DNA of 64,000 nucleotides from Felis catus (lineage: Eukaryota). The stretch is taken from the NCBI RefSeq assembly GCF_018350175.1, contig NC_058368.1, positions 86,182,001 through 86,246,000 of the forward strand, written 5' to 3'. The notes below the pieces were generated by a model. It did no database searches and had not been told where the DNA came from. It worked only from the letters and a program-made list of their open reading frames with translations. This document shows positions 1 through 64,000 of the stretch, in pieces; the stretch's first letter is position 1; every line of letters starts with the position of its first letter. The position numbers and the translations under genes are program-made.

Positions 1-646
1 TAGACTCAATTTGCTCATGATTTCATAAAACATAAATATTCAATCACTACCTTTTGGTAGTGGAAACTAATAAAGTATATCCGGTCAATTATGCTTCAGT
101 TAAAAAAAAAAATCTTGCTGTGTGAACAAGGGTTTAAGATAATAACATTTTGCACTCTCCTAAGCATAGAGATATGATTTTGGAGATACATACTTTACTC
201 TCATTCTCTTTGAATGACCTCCTCCAACTGTTATAAATGTAGTTAATAGTGTCAGAAAGAGATTTATTCAAACAGTTTGAAAAATTTTAAAAGCATTTGG
301 CAATACTTGTTACAGTGTTGTCCTTTGGGGATATTTTAATGTAAGACAGTTCAGAACTACTAAATACCCAACAGGTCCACTATTCTCGAGAGAATATCAT
401 CCTGGGCAGTGTTAGAGGGTCATGACTCAGACCTCTCTGAATCATAGTACAGGTTCTCAAAACTCTGTGAATAAGCTCTATGAGGATGAAACTTGTATTT
501 ACTTGTTATCCAGCTGCACAACACATGGCTCACAGATACAAAATATAGTTTCCAACCTCCATCTGTAATAAACTGCATCACCTTCACAGAGCAGTGAACT
601 CTCAGAATTTTTAGTTTCACTCTAATTTGTGTATTTCCTCTTAAAG

Positions 647-667
647 GTAAACTCCGGAAAGAATATG
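647..667 (+). CDS. 21-bp heptad micro-exon (G)KLRKEY
   Basis: tttcctcttaaag|GTAAACTCCGGAAAGAATATG|gtaagt; phase 1-1. Confidence 0.85.
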
Positions 668-820
668 GTAAGTCATTCATTATTTCCTTGTGTATATCAT
701 ATTGATCACGGTATAAAAAGTCAGGCCTTTTTTGAAGGAAAGTTTTAAGAGAAAAACACTTGGTAAAGATATAAGTATATAAATACCACTTTGGAATTTG
801 GGATTGTGCATTTCCTTTCA

Positions 821-1056
821 TTTTTTTTTCTTTTTTAAAAAAATTTTAAAGGTTTTTACTTTATTATTGAGAGACAGAGAGAGACAGAGCATGAGCAGGT
901 GAGAGGCAGAGATAGGAGGAGACACAGAATCTGAAGCAGGCTCCAGGCTCCATGCCGTCAGCACAGGGCCTGACGCGGGGCTCGAACTCACAAACCACGA
1001 GATCATGACCTGAGCCAAAGTTGGATGCTCAACCGACTGAGACACCCAGGCGCCCC
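821..1056 (-). mobile_element. CAN-SINE (SINEC_Fc-type)
   Basis: Reverse complement starts ggggcgcctgggtg; (GA)n and poly-T tail; TSD about tcatttttt. Confidence 0.95.
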
Positions 1057-2074
1057 TCATTTTTTCTTAATTAGGTTGTTCAAGTGTCCATGAGCTCTAT
1101 TAGGTCATGCTGTGTCTAATCCCTTGAAGTTTGCAAATGTTGCTTTGATTCTACAGAGAGGAGAAACTGGGTAATACTTGAGGAAAATACTAAAGGAAGG
1201 TCTGCAGTTAAATCTACCAGATATACTGAAAAGGTACAGGGTGCTACATTTCAATGCACAGCACAGCCTTGTCTACTATCCAAATCTCTACTAATGTTAG
1301 CTATTCTCACTTTTTGTTGTTTGTTTGAAGTGCATGTTTTACTTGCTAACCCACTTTCACTGGAATTGAGAAAAGGAAGCTTGTATAAAATGTACTTGGA
1401 GAACATTTTTTTTCTCTTCTGCATTTTCAAAATTTCCTCATGTCTTGAGGATTCTTTCTTACCTATTCTGACCCACTCAAATTTAAAAAATTTTCCTCAT
1501 GTACCACACACCAGTTTCCAAAGTAGAAATTGCTGTTTGTGTTATCATCAGACTATGCTCCTAGATGAAGCATTAGAGGAAAATTATGTCTTTCAATGCC
1601 CAGGATTTCTTCTTGGGATGAGCAATAAAGACTAATTAGCTGTTTCAGGTTGTTTCTGGCTCTGGATATATTCTCCTCTCAAAGGCTCACTGATCTTGTC
1701 CCAGTCTCTTGTGGTTCAAACCCCATGTATAATCTGGATGAACTTTGCTTGGGAAATATTCTAGGATGACATCCACACAATCAGCAGATGGAACAGAATG
1801 GACTGACTTAGTTCTTGGAGAAAGGAGACCGTAGATGATGGAGTTATGAGCATATTTCATGATACTATGCAGTCTCTTAGAAATTATCTATTTGAGATAA
1901 TGTACACAATGCCTTCTTTTTTATTTTTTTTTCTTCTCTAGCTTTTAATTTTCACCTACTTGCCTAATATTTTACCAAGTCAGATGTTGAAAGATTTGAG
2001 TAAAGTCTGTTTCTTTAGAAATTCTTCCATATATACTTTGTTGAATTCTTTATTATATATTTGTTTTTACACAG

Positions 2075-2095
2075 AGCTCTTACGTGAACAGAAAG
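2075..2095 (+). CDS. 21-bp heptad micro-exon ELLREQK
   Basis: ttgtttttacacag|AGCTCTTACGTGAACAGAAAG|gtgagt; phase 1-1. Confidence 0.85.
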
Positions 2096-4764
2096 GTGAG
2101 TAGTATTTGTTTAAATTTTAGCGGCAGACATCATAGAAAAGTATATTGGTCAACTAAAATTTAGCAATTGATTCCATATCATAAACTATTTTTTAAATGG
2201 TCTCTCTTTTAAGCGGTTTCTCTATATATGATTAGTCATAAGTTGAAACTATTTTGTATTTTGTAACATTATAAATTATAAGTTCTATACATGATTTGCA
2301 TTTTAAAAGAGTCACAATGTGGCATCTTTGTTGAAATCTTTCTCCTGTTTATTATTTGTTTTGTTTTTTACAGTCTCAATAAGGTGTTCAGATATTCCTT
2401 TATGATTTTTCTACTATTACTTCTTAAATACAAATTAATACCTGAATTTTGATCTTCATATTGGTTTCTTCTAATATCTGAATCTATATTATTAAATAAC
2501 GATTAATGCTAATTCTATTTTATACAATAGGATGCCAATCAAATATATCACCATCAATATTGGGCACTTTTAAAGACTTTGCATTTTTCTATATGATATA
2601 TAAAATTTAAAAAATGTGATATGCATAAGCTTTGATATACCATATGCATATTTTTGTTTTGATTTTTCTTTATTCTTGGCCTTGTTTTTAGGATATTTTT
2701 TAATGGTAATTTGGTCTCTGTACCTTTGTACTTGTTTTTCTCTATTCCTGAAATATTTTATTTCTGTAATCATTTCCTAATTAACTCTGTTTTTCCTGTG
2801 GGAACCTGGTGAACCCTCACTAGTTGAGAGAGGGATATGAGTAGTCTATGGTATCCCACAGCCACGCATTCTCTCATTATTGTTTTTCATGGTGATCTGT
2901 GCATGTGACAGGTCAGAGCTATGTGTCCTCCTTTACTGAGGGAGCCTGATCCATGCGGAGCTAAGGGCGGCCAGTCCACAAATATCTGTTGAGTGGAAAA
3001 AATTATTTGTATTTATATTTTTCTTTGTCAAATTGTTTTGCTCCTTGTTTTTCTAGATTATGTATGAAATAAAATATTAGCTAGGAAACAGACCTAATGT
3101 TTTATTTCCTGATCTAGGGTTTAAAGATCACATAACACCTAATTTTTGGAGAAACACTTATGTCAAAATTAATTTCTTATATTTCCTTAATACTATATTG
3201 AATTGAATCTCATGTCTTTGGCCATGCAACTCTGGGCCAAGTGGCGCAAGGTGAAGAATCTTATCCTGGAGATGCCTAGAAATATATTTGGCATGAGACT
3301 TTCAGTTAGGCTCTATGTGACCTCAAGAGAGTGATGTGGAGGGAACACTTCCTAAGAGAGTTACTAAGTACTCTTCTCCCATGAAAGGCTATCGTTCATG
3401 TGGGAATTGACAGGGAGGACCTTAAGGAATCTGCCAAAATCCTCTCCAAAAGAAAGTGATAATTTGAACATCTAAGCACGCAGATGACCCTCATGTGAGA
3501 CAAGTTTTTCTCCTTCCTTTACACAAACTCCCACTCCACTCCACCTTCAGTTCTCATTCCTGGAGGAACCACAAGTTTCATGGGAGGTGAGAGAAGGTAG
3601 GAGACCTGAGGCAGAAGGCAAATGGGCCATTGCATGGCCTGAACAATTTAATACTCAAAATAGACATGAAAAAATAATTCTGGGAAATTTATTTGAAACG
3701 TTAACAGTGAGATTAAATAAGGTTGTTTTTTGCATAAACTTGATGATTTCTAAGTTATTCTACAAACCAGTTATAAAGCTACATATAACTATGGCCCTAT
3801 ACTCACGTTTGGTCAAATGTTTGATAAATAGCTATTGAAAATATACTTGTTTAAATAAATTTGGTAATGTCAAGAAACATACTATATTATTATCTACTTA
3901 AGAAAATTCTCAAGAAAGGCCTTGTGAACAGTTTTGCTGACTCTTCTCTGAAACACTCAAAGAAATGGGTTATCCCGAAGTGGTTGGGGGTACAATCCAT
4001 TGAAATTCCAATCGACCCTAAGTCTGCAGCCATGTGGCGTTCATTCTGGAAGACAAATCTGCAGTAAGTTTATATTAATGTAAGATAAACATGGTATGTT
4101 TCCAAGACTGTACATCTAAACAGCCTGTAGTTTGGAACATTTTAAGGTGTGAAGTGGGAAAGTACCTCCTTATTTCTAAAAATCCAAGACAGACACCTTA
4201 AGTTTTTATGGTTGCTCAAATAAAGGATATATTGCTAGAGCTGAGTATGCCAAATATACCACATCTTTAATGCAAAGTAAGGTAAACCAAACCCTCCATT
4301 TCAGTAAATCCTCCTTTCTCAGAAGCCCCCCCCCCACTTCATTTCCTTCTCATCAGCTGCCAGGTATTGTAAATGAAGTGTGATAAAATGAGGGTCTGAA
4401 GGCCACTTTCAGACTTCCCTCTTATCCTGGAAAGAATGGGTAGAATTTGTAGGTCCTTGGCACTTATATTCTCAAATTTGAGACATCATCCAAAAGAGAT
4501 CACTTTTAATATCCTATTTTATATCTACATAAACACATTTACAAGTCAAACAGTATGTATTTAGTTTGTGTTTATTATTATTATTATTATTATTCAGGAA
4601 ATAACTATCTCTCTCTGTGTCACACATATACACTGGATCATTAAGTCTTTGTTCTCAGGGTCTCTGCTTTCAAATTGAGACCAAATAATAGGACAGATAT
4701 TCCATGAATAGGGATAAGAGGACACATTCTAACAAACATTTTCTTTCTTTATTTCTTTAAATAG

Positions 4765-4785
4765 GGAACATAGAAAAAAAGAACG
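4765..4785 (+). CDS. 21-bp heptad micro-exon GNIEKKN
   Basis: tttctttaaatag|GGAACATAGAAAAAAAGAACG|gtaagt; phase 1-1. Confidence 0.8.
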
Positions 4786-7029
4786 GTAAGTGATATTTAT
4801 ATTTGATTGAAGCAGTGTTTGAATATCCCATATCAATATTCCAATATTGATGTTCTTTCATTATTATTAAAGAACAAATTCCAGGCACCCCATGTGTGAC
4901 CTAAAAGTTTTCGAAACAAGTAAAGTATCTTCCTGCTACTTTAAAAAGTGAACATAACTATTCATAAGACAAAGTTTTAGGCATAAATACAGAAGAACAA
5001 GATGAATCCATGTGTGCCATTAGCGCTGGAACTCAGGTCTTATGTTCAGTGCCATTCAGTGAGGTCATTTGTCTTTTGTATATATAGTAATTAACTGACT
5101 ATTTTACAGTCAGTGCTTAAGAAACAATGAGACAAAAGGACTATCTTTCTTTATGGAAGTTGCTGTAAGAATGATACAAATTCCACATTTAAATAATAAA
5201 TAAAAAACAAATATTCTAATATTTGTTATGGAGGAGGGTTAATGATACCATGGATAGTACAACAGTTGGACTGGGCTTAGACATGAGGTTCTAGATTTGC
5301 TAAAGAAGGTCAATGCAGAAGAGGCTGGAGATATTGAAAAGGACAGGTAGATCAAAGAGAGAACTACCACATGTAAAGCAGAAAGCACAACATGCACTAA
5401 ACTCTGAGGGGAGGTGAGCCTGTGGTTCCATTAGAAGAGACAATATTAGCCAGGTGCCTCTGGTTCTGAAAACCTAGACAAGGCTATACGTAGGCAAAGG
5501 CTGGTAAATGCAACATCTCCTTACCATTCTAAGAATTTTGAATGCTCTCTAAGAATTTTGAATATTATCCAAGAAAATAAGGAAATCATATAAATTCTAA
5601 AAAGGGGTACAGTGACAAGATTTTCAATTCAAAAATGTTATTTTCTTGAAGGTAGAGAACAGATTATATGGTTAGTGGTGAAAAAAAAAAAGAAAAGAAA
5701 AAGGAAAGCTAGGACAATCTACTCTGAGATATACACTGAACTAAATAAACAGGTCTTAAAAGTCTGTACATGTTTGTGTACAGCCTGTGTAAAATCGGTA
5801 GTTTAATGGAAAAGAGAAATCCTATGTAAAGTCTATGGTTTAATTTTGACTCTAATTTCCATGACCTGGAAGCCTATGTCCCTGCTGCGTTTAATTTTGG
5901 AATCCTATTAAGGTTTAGATTTTCTATGCAACAAACATTCTCACTTAAGGAAAGCTGTTGATCAAATGTAAAAGTACTCTGAATGGGTCTGTATAACATA
6001 AGCCCATTCTGACTGAAATCAGAATTAACTACAAATTAATCCAATTCTGAAACCACTATACATATATTTGTTACATTTCTAATAATTTTTCTCAACTCAT
6101 TTTCCCAGAATTGAATTAGTAAAGAAAAACTTGAATTCATTTCATAAAAAATACCAACAAGTATCTTTTCTCTTATCAAAAAAAAAAAAAATAAACGTGA
6201 TTCATGGAAGAATGAAAGGATTTATCTGTTTAACAAAGGTAGGTTAGTCATGTGGGACATATCCTGAGAGGAAAAAAAAAAATATTTGTCTTCATTGTCC
6301 TCCTCATCATCATCTTCACCACCACCAACAACCTACATTTATTTATTAATGCTCTTTACATTTAAAAAATGTGCTTTACAATAGTAATACATAGGCAAAT
6401 ATGGAGCACATATTTCTTTCTGTCATGTACCTAAAATTAAAAGAAGAATAAAGTAAATGTATTAATAAAGTAATACATCAATGAACTAGCAGAAACTATG
6501 ACTGAGGAGGTAGATAGAAGGCAGATAATAACCAACCTCTTAATTTTAGAATTTAATATTTATCTTATGAGTGGTGAAAGGAACTGAGGAATTCTGAGTA
6601 AGTAGGTATTCAACATAAAAATTATAAGATCCTAGTTTTAAAAAGACTGCATTAGAGAATCCATTGATGTGTGCAGGAGTGGGCATTGGAAGACCTGTAA
6701 AGGAGCTTCCACAGTCAATAAGCAAGACTCAGAAGGCTGATGAAGGGTGGAGGTTGGTGGAAGGGCTTGGGAGAGCAGGAAACCTAAGATGGAGCTAGAG
6801 TCAAATGACCATAATGAATAATTCAATGTGGAGGGTGGAGTGGGAGGAAATGGAGAAGGAAATACAAACAAAACGCCCCTCTTAGTGGCCTGTACAGCTG
6901 GATCCAGTGATTTTATTCACTAAGTTGGTAATAAAATTCAATACTTAATTCATCAACTCTCTTAACATTAGTAATCTCTTCAATTGCCTAAACTTCTGAT
7001 AATTAGAACGAATCCCTCAGTGACACTTG

Positions 7030-7063
<34 letters not shown>

Positions 7064-7331
7064 TTAATCTTCATTCTCTGTTTTGGATTTATTGTTTTGT
7101 CTTTGCTTTTTATAGTCACAAACTGAATTTTTATTTTATACATTTTTTGACACAGTCATTTTTCTGTATATCATTTGTCTTTTATTCCCTTTCTGTCAGA
7201 TCACCTGAAGGATGGGATTTATAAATGAACAGCAATTTTGTTTTTAATTTTATGAGAATAAGGGAAAAATCAGTAATTCAATGCTTAAAAAATAAAGTTT
7301 ATTAAGTTTTATTTAAAAATAAGTCAGTTAA

Positions 7332-7524
7332 GGGGTGCCTGGGTGGCTCAGTCGGTTAAGCATCTGACTTCAGCTCAGGTCATAATCTCACAGTCCGTGA
7401 GTTCCAGACCCCCGTTAGGTTTTGTGCTGACATCTCAGAGCCTGGAGCCTGTTTCAGACTCTGTGTCTCCCTCTCTGCCCCTCCCCTGCTCATGCTCTGT
7501 CTCTCAAAAAAATAATTAAAAAAA
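7332..7524 (+). mobile_element. CAN-SINE
   Basis: ggggtgcctgggtggctcagtcggttaag head, CT-rich tract, A tail. Confidence 0.95.
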
Positions 7525-7749
7525 TATCAGTTAATTATGCTATAGAATAGTGTTTATTTTCATTAAAATGTTACAATTAATCTCTAAAAGAATATAGCAC
7601 ATTATGAAAAACATGCATTAGATTATTCCTTTCACTATTGTGGGGTAAAACTATTCTGCATATTTAGATAATGAGAATATGGCAAGATATTTTAAAGGGA
7701 TTATAGATGGGTAATAGACACCTAATGGGTCCCTTTTTCTTTCCTTGAC

Positions 7750-7973
7750 TTTTTTTTTTTAATTTTTTTTTCAACGTTTATTTTATTTTTGGGACAGAGA
7801 GACACAGAGCATGAACGGGGGAGGGTCAGAGAGAGGGAGACACAAAATCGGAAACAGGCTCCAGCCTCCGAGCCATCAGCCCAGAGCCTGACGCGGGGCT
7901 CGACCTCAGGGACCGCGAGTTCGTGACCTGGCTGAAGCCGGACGCTTAACCGACTGCGCCACCCAGGCGCCCC
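7750..7973 (-). mobile_element. Young CAN-SINE (CpG-rich SINEC_Fc-type)
   Basis: CpGs retained; TSD tttccttgactttt on both sides. Confidence 0.95.
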
Positions 7974-8923
7974 TTTCCTTGACTTTTTAAAAATAAATTG
8001 ACACATATCATTTTTGTAACAAATTATGTTTATAATTAAACACAAAGAATATAACCCTTGTGAAAATGAGCACAAATACCTCGGATGGCCCTTCTCTTAA
8101 AGCACCTTGATTTTGGAATGGTGCTTCAATTGTCAGGCAGCTTGTTAATGCCTCTGTGGGTGAAGAAACTGGGTCTTATTCATCACAATGAAAATAGTGC
8201 TTTGTCTAAAAAAGAGTCTCAGTAAAAATGTGCTGGATAAGTAGAAAATTTTAGCAGTTAAATTAGGAATATCATGAATAAAAAGTAATAAATGCTACTT
8301 GTGGACATGTCAGATAAGTTAAATACCAGATGCTGAATGCAGATTTTTTTTTCACGTTAGCTCATTTATCCATCACATTGTAAATAACAGTATCAACCTA
8401 ATTTATGGTACTTTCTTGATATCACACAGATCACACTTGAGAGAGATATAATTTGGTTATATTTGGAAAAGCTCTGTTCATATTTTGAACCAACTCTAGC
8501 TGGCCACCATGAGACTCTAGTTTAAAATTTTATTATCTATTCACATAAGTGCAATTTCTAACTGCATGACAATTTGTGTTTCATAAATTTTTATATTACT
8601 TACAACTCTATGCCCTATCTTTGAATATCAATTTCTTCCTTAATTTACATGACTGTGATTTCTGTGGTAGTGCCTATATTTTTGTGCTTACATATGTAGC
8701 ACAAAAACAGACAAAAAGATTAAATGATAAATCATGATTATATTATAGTGAAATGATAAATAATTATTGTTATAATTTTCTTAGAAGAATGTTTTGTTGT
8801 CTGGATTATAAAATAAAATCACCATTTTGATTCTGAATGCATGATGTACCCATATATTGATTTATTTAAAATAAATTATTTAAAATAAATTACCTTATTT
8901 ATTTATTTAAAATAAATTACCTT

Positions 8924-9165
8924 GGGGGTTATTGGGTGGCTCAGTCAGTTGAGCATCTGACTCTTGATTTCAGTTCAGTTCATGATCTCACAGTTCGTGC
9001 ATTTGAGCCCTGCACTGAGCCCTATGTCAGGCTCTGTACCATTAGTGTGGAGACTGCTTGGGATTTTCTCTCATCCTTCCTTTCTGCCCCTCTGCTGCTT
9101 GCACATGCTTTCTCTCTCTCTCTTTAAAAATAAATAAGTAAAATTTTAAAAAAAATTAAAAAAAA
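8924..9165 (+). mobile_element. Older CAN-SINE
   Basis: tgggtggctcagtcagttgagcatctgactcttgatttc head; A tail. Confidence 0.9.
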
Positions 9166-9349
9166 CTTTTTTTTTCCTAGTAAATGCAAAACTTTTGCAA
9201 AGGAAAAAAAAACTCTATTGATAACTGGATGCTAAATATTCTTAAGTCACATATCAATTTCAGGTACATATTGAACAATATATTGAACACATATTAAACA
9301 TTATATCTGGCAAAGCTCATATCCCTAAGAATTCCGTTTTTTTTTTTAA

Positions 9350-10325
9350 CGTGATACATTTCTATTTGGAATATATTGACCACACTATAACCTGGTAATG
9401 TTCACATCAATATCACATCACATAATTATCATTTATTTTTTGTGGTGAGGATATTTAAAATCTAGTCTCTTAGCAACTTTGAAACAGCTCTTTAAAACCA
9501 AAATAAAATAAAATAACATAATTAAATTAAATTAAATTAAATTGTGCTTATTTTTTTATCTTTTTTATTGAGATATAATTGACAAATTACATTGTGTAAG
9601 TTTAAGGTATACAATGTGTTGATTCCATACATTTACATATTGCAATATAATTATCACCAAGGCATTAACTAACAACTCCATAATGTTGCATAATTATGAT
9701 TTATTTACTGAGTAAGAAAAATCAAGATCTATCTTCTTAACAACTTTGATTTTTCTAATACTGTGTATTTGACAATAATTATTATGCTGTACAACAGATC
9801 TCAAAAACTTATTCATTTCCAGTTTTAAGTTTATACCCTTGGGCAAAATCTCTTAAATTCCCTCTACCTCCAGCCTTTGGTAATCATTATTCTATTCTCT
9901 GTTTCTATGACTTCAGGTTTTTTTTAAATTCCATATATAAGTGATATCGCACAGTATTTTTCTTTCTCTTTCTGACTTACTTAATTTAGCATAATGCCAT
10001 CACAATTCACTTTCATTCATGTGGTTACAACTGGCATTTACTTCTTTTTCCGTCGATAAATAACGAACAGTGACAATAATAATAATAATAATAATATACA
10101 TAGTGATGTTGACCATATTTTTATGTACCTGTTGTTCTTTTGGCTATTTGTATGTCTTCTGTGGGGAAATGTCTACTCATTCCCTTTGTCCATTTTTTAA
10201 AACCAGATTGTTTGCTTTTTGCTATTGAGTCGTATATGTTTTTATATGGTTTCGACATTAACTCTTTCCTCATGATTTGCAAATATTGTCTTGCTTTCTG
10301 ATTGCTGCCTTTTCATTTTGTTGAT
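9350..10325 (-). mobile_element. Old L1 (L1MA-like) 3' end fragments
   Basis: ttttattgagatataattgaca...ctattctctgtttctatg...ttccatatataagtga, typical antisense L1M 3' UTR and ORF2 end. Confidence 0.75.
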
Positions 10326-10615
10326 TTTTCTCACAGTTCTGGAAGCTGGGAAATCCAAGTACAGGGCACCGGCAAATCTGGTGTCTGAGAGTCCACTTCC
10401 TTGTTTGCAGATGGCCATGTTCTCACTGTTCTGTCACAAGGCAGAAGATGGGAGCAAGAACAAGTGTTCATGGCTCTTCTTATGAGGGCACTAATCCTAT
10501 TCATGAGGGCTCCACTGTAAAGACCTAATTACTTTCCAAAGCCCCAACTTTCTAATATTATTACACTGGGTTTAAAAGCATATGAATTTTGTAGAAATAA
10601 ATTCCATCCATAAAC
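10326..10615. mobile_element. MaLR LTR fragment (MLT1-like)
   Basis: ttctcacagttctggaagctggg...ttatgagggcactaatcctattcatgagggctccac...gacctaattac motif. Confidence 0.8.
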
Positions 10616-11595
10616 ATGACATTACAGGCACGGTAGCCAAAAATCTTGATGTTGACATATTTTTAAAAAATAAAACCTAGCAAACAGGTTACAGAATTTT
10701 CTACTTTTTAAATTGCCAGGAAATACCTAAATACTATAACCTTATGGCACTTTACCATGAAAAAGACATGTGGCAGCATATATTGCCCCTACCTCCACCA
10801 GCATGCTCAACAACTCACGCAAAGGAAGATAATAACATAAATAGTGGTGAAAGAAAGTAGAAAGAGAGTAAATGAACAGAAAATAAATAGGGTTAAAAGC
10901 CAAAGAAACGAAGGGCATGGAGCCCTATACCATTGGTGAAGCTGGAATCTTGTAGTTACTCTGATGTGTCAGGACAGAGAGTTGTAATACCATTTGTGGG
11001 TGGGTGTATCTCATTGTCCTTCTGACATCTGTGCATATGTGTGTATGGGAGTATTTTTCTGTGTGTGTGTATGTGTGTGTGTGTTTATATATTTTATATG
11101 TTACTGCACCTGTGGATTAAACTGGGTACAGTTTTCCTATCCCATAAAAATCACACATAAAAAATGAAAAAATTCATAGTATATTGAAATTCTTTCTTAA
11201 TATGTTAGGACTAAATTACATTTTCAAAACAAACATTATAGCTGAACTAACTGCATTTAGTTTTTAATTCTTAAGGTGCGGAGAAAAAATTATATCCAAA
11301 CTCACTGGCGCTTTCAATGCTAGTTTCTTAAATTTATCCTTTTTTTTTGTTCTTTTGATGAGGGCAGTCTGTCCATAGGCTTAATACAAACACCTGGGAG
11401 AGGCTATTTCTTGTCAAAATTTTGCATTATGATCCTTTGAATTACAATAAAGCAAAGGCAGCCAAAGACTCTAAATACCTATTTTCCAAATATGTAACTT
11501 GAATTCAATCTCTCTCTTTCTCTCTCTCTCTCTCTCTTTCTCTTTCTTCTTCCCAAGCAATTTACATGTGCAAAGATTAGAAAGAGAGTCTAGTT

Positions 11596-11814
11596 GGGGC
11601 ACCTGGGTGGCTTAGTCCGCTAAGCATCCAATTTTGGCTCAGGTCATGATCTCATGGTTCATGAGTCTTAGCTCCACATTGGGCCCTGTGCTGACAGCTC
11701 AGAGCTCAGAGCCTGAAACCTACATCTGATTCTGTGTCTCCCTCTCTCTCTATTCTCCTTCCCCACTCATGCTCTGTCTCTCTCTCTCTCAAAAATAAAT
11801 AAACATTAAAAAAA
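11596..11814 (+). mobile_element. CAN-SINE with a 20-bp TSD, ending about 50 bp upstream of the GKLHEEL exon
   Basis: TSD attagaaagagagtctagtt at 11576-11595 and 11815-11834. Confidence 0.95.
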
Positions 11815-11885
11815 ATTAGAAAGAGAGTCTAGTTAATGATTCCTGACCAAATTCTCACAAGACTTGTCACTGTTTTGCATTTCAG

Positions 11886-11906
11886 GAAAGCTTCATGAAG
11901 AACTTG
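11886..11906 (+). CDS. 21-bp heptad micro-exon GKLHEEL
   Basis: ttttgcatttcag|GAAAGCTTCATGAAGAACTTG|gtaagt; resembles the butyrophilin KLxEEL heptad. Confidence 0.9.
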
Positions 11907-11983
11907 GTAAGTAATATTTCTCTGTGAGGATAGACATGTAAATATATGTCAAAACAAACTCTTACCCTATCTCATTCTTTCAG

Positions 11984-12010
11984 AAAGGATAAAATTCTTG
12001 GGAGAAGAAG
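11984..12010 (+). CDS. 27-bp micro-exon ERIKFLGEE
   Basis: ctcattctttcag|AAAGGATAAAATTCTTGGGAGAAGAAG|gtgagt; preceded by a 77-bp intron. Confidence 0.9.
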
Positions 12011-12153
12011 GTGAGTAATGAAAATGACCATCTGTAGCCCTGACTCATGCACTTGCCTTTTGACCACTCATCCTTTTCTTGTTTTATTCATTGGTAAACC
12101 TTGGTTACAAAACTATACTCTTTTTCTTTTATTTTCTTTTTTTTTAATTTTAG

Positions 12154-12180
12154 GGTTGAAATATGCTCGACGCTATGCAG
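12154..12180 (+). CDS. 27-bp micro-exon GLKYARRYA (pre-PRY exon)
   Basis: Long polypyrimidine tract ...ttttag|GGTTGAAATATGCTCGACGCTATGCAG|gtaact; an ARxYA-like motif typically precedes VTLDPDT in butyrophilins. Confidence 0.9.
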
Positions 12181-12795
12181 GTAACTAGAGACTGAAGTAT
12201 TTGGATATTGGTTCTTATTTTTAGCCAGTACACTGGGCCACCAGACAAGGGGTCTCACAAACTCACACCAAACATATGCGCACGCACACACACACACATC
12301 CCTTTTTTTCTCCAAAATTTCCACTTTGTTATGCTTATTATTGAGTATGTTATAGCTATAGCTCCTTATATATCACAAATGGTCCTGCTTCTGAGGCTCA
12401 GTGATGGATGGAAGCAGAACATTAGAGCCCAAAATGATATCATCTAACATGCTTTTCAGAACCAGAAATTCATTGGCGAATGTCTCTAGGGTGTAGCTGA
12501 CAGGGAATGGGGTAAGGGCAGGCTGCCTTCTTACTATGTTAGGATGGAGGCTACTGACACAATGCCACTAATTTCCAAGGAACCAAAATTTGTGGCCCTT
12601 CATTTAATTTGTCAAACTGAAAAACCAGAAGTTTTTGACATCTAACAAATTGTCAAATTTATGACCTCTGTTTAATATTAGGAACAGCAACAATTTGTGT
12701 TATATTTTCTAACTTTGTATTAATGATTTCAAAGTATTTTCATTTGATTCCCACAAATACACTGTGAGGAAAAAATGCCAGGTATTAATATACTG

Positions 12796-12796
<1 letters not shown>

Positions 12797-12842
<46 letters not shown>
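12797..12842. repeat. (TA)n microsatellite
   Basis: Direct observation. Confidence 0.95.
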
Positions 12843-12844
<2 letters not shown>

Positions 12845-13716
12845 GAATATTATTAGGAGATTTCTCCAGTTTATATGACTAATTTACATAATATTTACTT
12901 TCATGAGACAACTTTAGAGGCACTCTTACCAATTGAATAAAGTATAGTCTAGATATCAGATATTGCTTTGGAAAAATACCCATGAGCAACTAAGCTGCAA
13001 TGGCTTTAAGTGCATACAATCTTATATTTACAGTGCTAACTAAGACTAAGAGTCTTTAGTTATTTTTAATATTGCATTAATACTAATGGAATTTTCTTTG
13101 TGGTTACACTAATACAAGTAGAATTTAGTTTTGCTTATAACTATGATCACTTAATTAATAGGAGAAATACATACAGTGTACATTAACAGAATCCTGTGTA
13201 ATTAGGTAAATATCTGAATCAAGTTTAGCTTTGCTTTGTGTGTTTATATACTTAGCATACAACACTTTAAAAATTATTTTTGTATCCATGTATCTGAATT
13301 TTGCACCTATATGAAAGCAGTTTTAGGAAAATCAATTGAGTAAATCTAGATAAATTTCATTTGATGATTTATAACAATTTTAAACTATCAAAACATTGAG
13401 AATCAATGTAAATATTTATAATTGTCTTCAGTTAATTCACAAATTGATTCAGGTAAGTCTGGACTTGAAGCCAAACATTGATGGATATTAATAATCATTG
13501 TTGGACAAACTTCTCTAAGTATTTGTTGTCTCAACTACAAAATGAAAATATTTCTTCATTTCATATTTTGTTTTGAATATTGAATATTTATAAATGTGCT
13601 TCATGTACCAGTAAGCAGAAAAAGTTCCTAGATAAAGGAAGGACTCTTGTATATTGCATTAATTACTGTTGAATATAATTGATCATAGCCAAGACTGACA
13701 ACATGTTCTTCTATAG

Positions 13717-14287
13717 AAAATGTTACCCTGGATCCAGACACAGTAACCCATATCTCCAAATTACTGATGACAACAAAAGTGTGAAAGGAGGTGATACCTT
13801 TCAGGAACTACCCAAAAAAAGACAGCGGTTTGATAACCTGGTCTGTGTATTAGGTCAGCAAATTTTTTCCAAAGGTAAACACTACTGGGAAGTGAGTGTG
13901 AAAAATAAAATAAAATGGACTTTAAGCATTTGTAAGGATTCTGTCTGCAGACAGGGAGAAATCATGGTGTCCTCTGAGACTGGGTTCTGGACAATAGGCT
14001 TGAATAGAAACAATGACTATCAAGCTCTTTTAAACCCACAGAAAACACTCCACCTCGAGGAATCTCCTGAGACTATTGGTATCTTCCTGGACTATGAGGC
14101 TGGAAGAGTGTCGTTTTATAATGTGACCAATCTTTCTCACATCTACACCTATAGAAACTGCTTCACAGGTTCTCTGAGGCCATACTTTTATCCTGGCCCC
14201 CTCTACAATGGTCAAAATGAACACCCTCTCACCATCCTGCCCTTAGGTCATATTAGAAAAGCCATAGGAAGAAGACGTTCTATGTGA
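13717..14287 (+). CDS. B30.2/PRY-SPRY terminal exon, frameshifted near 13743
   Basis: ttcttctatag|AAAATGTTACCCTGGATCCAGACACA reads ENVTLDPDT. The other frame carries NPYL, RFDNLVCVLG, GKHYWEVSV, IGIFLDYEAGRVSFYN and FTGSLRPYF, ending at TGA 14285-14287. Confidence 0.92.
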
Positions 14288-14314
14288 CTGAGCAAAAATT
14301 TCCCTATTTTGAAT

Positions 14315-14438
14315 CTGCTGAAACTAGGGATTTTTATGAAGTTTGTAAATATTCTAATATATATATATATAATATTATATAATTATATATGTATATGACA
14401 ATATTTACAAACTTCATAAAAATCCCTAGTTTCAGCAG
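14315..14438. repeat. Perfect 39-bp inverted repeat with a 46-nt TA-rich spacer in the 3' UTR
   Basis: ctgctgaaactagggatttttatgaagtttgtaaatatt (14315-14353) is the exact reverse complement of 14400-14438. Confidence 0.95.
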
Positions 14439-14455
14439 GGAAATTTTTATTTATA

Positions 14456-14491
14456 AATAAATAAAAATAAATATATAAATATTTAAATAAA
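14456..14491 (+). terminator. Cluster of AATAAA hexamers, candidate poly(A) signal of the butyrophilin-like gene
   Basis: AATAAA at 14456, 14460, 14466 and 14486, about 170 bp after the B30.2 stop; the AT-rich context lowers specificity. Confidence 0.45.
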
Positions 14492-16759
14492 ACAAAAATG
14501 TTTTATTTTAGAATGATGGACTTCTCCCTTCAAATAAATCGAAAATCTAAAAATCATTTTGATGCCATAATTTATAACTTTTTTATCATTTCAGTTCCTA
14601 ATGTATCTTTTGTTAATGGACAAGAATTGTTTGAGTTAAACTACATGATGTAGAACTTACTTGATGACTATTCAAGGCCACAGAACTAAATACAAAACCC
14701 AAAAGAAGCATCTACTTGTGCAAGTGATGAAGGAAAGTTAATTCCCAGTTGACCCTCATGGGTATGGTCTCTCCTTCATTCATGTTTTGAGATGGAAGAA
14801 GACACGGACTCTGCTCCACATCATCAGGAAATTGGCTGGAGCCCACACCTTATTGACTTTGCCCAAACCTAGAGGAGTATGATGGCTTTGACAAGGGAGT
14901 TCTAACCCTAGACTATGTAATATTCACTACAAAAAAAAATCTTCAAGTGAATATGTCTTCCAACTACTCATTTCTTTACTTTTTTACCTCCATTCTTTTT
15001 TGAAGTTTAAATGTACACAATCTCCAACTTAATTTAATATAATTGTATCATTCATTCGTCTACTTAACAAATGCTTATTAGGTACTGTATCTATGTTTTG
15101 TAGGTATCGGTAATCTAAAACACCATAGATTGATTATCTGTAACTGTAACTGTGTATCTGGTACTGCTAATAAACAGGCAAACACTGATAAATTGTTACT
15201 AATTTCAAAATGTTGTGTGGGAAAGGCTAAAGGTATCCAGATACAGAACAATAGTGAGTAGGTTCACTTCAGTCTACTCATCAGGAAAACTCTCACTGAG
15301 AAAGGGATGTATAGAATATGGAATTTCCCACATGCATAGCTGTAAATTATTAAAATCAAGACAACATGCAAAATGCAGAAAGACTGGGTCTGGGTGAGAA
15401 AGTAGAAGAAGACCTATGGGGCTCAGACAGAATGGTTTTAAATTAGGCCGCAGACTAAGTAGCTTAAGTAACCAGACAGGAGGAGCTGCCATGCATTTTC
15501 TTCATGCACCAGCAGGCCATTTGGTGTTATTATAATAAAATATATAATATATAAGTAAGGAAATGTTAAAATAAAATTTTTGAGAAAAAATAATTTATTA
15601 ATTAATCAGTTAATAAACAAATAATAAATGAACTGTTCTAAATCAATGCTGAACCTAATGTCATTAAGTTATTTCAAGAGATGTGACCTAAATATGATTA
15701 AGTGGATCTAACAGCTCACATTCATGGAATATTTAATAAGGTCAAGAGAGAACATGGATAATTTAGGAGAGAACTGTAGGTGTATTCTGAGGTGCTGTCC
15801 CCGAAAATTAAGAGCTGGTATGGTTGCCTGCCCCTCACTTAAAACACGTGGGAAAAAATTAAGAAGATAGTCTGTCTCATGAAATCTAAAGAACACAATG
15901 GACCTATGTTTGCCTTCTGTCTTGAATATTGATAGTGAGAGAAGGGCCAGTAGCTACTCTGTAACATAATGGAGCAGTGCTGCATTGTATAATCTGTGCA
16001 ATTAGAGCTTTTCTGGGGGAAGATCTCATGTTTCCTGAAGGATAGAATATGGTCCATGAGAAAGAATCCCTCTGGGATGCTGCCTGAAAAAGTGAATACA
16101 TATTAGTATGTTAGTGGAAATCACATTGTGTATCACAGGATGCCTGGTGGGTGAGAACAGAATCTTGACAAGCCAAAATACAGACATATTTCACCTTCCT
16201 CACGTTAACAGCAGGAAAAAAGTCCTCAGATATTTGGGGGCCTTTGAAGAACTAAGGAGGGAAAAATGAGCTTGAAATGATTTCTAAATATAGCTCATTA
16301 CAACAATTATCAAGTAAAAAAATCTCACTCTTGTTATAAGGTTAATAATAATAATAAATGTAGCTCACGTCAATAATAATTAAGTAAAAATGTTCTGACT
16401 CCTGTTACCTTTAAAACCCTCTCATTCCAAAACTCCACAATTCCCTACAATGCATGTTTTCCCTTACTTCAGGGAGTAATATACCCAACTCATCCAATTA
16501 CAGGTGTTTTCCTGGTAACCTTTAGCTAGAGGACATTGATAAGTGTTAAGGAGAAAAGACATCTATCATATTGAGGCATATTTCTACCAACATTAAACTC
16601 TCCTGTAGAATAAGATTTAGAAAATGGAAACTTTAGGGTAAAAGGGAAATTCATGAGAAAAGTAATTTGGGAAACTATTCTTGTGTGTATTCCCACACAA
16701 GACACGATAAAATTTCATTGTGCTGAAATACCTGCAATTCTGCTTTAATTAAAAATAAG

Positions 16760-19700
16760 AAAATGAGGGACATGTAAATGGCTCAGGAATAGTGTGACTT
16801 CTCTAAGCTTGCCTGATTCTTTGAACACAGCTAGATACATAAGAAATAATTATCAACACCCAAGGAATCAATATGAAGACTGAGGGAACTATACTGCACA
16901 TCTACAAGTAGAAAAATGACCAGATCCTGGTAGGGAGGAACTGCAGAAATTTGATATGGAGGAGAAAAGAACTGTGAGTGCTGCAAAATGGAAGGAGCCA
17001 TGATTACAGAGAGAGGAGTAAGCTAGCAAGCAAGCGAGAGAAAAAGAGTAAAGCAGTAGGCAGAGGATTGCATAAGGAAAATTCTTCCCTTAATCCATTG
17101 ACTAGGAAAAGGAGAGGGGCTGATATTTATAAGTTATTCTAAGCAGCAGAGCACAAAGTCTGAAGTTTAAAAGTACACGCCATCACCTGGAGTCATGCCT
17201 GGTGAGCTTAGCAGTGTTCCTTTGGGGAATGAGGGTGGAAATCTGGGATTGGGCAGCATGATATGAGGGTCATCTGGATCACATGGTTGGAAACAGTTCC
17301 TGTTTTTAAAGTGTATTTGGGAGTGGTGGCACAGCTTCTCTGGGTTAAAAGAACTGGTGGTGCCAATTTGGTGTCTTGTTCATTAGAATAGGGACAGGGA
17401 CATCAGCTGAGGGCAACAAACTTGATGCTGGCTTTTGTTATGCTTTACCATAAACTCTGAACCAACGTGCAGTCATAAGACTACTTTTCTGGGACAAACC
17501 AGCAAATATCACGAGCACACTGAGACCCTCCCTCAGAAGAGCTGTGCAAGTCTGCACTTCATGGGTTCATAAAATGTGGAGTTTTAAAACCCAGCCACAT
17601 GCCTGAAGTATAACACAGGAGTTCTGTCCCTCCTGAAAGGTAGAAAGCTCAGACCCAGACAGGGTGATGGCAGGGATCTGACAGAGGCTGGAGACACAAG
17701 AGTGTGTCTCCTCCAGGGTGGAGAGAGTGGGGTGAGACCATCTCAACTCCCCAAGTCCATCAGATGGACAAACTTCAATGAGCAACACAGTGCTCCATAG
17801 GGGAGATTAGAGCATTTTACACCAAGACCCACCACCCTGCACCCTGAGAGTACATCTCCACTGCAGCACGTAGACTTGAGAATCAGTGCAGCAGGGCTCT
17901 CCCCAGAGGACCAGCACAAACCCCTCGTACCAAGTCTACTAATCATCGAGTACTCCATACCTTCAGTGTAGGGGATCTAGTTGCTATTTTATTTTTTTTT
18001 ATTGTATTTCAGTATTAGTTTTTTTTTTTATGTTGATCTGACTTCTGTTAACAAGTAGACCAAAACACAGATAGTTAAAACTTGCCACACAGTGGACAAT
18101 GTCTGAAAACCCCCCACTGCAATCAAGGAGAAATTATTCAGATGACTGAAATAAGGGTATATATAATCAACCAAAAAATAACAACAGAGTGCATATAGGA
18201 AACCCCTCCCACATTTTTATGGACCTGTTTTTAGTATAAGCATTGTTCTCAAGAGCAGGAATATAACAGGCTTACTTAAAAATCACACAAAATGGCACAA
18301 AAACAGACACATAGACCAATGGAATAGAATAGAAACCCCAGAACTAGACCCACAAACGTATGGCCAACTCATCTTTGACAAAGCAGGAAAGAACATCCAA
18401 TGGAAAAAAGACAGCCTCTTTAACAAATGGTGCTGGGAGAACTGGACAGCAACATGCAGAAGGTTGAAACTAGACCACTTTCTCACACCATTCACAAAAA
18501 TAAACTCCAAATGGATAAAGGACCTAAATGTGAGACAGGAAACCATCAAAACCTTAGAGGAGAAAGCAGGAAAAGACCTCTCTGACCTCAGCCGTAGCAA
18601 TCTCTTACTCGACACATCCCCAAAGGCAAAGGAATTAAAAGCAAAAGTGAATTACTGGGACCTTATGAAGATAAAAAGTTTCTGCACAGCAAAGGAAACA
18701 ACCAACAAAACTAAAAGGCAAACAACCGAATGGGAAAAGATATTTGCAAATGACCGATCAGACAAAGGGCTAGTATCCAAAATCTATAAAGAGCTCACCA
18801 AACTCCACACCCGAAAAACAAATAACCCAGTGAAGAAATGGGCAGAAAACATGAATAGACACTTTTCTAAAGAAGACATCCGGATGGCCAACAAGCACGT
18901 GAAAAGATGTTCAGCGTTGCTCCTTATCAGGGAAATACAAATCAAAACCACACTCAGGTATCACCTCACGCCAGTCAGAGTGGCCAAAATGAACAAATCA
19001 GGAGACTATAGATGCTGGAGAGGATGTGAAGAAACGGGAACCCTGTTGCACTTTTGGTGGGAATGCAAATTGGTGCAGCCGCTCTGGAAAGCAGTGTGGA
19101 GGTTCCTCAGAAAATTAAAAATAGACCTACCCTATGACCCAGCAATAGCACTGCTAGGAATTTATCCAAGGGATACAGGAGTACTGATGCATAGGGCCAC
19201 TTGTACCCCAATGTTCATAGCAGCACTCTCAACAATAGCCAAATTATGGAAAGAGCCTAAATGTCCATCAACTGATGAATGGATAAAGAAATTGTGGTTC
19301 ATATACACAATGGAATGCTATGTGGCAATGAGAAAAAATGAAATATGGCCTTTTGTAGCAACGTGGATGGAACTGGAGAGTGTGATGCTAAGTGAAATAA
19401 GCCATACAGAGAAAGACAGATACCATATGGTTTCACTCTTATGTGGACCCTGAGAAACTTAACAGGAACCCATGGGGGAGGGGAAGGAAAAAAAAAAAAG
19501 AGGTTAGAGTGGGAGAGAGCCAAAGCATAAGAGACTGTTAAAAACTGAGAACAAACTGAGGGTTGATGGGGGGTGGGAGGGAGGAGAGTGTGGGTGATGG
19601 GTATTGAGGAGGGCACCTTTTGGGATGAGCACTGGGTGTTGTATGGAAACCAATTTGTCAATAAATTTCATATATAAAAAAAAAAGAAAAAAATGCTAAC

Positions 19701-20145
19701 CAATAATTAGGTAAAAAAAAATCAACTGTATGTCTATATATTAGTAAAGGTGAATAGAAAATTAAAGTGTAAAAAATGAAAAAAAATCACACAAAAAATA
19801 GTGACCTAGAGACAATGACAAAATGGAGAAATTTACCCCAAAAGAAAGAACATGACAAAGTAATTGTCAGTGATTTAATAAATACAGATAGAAGTATGAT
19901 GTCTGAAGCAGAGTTACAAAAAAACAATTATAAGAGTATGAGCTATGCTTGAAAAAAAAGCATAGAAAACACTAAAGAACCCCTTACTGAGAGGTAAAAG
20001 AACTTAAAACTGGTAAGCCTGAAATTAAAAATGCTGTAACTGAGATGAAAACCTGACTAGATGCCATGACAACAAGGATGGACAAAGCAGAAAAATAAAT
20101 CAATGATATAAAAGATAACATTATGGAAAATAATGAAGCTGAAAA

Positions 20146-20202
<57 letters not shown>

Positions 20203-20340
20203 GAAAGAAAGAAAGAAAGAAAGAAAGGTGTTCTATCAAAAGGTAGACTTAAAATACTCAGTGACTCCTTAAAGTGTAATAAAATCTGTGATAGGAGTCC
20301 TAGAAGAAGAAGAGAGAGTTAGAAATGAGGGCAGAAGACT
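16760..20340 (+). mobile_element. Older carnivore L1 5' UTR and decayed start of ORF1, interrupted by a young L1
   Basis: ORF1-like start ATGACAAAATGGAGAAATTTACCCCAAAAGAAAGAAC near 19815, resuming after the TSD of the nested L1; (GAAA)n at about 20145-20226. Confidence 0.7.
18293..19781 (+). mobile_element. Young 5'-truncated L1 (L1_Fc-type): end of ORF2, 3' UTR, poly(A) and an extra 3' segment
   Basis: Uninterrupted ORF2 frame 18293-19453 ([14 protein letters not shown]...[12 protein letters not shown]...LLCGP); TSD aaaaatcacacaaaa at 18278-18292 and 19782-19796 at a TT/AAAA site. Confidence 0.95.
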
Positions 20341-20660
20341 GATTAGACTATTCAGGGTCTTTTGTGGTTCCAAACAAATTTTGGGATTATTTGATCTAGC
20401 TCTGCAAAGAAAGCCGGTGGTTTTTTGATAAGCATTGCATTTTATGTGTGAATTGTTTTGGGTAGTTTAGACATTTTAACAATGTTTATTCTTCCAATCC
20501 ATGATCATGGAATGCTTTTCTCTCTCTTTTTTTCCTCTTCAATTTCTTTCATATGCCATCTATAGTTTTCTGAATACAGTTATTTTACCTCTTTAGTCAG
20601 GTTTATTCATAATATCTTATGGTTTTTGGTGCAATTTTAAATGGTATTAATTCTTCAATC
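20341..20660 (-). mobile_element. L1 ORF2 fragment, inverted relative to the adjacent ORF1 piece
   Basis: gactattcagggtcttttgtggttcc...cttccaatccatgatcatgg matches antisense ORF2 (compare about 25020-25330). Confidence 0.85.
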
Positions 20661-20726
20661 GATATTTGTCTTAAAGTGTGGATATAGTGAATATTGGTGA
20701 TGCAAGCCTAAAAGAAGTGGGAAGAT

Positions 20727-20945
20727 GGGGTGCCTGGGTGGCTCAGTCGGTTGAGCATCCAACTTCCGCTCAGGTCATGATCTTATGGTTCGTGAGTTCT
20801 AGCCCCGCATCGGGCTCTGTGCTGACAGTCCAGAGCCTGGAGCCTGCTTTAGATTCTGCCTCACTCTCTTTCTGCCCCTCCCCACTCGCACTCTGTCTCT
20901 CTCTGCCTCTCAAAAATAAAGAAACATAATAAAAAAAATTTAAAA
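20727..20945 (+). mobile_element. CAN-SINE
   Basis: Canonical head and A tail; partial TSD aaaagaagtgg. Confidence 0.95.
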
Positions 20946-22051
20946 AGAAGTGGCATTAATAAAGATGTGGATTTTGTTGAGTGCAAACCTTTCTGTCATC
21001 AGTGTTAAGTCCTGTGGCTGGCCAATGGCTTTGCTCCTATGGCACAACTAGAAATCTGGAAAGTAGTTCTAGTATCTTGCTCTGGGTTCCTGAACTGTGA
21101 GCCAATTGAAGGTCCTTGGCAATATTAATAACAGAAGGGTTATAAAAGCAACTTATGAGTTGTGGATTCTTGGATAAATCCCTTGGATATTTTTTTTCAG
21201 AAATATGTTAGAGGTCATTTTTCAGCTCTTCTTACGCCTAAATAACACAGAAGCTCTAATTGCAGCTGACAGTCACGAAAAGGAAAATCAGTGCTTGAAT
21301 ATCAGTCACTGAAGCTGACTGCTGATGCTGAACTCTGGAGGTCATTTTCCTCAGGAACGTGCCAGAAATAAATAACTTTTGAGGGCAGCTGAAGTTGTGG
21401 GCAGATGGGTGGATGAGCAAATCTGATGGTCTGGAACAAATTTAGTTTGGGTTTCAAAATACAGCCTGAGAAAGATGCCACAATATGAAGAAAGGGAAAA
21501 AATAGTGACAGGAAATTCTAAATAGCTATCAAGGACTGAGTGTCATCAATAGGAGAAATGAGGAGGAAGGGAAGTGTCAGGTAGTTGTCATGTAGAGAGA
21601 CCTGGGAGAAGTTCTTCCACACCTTTTAAAGTTCTGGGTGGCTCATCATAGCCATCTGCCCAACAAGTGTATTAAGGGGTAATAAATCTATTACTTTGCA
21701 ACGGAAAATAACTATACAGAGTTCTGTCAGTCTGTCTGGAAGGTCCCTCTACCTTTCTGTGGCCCCACCCCAACTCTGTTCCCACAGAGGCAACTATACT
21801 GAATGAAAATGAGTATTAAAACCACAGTTAGATATCTCCCTACAACCAGCATGTTTGCATATACTAAATATTCATAGGATACCAAGAATTGGTGAGGGAA
21901 TAAAACAAATGAAAATTTCATAGTGTACTGGTGTGACTATAACTTGCTGTAGTAATTTTGAAAATGTTTTGGCTTTATTCAATTTATGAAGCATGCTATG
22001 GCCCAACAATTACAATCTTAAATACAGAAATTAATAATTATATTTCTATTA

Positions 22052-22272
22052 AAATTTTTTAATGTTTATTTTTGAGAGGGAGAGATAGCAAGAGAGAGGG
22101 AGAGAGCATGAGTAGGGGAGGGGCAGAGAGAGAGAGGGAGACACATAATCTGCAATAGTCTTCAGACCCAACTGTCAGCACAGAGCCCAATGTAGGGTTG
22201 GACCTTGGGAATAGCAAGATCATGACCTGAACTGAAGTTAGACACTTAGCCAACTGAGCCACCCACAGGCCC
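22052..22272 (-). mobile_element. CAN-SINE within an old L1M fragment (about 21790-22600)
   Basis: Antisense SINE body; TSD about aataatt(a/g)tattt. Confidence 0.9.
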
Positions 22273-22660
22273 CAATAATTGTATTTTTAAAGGCAATGAG
22301 AAACATATATATATATATATATATATATGTCCATAAAAATATAACTGATAATAGTCTTAGTGTCCATCAAAATATAGATTGAATGAATAAATGTATATAT
22401 ATTTATAAAATGTAATATTTTTCAGTAATGAAAATGGACAAATATAACCACATAAAATACTTGTTTTTTTTAAGAGGCACAATGTTAAACTAAAAGATAA
22501 GGTAATAAAAAACAGAAATCTGACTCCATTATAGAAATGGTTCAAATAGGAAAACTAAATTATATTGTATAGGAGTCCAGGCATAATTGCTTAAATAAGA
22601 AGGCATTGAAAATGACCATTATACCACTATCCACTGACTCAGAATGGTGGATTCTTTTAG

Positions 22661-22880
22661 GGCAGGGTTTCTTAATCTCACCACTACTGTCATTTGGGGT
22701 CAACCAATTCTTTGTTGTGGGGCCTAATCTGTGCATCATAGAATGTTTACTGTTATCTCCGTCCAACCCCTACTGAATGCCAGTAACAATCCTATCCCTT
22801 GACCTGCTACGACAACTAAAACTGACTTCATACCTTGCCAAATGCTCCCTTGGGTGGGGAGAATTGTCCCATTGTGAATG
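22661..22880. mobile_element. MER20-like hAT-Charlie DNA transposon
   Basis: cagggtttcttaatctc...attctttgttgtgggg...ctgtgcatcatagaatgttta...ttgccaaatg..cccttggg. Confidence 0.8.
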
Positions 22881-23007
22881 TCTAGGTGGAGCAAAAAGAA
22901 GTTCTATTTTTTCCCTGATTATTATTTACAAGATCTTGACTTTGTACTTTTTTCATAGATTTCAAATTCATGTTTTCAATAACATTCTCTATTATACTGT
23001 AATTCAC

Positions 23008-23050
<43 letters not shown>

Positions 23051-23055
23051 ACACA
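23008..23055. repeat. (CA)n microsatellite
   Basis: Direct observation. Confidence 0.95.
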
Positions 23056-25332
23056 AATGCCCTATTATTTTAAAAATAAAATTACATACTTGGGCTGATA
23101 TTGTCAATCTGTCCTTTTCCCCATGTCATAGGTCTTGTTCAAATCCTTGGAATAAATCCATCACCAGGCTATAGAAAAATTCCTCAGGGTCAATGTCAGG
23201 TATTATCTCCTCTTCCTCCTTCTTCTCCACCTGCCACTGAAGGACTCACAGATGTAGTTTAGCTACTTCTTTGACGCAGATATTTAAAGCAAGATGTTAG
23301 TGGTGAAGCATTGCTTAAAATCTACTAAAGACATCACAATTTTAAATACAAAAATTTAATTATATCTCTGGATCTAAGAAAGTAGTATTATTTTTTAAAG
23401 TAAGTGTTCACCTACTTTCCAAGGAAGGATGTAACCTGAGCATTATACATGTCTAACATGTTCTTTTCTTTTTTTTTTCCTTTTTTTACTTAATGGAATT
23501 TATTGTCAAATTGGCTAAAATACAGTGTATAAAGTGTGCTCTTGGTTTGGGGGTAGATTCCCATGGTTCATTATTTACATACAACACACAGTACTTATCC
23601 CAACAAGAACCCTCCTCAATGCTCATCACCCATTTTCCTCTCTCCCCCACAAACCATCAACTCTTAGTTTGTTTTCTATATTTAAGAGCCTCTTATGATT
23701 TGCCTCCCTCCCTCTCTGGTTGTAACTATTTTTCCTCTTCCTTTCCCCCATAGTCTTCTGTTAGGTTTCTTAATTTATACATATGAGTGAAAACATATGA
23801 TATCTGTCTTTCTCTGACTGACTTATTTCACTTAGTATAATACCCTCAAGTTCCATCCATGTTGCTGCAAATGGCAGGATTTCATTCTTTCTCATTGCCA
23901 AGTAGCACTCCAATGCATATATAAACCAAATCTTCTTTATCCATTCATCAGTTGATGGACATTTAGGCTCTTTACATAATTTGGCTATTGTTGCTAGTGC
24001 TGCTATAAACATTGGGGTACATGTGCCCGTATGAATCAGCACTCCTGTATCCCTTGGGTAAATTCCTTGTAGTGCCATTGGTGGGTCATAGGGTAGTTCT
24101 GTTTTTATTTTTTTTTTTGAGGAATGTCCACACTGTTTTCCAGAGCAACTGCACCAGTTTTCATTCCCACCAACAGTGCAGGAGAGTTCCCATTTTTCCA
24201 CATCCTCACCAGCATCTGTTGTTTCCTGATTTGTTCATTTTATCCACTCTGAATGGTGTGGGGTGGTATCTCAGTGTAGTTTTAATTTGCATTTCGCTGA
24301 TGATGAGTGATGTTGAGCATCTTTTCATGTCTGTGTTGGGCATCTGGATGTCTTCTCTGAAAAAGCGTCTATTCATGTCTTCTGCCCATTTCTTCACTGG
24401 GTTATTTGTTTTTTGGGTATTAAGTTTGGTAAGTTCCTTATAGATTTTGTATACTAACCCTTTATCCAATATGCCATTTGCAATTATCTTTTCCCATTCC
24501 ATTGGTTGACTCTTAGTTTTGAGTGTTTCCTTTGCAGTGCAGATTTTTTTTTTATCTTGATGAGGTCTCAATAGTTCATTTTTGCTTTTAATTCCCTTGC
24601 CTTTGGGGATGGGTCAAGCAAGAAATTGCTGCAGCTGAGGTCAAAGATGTTATTGCCTGTTTTATCCTCTGTGATTTTGTGGTTTCCTGTCTCACGTTTA
24701 GGTCTTTCATACATTTTGAGTGTATTTTTGTGTATGGTGTAAGACAGTGGTCTAGTTTCATTCTTTAGCATGTTACTGTCTAGTTTCCCAGCACCATTTG
24801 CTAGACTGTCTTTTCCACTGTATTCTCTTCCTTGCTTTGTTGAAGATTAGTTGGCCATACATTTGTGGGTCCCATTCTGGGTTCTCTATTGTAATCCATT
24901 AGTCTGTGTGTCTGCTTTTGTACCAATACCATGATGTCTTGATGATTACAGCTTTGTAGTAGAGGCTAAAGTCTGGGATTGTGATGCCTGCTGCTTTGGT
25001 TTTCTTCTTCAAAATTACTTTGGCTATTTGGGGTCTTTTGTTGTTCAATACAAATTTTAGGATTTTTTTTCCTACCTTTGAGAAGAATTCCCATGCAATT
25101 AGGACTGGGATTGCTTTGAATGTGTAGATTGCTTCGGTACTATTGACATTTTAACAATATTTATTCTTCCCATCCATGAGCATAGAATGATATTTCATTT
25201 TTTTGTGTCTTCTTCAATTTTCTTCATCAGTTTTCTATAGTTTTCAGCATACAGATCTTTTACATCTTTGGTTAGGTTTATTCCTAGGTATGGTAAGGTT
25301 CTTGTTGCAATTGTAAATGAGATCAATTTCTT

Positions 25333-25381
25333 TTTTTTTTAATTTTATTTTTTTATTTTTAAAATTTACATTCAAATTAGC
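25333..25381 (-). mobile_element. 49-bp retro-insertion (poly-T plus an L1-like 3' tip) with a 19-bp TSD
   Basis: TSD taaatgagatcaatttctt at 25314-25332 and 25382-25400. Confidence 0.85.
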
Positions 25382-25823
25382 TAAATGAGATCAATTTCTT
25401 GATTTCTCTTTCTGATTCTTCTTTATCATTGTATAGAAATGCAACTGATTTCTATGCATTGATTTTGTACTCTGCAACTTTGGTAATAACATATATCAGT
25501 TCTAGGAGTCTTTTGATGGTGTCTTTGGGTTTTCCATGCAGAGTATCATGTCATCTGTGAAAAGTGAGTTTGATTCTTTACCAAGTTTGATGCCTTTTGT
25601 TTCATTTGTTGTCTGATTGCTGATGCTAGGACTTCCAAAACTATGTTAAACAACAACAGTGAGAGTGGACATCCCTGTCATGTTCCTGATCTCAGAGGAA
25701 ATGTTCTGTTTTTCCCCATTGAGGACCATATTAGCTGTGAGCTTTTCATACGTGGTTTTTATGATGTTTAGGTATGTTTCTTCTATCCCAACATTTATGA
25801 ACATTTTTATTAAGAAAGGATGA

Positions 25824-26062
25824 GGGGCACCTGGGTGGCTCAGTCAGTTAAGCATCCAACTTCAGCTCAGGTCATGATCTCACAGTTCATGAGTTGCAGC
25901 CAGCTGTGCTGACAGCTCAGAGCCTGGAGACTGGAGCCTGGTTTAGATTCTGTGTCTCCCTCTCTCTCTGCCCCTCCCCTGCTCATGCTCTGTCTCTCTC
26001 AGTCTCAAAAAAAATAATAATAAATTAAAAGAATAATTAATTAATTAAATAAATAAATAAAA
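25824..26062 (+). mobile_element. CAN-SINE nested in the L1
   Basis: TSD aagaaa(g/a)gatga. Confidence 0.95.
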
Positions 26063-29000
26063 AGAAAAGATGATGTATTTTGCCAAATGCTTTTTCTGTA
26101 TCTATTGACAGGATCATATGGTTCTTATCATTTTTTATTCACAAGATGTATCACACTGATTTATTTGTATATATTGAACCAACCCTGAAGCCCAGGAATG
26201 AATCCCACTTGATCATAGTGAATAATTATTTTGTATGCTGTTGAATTTGATTTGCTAGTATCTTGTTAAGAATATTTTCACCCATGTTCATCAGGGATAT
26301 TGGCCTGTAATTCTCCTTTTTTGTGGGCTCTCTGTCTGGTTGGGGAATCAATGTAATGCTGGCTTCATAGAATGTGTCCAGAAGCTTCCCTTGCATTTCT
26401 ATTTTTTTGGAAAGCTTGAGAATGCTAGGTATTAACTTTGCTTTGAATGTCTCGTAGAATTCCCCTGGGAAGCCATCTGGTCCAGGGCTCTTATTTGTTT
26501 GGAGATTTTTGATAACTGATTCAATTTATTCACTAGTTATGGAATTAATCAAATTTTCTATTTCTTTCCATTTGAGTTTTGGTAGTGTGTGGGTATTTAG
26601 GAATTTGTCCATTTCTTCCAGGTTGTCCAGTTTGTTGGCATATAATTTCTCATAGTATTCTCTGGCAATTGATTGTATTTCTGAGGGATTCATTGTGATA
26701 AATCCATTTTCATTCATGATTTTATCTATTTGGGCCCTCTCTCTTTTCTTTTTGAGAAGTCTGGCTAGGGGTTTATCAATTATGTTTATTTTTGCAATGG
26801 AAGAGCTCTTCATTTCATTGACCTGTTCTACTGTTTTTGTTTGTTGTTGTTGTTTGTTTTTAGTTTCTATATTGTTTATTTCTGCTTTGGCCTTTATTGT
26901 TTTTCTTCCTCTGATGACCCTGGGGTTTCTTTTTTGTTCTGCTTATAGTTCCTTTAGGTGTGCTGTTAGAGTTTGTATTTGGGATTTTTCTTGTTTCTTC
27001 AGATAGACATGAAATACAATGCATATTTTTAGGACTGCCTTTGCTGCATCCCAAAGGGTTTGGACTGTTGTGTTTTCATTTTAATTTGTTTATATATATT
27101 TTTTTATAATTTCTTCTTTAATTGCATGGTTGACCCATTCATTCTTTAGTAGGATGTTCTTTAACCTCTGTACACATTTGGAGGTTTTCCTAAATTTTCC
27201 TGTGGTTGATTTCAAGTTTAATAGCATTGTGATCTGAAAATATGCAAGATATGATCTCAATACTTTTGTATTTATTGAGGGCTGTTTTGTGACCTGGTAT
27301 GTGATCTATCGTGGAGAATGTTTCATGTACATGCGAGAATAGCGTGTATTCTGCTGCTTTAGGATGAAAAGTTGAATATATCTGTCAAGTTCATATTGTC
27401 CAGTGTATCATTCAGGGGCATTGTTTCTTTATTGATTTTGTGCCTAGATGATCTATCCATCGTTGTAAGTGGAGTATTAAAGTCCCATGTGATTACCACA
27501 TTCTTTTCAATAAGAATGCTTATGTTTGTGATTGTTTTATATATTTAGGTGTCTCCTAATTGGGCACATAAACATTTATAATTGTTATCTCTTCTTGATG
27601 GATATACCCCATAATTATGATATAATGCCCGTCTTCATCTCTTGTTTCAGCCTTTATTTTAGGATATAGTTTGTCTGATATAAGTATGGCTACTTTCATT
27701 TGACTTCCAGTAGCATGATAAATGGTTTACATCCCCTCACTTTCAATCTAAAGGTATCCTTAAATCTCAAATGGGTCTCTTGCAGAGAGTAAATAGATTT
27801 GTCTTTTTTTTCTTTCCATTCTTATATCCTATGTCTTTTGATAAGAGCATTTAGTTCATTTACATTCAGTGTTATTTTTGAAAGATATGGCTTTAGTGTC
27901 ATTGAGTTATATGTAGGTTTCATTCTTGGAGTGATATCTCTGATCATTTTGGTCTTTGCAACATTCCACTCACAGAATCTCCCTTAGGATCTCTTGTAGG
28001 GCTGCTTTAGTGATGATGAATTCCTTCAGTTTTTGTTTGTCTGGGAAAAACTTTCTCCCTCCTTCTATTCTGAATGACAGGCTTGCTGGATAAAGAATTC
28101 TTGGCTGCATATTTTTTTTTTCCTATTCAGCCTTTCGAAAACTTTTTGCCACTCCTTTTCTGGCCTGCCAAGTTTCAGTAGATAGGTCTGCTCCTACCCT
28201 TATGTGTCTACCCTTGTGTGTTAAGGCCCATTTGTCTTTAGCTGCTTTCAGAATTCTCTCTTTATCTTGGCATTTTGTCAGTTTCACTATGATATGTCAT
28301 GCCAAAGATTGATTCCCGTTAGATCTGAAGTGAGCTCACTCTCCTTCCTGGATTTCAATGTCTGTTTCCTTCTCCAGGTTGGGGAAGTTCTCAGCTATGA
28401 TTTGTTCAAGTACACTTTCTGCCCCTTTTTCTCTTCTGAAATTCCTATGTTATGGATATAATTATGTTTTACTGAATCACTTAATTCTCTAATTCTCCCC
28501 GCACAGTCCAGCATTTTTTTAATCTTTTTCTCAATTTCACATTTTCCATAATTGTATCTTCTATTCAGTTATTCTCCCCTCTGCCTCTTGAATCCTCACT
28601 GCTACTGCCTCTAGTTTAATTTGCACCTCATTTACAGCATTTTTAAATTCAACATGACTATTTTTTAGTTCCTTGATCTCTGAAGCACTAGATTCTCTGT
28701 TGTCTTCTATAATTTTTTCAAGCCTAGCGATTAATCTTATTACTATTATTCTAAATTCTTGTTAAGTTGTATTGTTTATATCTGTTTGATCAATTCTTTC
28801 GCTGTCATTTCTTTCTGGAATTCTTTTGAGGAAAATTCTCTTTTGCCATTTAGACTATTTTTCTGTCCCTTATGAGTTTTAAAAGCTTATTAGGTGCCCT
28901 TCACCTGGAACTACTACTATATTGAAGTGGGGCAAACACTTTTCAGAGCCTGGCCCTTCAGGAGGTGTTTTTTAGAATGTGTTACTTCTCTCTGTTGTTG

Positions 29001-30738
29001 TGATTTTGGTTGCTTTATCTCCCTACTCTTAGTGATGTTTTGGATCCTCTGCCCGGTGTGCTTTGATTTGTTTGTTGAAGTAGCCCTGGAAAAGAAAACA
29101 AACAAGCAGAAAATAAAATAGAAAAACACCAGCTACAGCACAAGATGTGGGGGTATCGTTGTTGGAAGACAACAAAGAGAAAAATGACAGGGTTGGGGAA
29201 AAAGAAAAGAGAAGAAAATTAACCAGGCACAGAAGAGAAACTATAGGGCTTAATCCAGGGAAGGAGAGAGAGGAAATTATAAGAGACATACAACAGGTAC
29301 AAAGAGAATAGTTCAAATACATCTGCTTAAACAAACCATCAGAAAAATCAGACTAGAGGAAGGAAGAAATAAGAGGGAGAAAAGGAAGAAAAAAAATATA
29401 TCATAGATTTGTATACGATAACAATTGTCCAAGAACTAAAACAGGAAATGCAAAATTGCTGAATGCTTTGGAACCAGTGGCAGAGCTGGACTGGAGGAGG
29501 GGTTGTCTGGTTCATCAGAGTCAATTCCAGTAGATATGGAGTTAGCAGGCACTGAGGGACATGGTTTGGTGTAGGCAGGCCCTACCTCCACTGTGTGCCC
29601 ACCGTCTGTTCACTGTAGCCCCACCTTGTCGGTGATGGGGATAAAAATGGCAACACCCCAGTCTCTCCTCCATGGACCAGGTGCCCCAAGCCACTCTGTT
29701 CAGGCAGTCTTCACAGTGCCACTAATGCGAATGAGGCAGAGGTGGTTTGTCCTGCTTCCCCTACTCTCCACTCATCCTTAGTGCTTGGCTGGGATTTAAA
29801 CCCAGATGTCTTAAAGGGTCCCACTATGTGCACCCCAGTTTCGGGGAAGTGTTCCTCTGAGCCACTGACGTATGGCTTCTGGCAGGCAGGTGCAGGCCGC
29901 CTTTGTCCTTTGAATGGTTATATGCCTTCTTCCCACAGCTGTTCAGGGAGGGGATTGCTTTCTTTCACAGTGGACTGCACCTCTGAGCTTGTTACTGAAA
30001 CTGAGGCTGGCTCCCCTCCTCCCCAGTTGTGAAAACAGGACAACTGGCCCCCGTCCAGAGAAAACCCCACAGTTAGAGATTGGATCATTCTCCATCCCAG
30101 TCTGTGTTTTTTCTCTTGTCCATATACAGTCTTACACTTCTCCAGCTTCCCTTTCTCTTCCCTTTGTCCCTCCACAGAAGGGGATCCCTCCCATCTGTTC
30201 CTACAAGGCCCATTTTATCTCTCCCAGTTCGCAATCACATACCTATGGCCTGCTAGGCTGTCCCCGGGTGCCCCTGGAGATGTATTTGTCACTTTTCAGT
30301 CCGAACTCTTAGAATTCAAGGTCCTTTGGCCTCAACACTGCTGTGTTTGAGTGATGAGGTAACTTTGGGTCCCTCTACTTCTCCACCATCTTGGCTCTCT
30401 CCAGAGCCCCCAGTTTTAATGGCAGGATATTGCTTTGAGACACTGACTCTGAATGGACTAGTTTGAAATGCTCTAGTTTGAAAACTAGAGCAAAAGGATG
30501 GAAAGAAATGCACAGATGGCCAAAGCACTTGATTACCAATGAGAGTGGGATGCAGCTAAGAATGAAATGCCTAGCAAATCTTCTGAGAAACTGTTGCCTC
30601 TAGTAAGAAACACCTGTCATGACTAACATGTTCTGAATCCTGTTTCAAGTTATCATCAAATTATGTAGAACTAAGACTTCTAAAGTTTTTGGGTGGACAC
30701 AATTTGACCCATAAGAGACCCTTCTCCACTCTGTTTAT

Positions 30739-30771
<33 letters not shown>

Positions 30772-30775
<4 letters not shown>

Positions 30776-32353
30776 GAATAAAAAAGAGAACAAGTGAAGG
30801 GAACTCAGTGACATCATCAAGTATAATAACATCTGCATTATAGGGAACACAGAGGAAGAAGAGAGAGGATGTATAAAATATATTTGAAGAAATAATAGCT
30901 GGAAATTTTCTAGTCTGAATAAAGAAGGATAAATACAGGAGGCACAGAGATCCCCCAACAAAATAACCCAAGGGGGTCTACACCAAGAGACATAGTACTT
31001 AAAATGGCAAAAAGTAATAATAAGAGATAATTTTAAAAGGAGGGAAAAAAAGTAACAAGGAAAATAGTTACATACAAAATAAACCCCATAATGTTTTCAG
31101 CTAATATTTTGTAGAAACATAACCAAGGAGATGAAAGATATGTAGTCTGAAAACTATAACTCATTGATGAAAAAACTGAATATGACATAAACAAATGGAA
31201 AAATATCCCATGCTCATGGACTGGGAGAATCAACAATGTTAAAATGACTATAATATCCAAAGCAATCTAAAGGTCTTATTCAATCTCTATCAAACTACCA
31301 ACATTTTCCTCAAAATTAGAGCAAATTATACTGAAATATTTATAAAACCACAGAAGATCTTGAGTAGCCAAAGTCATCTTGAAAAAGAAGAACTAAGCTG
31401 AAGGTATCACAATTACCCAAATGCTAAGTTAAAGAAGAGTATGACACAAATATAGACATATAGGTCAATAGAACAAAATGGCCTGGAAATGAAGCCATCT
31501 TGATATGGTGAATCTATGATAAAGGAAGCAATGACATACAATGAGGAACAGATAGTCTCTATAATAAATGGTACCAGAAAACTTGGACAGCACCAACCAA
31601 AAAAATGAAGCTGGGCCACCATTTTGCACGATACATGAAAATAAACTCAAAATGGATTACAAATCTTTATGTAAGACTGTAAACAATAAAACTTGTAGAA
31701 AAAAAAACATATGCAGTAATTTATTTGACATTGGCAGTAGAAATATTTTCTAGATATGTGTTCTCAGGCAAGATAAACAAAAGCATCAAATTAAAAAACT
31801 TCTGCACAGCAAAGAAAGCCATCAACAAAACTAAAAGGCAACTACTAAATGGTAGAATATACTTTCAAATATATATCTGGAAAGGAGTTGATATCCAAAA
31901 TATATGAATAACTTATATAAGCCAACACTTAAGAAAATTCAATTAAAAATGGGTAGAGGTCCTGTATACACATTTTTACAAAGAAGACAAACAGATATCC
32001 AACAGACACATACACAAGGAAAATGCAAACCAAAATCATAATGAAATATCACATTATACCTGCCAGACTAGCTTAAATAAAAAATGCAATAAATAGCAAG
32101 TATTGGTCAGGATGTGGAGAAAAGGGAACTCTTATGTACTATTAATAAAAATGCAAATAGGTACAGTCACTGAGAAAAAAGTATGGAGGCTCTACAAAAA
32201 AATTGAAAATAGAATTACCATATGATCTAGTAATTCCATTACTGGGTATTTACACAATGGAAAATAGAACACCAATTTAAAAAGATATATGTACCCCTAT
32301 CTTTATTATAGCATTATTAAATAGACAAAGTATGGAAGCAACCCGTGTCCATC

Positions 32354-32391
<38 letters not shown>

Positions 32392-32855
32392 GTGTGTGTG
32401 TGTGTGATATATATAATGTGTGTATAAATATGTATTATATTTACATGTGTGTGTATATGCACACAAACACACTGGAATGTTAGCCATAAAAAAGAATGTG
32501 GTCTTGACATTTGTGACAATTTGAATGGACTTAGAAGGTATAATGCTAAATGAAATAAGTCAGTCAGATAAAGGCAAATACCTTATGATTTCATTCCTTT
32601 GTGGAATTTAAGAAACAAAACTAACAAGTAAAAAATAAAGAAACAGTAAGGAAGACACCTAAATACAGAGAAAAAAAAAATTGGCTGTTGCAGGGGAGGT
32701 GGGTAGGTTAATGAGTAAAATAGACAAAGGATATTAACAGTATACTCATTTTGATGAGCACAAAATAATGTATAGAATTGTTGAATCATTATAATGTATA
32801 CCTATAACTAATACAATACTGTATATTATTTATGCCTCAATTAAAAAAAAAAAAG
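30772..32855 (+). mobile_element. Older L1 (L1MA/L1_Carn-like) with an ORF1 piece joined to the 3' part of ORF2 and the 3' UTR
   Basis: ORF1-like tttgaagaaataatagctggaaattttc; ORF2-like LKNFCTAK; 3' end with A tail near 32845. Confidence 0.85.
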
Positions 32856-32994
32856 AGGAGAGAGTGAAAGAGAGAGACAAAGGCTTGGATGCCCAGAGGC
32901 CATGAAATTAGAATCTCAAGACATGTTTACTTTGTGTATGTTTGTATATGTGTGCTTGATCAGAAGGTATTTGCTGATAAGAAAAAAAATGTAT

Positions 32995-33095
32995 TTAATT
33001 TTTTTAGTAATTTATACACCCAACGTGGGGCTGGAACTCATGACCATGAGTTCAAGTGTCCGGTGCTATTCTGTTGGAACTATGCAGGCACCCCA
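32995..33095 (-). mobile_element. Short old CAN-SINE
   Basis: cccaacgtggggctggaactcatgacc...caggcacccc. Confidence 0.75.
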
Positions 33096-33406
33096 ATATG
33101 AATCTTAATGGTGAGATTATTTCAGTTTTATTTAATTTAGATACTGCATTTTTCTGGGTAAATAACCACATAATCTGAACTAGAAACACATTTCAATATA
33201 ATTCTGAGGTCTTAAACCCACTGTGCCAGGGAGGAGAGAAACTGATCTTTGTATTTTCTTTGTTGGTACTATCAATGCTGCTCCAAATTAAGGACTGATT
33301 GTGGAAAGAGCCTCACAACTGAACAACAGTAAGTCTTTGAATATACATGTTTTTGAAGGCTGGAAGTTTTAAATCAACACCAAGATATTGAAAGCATTGA
33401 GTACCT

Positions 33407-33623
33407 AAAGAGGTTAGAGTGGGAGAGAGCCAAAGCATAAGAGACTCTTAAAAAATGAGAACAAACTGAGGGTTGATGGGAGGTGGGAGGGAGGGGAGGG
33501 TGGGTGATGGGTATTGAGGAGGGCACCTGTTGGGATGAGCACTGGGTGTTGTATGGAAACCAATTTGACAATAAATTTCATGTATTTAAAACAAACAAAC
33601 AAATAAATAAATAAATAAATAAA
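33407..33623 (+). mobile_element. 5'-truncated L1_Fc-type 3' UTR stub
   Basis: Near-identical to about 19497-19675; TSD tgaaag(c/g)attgagtacct at 33389-33406 and 33624-33641. Confidence 0.95.
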
Positions 33624-34386
33624 TGAAAGGATTGAGTACCTGCTCATAGGTGTGATTATATTCAAGGCTATCCCTCTTGGAAGTAGAAGTTGAAAAACAA
33701 GAATCACTGGACATACAAGTACTTAATTCTCTTTGTGTGTTTGGAAAGGGCATGTATGACTGCTTTCTGGGATTGATTACAGTCTTTTACCTATGACAGA
33801 ATCTGTGGAGCTTAGACACCCAATCTAGGGTTCATTATCTGAATATTGTAAATACTGACAGAAGTTTGTTGTTAGTAGGAATTGAAAAGTCTTACATATT
33901 AAAATTCTATGACTGGGTGGGAAAAACAGAGAATTCTAGGTGAAATACGTTATTTAAAGGTTTCAATGAATTTACCATTGTAAGAGAAGAAGTGAAGACA
34001 GTTGATGGAATGTAACAATAGCCTTGAAGCCAAATTACTTTTAATATTTCAAATATCTCAAGGATCAGCTAATAAGTGGAATGAAATTTCTTCCCATTAA
34101 AGCTTTCTGTTCTACAATAGAGGGCATGAAAATAAACATGGTGCCTTGGATGTGATTACTCATGGTGCTTCTGAAAATCTGCCAGGGTGTTATATGTGCT
34201 CTGTTCCAGATAAACATCTGACTAACACAAGGCCAGTTTCACGTCCTCTAGAAATTTTAACTCTAAGCCACAGGTAGTCTAGTAAAATGACATAGATTTC
34301 CACACAGCTTTTTTCCATGAAAAAAGACACCACTACCTGTACTTTCTTGTGAAAGCTATTAAATTATGTATATTTAAAGTCACCAA

Positions 34387-34593
34387 GGAGTGCCTGGGTG
34401 GCTCAGTTGGTTGAGTGTCTGACTCTTGATCTCATGGTTCATGGGATCGAGTCCCATGTTGTGCTCTTGCACTGACATCATGGAGACTGGTTGAGAAACT
34501 CTCTCTCTCTCTCTCTCTCTCTTCCTCTGCTTCACCCCCACTCGCATGTGCACACACATGCTCTCTCTCTCAAATAATTAATATTAAAAAAAT
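34387..34593 (+). mobile_element. CAN-SINE
   Basis: Head, (CT)n, A tail. Confidence 0.9.
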
Positions 34594-36277
34594 AATGTCA
34601 GCAAGTAAGCAGTTCAGGTTAAAGACAACTGCTTTATTAATGATATAAGACCTAGATAATCCCATGCTAATTTTCTGTGTTGACAAAGGAGTAAAGTAAG
34701 TTAGTCAGAAAAACTATTTGGTGCTGATACAATAACATTTATGTCTCAGTTCTTTTAATGTCACAAATATTGTTTTACTCTCATATGACACTCCATTATG
34801 AACCCTCTGATAGTTTTGTTCTACTGGATTTTCATCTTCATTCTGACTGAATAGCACGTATCTGGATCTTCCTGGCTAATGTGGTAGAGAGAAGAGAATT
34901 TGGTCAAACACACACCCTGATCATTTGCCCATCATTGACCTTTGTTCCCATTTTATTGCCCAAAGCAAACTTCATGGCCAAACTTGACATCATAGTCTTT
35001 TACTAAGTTCTAATAATCTCGGGAAGGAAATGAATACTGGTGAGCAGGCGAGCAGTCTCTCTAAAGCTCCATGGACTGATTCCTCATTATAGTTTTCTAG
35101 TGTTCCACCCTGAAAGCAGAATTTTTCAAATTCAACTCCTTCCAGTTCAGTGAAAGATAACACCTTTTAATGTTTTCAGTTACAAATAGCAAGTTTTTTT
35201 GCTCCCCCCCTCCATCAGGGAAAAACAATAATAGTATAAACCTGAAAAATCAGTCTAAGGCCAATAGCTTATTGTACAGTTTATTTTATTTCATTGTTTT
35301 TTTCTTTTAATTTTCCAGTTAAAGTTAAATATTGTAGCAATAATTCCTTCAAAACATTGCTGTAGATAGTGAAAATGCCTACCATACAATATGTAATTAA
35401 CATTAAGACTAATACAATTAATTCCCTTCACATCTGTGTACTATGGATATAAAGACTTAAAGAAAAACAATGAACCATCTATTATATATGTATATATACA
35501 CACATATATATATGAAAACAATAAAAATAATAAGAAATAAGAATAAGAAAACAACATAAAATGTGTATATACATTTTATATTGTTTTCTTATTTTTAATT
35601 CCAGTACAGTTATCATACAGTGTTATATTAATTTCAAGTGTTCAATATAGTGATTATTTTATCATTATAAATTGTATTTATTTTTGTCTTCAATGTCATG
35701 TTAATTTTGAAATATCTTCCTGTATGTGTGGTTTCTCAACATATGTATCTATGCCTGTCCAAGGAAGAAGCCAGATCCTTTTTTTCCCAGTTTTTCTTGA
35801 AGTAGGCTGCAGGCATATTAACCATGTTATCCAATCATATGCATTCATGATAAAATTCATTGTCAAAGCTAGTGACAGGGAACACTCATTTACAATTACA
35901 TTGAAAAAGTTTTTTTGGGGGGGGTGTTGAGAGAAGGGATCTTGTGATCCCTAAGAAGTTCATATCTACCAATAAAAATATTGACATCACATGTGTAAAT
36001 TGTACATGTGTATACCAAATGCAGATACCTAAAAGCATTGTTTATAATAATCATTAAACTTGTTTCAAGTGTCCATCAATATACAAACAAATAAATTGTC
36101 ATAATAATATAATAGGGTACTACACAGAAATGAGAATGTACTACAAATAGATACATGCAACAGTACAGATAAATTTTATGAGCATACTGCCCAGTGAAAA
36201 AAAAATTAGACACAAATGAGTATATGCCATATGATTCCATTCATCTAAAGTTCAAAAAACTGGCAAATTTCATCTAT

Positions 36278-36506
36278 AGGGCACCTGGGTGGCTCAGTCA
36301 GTTAAGGATTGGATTTTGGATTAGGTCATGATCTCAGGATTTGTAAGTTTAAGCCCCACATGGGGTGAGTTCGAGTCATGCTTGGGGTGAGCTCGAGCCC
36401 CACTTTGGATCAGCTCAATCCCTGCTTCATGTGATCATGAGCCCCACTTCTCTCCCCCCTCCTCTGCCCTTCATTCACTTGCACTGTCTTCCTCTAAAAA
36501 AAAAAA
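36278..36506 (+). mobile_element. CAN-SINE variant within an old L1M fragment (about 35870-36680)
   Basis: Canonical head; internally reiterated gagccccac-like units; TSD about ca(t/c)cta(t/c)ag. Confidence 0.85.
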
Positions 36507-36708
36507 TCACCTACAGTTATATTAGTGACAGGAAGAGTTATTTTTCTAGGGTGTTACAACGGGAGGGCATGCAAAGGGAACTCTGGAATTCTGGTAATGG
36601 CTTGTTTCTCGATATGGCCGTTGGTTATGTTTGTTTTTACTGTATGAAAATTAATTGAGCTGTTTGATTGTATATTTGCCATGTGCTGCTCTGTAAAAAG
36701 TTCACTTA

Positions 36709-36818
36709 GAAAAGAAAGAAAAGAAAAGAGAAGAAAAGGAAAAAGGGGAAGAGAAGAGAAGAAAAAAAGAAAAGAAAAGAAAAGAAAAGAAAAGAAAAGA
36801 AAAGAAAAGAAAAGAAAA
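36709..36818. repeat. (GAAAA)n purine-rich microsatellite
   Basis: Direct observation. Confidence 0.95.
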
Positions 36819-37474
36819 ACTGGTGATGTGAAGATGCAGACCTGCATGGAGTTCTCTCTGGAGAGGCTGGTAGGAGGAAGTAACATGCATGTGCCATAGA
36901 GACAAAGAGTGTAGCTCCAGCTTCTGCACCAGAATTAGCAGTGCAGCTTCAGTGCTTGCATCCACTCAGAGGAGCCATGCCCCACTGGGATGGCAGGGGG
37001 TAAAGTGTCTATGTTGGTCTCCAAGTGTGGCAATTCCAAATGTTCTATAATCAATTTAGCATGTGTTCTCAACTTTAATTTCCACTTAAACTAGTTCTAT
37101 CTTTTCCTAACTCATACAATATTTTTGTATTTATACTTGGATAGTGAGAAGATTGTCATGTATCTGTAACATGTGTATAAACAGAGGTCCTATGGAAAGT
37201 TACCAGAAGGTTGTAAAATATTTCCCAAAATTTGAGCTACCTCATCTTACTGTGGGATAGAATTACTTCAAGAATGGTGTAACAACAATGATTATGCTAG
37301 GGTCCAGGAATGGTACAATACTCTCCCACATCCTTCTGTTCTGTACCTGTAATCTTACCACTCTACATGATGGAAAACAGGAATTCTGTGCATTTCTGGA
37401 TATATTTTTATTCTTCTGGAAAAAAAGTGTAAGAATTAGATTTTTATATAAGGGTTCTGAGGAGTTACCTCCTT

Positions 37475-37526
37475 TTATCTCTCAAATTGTTTTCCACTAG
37501 TTATCTCTCAAATTGTTTCCCACTAG
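37475..37526. repeat. 26-bp tandem duplication
   Basis: ttatctctcaaattgttt(t/c)ccactag twice. Confidence 0.9.
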
Positions 37527-39211
37527 AGATATAACTCATATTCCAGAACTTTCAGAAACCAAAAAATGGTCATTTTACAATCCACACAAGATAGGCTGTT
37601 TTATTTTTGTATCTCATATTTATTGGAATCCTTGTGTTGGTGAGTAAATATCGTGTTTGGCCTCTGCCAAAATATCTTAATATTTTCAAATAATTGTTCA
37701 CCCATGGACTCTTAGCTCATTTATCTGTCTTCATGGAGGAAATCCAGCACAATATAAAGGACATACAATCATCTACCTCTTTTCCATGTTGGCTTATATT
37801 GTATACTAAATAAATGCAAAAAAATAGAAATTAATAGAATAATAGGAATAGGCATTATTGAGGTAACAGAATCACTTAAAAAAACATAGCCAACTTGAGA
37901 TTGTTTATACCATAAACTAAAATTCATGAGATATTTTCTTGATGTGGTAGAAGTGTAATAGCCAAATGAATCTCGAATGTCACAAAGCTTGGAAATTGTG
38001 TCCTGAATCATCTGCTCTATATCTTCACTATTATAACATGAATTACTAACCATAACTTGTGAATTAGACACATAACCAGATATCAACTTTGTTAGCACAA
38101 AGCTCTGAATATATCAAATTTAAAATGGTTTAATAAATGGTTACTCCATTTCTTAGATCCATCTATTTCCCTGGAAATGGAGCACCACATCACTCCCCAT
38201 GCTGGGGTGGATGGAGTAACTTTCAATAAGAATGTTGCATGCTTAAACATCCAATGATTTAAAATCTTCTAATCTTCTGTTACACATGTGAGGAATCAGT
38301 GCTATTGAGTGATGACTAAGAAGCAACAAATGTTTGAGGGACGTGTTTTTTTGGTTGTCAGTACATGTATGTGTTTCTGTTGGGGGATTTCTTAGATTCT
38401 GTTTTATCAATTTTGTAACTAAAACTAATTTGGGTGACTAGAAGAAACCACTCTTACAGTACCCCAATATGGTTGTGCACACAATCACATGTACGAACAA
38501 ACAACATACAACACACAAAAATACTATTTTATGTAATTCTACATATTCTGTAAGTTAATTTTTTATACATCAATATTACATGAAAATCATTCCACATGAA
38601 GGCCAAATATATATCTCCTTTAATAAACAGATGCATAAAGTTCAACAGATGACTTAATTTGTTTAACAATGTCCTATCTATACATGGGCATTGTGGTTGT
38701 GTAGCTTACTATTGTAATAATTACTGTGTTGCAGATAAGTTTATTTTATATTTCTTTAAAATTGATCCAATATTTTGTAAATAGCTTGTATTGCTTTATA
38801 GTATGACAGTGTTTTTTTCCCCATTCAGTTGTCAATTTGACTTCTTGAATTTGTTTGTTTTGTTTGTCACTTTTTGCTCAGTCTGAGAATGAGAAAATAA
38901 ATGATTACAGATTCTTATTGTTTTCATTTGTATTTCTGTAAAAAGTTAAGATTTGGATGATCTTCTCATTGTTAATTATGTATTGTATTTCATCTTTTGT
39001 AATGTTGTTATATGGCCTTTAGTGACCTTTTTGTTATGCTTTGTCTTTTCGTTTATTAATTAAATTTTATTTTAAAGAATCTGATCTGGAAAGACAAATC
39101 ATCAAGAACAAACCTCATATATCTTTGCCTAAAAAATTAATTAATTAAATGTCTTTGGATATATGTATTAAATTGGAGAATAATTGTACTTTCAAAATAT
39201 AAAATTTTCAT

Positions 39212-39415
39212 GGGTGTCTCACATGGTTAAGTATCTGACTCTTGATTTCGGCTCAAGTTGTGATCCCAGGGTCATGGGATAGAGCCCTGTGTCTGGACAT
39301 GCTGAGTGTGGAACCTGCTTAAGATTCTTTCTCTTTCTTCATCTTTCCTTCTCCTCACCTGCTCTTCCTCTGAAATAAAATGAATGAATTAATTAAAATT
39401 TAAATTAAAAAAATA
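39212..39415 (+). mobile_element. Old CAN-SINE
   Basis: ggttaagtatctgactcttgatttcggctc. Confidence 0.85.
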
Positions 39416-39697
39416 AAACATACAATTTCCAAAATAATGGGCTATAACATATCTCTTTAGGAATTAATGTCTTTAAAGTCATTTACAAAAACTTGGTTGG
39501 GTTATATGTATAGTTTACCCAATAACTTTCCAAATAATTTTCTTCATGTTTTATACTTTCTTATAAAATCATACCCTTAACTATTCCATGTTTTTAATAG
39601 CCTGAAATCAATATTGAGGTTTATCCATTGACTTATCCAAACATATGCTGAATTACTTCCCTAATTAAGTGACTATTTAAAAAATTAAATGGTTATG

Positions 39698-39912
39698 CTT
39701 TTTTTAATGTTTATTATTTTATTTTCAGAGAGAGCGACATAATGAGTGCATGAGGGAGGGGCAGAGAGAGAGGGAGAGAGACAGAATACCAAGCAGGCTA
39801 TGCATTGCCATCACAGAGCCTGACATGGGACTCAAAATCACGAAAGATGAGATCCTGACCTATGCCAAAACCACGAGTCAGATGCTTAACTGACTGAGCC
39901 ACCCAAGTGCCG
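39698..39912 (-). mobile_element. CAN-SINE
   Basis: Antisense body ...gactgagccacccaagtgcc. Confidence 0.9.
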
Positions 39913-39959
39913 CTCTTTTTACTTTTATAAAGATTTCCATCATCTAATGTTACCAGGTC

Positions 39960-41860
39960 AGGGAAGTTGACAGAAAAGAAGGAATCTAAGCTCACTTTGT
40001 CCCCTGAGTACAAATAGCTAACACATAGTGTAAAAACCTCAGAAAGCAACCTGAAGACAGTAAGAGTAAACTCCACAGGTAGATGTAGAGAGGAGACCAC
40101 AACAAGGAGGGTAATTAGGATGGAAACATGGTGTGGAGCTAAAGAGAACCATGAGACTGTCCACAGATATGGAAAGGAAAGAGAAACAAACTATTACAGT
40201 GGGGAATCTGAATAGGGAAAACAAATTCCCATAACATTTGGCTTTAAAAAGCAGAGAGATCAGCGGTGCCTGAGTGGCTCAGTTGGTTAAGTATCTGACT
40301 TCAGCTCAGGTCATGATGTCGGTGTTTGTGGGTTCAAGCTCCATGTTGAAATCAGAGCCTGGAGCCTGCTTCGGATTCTGTGTGTCTTTCTGTCTGTCTT
40401 CCAGTCATGTTCTCTGTCTCTGTCACAAAATAAATAAATAAACATTAAAAAAATTAAACTAGAGGGTTTTCAAATTTTGTGAGTTCTTACGACCAGTGGG
40501 ATTTAAATTTTGAAATTAAAAAAAAAAACAAAAACAAAACACAAAAAAACTAAAAACAAAACATTGTGCTCAGCTCTGGAAGAGTCAGGAGGGTGAGGGG
40601 AAATTGAGGCCCTGTCCTTAAAGAGGCAACACAACCAAAACACAGAGCGAAAGAATAGAAACAGCAGCTTGAAAAACACCTGGGAAAAATATGGGAAGGA
40701 TATTTGTCTACACTAATCTCAGAGCATGAGCTGGAGGGTCAGGGATCTTGGGGAGACACCTTCAGGAACAAAGGAGCTGGGGATACCATTATCCTCCCCC
40801 ACTACTCATCCAAACACACTGTCACCACTGGGAACAAGCCTAGTAATGATGTTTGCAACCTGTGTATCTTGGCCCCCTCATGTTTCAATGGATCTCTCTC
40901 CTCTAGCCAGGTTTGGTGAGTCCTAGCTCTATACCAAAACACCATCACAAGCTTTGCTAAAACCACAGATTCCACTCTCTCTAGCACTGTGTGGGTCCAC
41001 CCTTTCCAGTTTGGCTTGGATCAGTCTCAGCACTGCAGGTCCACTCACACAGAGGTCCACAGAACAAATATTGTTAATACTGAGTGTCCTGCACCTATGC
41101 ATGTTGTGAATGTGCCCTCTCCAATAAGCTCTTGGACAGAGACCATCCAAACTGGAAAAAGGGGAACACTTTTGTACTGTTGGTGGGAATGCAAACTGGT
41201 GCAGTCATACTGGAAAAGAGTATGGAGGTTCCTCAAATAATTAAAAATAGAACTAGTGTATGACCCAGCGATTCCCCTGCTAGGCATGTATCCAAAGAAT
41301 ACAAAATGCTGATTTGAAGGGACACATGCACCCCGATGTTTGTAGCAGAACTAAAAACAATAGCCAAATTATGGAAAGAGCCCAAATGTCCATCGACTGA
41401 TGAAGGGGTAAAGAAGATATGTTATATATGCACACAATGGAATACTACTCGGTGGTCAAAAATAATGAAGTCTTGCCATTTGCAGCAATGTGAGTGGAAC
41501 TAGAGGTACTATGCTAAAAATAAGTCAGGCAGAGAAATATAATTATCATATGATTTCAATCATACCTGGAATTTAAGAAACAAAACAGTTGAAGATAGGA
41601 GAAGGGAAGGAAAGAATAAGATGTAAACAGAGAGGGAGATAAACCATAAGAGAGTCTTAAATGCAGAGCAAAAACTGGGGGTTGCTAGAGGGGAGTAGTG
41701 TGGGGGAATGGGCTAAATAGGTGATGGGCATTAAGGAAGACACTAGTTGGGAAGAACACTGGGTGTTATATGTAAGTGATTAATCACTGGGTTCTACTCC
41801 TGAAACTAATACTACATTGTATGTTACCTAACTTGAAATTAAATAAATAAATAAAAGAAA
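39960..41860 (+). mobile_element. L1 5' UTR abutting the end of ORF2 and the 3' UTR; SINE nested at about 40263-40456
   Basis: 5' UTR-like GC-richer sequence to about 41150, then [18 protein letters not shown] and a 3' UTR with poly(A). Confidence 0.75.
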
Positions 41861-41884
41861 ACAGTAAAACAAACAAACAAAAAA

Positions 41885-43090
41885 TTCCTAAGACTTCCAC
41901 CAAAATACTGTTAGAGATGACAAATGAATTCGGTAAGGTCATAGGGTACAATTCAAGGAAGAGAAATATATGAAATTTCTCTATGCTAATAACAAAGTAG
42001 CAGAAATGTAAATTAAGGAAATGATCCCAATTACAATTACACCAAAAAATAATAAAATACCTAGGAATAAAGTTAACTAAGGAGGTGAACGAACTATACT
42101 ACCAAAACTATAAAATGATGGGAAAAGAATTTGAAAAAGGCTCAAAAAAAAAAAAAATGGAAAGACAGTCCATTCTCATTGATTGAAAGAAAAAATATTT
42201 TCAAATCTCCACACTACTCAAACGAGTCTACAGACTTAAGTAGACTTAAGTATGTTGGATTAACATACCAACAATATTTCACAGAACTAAAACAAATGAA
42301 TACAAAATGATTAATTCAAAGAATACAAAGAATACAAAATGATTAATTCAGGAAAATATATGTGTCCCTGTGTTTACTGTAGAATTGATTACAGTGCTCC
42401 AGATAATGGGAGAAGTCTAAATCCATCAATAGATAAATGGATAATGTAACAATGGTATTTATATAGAAGGGAATATTATTCAGTCATAAAAATAATAAAA
42501 GTTTTCCTTTTATTACATGGATGGATCTAGATAATATAATGCTGAGTGAAATATGCCAGTCAGAGAAAGACAAATACCATATGATCTCAGTCTTATGTGG
42601 AATTTCAGAAACAAAACAAATACAGGAAAAAAGGGACATACCATAAAACAGACCCCTAGCTGTAGAAAAAGATAGATGATTATCAGAAGGGTAGTGGGGG
42701 AGAGGAACGGTGAAAAGCTGAAGGGGATTAAGAGTACACCTATTTTGGGGCGCCTGGGTGGCGCAGTCGGTTAAGCGTCTGACTTCAGCTCAGGTCATGA
42801 TCTCACGGTCCGTGAGTTCGAGCCCCGCGTCGGACTCTGGGCTGATGGCTCAGAGCCTGGAGCCTGTTTCCGATTCTGTGTCTCCCTCTCTCTCTGCCCC
42901 TCCCCCATTCATGCTCTGTCTCTCTCTGTCTCAAAAATAAACGTTAAAAAAAAATAAAAAAAAAAGAAAAGAGTACACTTATTTTGGTGAGCACTATGGA
43001 ATATAGAGAATGTTTGAATCACTACATCAACAACTGAAAATAATACAACACAGCATGTTAGCTACAACAGAGTGAAAATAAAATGAATTA
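41885..43090 (+). mobile_element. Internally deleted older L1 ORF2 and 3' UTR fragment
   Basis: aaaatacctaggaataaagttaactaaggaggtgaa; gtcagagaaagacaaataccatatga. Confidence 0.85.
42747..42968 (+). mobile_element. Young CAN-SINE
   Basis: CpG-rich; TSD aagagtacac(c/t)tatttt. Confidence 0.95.
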
Positions 43091-44814
43091 AAAAAAGAAC
43101 ATTTAAAAATTGGAAAAAATAATTCTATCAGCTGAAGATATCACTTCATTTATTTCTAGTTTTCAATAATCACATGGCATGTTAATATGTCTTCAGCTTG
43201 GGAATTTACCTAAGAACAATAAGAAATACATCAAAAGCATGACATGTGGTAATATTATGTGTACCTGATTTTAGTTACCCATTACATATAGCTACTACAT
43301 ACTTAGTACTTCTTAGAAAGTTGCTTATTCTTAAAACAACTGCATTAGATATGCCTTATCAATCATATTTTGCACATGAGGAAATTTAAAATAACTGCAT
43401 TCTCCTTTGTCATATAGAAGCCAACTAGCTGAGAGATTTTGGCTCATATTTTCTTCCTATAATCCATGATCATTTACTGGAGAGTATTATAGGTTAGACT
43501 CTATATATCACAAGAGGGTAAGGAATCATTCTTGTCAAAGTCCCCATGCATCTTTTCCATTCACATTTTTTCTCACAATTATTATTCTATTTGGGTTAAA
43601 ATTGCTTTCTTTATAGGCTTTATAATAACACATAGTGATTCTTAGTGCCAAGCTCAATGTACATTCTAGTCACAACATGTTGATCAACTATTGTACGACT
43701 GAGTGTGAACAATTACCAGTGGGTGTTCACTCTGATTTTTCCTATTAATCATTATGCAAAGGCTTTATAGCTTTTTCAGGAATACTGATTGCATTGGGGC
43801 AAATTCCACTGAATATCCTAATTAGGGCAATTTAGTTTTATTTCTTTGTAATTTCATCCATTTTTATTAGCAGGAGCCTCAGAGAAACTTCGCAGAGACA
43901 GCCTTACTCAAGTGAGATTCAAACCATATCCAATAAGAAAGAACAAGACACAAAATATCAGCTTCAGTTTACCTTTTTTCACTATTCCTAGTGATTAATT
44001 ATTCAAAATAATCTTCAAATAATAGGGGTAAAATACTTTCTAATAAGTTAAATTTCAAGTTAAAGTTATGCAAAGACCAGACATTGGATGTGAGTGGAAT
44101 AGGACCTTTAGTTCCTGTTATTTCACTTTATGGGGAGAACACAGTTGGTAGAAAGTGTTATTAGCTTCTGATAGAATAGACTGGATTTTTAGCATATCCA
44201 GAATACAATAACTATACTGCAGGAAATTCCTTCAGTATGAGAGTTACCTAGTTTCCTGAAGTAAAGCACTATGAGAAAGTGCAATTGATATTGAATAATG
44301 CTCCTAAGAGTTGTGATAAGATTAAATGCTTAGTATTTATAGTATTTATATGATCTTTACAAAACCCTAAAGCATAGTCAAATAACATGCCTAAATTTCA
44401 TCTTATGAAACACACACTATTAGACGAAGGATGAAAAGGGAACTTGGAAAATAATGAGTATGACCAGATGAAGGGAAGAGAACAATATACGCCTTCATAG
44501 TGACTAAGAGAACACAAATAATGGGATTTAAAAATTGTGTGGTCATCCAAAACTGGGGGGAAGGGGAGGATTCTTGAGAAAGACTTTACATACTCTCAGG
44601 ACTCAACAAAGAGGGAATAGACAGAAATGCCAATATCCCAGTCTTATCCTGAAACTATTTTCATACTTTAACTCTGCTACCCTAAGGTCTCAGACCCCAT
44701 TAGACTGAATCTCATCTAAGTGTGGCCTGAGATCCTCCACTTTAGTATGCTGACACGTTTTGCCACATCTTCAACAATTGGGAGCCACTAGGAGGTAAAG
44801 AATACAATAACTGA

Positions 44815-45010
44815 GGGGCTCAGTCAGTTCAGTGTCCAGCACTTGATTTTGGCTAAGGTCACGATCTTGTGGTTCATGAATTCAAGCCCCACATTACACT
44901 GTAATGACACTGCAGAGCCGGCTTGGGATTCTCTCTCCCTTCTCTCTCTGTCCCTATCCCACTTGCACTCTCGCTTTCAAAATAAATAAATTAATTAAAA
45001 ATTTTAAAAA
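44815..45010 (+). mobile_element. CAN-SINE within a short L1 ORF1 fragment (to about 45130)
   Basis: TSD about aagaatacaataac; downstream ITELKISIEGLNR..INRLEDRAVE is ORF1-like. Confidence 0.85.
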
Positions 45011-45969
45011 GAATACTACAATAACCGAATTGAAAATTTCAATAGAGGGATTAAACAGAATGAACAGAATGAAACACAAAAAAAGTATCAACAGACTAGA
45101 AGACAGAGCAGTGGAATTCATTGAATAATTGGATAAAATTGGCCTCTGAAGGATGAACAGCATTTGGGAAGCCATTGAGAAATAGAAAGGTCACGTTGGA
45201 AGATGGAATAACATGAATGGAAACTGAGGGAAAATATGATATATTATACATTTGCCTCGTATTTACTGAGTGTCTTCTATGGACCAGATGTTGGGATATT
45301 TACTGGATTCACACACAAAAATGTGAAAAGACTTTTTCTATATGGAAAGAAATGGTCAAGTACTGAGGGCATTTGCTGATAAATGAGGTTCAGAACTAAC
45401 TAGAGTGAATACACCATGTTGGGAAACAGGAAGGGGAAAAAAAGTAAATGCCCTAAGATCCACATGCTAATAGAACTTGAAAATGAGCATTGTGAAATAA
45501 AACATAAGAATCTATTAAGGACTCTTGAAAAAGAAAGTGGTTTGCTAAGTGGTATTTTAGGGAAGTTCCTCCGGCTAAAATATTAGAGATAAATTGTGCT
45601 GTTACTTAATACAAATGATCAGCTAAAGACACTTCTGACAAATTCACAGACACAAAGAATAATAAAAGCCATATTAGTTTATTGCTGATGGTGGTTGAAC
45701 AGAAATGTTAGGCTCTGGGAACTAATTTGAGTAAAAGTGAGTTCTAATAGGTGAGTTAATGGAAATGTATAATAAATGCTGTTTAACATCTTCCAATGTA
45801 GATAATTTGGCTCTACTACATTACCTACTCAGTCCCATGGTAAGGTTAGTAGGTAAGTAAGGTTAGTAACAGGAAATTTGAAGTGCTAAATGCCAAAAGA
45901 TATTCTTTTCTGATCATAATTTTGTATGCATCCATTTTCTACCCTGTTCCTCCCACTCTAACAATTATT

Positions 45970-46168
45970 CTTTTTTAAAATATTTTTCCAATGTTTACCT
46001 TTGAGGGGGGTGTAGGGGCAGAGAGAGAGGGAGACACAGAATCTGAACATGCTCCAGGCTCTGCACTGTGAGCACAGAGCCCGACCAGGCGCTCAAACTC
46101 ATGAACTGTGAGATAATGACTTGAGCTGAAGTCAGACTCTTAACCAGCTGAGTCACCCAGGCGCCCCG
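45970..46168 (-). mobile_element. CAN-SINE
   Basis: TSD caattattc. Confidence 0.9.
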
Positions 46169-46376
46169 CAATTATTCCAATTAAACACTAACCAAGAAAA
46201 TTGTAATCCCTTGTCTATTTGATTTCTTTTATATTACCACATTCCATTTTTACTTGCTTTTCAATAAGACATGAAATCCCTATCACTTCAAACAGGGTCT
46301 TATAAAAATGGTCAATCCTCTTGCTCTTTATTTAGAATGAGAGGAAATCACTAAACCTGGATTGTTTTAAACATGC

Positions 46377-46379
46377 TTT

Positions 46380-46427
<48 letters not shown>

Positions 46428-46635
46428 TGTCAAGAGACAGAGACATGGAGAAACAGAGAGAATGAGTGGGAGAGGGGCAGAGGGGCAGAGGGAGAGGTAG
46501 AGAAAGAATCTCAAGTGTACTCCATGCTGTCAGTGTGGAGCCCAATGTAGGGTTCAATCCCATGAACTTTGAGATCATGACTTCAGATGGAATCAAGAGT
46601 CTGATGCTTAACTGGCTGAGCCATGCAGGCACCCC
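46377..46635 (-). mobile_element. CAN-SINE with a (CTTT)n tail
   Basis: TSD taaa(c/t)atgct. Confidence 0.9.
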
Positions 46636-48253
46636 TAAATATGCTATTTATTTTCTCACAAGCAGTTGGGTATGTACAAAAGACAAATGGCTACACCACA
46701 GGCTTTTAATTTCAACAACATCTGTCTGGGTTGTCAGTTATTCCCTTTAGTAATTCAAAATTTTTCTTTCAAGCATTCTTTTCTACCATTCACCACTTGA
46801 AACAGTATCAAAGTTTGGTTAATTTCCTCATTCCTTTATACCACTCTGACATTTAATCTGGTGATAAAATCTCATCTCCTTCTTCAGACTCTGTGAAATG
46901 GTTTACTGTTTCTTTTCATTTTATGTGTCCAGGGAATAAATAGGTTGTGCCTTTCCACTGACCATTTTCCTATCCCTCCTTTTGATACCATTCCATTCTA
47001 CTTTCCTTGGTGACAATATTTCATGTCATGACTTACCCTATTTTATTTGGAATTTCCCCCTCATATTATTAAAGAAGCTCAAATCATTCTCTCTTTCCCA
47101 TGTGCCCTTGTAATATGCTTCTAAAAGACACTTTCATTAACTTATTGTAGTATGGACATAAAAAAAAAACCACATTGTTGCCAAATTCAATCCTTATACC
47201 TAAAAAAATCTTTTATTTTCATTATTTGTGTAGTGTGAGAATCTATAAACACAGAGCCCAAGGTGGGAACCCCCATAACCAAATATAAAGATGTGTCTTC
47301 CCCTGTGCTTCCCACATTGACATAGGCTGTGCCTTCTGTCTATGGTGTTTTTTCAACCACTTGCCTTGTGTTAAAGTCACAATATAAATCTCTTACTTGG
47401 TATTGCACAGTTTATTTATTCTTTACATACGTATATTACAGAGAGGCACTGAGTTGAGTGACTATTATACCAAGTCTTCCATGCTTTCTTCGGGGGCTAC
47501 TTTGCCTTCACTTTGGCTTCTATACATCTACATCAATATATATGATGCAAATCTTAGAAAACTCTAACATGAAAATATCATAAACAATGATATTGTTTAT
47601 GTTATCTCACTAAACAGACATTTCATTGATTTCACATATTCATCTATATAGTTAATGCACAGTAGTGTGTGTTTTATGAATGAATTAACCACAAATCACA
47701 TTGACCAATTAAGGAGAAACAAGAGTACAGAAATAAATCTATACATATGCAATCAATTAATTTTTATAAGGATGCCAAGAACACATAATGGAGAAAATGT
47801 AGTTTCTTCAATAAATGTTGCTAGGAAAAGTGGATATTTACATGCAAATGATGGGAGATTGGGTTTAAGATGCTGATGATGCAACATCTTCAACTCACCT
47901 CCTCTCACAGACACTCAAAAAAAAATCTACAACTACTCATGTAATAATACATCTTAAAGGAAGCTGAAAATTGGATAAACAGAGTCTCCACAAATAATAA
48001 AATGATTCATTGTGATGGGAAAGTGGCAGAGACATGAGCTCACCAGGGAAAAAGCTACACCTCATTGTGATGTGTCACAATCAAGAGAGATACCAAAGTA
48101 TTCCTTTTATACTTTCTATACAAACTTTTGCTGAGGAGTGAGTGATTCAAGCTCTACATCAGGAACCACAATCCTTATAAATGCATAATAAGGAGAAAAT
48201 AATGGAGAAAATAATGCCCCCTAAACACCAAGCATTTTAAATAATGGGGATTG

Positions 48254-48450
48254 AGGCACCTGGCTGGCTCAATCGATTAAGCAACTGACTCTCAATTTGG
48301 GCTCAGGTCATGATCTCACAGTTTATGAGATTGAGCCCAGCATTGGGCTCTGTGCTGACAGTGTGAAGCCTGCTTGGGAAACTGTCCCTCACTCTGTCCC
48401 TCCTCTGTGCACTCTCTCTGTCTCAAAATAAATAAACTTTAAAAAATAAA
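48254..48450 (+). mobile_element. CAN-SINE inside a probable old L1M 5' UTR (about 47860-49100)
   Basis: TSD aatggggatt. Confidence 0.9.
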
Positions 48451-49149
48451 ACAAAATCAATGGGGATTTCATTTAAGAAAACTATAAAACAATAGGGTTT
48501 GGAAAACCTGCCCTTAAGGTCCATGCATACAGAGGTCAAATTAAAACCAGGGCAAAAATCACCAATTTGAAAAATGCATAGACCTGAGGTAAAGGAGATA
48601 TTTAACCTTAAAGTGTTTGCCATAGAGACAGGAAATGGGTGGGACTCTCCCCAGAAACTAAGATAATAGAAGAAACTATTTTCTGGTCTCAGTCTACCTT
48701 ACCCATCCTGACACTGGAATTCTGTCTCTTACCTGCTAACACCAGTGGTTATGTTCTGTTGAGAGCTCCACCCACTGATGCAGCACAGCAGCCAGAGACA
48801 CTTAACACACCAAGAAGGAATCCATCCCCACCCTCCCTGCAGAGCAGGAGTCATGCAAATGTCCTATAGTCAGGCTGGGGCCATCCCTGCCACCAACATG
48901 CCACAGCATCTGAAGCCTCGTCCTGTAGCCAGACTGTGTGCTAACCCCACCACCAACATGTCACACCTGCTGTCCTGCCTTAAGAAGAGTGTGCAAACAT
49001 CCCACAAATGGACAACACCAGAACCTGGCTCTGGGGGCCAAGAGACATTGTGCTTCCTGACCCCACAGGTCATCTCCTACATAAGGCCACTGCTTGAAGA
49101 GTGAGAAAGGGGACCCTTAGGGGCTCAGTCACTTGGGCATCTATTTCCA

Positions 49150-50790
49150 CTACAATAAAAGGTGTTTTTCCTCCCTGATGGTTTCTTTCAAGTTTTTTTT
49201 TTGTATTTGTTTTTGATTTTTAGCAGTTTGACTATCACATGCCTAGTTGTAATTTTTAAGGTATTTATCATTTCCATGTTTCCTGGGTTTCATTTATCTG
49301 TGGTCTGGTGTCTGTCATTAATTTGGGAAATTCCCAGACATTATTTCTTCAAATGTTTCTTATATTCTTTTACCACTTTCTTCTTTTGGTATTCTTATCA
49401 CATGTATATAACACCTTTTTGTAATTGTCTCACAGTTCTTAGCTATTCATATGTTTTATCATTAAGTTTCCATTTTGAAAGTTTCTATTGACCTTTTGTC
49501 AAACTCACTGGTGTTTCCTCAGCCATGTCAAATTTATTGATGTCTGATCAAGACATTTTACATTTGCTTACAGTGGTTTTGACTTCTAACGTCTCTCTTT
49601 TATTCTTTCTTAGAGTTTCCATCTCTCTGCTTACATTATCTATCTCTTTTTGTATGTTGTACAAATTTTCCATTAGAAATTCTATCCTATTAATTTTGTT
49701 TTTAGTTCCTAGTCAGATTATTTCTACACCTCTTCTTAATGAGAGTGTGATGTGGATTTTCCTTCTATCTCTCAAAATCCCTTTCTCATCTTTTAGTAAG
49801 TCATGTAATCTTTTTTCTTGAAAGCTGGGCATGATGTGTGGGGTAAAAGCACTGAAGTAATAGGCTTTAATGGAAAATTTTATGTTTATCTAGCTAGGAG
49901 TTAGTCTGTGTTTACTGTTTGTTCTAGCTCTAGGTACCAGAGGCTGAATTTCTGTCATGTTTTTGTTTTTATCTCCCCTTTTGCATTTGGTTTGCCATAG
50001 AGATTTCTACTTCAATAAGGTCTGAAGTATGTGTTTCTTTTGTTGTATTTCCCTGCTATTTTACAGGATCCTTATTGATGTGGTGGTAAGGTTAGGAGAA
50101 AGGGCATATGCTAGTTGTATAATTAAGTTCCAACATTTCAGTGAGCCTGAGATTTTACACAATGATTTGTACAAGAGTTTCTCAGTTGTCCTCCTTCCCC
50201 TTCCCTTAGGTGTTACAGGATGGTTAGCAGGGGCTAGAGCTAGGCATTTACCTCCCCAGGTTACTAAAGCTCCGATAAACCCAGTATCTTAGATTTTGCT
50301 AAAATAGTTCTTTTGAGGACAAGCCTTTTAGGAACAGAATTATTGGGGGGAATTTCAAGATTACAACTTTCCCCCTCTATTTGCAGTTTGTATGAAGGAA
50401 GAAAGTTTTCCCCAATCTTCACTATAAAAATCTAGAAGAGCTTCTAGAGGTAAAATTCACAAAATTGTATAGGTCCCCCTGAGAAGGAGTTTCTTTACAT
50501 TTTTAACTCATAAGATTATCTATCTCAAGCCTCCTCCATTCATCCAGCACAGTTTAAGTTTTTCTCCTGAGTTCCATGGATGTTTCCTATTATGGTAAAC
50601 AGATTCTCTGTATCTGCTGGGTGGTCTTTCTAATTTGGGGGCAGCTGTTTTCCCTATGAATTCAACTTTCTGTTGGAGTTAAGGAGAGTTGTTCATTTTG
50701 AGTTTGTTTGTTTTCTTGTTGTGAGAATAGGAGTGAGGACTCATTAGTCCCTTCTTTATATGCCAGATTGGAAACCACAATCCCTGAGAA
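49150..50790 (-). mobile_element. Ancient L1M ORF1 and 5' region
   Basis: tttagcagtttgactatcacatgcctag; ttgggaaattcccagacattatttcttcaaatgtttc (antisense ORF1). Confidence 0.7.
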
Positions 50791-50935
50791 TTTATTTATT
50801 TTGAATATCAGTATGCCTTAAGGAGTTAGAATTGAATGAACATACTATATATAATGTTTAATTAATAAGTCAAGAGTGTCTCCTAATTTCCAAAAAGTCA
50901 TCAACAGCAAAGGGTTTTTGAAATTAAAAAAATGC

Positions 50936-51120
50936 TTTTTTTTTTCAAAAGTTTTACCATTTATTTATTTTGAGAGAGAAAGATTGAGAGAGAAAGAGCA
51001 GGGGAGGGGCAGAGAATGAGGGAGAGAGATAATCCCAAGAAAGCTCTGTGACATTAGCTCAGAGACAGTCTCAGGGCTGGAACTCACAAACACTGAATCT
51101 AGTGAACCACACAGGCTCCC
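50936..51120 (-). mobile_element. Truncated CAN-SINE, followed by (TTTA)n at about 51143-51190
   Basis: gagcaggggaggggcagaga...gggctggaactcacaaac. Confidence 0.85.
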
Positions 51121-51144
51121 TAGAAGATATTCCTTTTTAACATT

Positions 51145-51187
<43 letters not shown>

Positions 51188-51499
51188 TTTTGTTTATACC
51201 TTCTTATATTAACATGTGTGATTTTTCTTTGAAATCTGTTATCTTGCCTTCTGGTTCTCTGTCTTAAGCATTCATATGTTTTATTTTCAGTGAGTTTTTT
51301 TTTTATTTTATTGATAACTTCTATATTGTTCTTATGATTTTAAATGGAACAAATTTTATAGAAAGCTAATTTATTTTTTCACACCATACATGACAGTGTA
51401 TTTAATCATGTAATAGCATTTCTTTCCTACATGTAAAATCAACCTATTCCTTAGTATCAGTAATTTTACTGACTTTGTACATCTTAAAATTTGAATTTT

Positions 51500-52810
51500 A
51501 TTTTTGTTTAATTTTAAAATAACTATAGTCTTATGAAAAGTAGAAAAATGAATACAGAGAAGTCACTTCCCCTATCCCCCTCTCGGTAATATTTTGTATA
51601 ACTCCAGCATAATATCATAACCAGGAAATTGAATTGAGTACCATCCACAAAAATTAAGCTGTTACAGTTGTTATAAACATTTTGTATGTGTGTTTGTGTG
51701 TGTGAGAGAGTAGTTTTATGAAATTTTACTCCCTGTGTAAATTTGGGTAACCACCTCAACCAAGAAATAGAAAAGTATGATCACAATAAAAACCTCTTGT
51801 GTTACCCCTTTAGAGTCACATTTGCATTCTAACCCACACCTCAACTCCATTCCCAGTTCTTAACACCTGTGAAACAGTAATCTATTGCCTATTTATATAA
51901 TTTTGTTCTTTAAAGAACATTATATGGGGGCACCTGGGTTGCTCAATCAGTTAAGCGTCCTACTTCAAGTCAGGTCATGATCTCCCGGTCCATGTGTTTG
52001 AGCCCTGGGTCAGGCTCTGTGCTGAAAGCTCAAAGCCTGGAGCCTGCTTTGGATTCTTTATCTGCCTCTCTTTCTGTACCTCCCCCACTCACACTCTGTC
52101 TTTCCAAAATGAATAAATGTTAAAAAAAAAACTTTCTAAACGGAAAAGGAACATTATATGAATAGACCTATGCAGTATGCAATCTTCATCACTGACTTTT
52201 TACAGTGTAATTCCACCGAGATCTATTCAAGTTCATTTGTGTACCAATACTTTTATTTTTATTGGGAGTAGTAAACCATAGTATGGATGTGCCACAGTTT
52301 GATTAACTACTCACCCACTGAAGGACATTTGGAGTACATTAAAATTTTGACTATCACCAATTAGCTTTATGAGCATCCATAGACATTTTTTGTGGACATA
52401 GTTTTTATATCTCTGTGAATATTGTCAACACTTATAATTATCGTGTTGTGGCATTTGGATGTTTATTTTTAGCATAAATTACAAAATTATTTTTTTCAGA
52501 GTCTGTGTCCCATTTTATGCTCTCATTAGCAATGTATGATTGATCTGGTTTATCATTACAAGTATTGGAATTGTCACTCAAAAACTAAACAAAACAAAGA
52601 CCCATTACGTTAATTTGTTACAAAAGATGTGTAATGATATCTCATCATGGTTTAATTTCATATATTCTTTATGGCTAAATGATGTTGTACATATATTCAT
52701 ATAAGTATTTATATACCCATGTATACTCTGTGGCTAACATAGAGTAACCATAAACCAGGCCTGTTTATGTTGTTTGGCCCAGTTTTGTAACTAGTTTATT
52801 TTTCTCATTT
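51500..52810 (-). mobile_element. Ancient L1M (L1MC/L1MD-like) 3' end with a nested SINE at about 51926-52131 (+)
   Basis: gtatggatgtgccacagtttg...cacccactgaaggacatttgg; SINE TSD gaacattatat. Confidence 0.75.
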
Positions 52811-52865
52811 TTACTCTTGCTTTATGATGTTTGTGATATATTAGAGCTAAAATACCCCGGGTCTT

Positions 52866-53100
52866 GGGGCGCCTCGGTGGCTCAGTAGGTTGAGCGGCCG
52901 ACTTCAGTTCAGGTCATGATCGCGGTCCGTGAGCCCCAGCCGCGTCGGGCTCTGTGCTGACAGCTCAGAGCCTGGAGCCTGTTTCAGATGCTGTGTCTCC
53001 CTCTCTCTGACCGTCCCCCGTTCATGCTATGTCTCCCTCTGTCTCAAAAATAAATAAATGTTAAAATTTTTTTAATAAAATAAAAAATAAAAAATAAAAT
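52866..53100 (+). mobile_element. Young CAN-SINE
   Basis: Perfect 17-bp TSD aaaataccccgggtctt. Confidence 0.95.
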
Positions 53101-53920
53101 AAAATAAAATACCCCGGGTCTTAACTCAGAAGTCTTTTTTTTTTTTTTTTTTCAATTTCCGTAAATGTTCCCAGGACTTCAGCTCTTTTCCCATTACGTG
53201 GACCTGTAGACCCAAGAATTGTCCCATTTCAGTCTCTCGTACTTATTATTTTTTTTCTAAGCCTTCCTGTGTCCCTTTCCTTTTCTACACTTTTTAAGAT
53301 AAAATCATATAATTATCCAAAGGTGATTTGGTACTGTAAATAATATAAGAGGAATATCTCAAAAATGTTCTATTTTTAATCTGCCCAGTTTATGTAACAC
53401 ATTTTGTAAGCTGAAAAGAAAAGTCAATTTGCTGCCCTGCAGGATGCTCTCCATCCTCTGCTGCCAGAACCAAGAGTCAGAAACTTTAAGATTTAATGGC
53501 CATGTTGCACCCATTTCACGCACAGCCCTTGGCAGGGTCATTAAATACTTATGGCTTTAATAAATGTCCTTATGTTTATGTGAGTGCACTTAAACTAAGA
53601 TTAAATATCACTTCTAAAACTGATATTTAAATAGGGTTGTGAAGAAATTGTTTCAATTAAGAAGACATGCAATTGTCAGACAGCAGGTTGGTTGAAAGAA
53701 ATACACAATATTGCATTTCATTTCAAATGTGAACAGTGTAATAACAATACATTTTGATATAACTAATTCATATTGATTTTAATAAAAGATTTGCTGGTAA
53801 AAACTAAGAGAAATATACATACTTTGCAATCAAATAAAATAAATTTAATTCTAAAAATGTATTTGAGTTCTTTACTTCAGTAACAACATCTATTAAAACT
53901 ACAAGAAAGCAATTAATACA

Positions 53921-54120
53921 GGGACACCTGGGTGGCTCAGTATATTAAATGTTCATCTCTTGATTTCAGCTCAGGTCTTGATCTCATGGTTCATGAGACT
54001 GAGCCCTGTGCCACGCTTTGCATTGACAGCATGGAACCTACCTGAGATTCTCTCTCCTTCTCTCTTTTCTCCTCCCCCTTTCACACTCTCTCTTTCTCAA
54101 AATAAATAAATACACTTAAA
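53921..54120 (+). mobile_element. CAN-SINE
   Basis: Head, CT tract, A tail. Confidence 0.9.
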
Positions 54121-54133
54121 AAAGGAAGCATTA

Positions 54134-54186
54134 TTTTTTTCAGTATATGAAGTTTATTGTCATATTGGTTTCCATACAACACCCCG
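54134..54186 (-). mobile_element. About 50-bp L1_Fc-type 3' tip with a 16-bp TSD
   Basis: atatgaagtttattgtcatattggtttccatacaacaccc is antisense to about 19634-19673; TSD aaaaaaggaagcatta at 54118-54133 and 54187-54202. Confidence 0.85.
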
Positions 54187-54284
54187 AAAAAAGGAAGCAT
54201 TAGTATATTAGAAAATAAGCTTGTTAAATTAATTAATTAATTAACTTGAGACATAACTGAAAAAATAACATATTATATTTGTGA

Positions 54285-55075
54285 GATATTATTTTCAAAA
54301 TTAGCTTTATTGAGGTAAAATTGATATACAAAAATGCACATATGTAATATATAAATTTGTGATTTTGGACATTTGCTGTTTTGTTTTCTTTCATAAAATG
54401 ATCAATCAGCTACAGACACCAGAGGGGATACAGGAGACTTTCTGGAAAACAAAGCTTGTTTTTTCACATATCCTAGAGACACAGTCATATTCCATGAAGG
54501 GGGTTAAATGGAGAAAGACAATGGAATTGCCAAGAGAGGGGGGTCAGCTAAGTAGTTTCAGGGCCTAGACAGAAAAAGCCTCATGGGCAAGTATCCTTAT
54601 TGGGCTAAATGTTATTTATGTGGGACACATAAATAAAAGGCAAAAATACATTTCTGTATTTGAATATCACAAGGTCCTACTCTTAGGAGGCCAAGAAGGG
54701 AAATTGTGGCCAAGACCAGCGTACCACAGTGGTGGATGTGGTCACCTGGACAAAGTGCTCTCTGGTCAGTTTGTGGACGATTGAGGTAGCAGGAAAAAGT
54801 GATATGTAAAAATTTACAATAACAATGCAAACCCCTGTAACAATCACCACAATCGAGTTAATCAATATATCTAGACCTCCATAAATTTCCTCTTGTTATG
54901 CTGTTTTTTAAAATGTGTGTGTGTGTGTGTGTGTGTGTGGTAAAAACACTTAACTTGAGTTATACTTTCCTAATAGATTTTAAGTGCACCATCAGTATTG
55001 TCAAGTACACATCCTATTTTGTATCAGATCTCTAGAACTTGTTAATCTTGCCAACTATGAATTTCTTTTCAACTG
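54285..55075 (-). mobile_element. L1MA-like 3' end interrupted by a probable ERVL-type LTR (about 54372-54820)
   Basis: agctttattgaggtaaaattgatatac...cagatctctagaactt; the insert has aaacaaagcttg..cctagagacac..gggcaagtatccttattggg, recalled as MER76/77-like. Confidence 0.55.
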
Positions 55076-55084
55076 AAACAAAGG

Positions 55085-55316
55085 AGAAGTGGCATGAAAT
55101 TTTTGTTAGTGTCCTTGGTAAGCCATTCTCATGTTAAGAATATTGCTGGATCGGGGTGCCTGGGTGGCTCAGTCAGTTAAGTGTCCGACTCTTGATTTCG
55201 GCTCGGGTCATGATCTCATGGTTTGTGAGTTCAAGCCCCACATCGGGTCTTGTGCTGACTGTGCAGAGCCTGCTTGGAATTCGTTCTCTCCCCTCTCTCT
55301 CTCTGCCCCTACCTCA

Positions 55317-55356
<40 letters not shown>

Positions 55357-55770
55357 ATAAATAACTTAAAAAAAAAGAATATTGCTGGATCATTGAGCAT
55401 GATAATCAAGAAAAAAATGTTGAGACATTTTACGGTGTAACTTACTATGTTTATTTAAGTAGCATGGGGACAGTACCTGTGTGCAGAAAGAGCCACTTTT
55501 CCTCTATGAAGCTTGTTCTTGCATGCTTAATGCTCAAGGGGGAGGAGATGTGAAGGGAGTATTTGGTCATAGGTGTTTTCTTCAAATTTCTACTCATAAA
55601 GCTACTTTTCCAAGAATGTTCTGGGGCTTATCATTCAGCTGGGAAGGCAGTAATGACTTCCTTTAAGAATATAGCAACCAGCCCATATTTGATCCTCATT
55701 GAAACTATGCATGCCATAGCTAAGCCTTCTGAGCTAAAGGTGAACATTTTTCTGCTTCTAGCTGTCATCA
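55085..55770 (-). mobile_element. Probable 3' LTR of the ERV, with a nested SINE at about 55153-55376
   Basis: - strand reads aaaattggtcagagggaaa|TGATGACAG downstream of env; SINE TSD aagaatattgctggatc; left boundary uncertain. Confidence 0.5.
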
Positions 55771-55989
55771 TTTCCCTCTGACCAATTTTGGGTCCTTAAA
55801 TCATTAAGGTGGTTGAAGGGCAAAGGGCTCATCTTCTGTAACTTCTTCAACCCACAACCAGGCAGAGATTGTAGGGATGTCCCTACATATGGAATGAACT
55901 TGGTCACTATTGGTCCTACAAGTAACTATTACAGAAGGCAATTGTCATAGTGTCCAGAGTAGTTATCATGGTAAATTTGTTTCAAGTAA

Positions 55990-56783
55990 AAGGACCATCT
56001 GACAACTGGGTAAAGAAGACATGAGCAACTTGCATGTATCTCAACAACAGGAGAGAGCAAAGTTAAAAAGACAACATATCAGGATTATTACTGTAATAAA
56101 AATTAAAAAGTGTAACAAGAAGACCTTTCAGTGTGGACCTAGTTCACCTCTTGCCCAGGAATTTAACCAATCATTAAGCGACAACGCAGGGTCTTTAAGA
56201 GCACAAGTTTGGTTATTTATATCAGTTCAGTAATCCTGTTACTGTTTTGTTATAATCTGTAATGTAGATGCAACTTTCCGCTTTAGTTATGGCATATGTT
56301 CCTCCTTGTGCTGCTGTTAAGACATGTAATGTCTTTCTATTGTGTAGAATCAGTTTATGCATTTGAGCTACTGTAGTATTTAAAATTGAGTGAGTTGTTT
56401 AAGGCCTTTACTGTGTATTTATCAAGGGCCTCTGTGTGCTATATGATAAAAGAAAAATAGATGTTAGATGGTCATATTACAAGTCATGGATCTTGTCGAT
56501 GGTTGTTTTAGATATGAAAGATTATCTGGGCTTGTGATAATGCTACAGTCATGCATCCAGACATAATTTACAGTCCATCTCCTATTCCAGCCTGTGGAAG
56601 CCATGACCATTAATTTGGCCCACACTGCAATTGTGTCCCCTTATATTAACCACATGATGTCTCTGGTTGCCTTGACCAGTCAATAGCAAAACAATTGGAT
56701 GCCTGTAAAATACTGGAATGGTCTCAGGCTTCTGGGGGGAACCATCCCTTTGGTGAGTACTATTGGGTCATGAATCAAGTATA

Positions 56784-56815
<32 letters not shown>

Positions 56816-57590
56816 TCTCTTGTTCTCAGCATAAAAAGGCAACTTAGTTGAGTTGCCTTATTGTGGGAGAAAGGCACATGTATCCATCCCATATCTGGTA
56901 TATGCCTTCCTGAATGTATTGATAATAAGGACTGTGTAGAAATTTGTGGTAATTAACCTATCTCTTGGTTTGGCATATTCAGTTAAATTTTTGATAATTC
57001 AAAGATGAGAGAAAGGACTCCTATGGCATCCCATGTAACATTTTTAGTAATAGAACTATTTCTATGTTGGCTGGTATTGGGGTGACTTCATGTTTGGTTT
57101 GGTTAAGGGTTGCCACTCTATGCTTGGTTGAACCTCTACTTGCAATTTTACATTAAAAGAGGTGGGTCCCAGAATAGATATGACTAAGGGATAAAAGTAT
57201 TAAGAACCTTCTTTGCCTAATATCTAGCCTTATCCATATCATACTTGCAAGGAATCACTGGTAAGTGGGAAAAAAAACTTGTCCTGGGAGATAAGGGTGC
57301 CCCAAGTTCATTCTCCACACAAATTATAAGGAAAGAGGGGATATCCATTGTATTCACAAGTTCATAATTAAACCCATAGATTGGGGTATGCTGTGACTCT
57401 AAGGAGTGATTTTCTTATCCCAACTACATGGAATTGATTAAAGTGACCACTGAGTTACACAGTTGTTGGGAGTCCAATCCATTGTCCAGATGTTTAAATA
57501 AGCAGATGTCCATGCAGCCCATTTATTAGCCAGAGAGCAAGAAGCAAGAAGATTATTTATATGAGAGTTGTTATGGCAATCTCTCTGAGT
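55990..57590 (-). pseudogene. env: ERV env pseudogene (SU-TM)
   Basis: About 56380-56230 reads LNTTVAQMHKLILHNRKTLHVLTAAQGGTYAITKAESCIYITDYNKTVTG (immunosuppressive domain plus decayed CX6CC). It is followed by KDPALSLNDWLNSW and the hydrophobic FLIFITVIILICC; frameshifts and a (TTG)n at about 56785-56813. Confidence 0.88.
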
Positions 57591-58923
57591 TTATCTCAAG
57601 TTGTCTAGCTTAGGCAGATAACAAACACCTGAAGACAATTAATCAAAACTAGAATCTAACACCCAAAAGGATAAGTTACTGACTAATATACAGTATATGT
57701 TTCTCTCTAAATTCACTTTTATTTTCAGAGGTAGTTCAAACCAGGCCTAATTTGCTTGTGAAATAATACCAGTTTTAACAGAATTTGGCTAATTATTTAC
57801 ATAAATTCAGCAAATATGGATAGATCATATAGATCCTTTAAAATCTGCTTGCTGGAACCTTTCATAAAGAGTTTCTAGATTGAAATTTTAATAGCTTCTT
57901 GAGGCCACAGCCAAGCAAATATTTGTCATCAGACTTGTGTGCAACACCTGCAGATTTGGGTGTATACTTTTCTCAAGGTCTCCAATATATCCCGGAAATA
58001 CATTTCCTCCAATATATGCAGGAAACCTGCATCTGCCAAGAAGTGACATTCTCTACGCACCTGGTAAGTCTGCTGGGATCTCTGTAAGCAAGATAAAAGA
58101 CCAACATTATGGGCTTCAAAAAGTCAACCTTACTTCATTAAAGCTATCTGATCATATCTGAGTCTATATACATCGATTTCAAATATGACATTCCAGGCAA
58201 AGCCTTGGTAATATAGCCAGTGTTTCCAATGGTGTCCTGTTACCAGGAGACCAGATTCCCATAGAACTTATTCAAATGATTATAAATGCCATGGAAAAAA
58301 GAACACTCACTGAGAATTACCTAATTTTGGAGGGTTCAGGAAGGGAGATGTGTTAAATGCTTCCATTTATTCACAAATGAACATTTTATCTTCCTCAATT
58401 CATTCAGTTCTATGTTTTGTTTTGTTTTGTTTTGTTCATTTTAAATGCAGTGTTGCCATTAGTTCTGGAAATTCTTACCCAGGTCATTTTTATGATATGA
58501 AAGATACCAAAAACCTGTATTTGTCAAAAATCCTTTCTAGGAATCTCCTTGAAGATGAAACACATTTTGCAAAAGCATGAGAATAGTACCTATAAAAGAC
58601 AAAAAAGAAAAGAAAAGAAAAACCTTCAGAAAATACATGGTTAAAGATCTTTTCTGAGTGTTTAATGTAATGCAATTAATTGACAAGAAAATCTGGTTAT
58701 TTCTGTGACATACAACATTTCAATAATACAAGTAATGATCTGTTAGTCATTCATATTACAAACTTCAGAATTTATTTTATTTCCTAGAATACTTACAGAT
58801 TTATCCATGAAATACAACCTAAAGATTATCATTACTGGTTTGACAATGTTGTCCAAGTAATTTCACATACCAAATAACAAGTGTAATTATTTTTTTAAAA
58901 AGCTTGTTAAAACCCTCAAAAAC

Positions 58924-59138
58924 GGGGCGCCTGGGTGGCACAGTCAGTTGAGCGTCTCTCTTCAGCCAGGTCAGGATCTCGCGGTCCAGGAGTTCGAGCC
59001 CCGCGTCAGGTTCTGGGCTGATGGCTCAGAGCCTGGAGCCTGCTTCCGATTCTGCGTCTGCCTCTCTCTCTGCCCCTTCCCCGTTCATGCTCTGTCTCTC
59101 TCTGTCCCCAAAAAAAATAAATAAACGTTGAACAAAAA
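58924..59138 (+). mobile_element. Young CAN-SINE nested in the ERV
   Basis: TSD aaaaccctcaaaaac. Confidence 0.95.
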
Positions 59139-61489
59139 AAACCCTCAAAAACTTTCAAAGCACATGCCTATAAAGTATTATAGATCATTACAAATCTAAT
59201 ATTTAAATTTAACCAAGGTGACAATAAGGGAATATATAGGAAATCATATATTGGTTAGCAATACTTTGCTCCTTCAACATTGGGAAGTTTTACTTTTCAT
59301 TTTCTTTACTTTTTTTCTTCTTCTTTTTTTTTTTCTTTTAAAAGTCTCCACACGCAATGTCATGCTTGAATTTAGAACCCTGAGTTCAAGAATCTCATAT
59401 TCTACCTACTGATCCAGCTAGGAGCTTTCTTAAGCAAGCAAAGACCTGATAAAGACAAAGCTTTGCTTTTCTGGGAAGATAAAGAAAACACTGGTGTTCT
59501 GGGAAGACAAAAAAGAAAAACACCTTTCTTTACATTCTTATCAAGAGCAGACCAACAATTAAAACAGAACAAAACAAAACAGAACAAAAAGCAAAGACAA
59601 ATAAAAAACATATAACAAACTTTGTCTTTTTAATAAAGAGGAAAAGAATTTCAAACTTATACCAGTGTAAATTTCATTCATTTCAAAATCACTCCTGGCC
59701 ACATACAAAATTATTTTCCAAAGATTCCCCCCTCACAATCTTTCGACAGCTTTATTTTTCATTCAGATTGTGTCCTAAGCCTTTTCTCTAGAAACAACCA
59801 GGCTCTTTTAGGATGATTTTTTTTCCCCTCAACAATATGCATTTCCATTCCTTAACCTTTCTTATTAAAAATACATCTTTTGTTGCATACAGAGTTCCTT
59901 CCCTTATTTCCATCAGTCTTAATTATATTTAGCAGAATTTTAACTTAGAAACTATAGGCTCCAGGGAAATTAAGTAAGAACCAATTGTGAACTGCTTCTT
60001 AAACCAGAATTCTTGGGACAGGAAATTCATGAATACATTGTATAATTCTAAAAACATATGTTTTTCCATAATACATTGCTTTCAATAAAACATAAGATAT
60101 GTTTTCCAACAGACCCAAGTATCTTCAGTTTCCCTGCATTAAGAAGCCAAGCACAAACTTATGTTCAGTAATCAATGCTTTACTACCTTATTTTATTTGG
60201 ACAAGACTTAGATATCCAATGTATTCAATCCAGTTTACCATTTAACTATCAAAACTGCAAAGTCTGAGGTAACCAAAAAATTTGAAAGCTATGAGAAATT
60301 TTATATATAAACCTTTTAATTTATTTCACCTACTTGTTTTTTTTTTAATAATTACCCATGAGAATTTTGAGAGGGACAAAGCTAGCATCATTTTAAGTCA
60401 TCTTTTTGCTGACAAATTAGAACAGAGATCGCATGAGCTTATTTCACCTTTAGTAAACATTGGTAGAAGAAAAGTTATATTTAATACTGATAAATCTAAA
60501 GACAAGTCTACTTTAATTGAACTAACAAGCTTATATGAGTTTCAATATTGAATATTTTGCACCTAGGTCAACATAAGAGCCAGTCACCTTGTTCCCACTG
60601 TCCATGTGGACGGACGTGAACCACCTGTGGGGAGAAGGGGTGGGCAGATTAATTCCAAGAGGACCCTTGGGACCTTTCGTGTTTATTAAGGACATGTCCA
60701 GTTTGAAACTCATAAGAAGGTGTTGCAACAGCTTAGGGTGCTCTTTGCTCCTAAATAACAAGGATACAATGAGCAGAGCCACTGGCACTGGAGGCATGGA
60801 GACTGGTGCAGGAGCCAATTATGCTTGGTGCACCCATGGTGGTGCAGAAACAGGAGGGGGGTAGGTGGAAGCAGCAGAGGTGAGGTACCGCCAGCAAGCC
60901 TGGGGGAGGATGAAAGTCCACAGTGAAGACAAAGAAGACTCCCAGTCCTAAAGCTCATTAGCTTGGACAGGGGAGCAGACACACATTTCTTTCCAACCAA
61001 AAGCAGACATGGGCAGTCCATATCGAGCTGGAGAAGACAGGGAACTTCCCTGAAACAAAAGAAGTTTTGGCCACTGCTTGGGAATGTTCCTTACAGTCCC
61101 TGTGCAGAGGTAGCTGAACCAGATAATTGGCTCCAACTGGCATAACCATTAACCTGGTAAATAAATGAGGGAGAAAAGTTCACATACAATGAGACTCAGG
61201 CAACATTCTCCCAGGTTTCTCAAAACCTATTCCAGACTGAACTCACAAAAGAAGAAGAAATGAAGGAGGAGACTGGAGATTTGGAAAAAACACAGGAGGC
61301 ATGTATAGGAAATCGGCAGCAAAATGTTTATAAGAGACAAGGCAGGGGTAGATAGAAAACATGACAGAATATAAGTGATATGGTCAATTAACAGAAGTAG
61401 AAGGGCCTGATGCAAATGAGTGGATGGTGTGTTGTGGAGTAGAGGGTAAGGAGAGGGTGTCCTTACGCTTCTAAAGGAGTATGGAGACA

Positions 61490-61764
61490 GCATCCTTGTG
61501 ATACAGGACCATAAATGTCTGACTATACAGGATTTTGGATTTTGGTCTGATGCCTACTAAAAAGGTCTAATTTATAAATAATATAGAAGTTTAAGAACCA
61601 ATTAATGGATCATTTTTCATCATCTTCTGGGAATATTGAGGCCAGATGTTATTACTGAAGAAGATGAGGTGCTTATTCTTTAAATCCTCTGATCCAAATG
61701 AACTCCAATGTCTTAGGAGACAGCCTGAAGGAGAATTCTTTGGGATTGAAGAAGTTGATCCTGT
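61490..61764 (-). pseudogene. gag: ERV gag matrix-domain remnant
   Basis: TGSTSSIPKNSPSGCLLRHWSSFGSEDLKNKHLIFFSNNIWPQY...YKLDLF...TFMVLY matches the class I ERV MA pattern SPLGCILxxW..LKKKxLIFFCNxAWPQY..QLDLF; the start codon position reads ACA. Confidence 0.85.
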
Positions 61765-62199
61765 GGTCAATTCCTAGAAAACAAAGAGAGCACAATAACA
61801 AACTAAGGGTCCATTACCAAAATTCCCCTCAGCTTCTGAATGGAATCACATCAGGAGTATTGGCAAAGGTCCTGGGGATCAGAGTCGTGGGAGGCATCCC
61901 TCATTCTTGACCAGTCTGACACTTTGTACTACCTGAGAAGAGATGTTCAGACCCTTCACTGCCTTATTGCATCCTAGGCTACAACAGGTGCTAGTGAATG
62001 GACTGAAATGACACAAAGACTGGGGCTTTTCTACACTTTGAAAGTCACTATATTTGGCAACCAATAATAATACCTTTTGTGAGACACTAGATTCTGTATT
62101 GGTGGATGGGGTAAAGGGCCTGGCCTTTGTTAGGAAGGGGCAGCTCTTTTATATCATATTAAGCATCATATACCTAGGGTAGAGGTACATAGCACTATG

Positions 62200-62580
62200 G
62201 TCACCAACGTAGAATTTCTATCAGCCTCCTTGTTTCAGAATTGCTTATGGAAGCTTCAGTACATAGGCATTATTTCCCTAATTATTGGACTGTTTTAATT
62301 ATTGGTCATTGATGACTGAAAATCTTCAGCCCTCCTTCTCTCCTCAGAGACTATGGGATGGGGAACACAGCTCTCCTGTAGCTGTCTAATTCCATGGTTC
62401 ATTCCTGGAGATTAGCCCTCATCCTGAAGTTATCCATGGCCTCATCTTAAGTTACCTCAATAAATGAACTGAGATGTGACAAAAAGGGATCATTACAAAT
62501 ATCAAAAAGACACTACTATTCAGTAAATTCCAAAGCTTTTAGGAACTTTTTATGGGTAATAGAGGATACATATACATATA
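62200..62580. mobile_element. MER21-like LTR fragment
   Basis: ttatggaagcttcagtacataggcat...attggtcattgatga...cagccctccttctctcct...aaattccaaagcttttaggaact. Confidence 0.7.
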
Positions 62581-62670
62581 TAGGATACTGTAGGCTTTTT
62601 GCAGAAAAGCAAATAAGTTTCAGCCTATTACATTTTTAACCTTAACCTTATAGATAAAAATGACCCAACT

Positions 62671-62827
62671 GGGGCACCTGGGTGGGTCATTTGGTTAAGT
62701 GTCCAACTTCGACTCAGGTCATGATCTCACAGCTTGTGAGTTCAAGCCCCATTTGGGGCTCTGTGCTGACAGCTTAGAGACTGGAGCCTGCTTTGGATTC
62801 TGTGTCTCGCTCTCCCATTTCCTGGCT

Positions 62828-62878
<51 letters not shown>

Positions 62879-62898
62879 AAATAAATAAATAAATAAAT
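62671..62898 (+). mobile_element. CAN-SINE
   Basis: TSD aatgaccca(a/g)ct. Confidence 0.95.
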
Positions 62899-63689
62899 AA
62901 TGACCCAGCTGGCTTTTGTTAATATTTGCAATGTATTTTTCCAAGCAACTTTTAACAATCAATGCTTGAGTTAGTGGGAGAGAGGGAGGACCATCCTGTA
63001 AGGAAAGAATAAGGCAGAGACCTTATCATTCCCTCACTCTGTCCACCAATTCTTAGTAAGTAACGATTCTTAACAAAATTAAGAAAGAAAAAAAAACATG
63101 AATCAGAAATACAATATGGAAAAAAAGTTTAATATCAGTTTTATTTGTGCTATGAGATGTTTCCTTCACCATATGATCAATAACTATGCTTTATGTTTCT
63201 TTCTTCTTTATTCAACACTTTATTACAGAAAAGGATAAGCTAGTCAACTTGTTCCCTACTTTCACATGTGATACACTGGGAAATGAAAACAGGTGAGCCA
63301 TATTCTATTGAACTATAATTTTAGCAGCATTTCTGGAGAGGTTTGAATGTCTGTGAACCAGACCACAAGACTGTGGCCCTTAAGTGTCAGAACAGAGAGG
63401 TCTAAACCTCCAGCACTGAGAAAATACACTGGGTTACACACTTTGTGCTTGGGCATCAGGGCCCTTCAGCTCTCTTTCCTGCTTCCTTAGACAGTTGCAA
63501 GTGAGAGGGAATGAGATACAGCATTTCTGAACTTTACACTGGAGCCTAGCTCAGTAGTCATTTTATTCCACAGACTGTTCCCAAGGCTTCATCTCTTTTG
63601 TCATTTCCTAGACCAGAAAACCTGAGGATGGTTCTCATTTTATCTGTCACTCTATCTCTGCCTTTCTGAATATTTTTCCTTTTATATTT

Positions 63690-63862
63690 TTCTTTTTTAA
63701 AAGATTATTAATCTATTTTTAATTAAGGGAGTGGCCAAGAGAGAGGGAGACAGAAAATCAGTGGTGACAACATAGAGCCTGATGCAGGGCTGGATCTCAT
63801 GAACCTTGAGATCATTACCTGAGCCAAAATCAAGAGTTGGATGCTTAACCAACTGAGCCAAC
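63690..63862 (-). mobile_element. CAN-SINE
   Basis: Antisense body ...gatgcttaaccaactgagcca. Confidence 0.9.
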
Positions 63863-64000
63863 CACGAGAGTCTATATTCATTTTTATTTGTGTTTATGTA
63901 ATGCCCATAAATATCTGGAACTCATCCATATTCTTTTAAATTACTTGACACCTATTTCTCAAAATTATGTAATGATAAATTAATTCATTTATGCAAAAAT

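What the first reader, a model, noticed from the sequence alone, without database searches (positions are those of the whole stretch)
647..14287. Butyrophilin-like gene tail built from micro-exons invisible to the ORF track
Seen: six 21- or 27-bp phase-1 exons with good AG/GT sites spread over 11.5 kb. They join without stops into a charged heptad peptide leading into VTLDPDT. Established: BTN/BTNL/ERMAP genes encode the juxtamembrane coiled coil in such micro-exons before a B30.2 exon. Inference: this is a butyrophilin-family immune regulator that I cannot match to a named human member, possibly a lineage-restricted or poorly annotated paralog.
Basis: partly seen in the sequence, partly recalled or inferred. 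Interest (0 to 1): 0.7.

Follow-up and report, generated by a model that had tools for sequence, protein, structure and literature searches.

The report
Cat butyrophilin gene with null allele
The tiny exons are real and are spliced into an unnamed butyrophilin-family membrane protein gene of cats; this genome's copy is broken by frameshifts while RNA from other animals filed under the same species is in frame, so the gene likely segregates as working and dead alleles.

Summary
Observation confirmed. Six 21/27-nt phase-1 exons (647-12180) plus a seventh upstream link a transmembrane exon to a B30.2 exon (13717-14287). Signal, IgV, IgC and TM exons lie 45-70 kb upstream, so this is a butyrophilin-like gene, not a TRIM. 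RNA shows 8 of its 11 junctions. The micro-exon stalk is a known design, and NCBI already predicts the gene in ten other felids as 'BTN1A1-like'. (1) It is not this genome's BTN1A1, BTN2, BTNL2, BTNL10, ERMAP or probable BTNL9/MOG. It belongs to a separate placental clade in an olfactory-receptor cluster beside TRIM58; no human, mouse or ungulate member was listed in three searches. (2) This genome's copy is a null: IgV acceptor AG>AA, IgV Cys46Tyr, 2-nt IgC deletion, 1-nt B30.2 deletion. DNA of two other runs matches the frameshifts (one run at both, one at B30.2 only), while two RNA datasets are in frame at both. Best reading: a working gene with a segregating loss-of-function haplotype. Function is inferred from the family only; the phosphoantigen-binding histidine is absent.

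The parts
647..667 (+). Micro-exon 2 of 7 (21 nt, phase 1, one heptad)
   Evidence: spliced to micro-exon 1 in RNA of X15, X17 and X24 (loose ends)
2075..2095 (+). Micro-exon 3 (21 nt)
   Evidence: spliced to micro-exon 4 in X24 and X17; the junction 667/2075 itself was not displayed
4765..4785 (+). Micro-exon 4 (21 nt); skipped in some RefSeq isoforms of other felids
   Evidence: spliced to 11886 in 7 X24 reads and an X17 contig
11886..11906 (+). Micro-exon 5 (21 nt)
   Evidence: GT..AG joint to 11984 in 8 X24 reads and an X17 contig
11984..12010 (+). Micro-exon 6 (27 nt)
   Evidence: its joint to 12154 was not listed (the tool skipped a repeat at 12116-12157)
12154..12180 (+). Micro-exon 7 (27 nt)
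   Evidence: GT..AG joint to the B30.2 exon in 6 X24 reads and an X17 contig
13717..14287 (+). Terminal B30.2 (PRY-SPRY) exon to its stop codon
   Evidence: Pfam PRY and SPRY above cut-off; 177 of 180 residues identical to lynx after the frameshift
13743..13744 (+). 1-nt deletion (frameshift) of this genome's allele
   Evidence: 33 of 36 X24 reads and an X17 contig carry one more base; X4 and X5 DNA contigs match the window
14595..14653 (+). Alternative last exon reached from an internal donor at 13874; gives an isoform that ends after the PRY part
   Evidence: X17 loose end at 13874 maps here; the same ending is in RefSeq isoforms of lynx, cheetah, clouded leopard and leopard

Best explanation
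The window holds the 3' half of a butyrophilin-like gene whose copy in this genome is broken, while RNA of other animals under the same species label is spliced and in frame, so it is likely a working gene with a segregating null haplotype. Shown: 12 exons over about 84 kb (signal, IgV, IgC, TM, seven micro-exons, B30.2), + strand. In the five consecutive 21-nt exons and the next one, exon position 3 is always Leu or Ile. Inferred: the intact 513-aa protein is a type I membrane protein that dimerises through this stalk as a parallel coiled coil. By analogy with BTN2A1/BTN3A and BTNL3/BTNL8 it likely presents its IgV to a T-cell receptor or co-inhibitory counter-receptor, and uses B30.2 to bind a cytoplasmic partner. 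It is predicted not to sense phosphoantigen. In-frame skipping of micro-exons and an alternative last exon would tune stalk length and drop the SPRY part. The null allele would stop at residue 27 or 236 and likely undergo nonsense-mediated decay.
For: Upstream exons and lesions. Domains. Junctions 8 of 11 displayed, with first mates mostly on the - strand, as expected for a + strand RNA. In-frame allele: X24 33 of 36 reads (B30.2) and 14 of 17 (IgC); X17 contigs at both. Null allele: X5 contigs span both sites and an X4 contig spans the B30.2 site without differences; X4 and X5 are different samples and studies. Of 6 amino-acid changes private to this genome against 10 felid orthologues, 4 lie in read-covered exons; the RNA allele has the felid residue at 3 and shows no difference from the genome at the fourth. 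Cys46 is invariant in 13 of 13 and Gly394 in 14 of 14 clade members that cover them. Full-length B30.2-bearing models were seen in 6 felid species. BTN3A1 His351 (Arg in BTN3A3) aligns with Leu (role from PMC7348870, passages).
Against: No run gave DNA and RNA of one animal, and no DNA run with the in-frame allele was laid. The IgV lesions were not covered by reads. Three junctions were not displayed, and short reads do not prove one full-length transcript. Eight derived coding or splice changes on the null side look high beside only 5 intronic SNVs in about 1.7 kb between the two haplotypes (small counts). Tissue, protein expression, dimerisation and ligand are untested. Species labels are coded.
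Confidence: 0.75

Rival explanations
1. The in-frame RNA comes from a near-identical extra copy (copy-number variant) missing from this assembly, and the locus in the window is a fixed pseudogene.
For: The cluster is rich in duplications: five B30.2 exons in 560 kb and a 12.18-kb seven-fold repeat. No in-frame DNA run was laid.
Against: X17 shows only non-reference letters at every listed site that it carries, introns included, and X4 and X5 show only reference letters. That is the pattern of opposite homozygotes, unless the dead copy is silent. The in-frame sequence corresponds to the single felid orthologue cluster.
Confidence: 0.1
2. The gene is dead in the whole species, and the in-frame RNA comes from a sister species or hybrids filed under the same label.
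For: All 14 DNA-type runs listed hold 0.94-0.95 of the words, whereas an in-frame homozygote would lose about 10% more. Several lesions have piled up on the null side.
Against: Those runs were ranked by likeness to the window, so they give no frequency. Non-reference letters appear in three datasets from different studies (X24, X17; X15 at one site only). Intronic divergence is only about 0.3%, and the RNA shows no difference at a residue change found in none of 10 other felids.
Confidence: 0.1
3. The lesions are assembly errors and the gene is intact in all animals.
For: RNA is in frame, and indels near short A runs are typical long-read errors (own knowledge).
Against: Short-read contigs of two different samples and studies reproduce the B30.2 deletion, and one of them also the IgC deletion. 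At most one of the two can be the assembly's source. Linked SNVs differ along the whole stretch.
Confidence: 0.03
4. For function: the intact protein is not a T-cell ligand but has a non-immune role, such as lipid-droplet secretion (as BTN1A1) or an erythroid one (as ERMAP).
For: The tissue of expression is unknown, and scores against human BTN2A1 and BTN3A are nearly equal, so no functional orthologue is indicated.
Against: Birth-and-death evolution of the cluster and patchy presence among mammals are typical of immune gene families (own knowledge). Real BTN1A1 and ERMAP lie elsewhere in this genome.
Confidence: 0.25

Closest known systems
RefSeq 'butyrophilin subfamily 1 member A1-like' of felids (e.g. 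Lynx canadensis XP_030170666.1; Prionailurus viverrinus XP_047732583.1, named 'butyrophilin-like protein 9')
   Same: Direct orthologue: identical micro-exon peptide, 111 of 115 IgV and 177 of 180 B30.2 residues; 67-member cluster, ten felid species among the 15 listed.
   Different: These are automatic predictions whose names are borrowed from other subfamilies. This genome's allele is broken.
Human BTN2A1 and BTN3A1/A3 (full-length structures, e.g. 8zhr, 8zjy)
   Same: Same domain order, IgV-IgC-TM-coiled coil-B30.2; best PDB matches at 319-341 bits. The juxtamembrane coiled coil controls dimer pairing there (PMC10665462, passages).
   Different: [quoted passage not shown] The genome's BTN2A-like gene is elsewhere. 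The phosphoantigen histidine is replaced by Leu.
BTNL10 (Butr1)
   Same: Same chromosome arm, 1.5 Mb away; same architecture; some clade members are named 'BTNL10' by NCBI.
   Different: This genome's BTNL10 is a separate locus at C1:87.7 Mb (B30.2 68% identical to chinchilla BTNL10, support 99) and falls outside the window gene's clade in both trees.
Chicken BG genes
   Same: Cytoplasmic heptads encoded by 21-nt exons, with expansion and contraction of copies (PMC4046983, passages).
   Different: BG proteins have one Ig domain and a long tail of many heptads (same paper); no sequence comparison was made here.
Human BTNL8*3 copy-number variant
   Same: A frequent natural loss-of-function polymorphism in a butyrophilin-like locus (PMC8968916, part 1 of 3 read).
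   Different: That is a fusion of two genes; here point lesions disable one gene.

Membership tests
Butyrophilin (BTN/BTNL) family | Signal peptide, IgV and IgC exons upstream | tested here: met
   C1:86111869, 86122580, 86134798; Pfam V-set and C2-set_3 on the lynx orthologue
Butyrophilin (BTN/BTNL) family | Single transmembrane exon spliced to the stalk | tested here: met
   C1:86137037-86137150; IgC-TM joint in 25 X24 reads, X17 and X15; TM to micro-exon 1 loose ends
Butyrophilin (BTN/BTNL) family | Cytoplasmic heptad repeats followed by B30.2 | tested here: met
   Leu/Ile at position 3 of six successive heptads; PRY and SPRY; feature as stated in PMC4046983
Butyrophilin (BTN/BTNL) family | Surface dimer that engages T cells | not testable with these tools
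   Needs expression and binding assays; the fold job did not finish
Intact gene in this genome | Open reading frame through all exons | tested here: not met
   Stop after 27 or 236 residues, depending on the IgV acceptor used
TRIM | RING/B-box exons upstream of B30.2 | tested here: not met
   TRIM58 tblastn finds RING/B-box only at C1:85.39 Mb; RNA links the stalk to TM and Ig exons
BTN1A1, BTN2A, BTNL2, ERMAP, BTNL10 orthology | Groups with the named gene in domain trees | tested here: not met
   Each has its own locus in this genome and lies outside the window gene's clade (IgV 99/90, 29 of 64 rows)
BTNL9 and MOG orthology | Groups with the named gene in domain trees | tested here: inconclusive
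   Loci C1:89.15 Mb and C13:0.33 Mb lie outside the clade, but their names are recalled, not taken from a named reference
BTN3 (phosphoantigen sensor) | His351 pocket residue in B30.2 | tested here: not met
   Leu at that column in the alignment to BTN3A3; residue role from PMC7348870. No BTN3 row was in the trees.
SKINT | Three or more TM segments and a short tail | tested here: not met
   One TM exon and a B30.2; Skint1 IgV scores 70 bits against 86-100 for BTN/BTNL3/BTNL8/MOG; SKINT1L is reported absent in cats (PMC5960712, passage). SKINT was not in the trees.

The most novel reading that the evidence does not exclude
An undescribed, ancient placental butyrophilin subfamily beside TRIM58, lost in humans and mice and rebuilt in carnivores and bats by a domain swap between two ancestral paralogues, acts as a T-cell (probably gamma-delta) ligand in cats, which lack SKINT1L. 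A common natural knockout haplotype lets pet cats serve as a ready-made genetic test of its function.
Probability: 0.25. Interest if true: 0.7.

Novelty: new member of a known kind. Interest (0 to 1): 0.42.

Why it matters
The micro-exon architecture is ordinary for the family, and the gene is already predicted in other cats. What is useful: (1) a butyrophilin clade hidden under borrowed names that no named gene in this genome accounts for; (2) an assembly that carries the dead allele will hide a gene that other animals express; (3) a segregating null makes function testable by genotype-phenotype work without engineering; (4) butyrophilins shape gamma-delta T-cell compartments in human and mouse, and candidates are wanted in species without SKINT1L.

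Tried and rejected
TRIM identity: rejected. BTNL10 orthology, my first guess from recalled synteny: rejected. An inversion splitting the next paralogue, suggested: rejected (the minus-strand signal exon at C1:86.10 Mb has its own intron; the downstream paralogue simply lacks that exon). A weak 21-nt candidate at 13432-13452 (acceptor score 1.6): no joint in RNA and not in the orthologue models seen, so not counted. Mosaic origin: only half shown. For B30.2, carnivores and bat group with tamandua and golden mole (98/99) and the alternative is rejected (p-AU 0.021). For IgV and IgC the grouping with tamandua and golden mole is not rejected (p 0.31, 0.24), and the groups were named after the first trees were seen. 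The union of both B30.2 types had 98 in the quick tree but 51/25 in the smaller careful tree. ESM Atlas gave only generic butyrophilin clusters. The AlphaFold job had not finished, so no model and no fold search. Afrache et al. 2012, the family phylogeny most likely to mention this clade, is not held. Ten literature searches listed nothing on this clade or allele, judged from titles and abstract starts; most subscription papers and all supplements were unseen.
Full report
Observation. The window is G000:C1:86182001-86246000 of a 2.43-Gb genome. It is a felid by 97-98% protein identity to lynx; earlier scan notes call it a cat, which I did not test. A splice-site scan recovers the six exons named, four of 21 nt and two of 27 nt, far above chance: 6 observed, mean 0.075 and maximum 1 in 200 resamples. 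They join without a stop into a B30.2 exon starting at 13717.

Gene model. TBLASTN of felid proteins against the adjacent genome places the signal exon at C1:86111869, IgV at 86122580, IgC at 86134798 and TM at 86137037. A seventh micro-exon is at 86167174. The gene has 12 exons over about 84 kb. The lynx orthologue (P0128, 513 aa) carries Pfam V-set, C2-set_3, PRY and SPRY. RNA laid on two stretches displays 8 of 11 junctions: IgV-IgC, IgC-TM, TM-m1, m1-m2, and m3-m4, m4-m5, m5-m6, m7-B30.2. Signal-IgV, m2-m3 and m6-m7 were not displayed. Heptads before a B30.2 are a stated family feature, and 21-nt repeat exons are described for chicken BG genes (PMC4046983, passages). That mammalian BTN heptads sit on such exons is recalled, not read.

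This copy is broken. It has four lesions. The IgV acceptor is AA where three paralogues have AG. IgV Cys46, invariant in 13 of 13 aligned clade members, is Tyr. IgC lacks 2 nt. B30.2 lacks 1 nt near 13743. Read as the genome stands, translation stops after 27 or 236 residues.

Other animals. Of 24 runs listed I laid five. X24 (raw RNA, a pool of up to four samples, same species label) is in frame in 33 of 36 reads at B30.2 and 14 of 17 at IgC. X17 (spliced contigs) is in frame at both and non-reference at five intronic SNVs. X5 DNA matches the window's genome at both frameshifts; X4 was laid only on the B30.2 stretch and matches there. So the frameshifts are real and not fixed among runs with this label. 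Of six residue changes private to this genome against ten felid orthologues, four lie in read-covered exons; the RNA allele has the felid residue at three and shows no difference at Val231Ile (the TM rows were offset by one and ignored). The two other IgC differences that I translated are synonymous. All 14 DNA-type runs listed hold 0.94-0.95 of the words, against roughly 0.85 expected for an in-frame homozygote. The null is therefore probably in many animals, but the list is ranked by likeness and gives no frequency. Gaps: no in-frame DNA run was laid, no DNA/RNA pair, and the IgV lesions were not covered.

Which butyrophilin. The gene is one of a cluster with five B30.2 and four IgV exons between 85.64 and 86.27 Mb, several of them broken. 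The cluster lies among olfactory-receptor ORFs, starting 230 kb from TRIM58 (TRIM58 exons up to 100% identical to the Prionailurus protein; OR subfamily names are recalled). This genome's BTN1A1, BTN2A, BTNL2, ERMAP and BTNL10, labelled by best named hits, and the probable BTNL9 and MOG (labels recalled) are elsewhere. In an IgV tree of 64 rows the gene sits in a 29-row placental clade (99/90) that excludes all of them; the tree has few columns and no human, BTN3 or SKINT rows. A quick B30.2 tree of 62 rows agrees. Clade members come from carnivores, fruit bats, hedgehog and moles, sloth and armadillo, aardvark and manatee, squirrels, chinchilla, guinea pig and galago. Three word-limited searches (best 120 of 646, all 99, best 120 of 1173) listed no human, monkey, mouse, rat, dog or ungulate member; that suggests loss but does not show it. 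Against solved structures, BTN3A3 and BTN2A1 score alike (341 and 338 bits). The carnivore and bat proteins look mosaic: the ectodomain is 59-71% identical to aardvark, manatee, sloth, armadillo and hedgehog proteins whose B30.2 is only 45-48% identical, while B30.2 is 70-74% identical to tamandua and golden-mole proteins whose IgC is 44% identical. Only the B30.2 side passed an AU test.

How it likely works. Shown: exon-locked heptads with Leu/Ile at position 3 and 13 basic against 7 acidic residues in 42; RefSeq isoforms of other felids that differ by whole micro-exons; a second last exon at 14595-14653 used in X17 and in several felids. Inferred: a parallel coiled-coil dimer, perhaps with the sister paralogue, since stalk charge governs BTN3A pairing (PMC10665462, passages); an IgV that engages T cells, as BTN2A1 and BTNL3/BTNL8 do (PMC8968916, part 1 of 3 read); no phosphoantigen sensing, as His351 is Leu (PMC7348870, passages). 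Cats are reported to lack SKINT1L, and other butyrophilins are proposed to stand in (PMC5960712, passages). Tissue and ligand are unknown.

Known or new. The human list of 14 butyrophilins (PMC6017450, passages) and a human/mouse/mole-rat comparison (PMC11102460, passages) name no such clade in what I read. PMC11835228 (passages) added only the chicken BG description. Ten searches found no paper on it, but Afrache 2012 could not be read. Earlier scan notes describe the neighbouring paralogues and the BTNL10 pair, not this gene. Verdict: a real, ordinary butyrophilin architecture in an already predicted but unnamed gene, with a probable segregating null allele as the most useful new point. Interest 0.42.

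Noticed in passing
window 14315-14438: Near-perfect inverted repeat (55-nt arms, 95%) starting 28 nt after the stop codon; folds at z = -17 against shuffles. The paralogue at 85.64 Mb does not align over the second arm. The short-tail isoform splices over it.
   Followed up: partly
window 49695-62188: Upstream region and first intron of a further paralogue, 74-82% identical to this gene's, lacking the signal-peptide exon; its IgV at C1:86268294 has a TGA stop. A dead gene.
   Followed up: partly
   Followed up: partly
G000:C1:85.64-85.74 Mb, 85.77 Mb, 86.00 Mb, 86.10 Mb: Further broken or partial paralogues on both strands (frameshifts, stops, a 5' fragment head-to-head with this gene).
   Followed up: partly
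P0128 versus P0016, P0013, P0171, P0172, P0176: Ectodomain and B30.2 of the carnivore and bat proteins have different nearest relatives, suggesting an old domain swap.
   Followed up: partly
window 18182-19453, 23770-24613, 26526-26942: ORFs that read like LINE-1 ORF2 fragments (label recalled).
   Followed up: no
G000:C1:85563440-85564447 and 86415933-86416940: Two olfactory-receptor ORFs with near-identical starts flank the cluster in opposite orientation, hinting at an inverted duplication.
   Followed up: no
P0249 with P0190, P0200, P0203, P0210: In chinchilla, BTNL10 and members of this clade are each listed on a contig of the same length (1,344,166 bp), suggesting old linkage of the two loci.
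   Followed up: no
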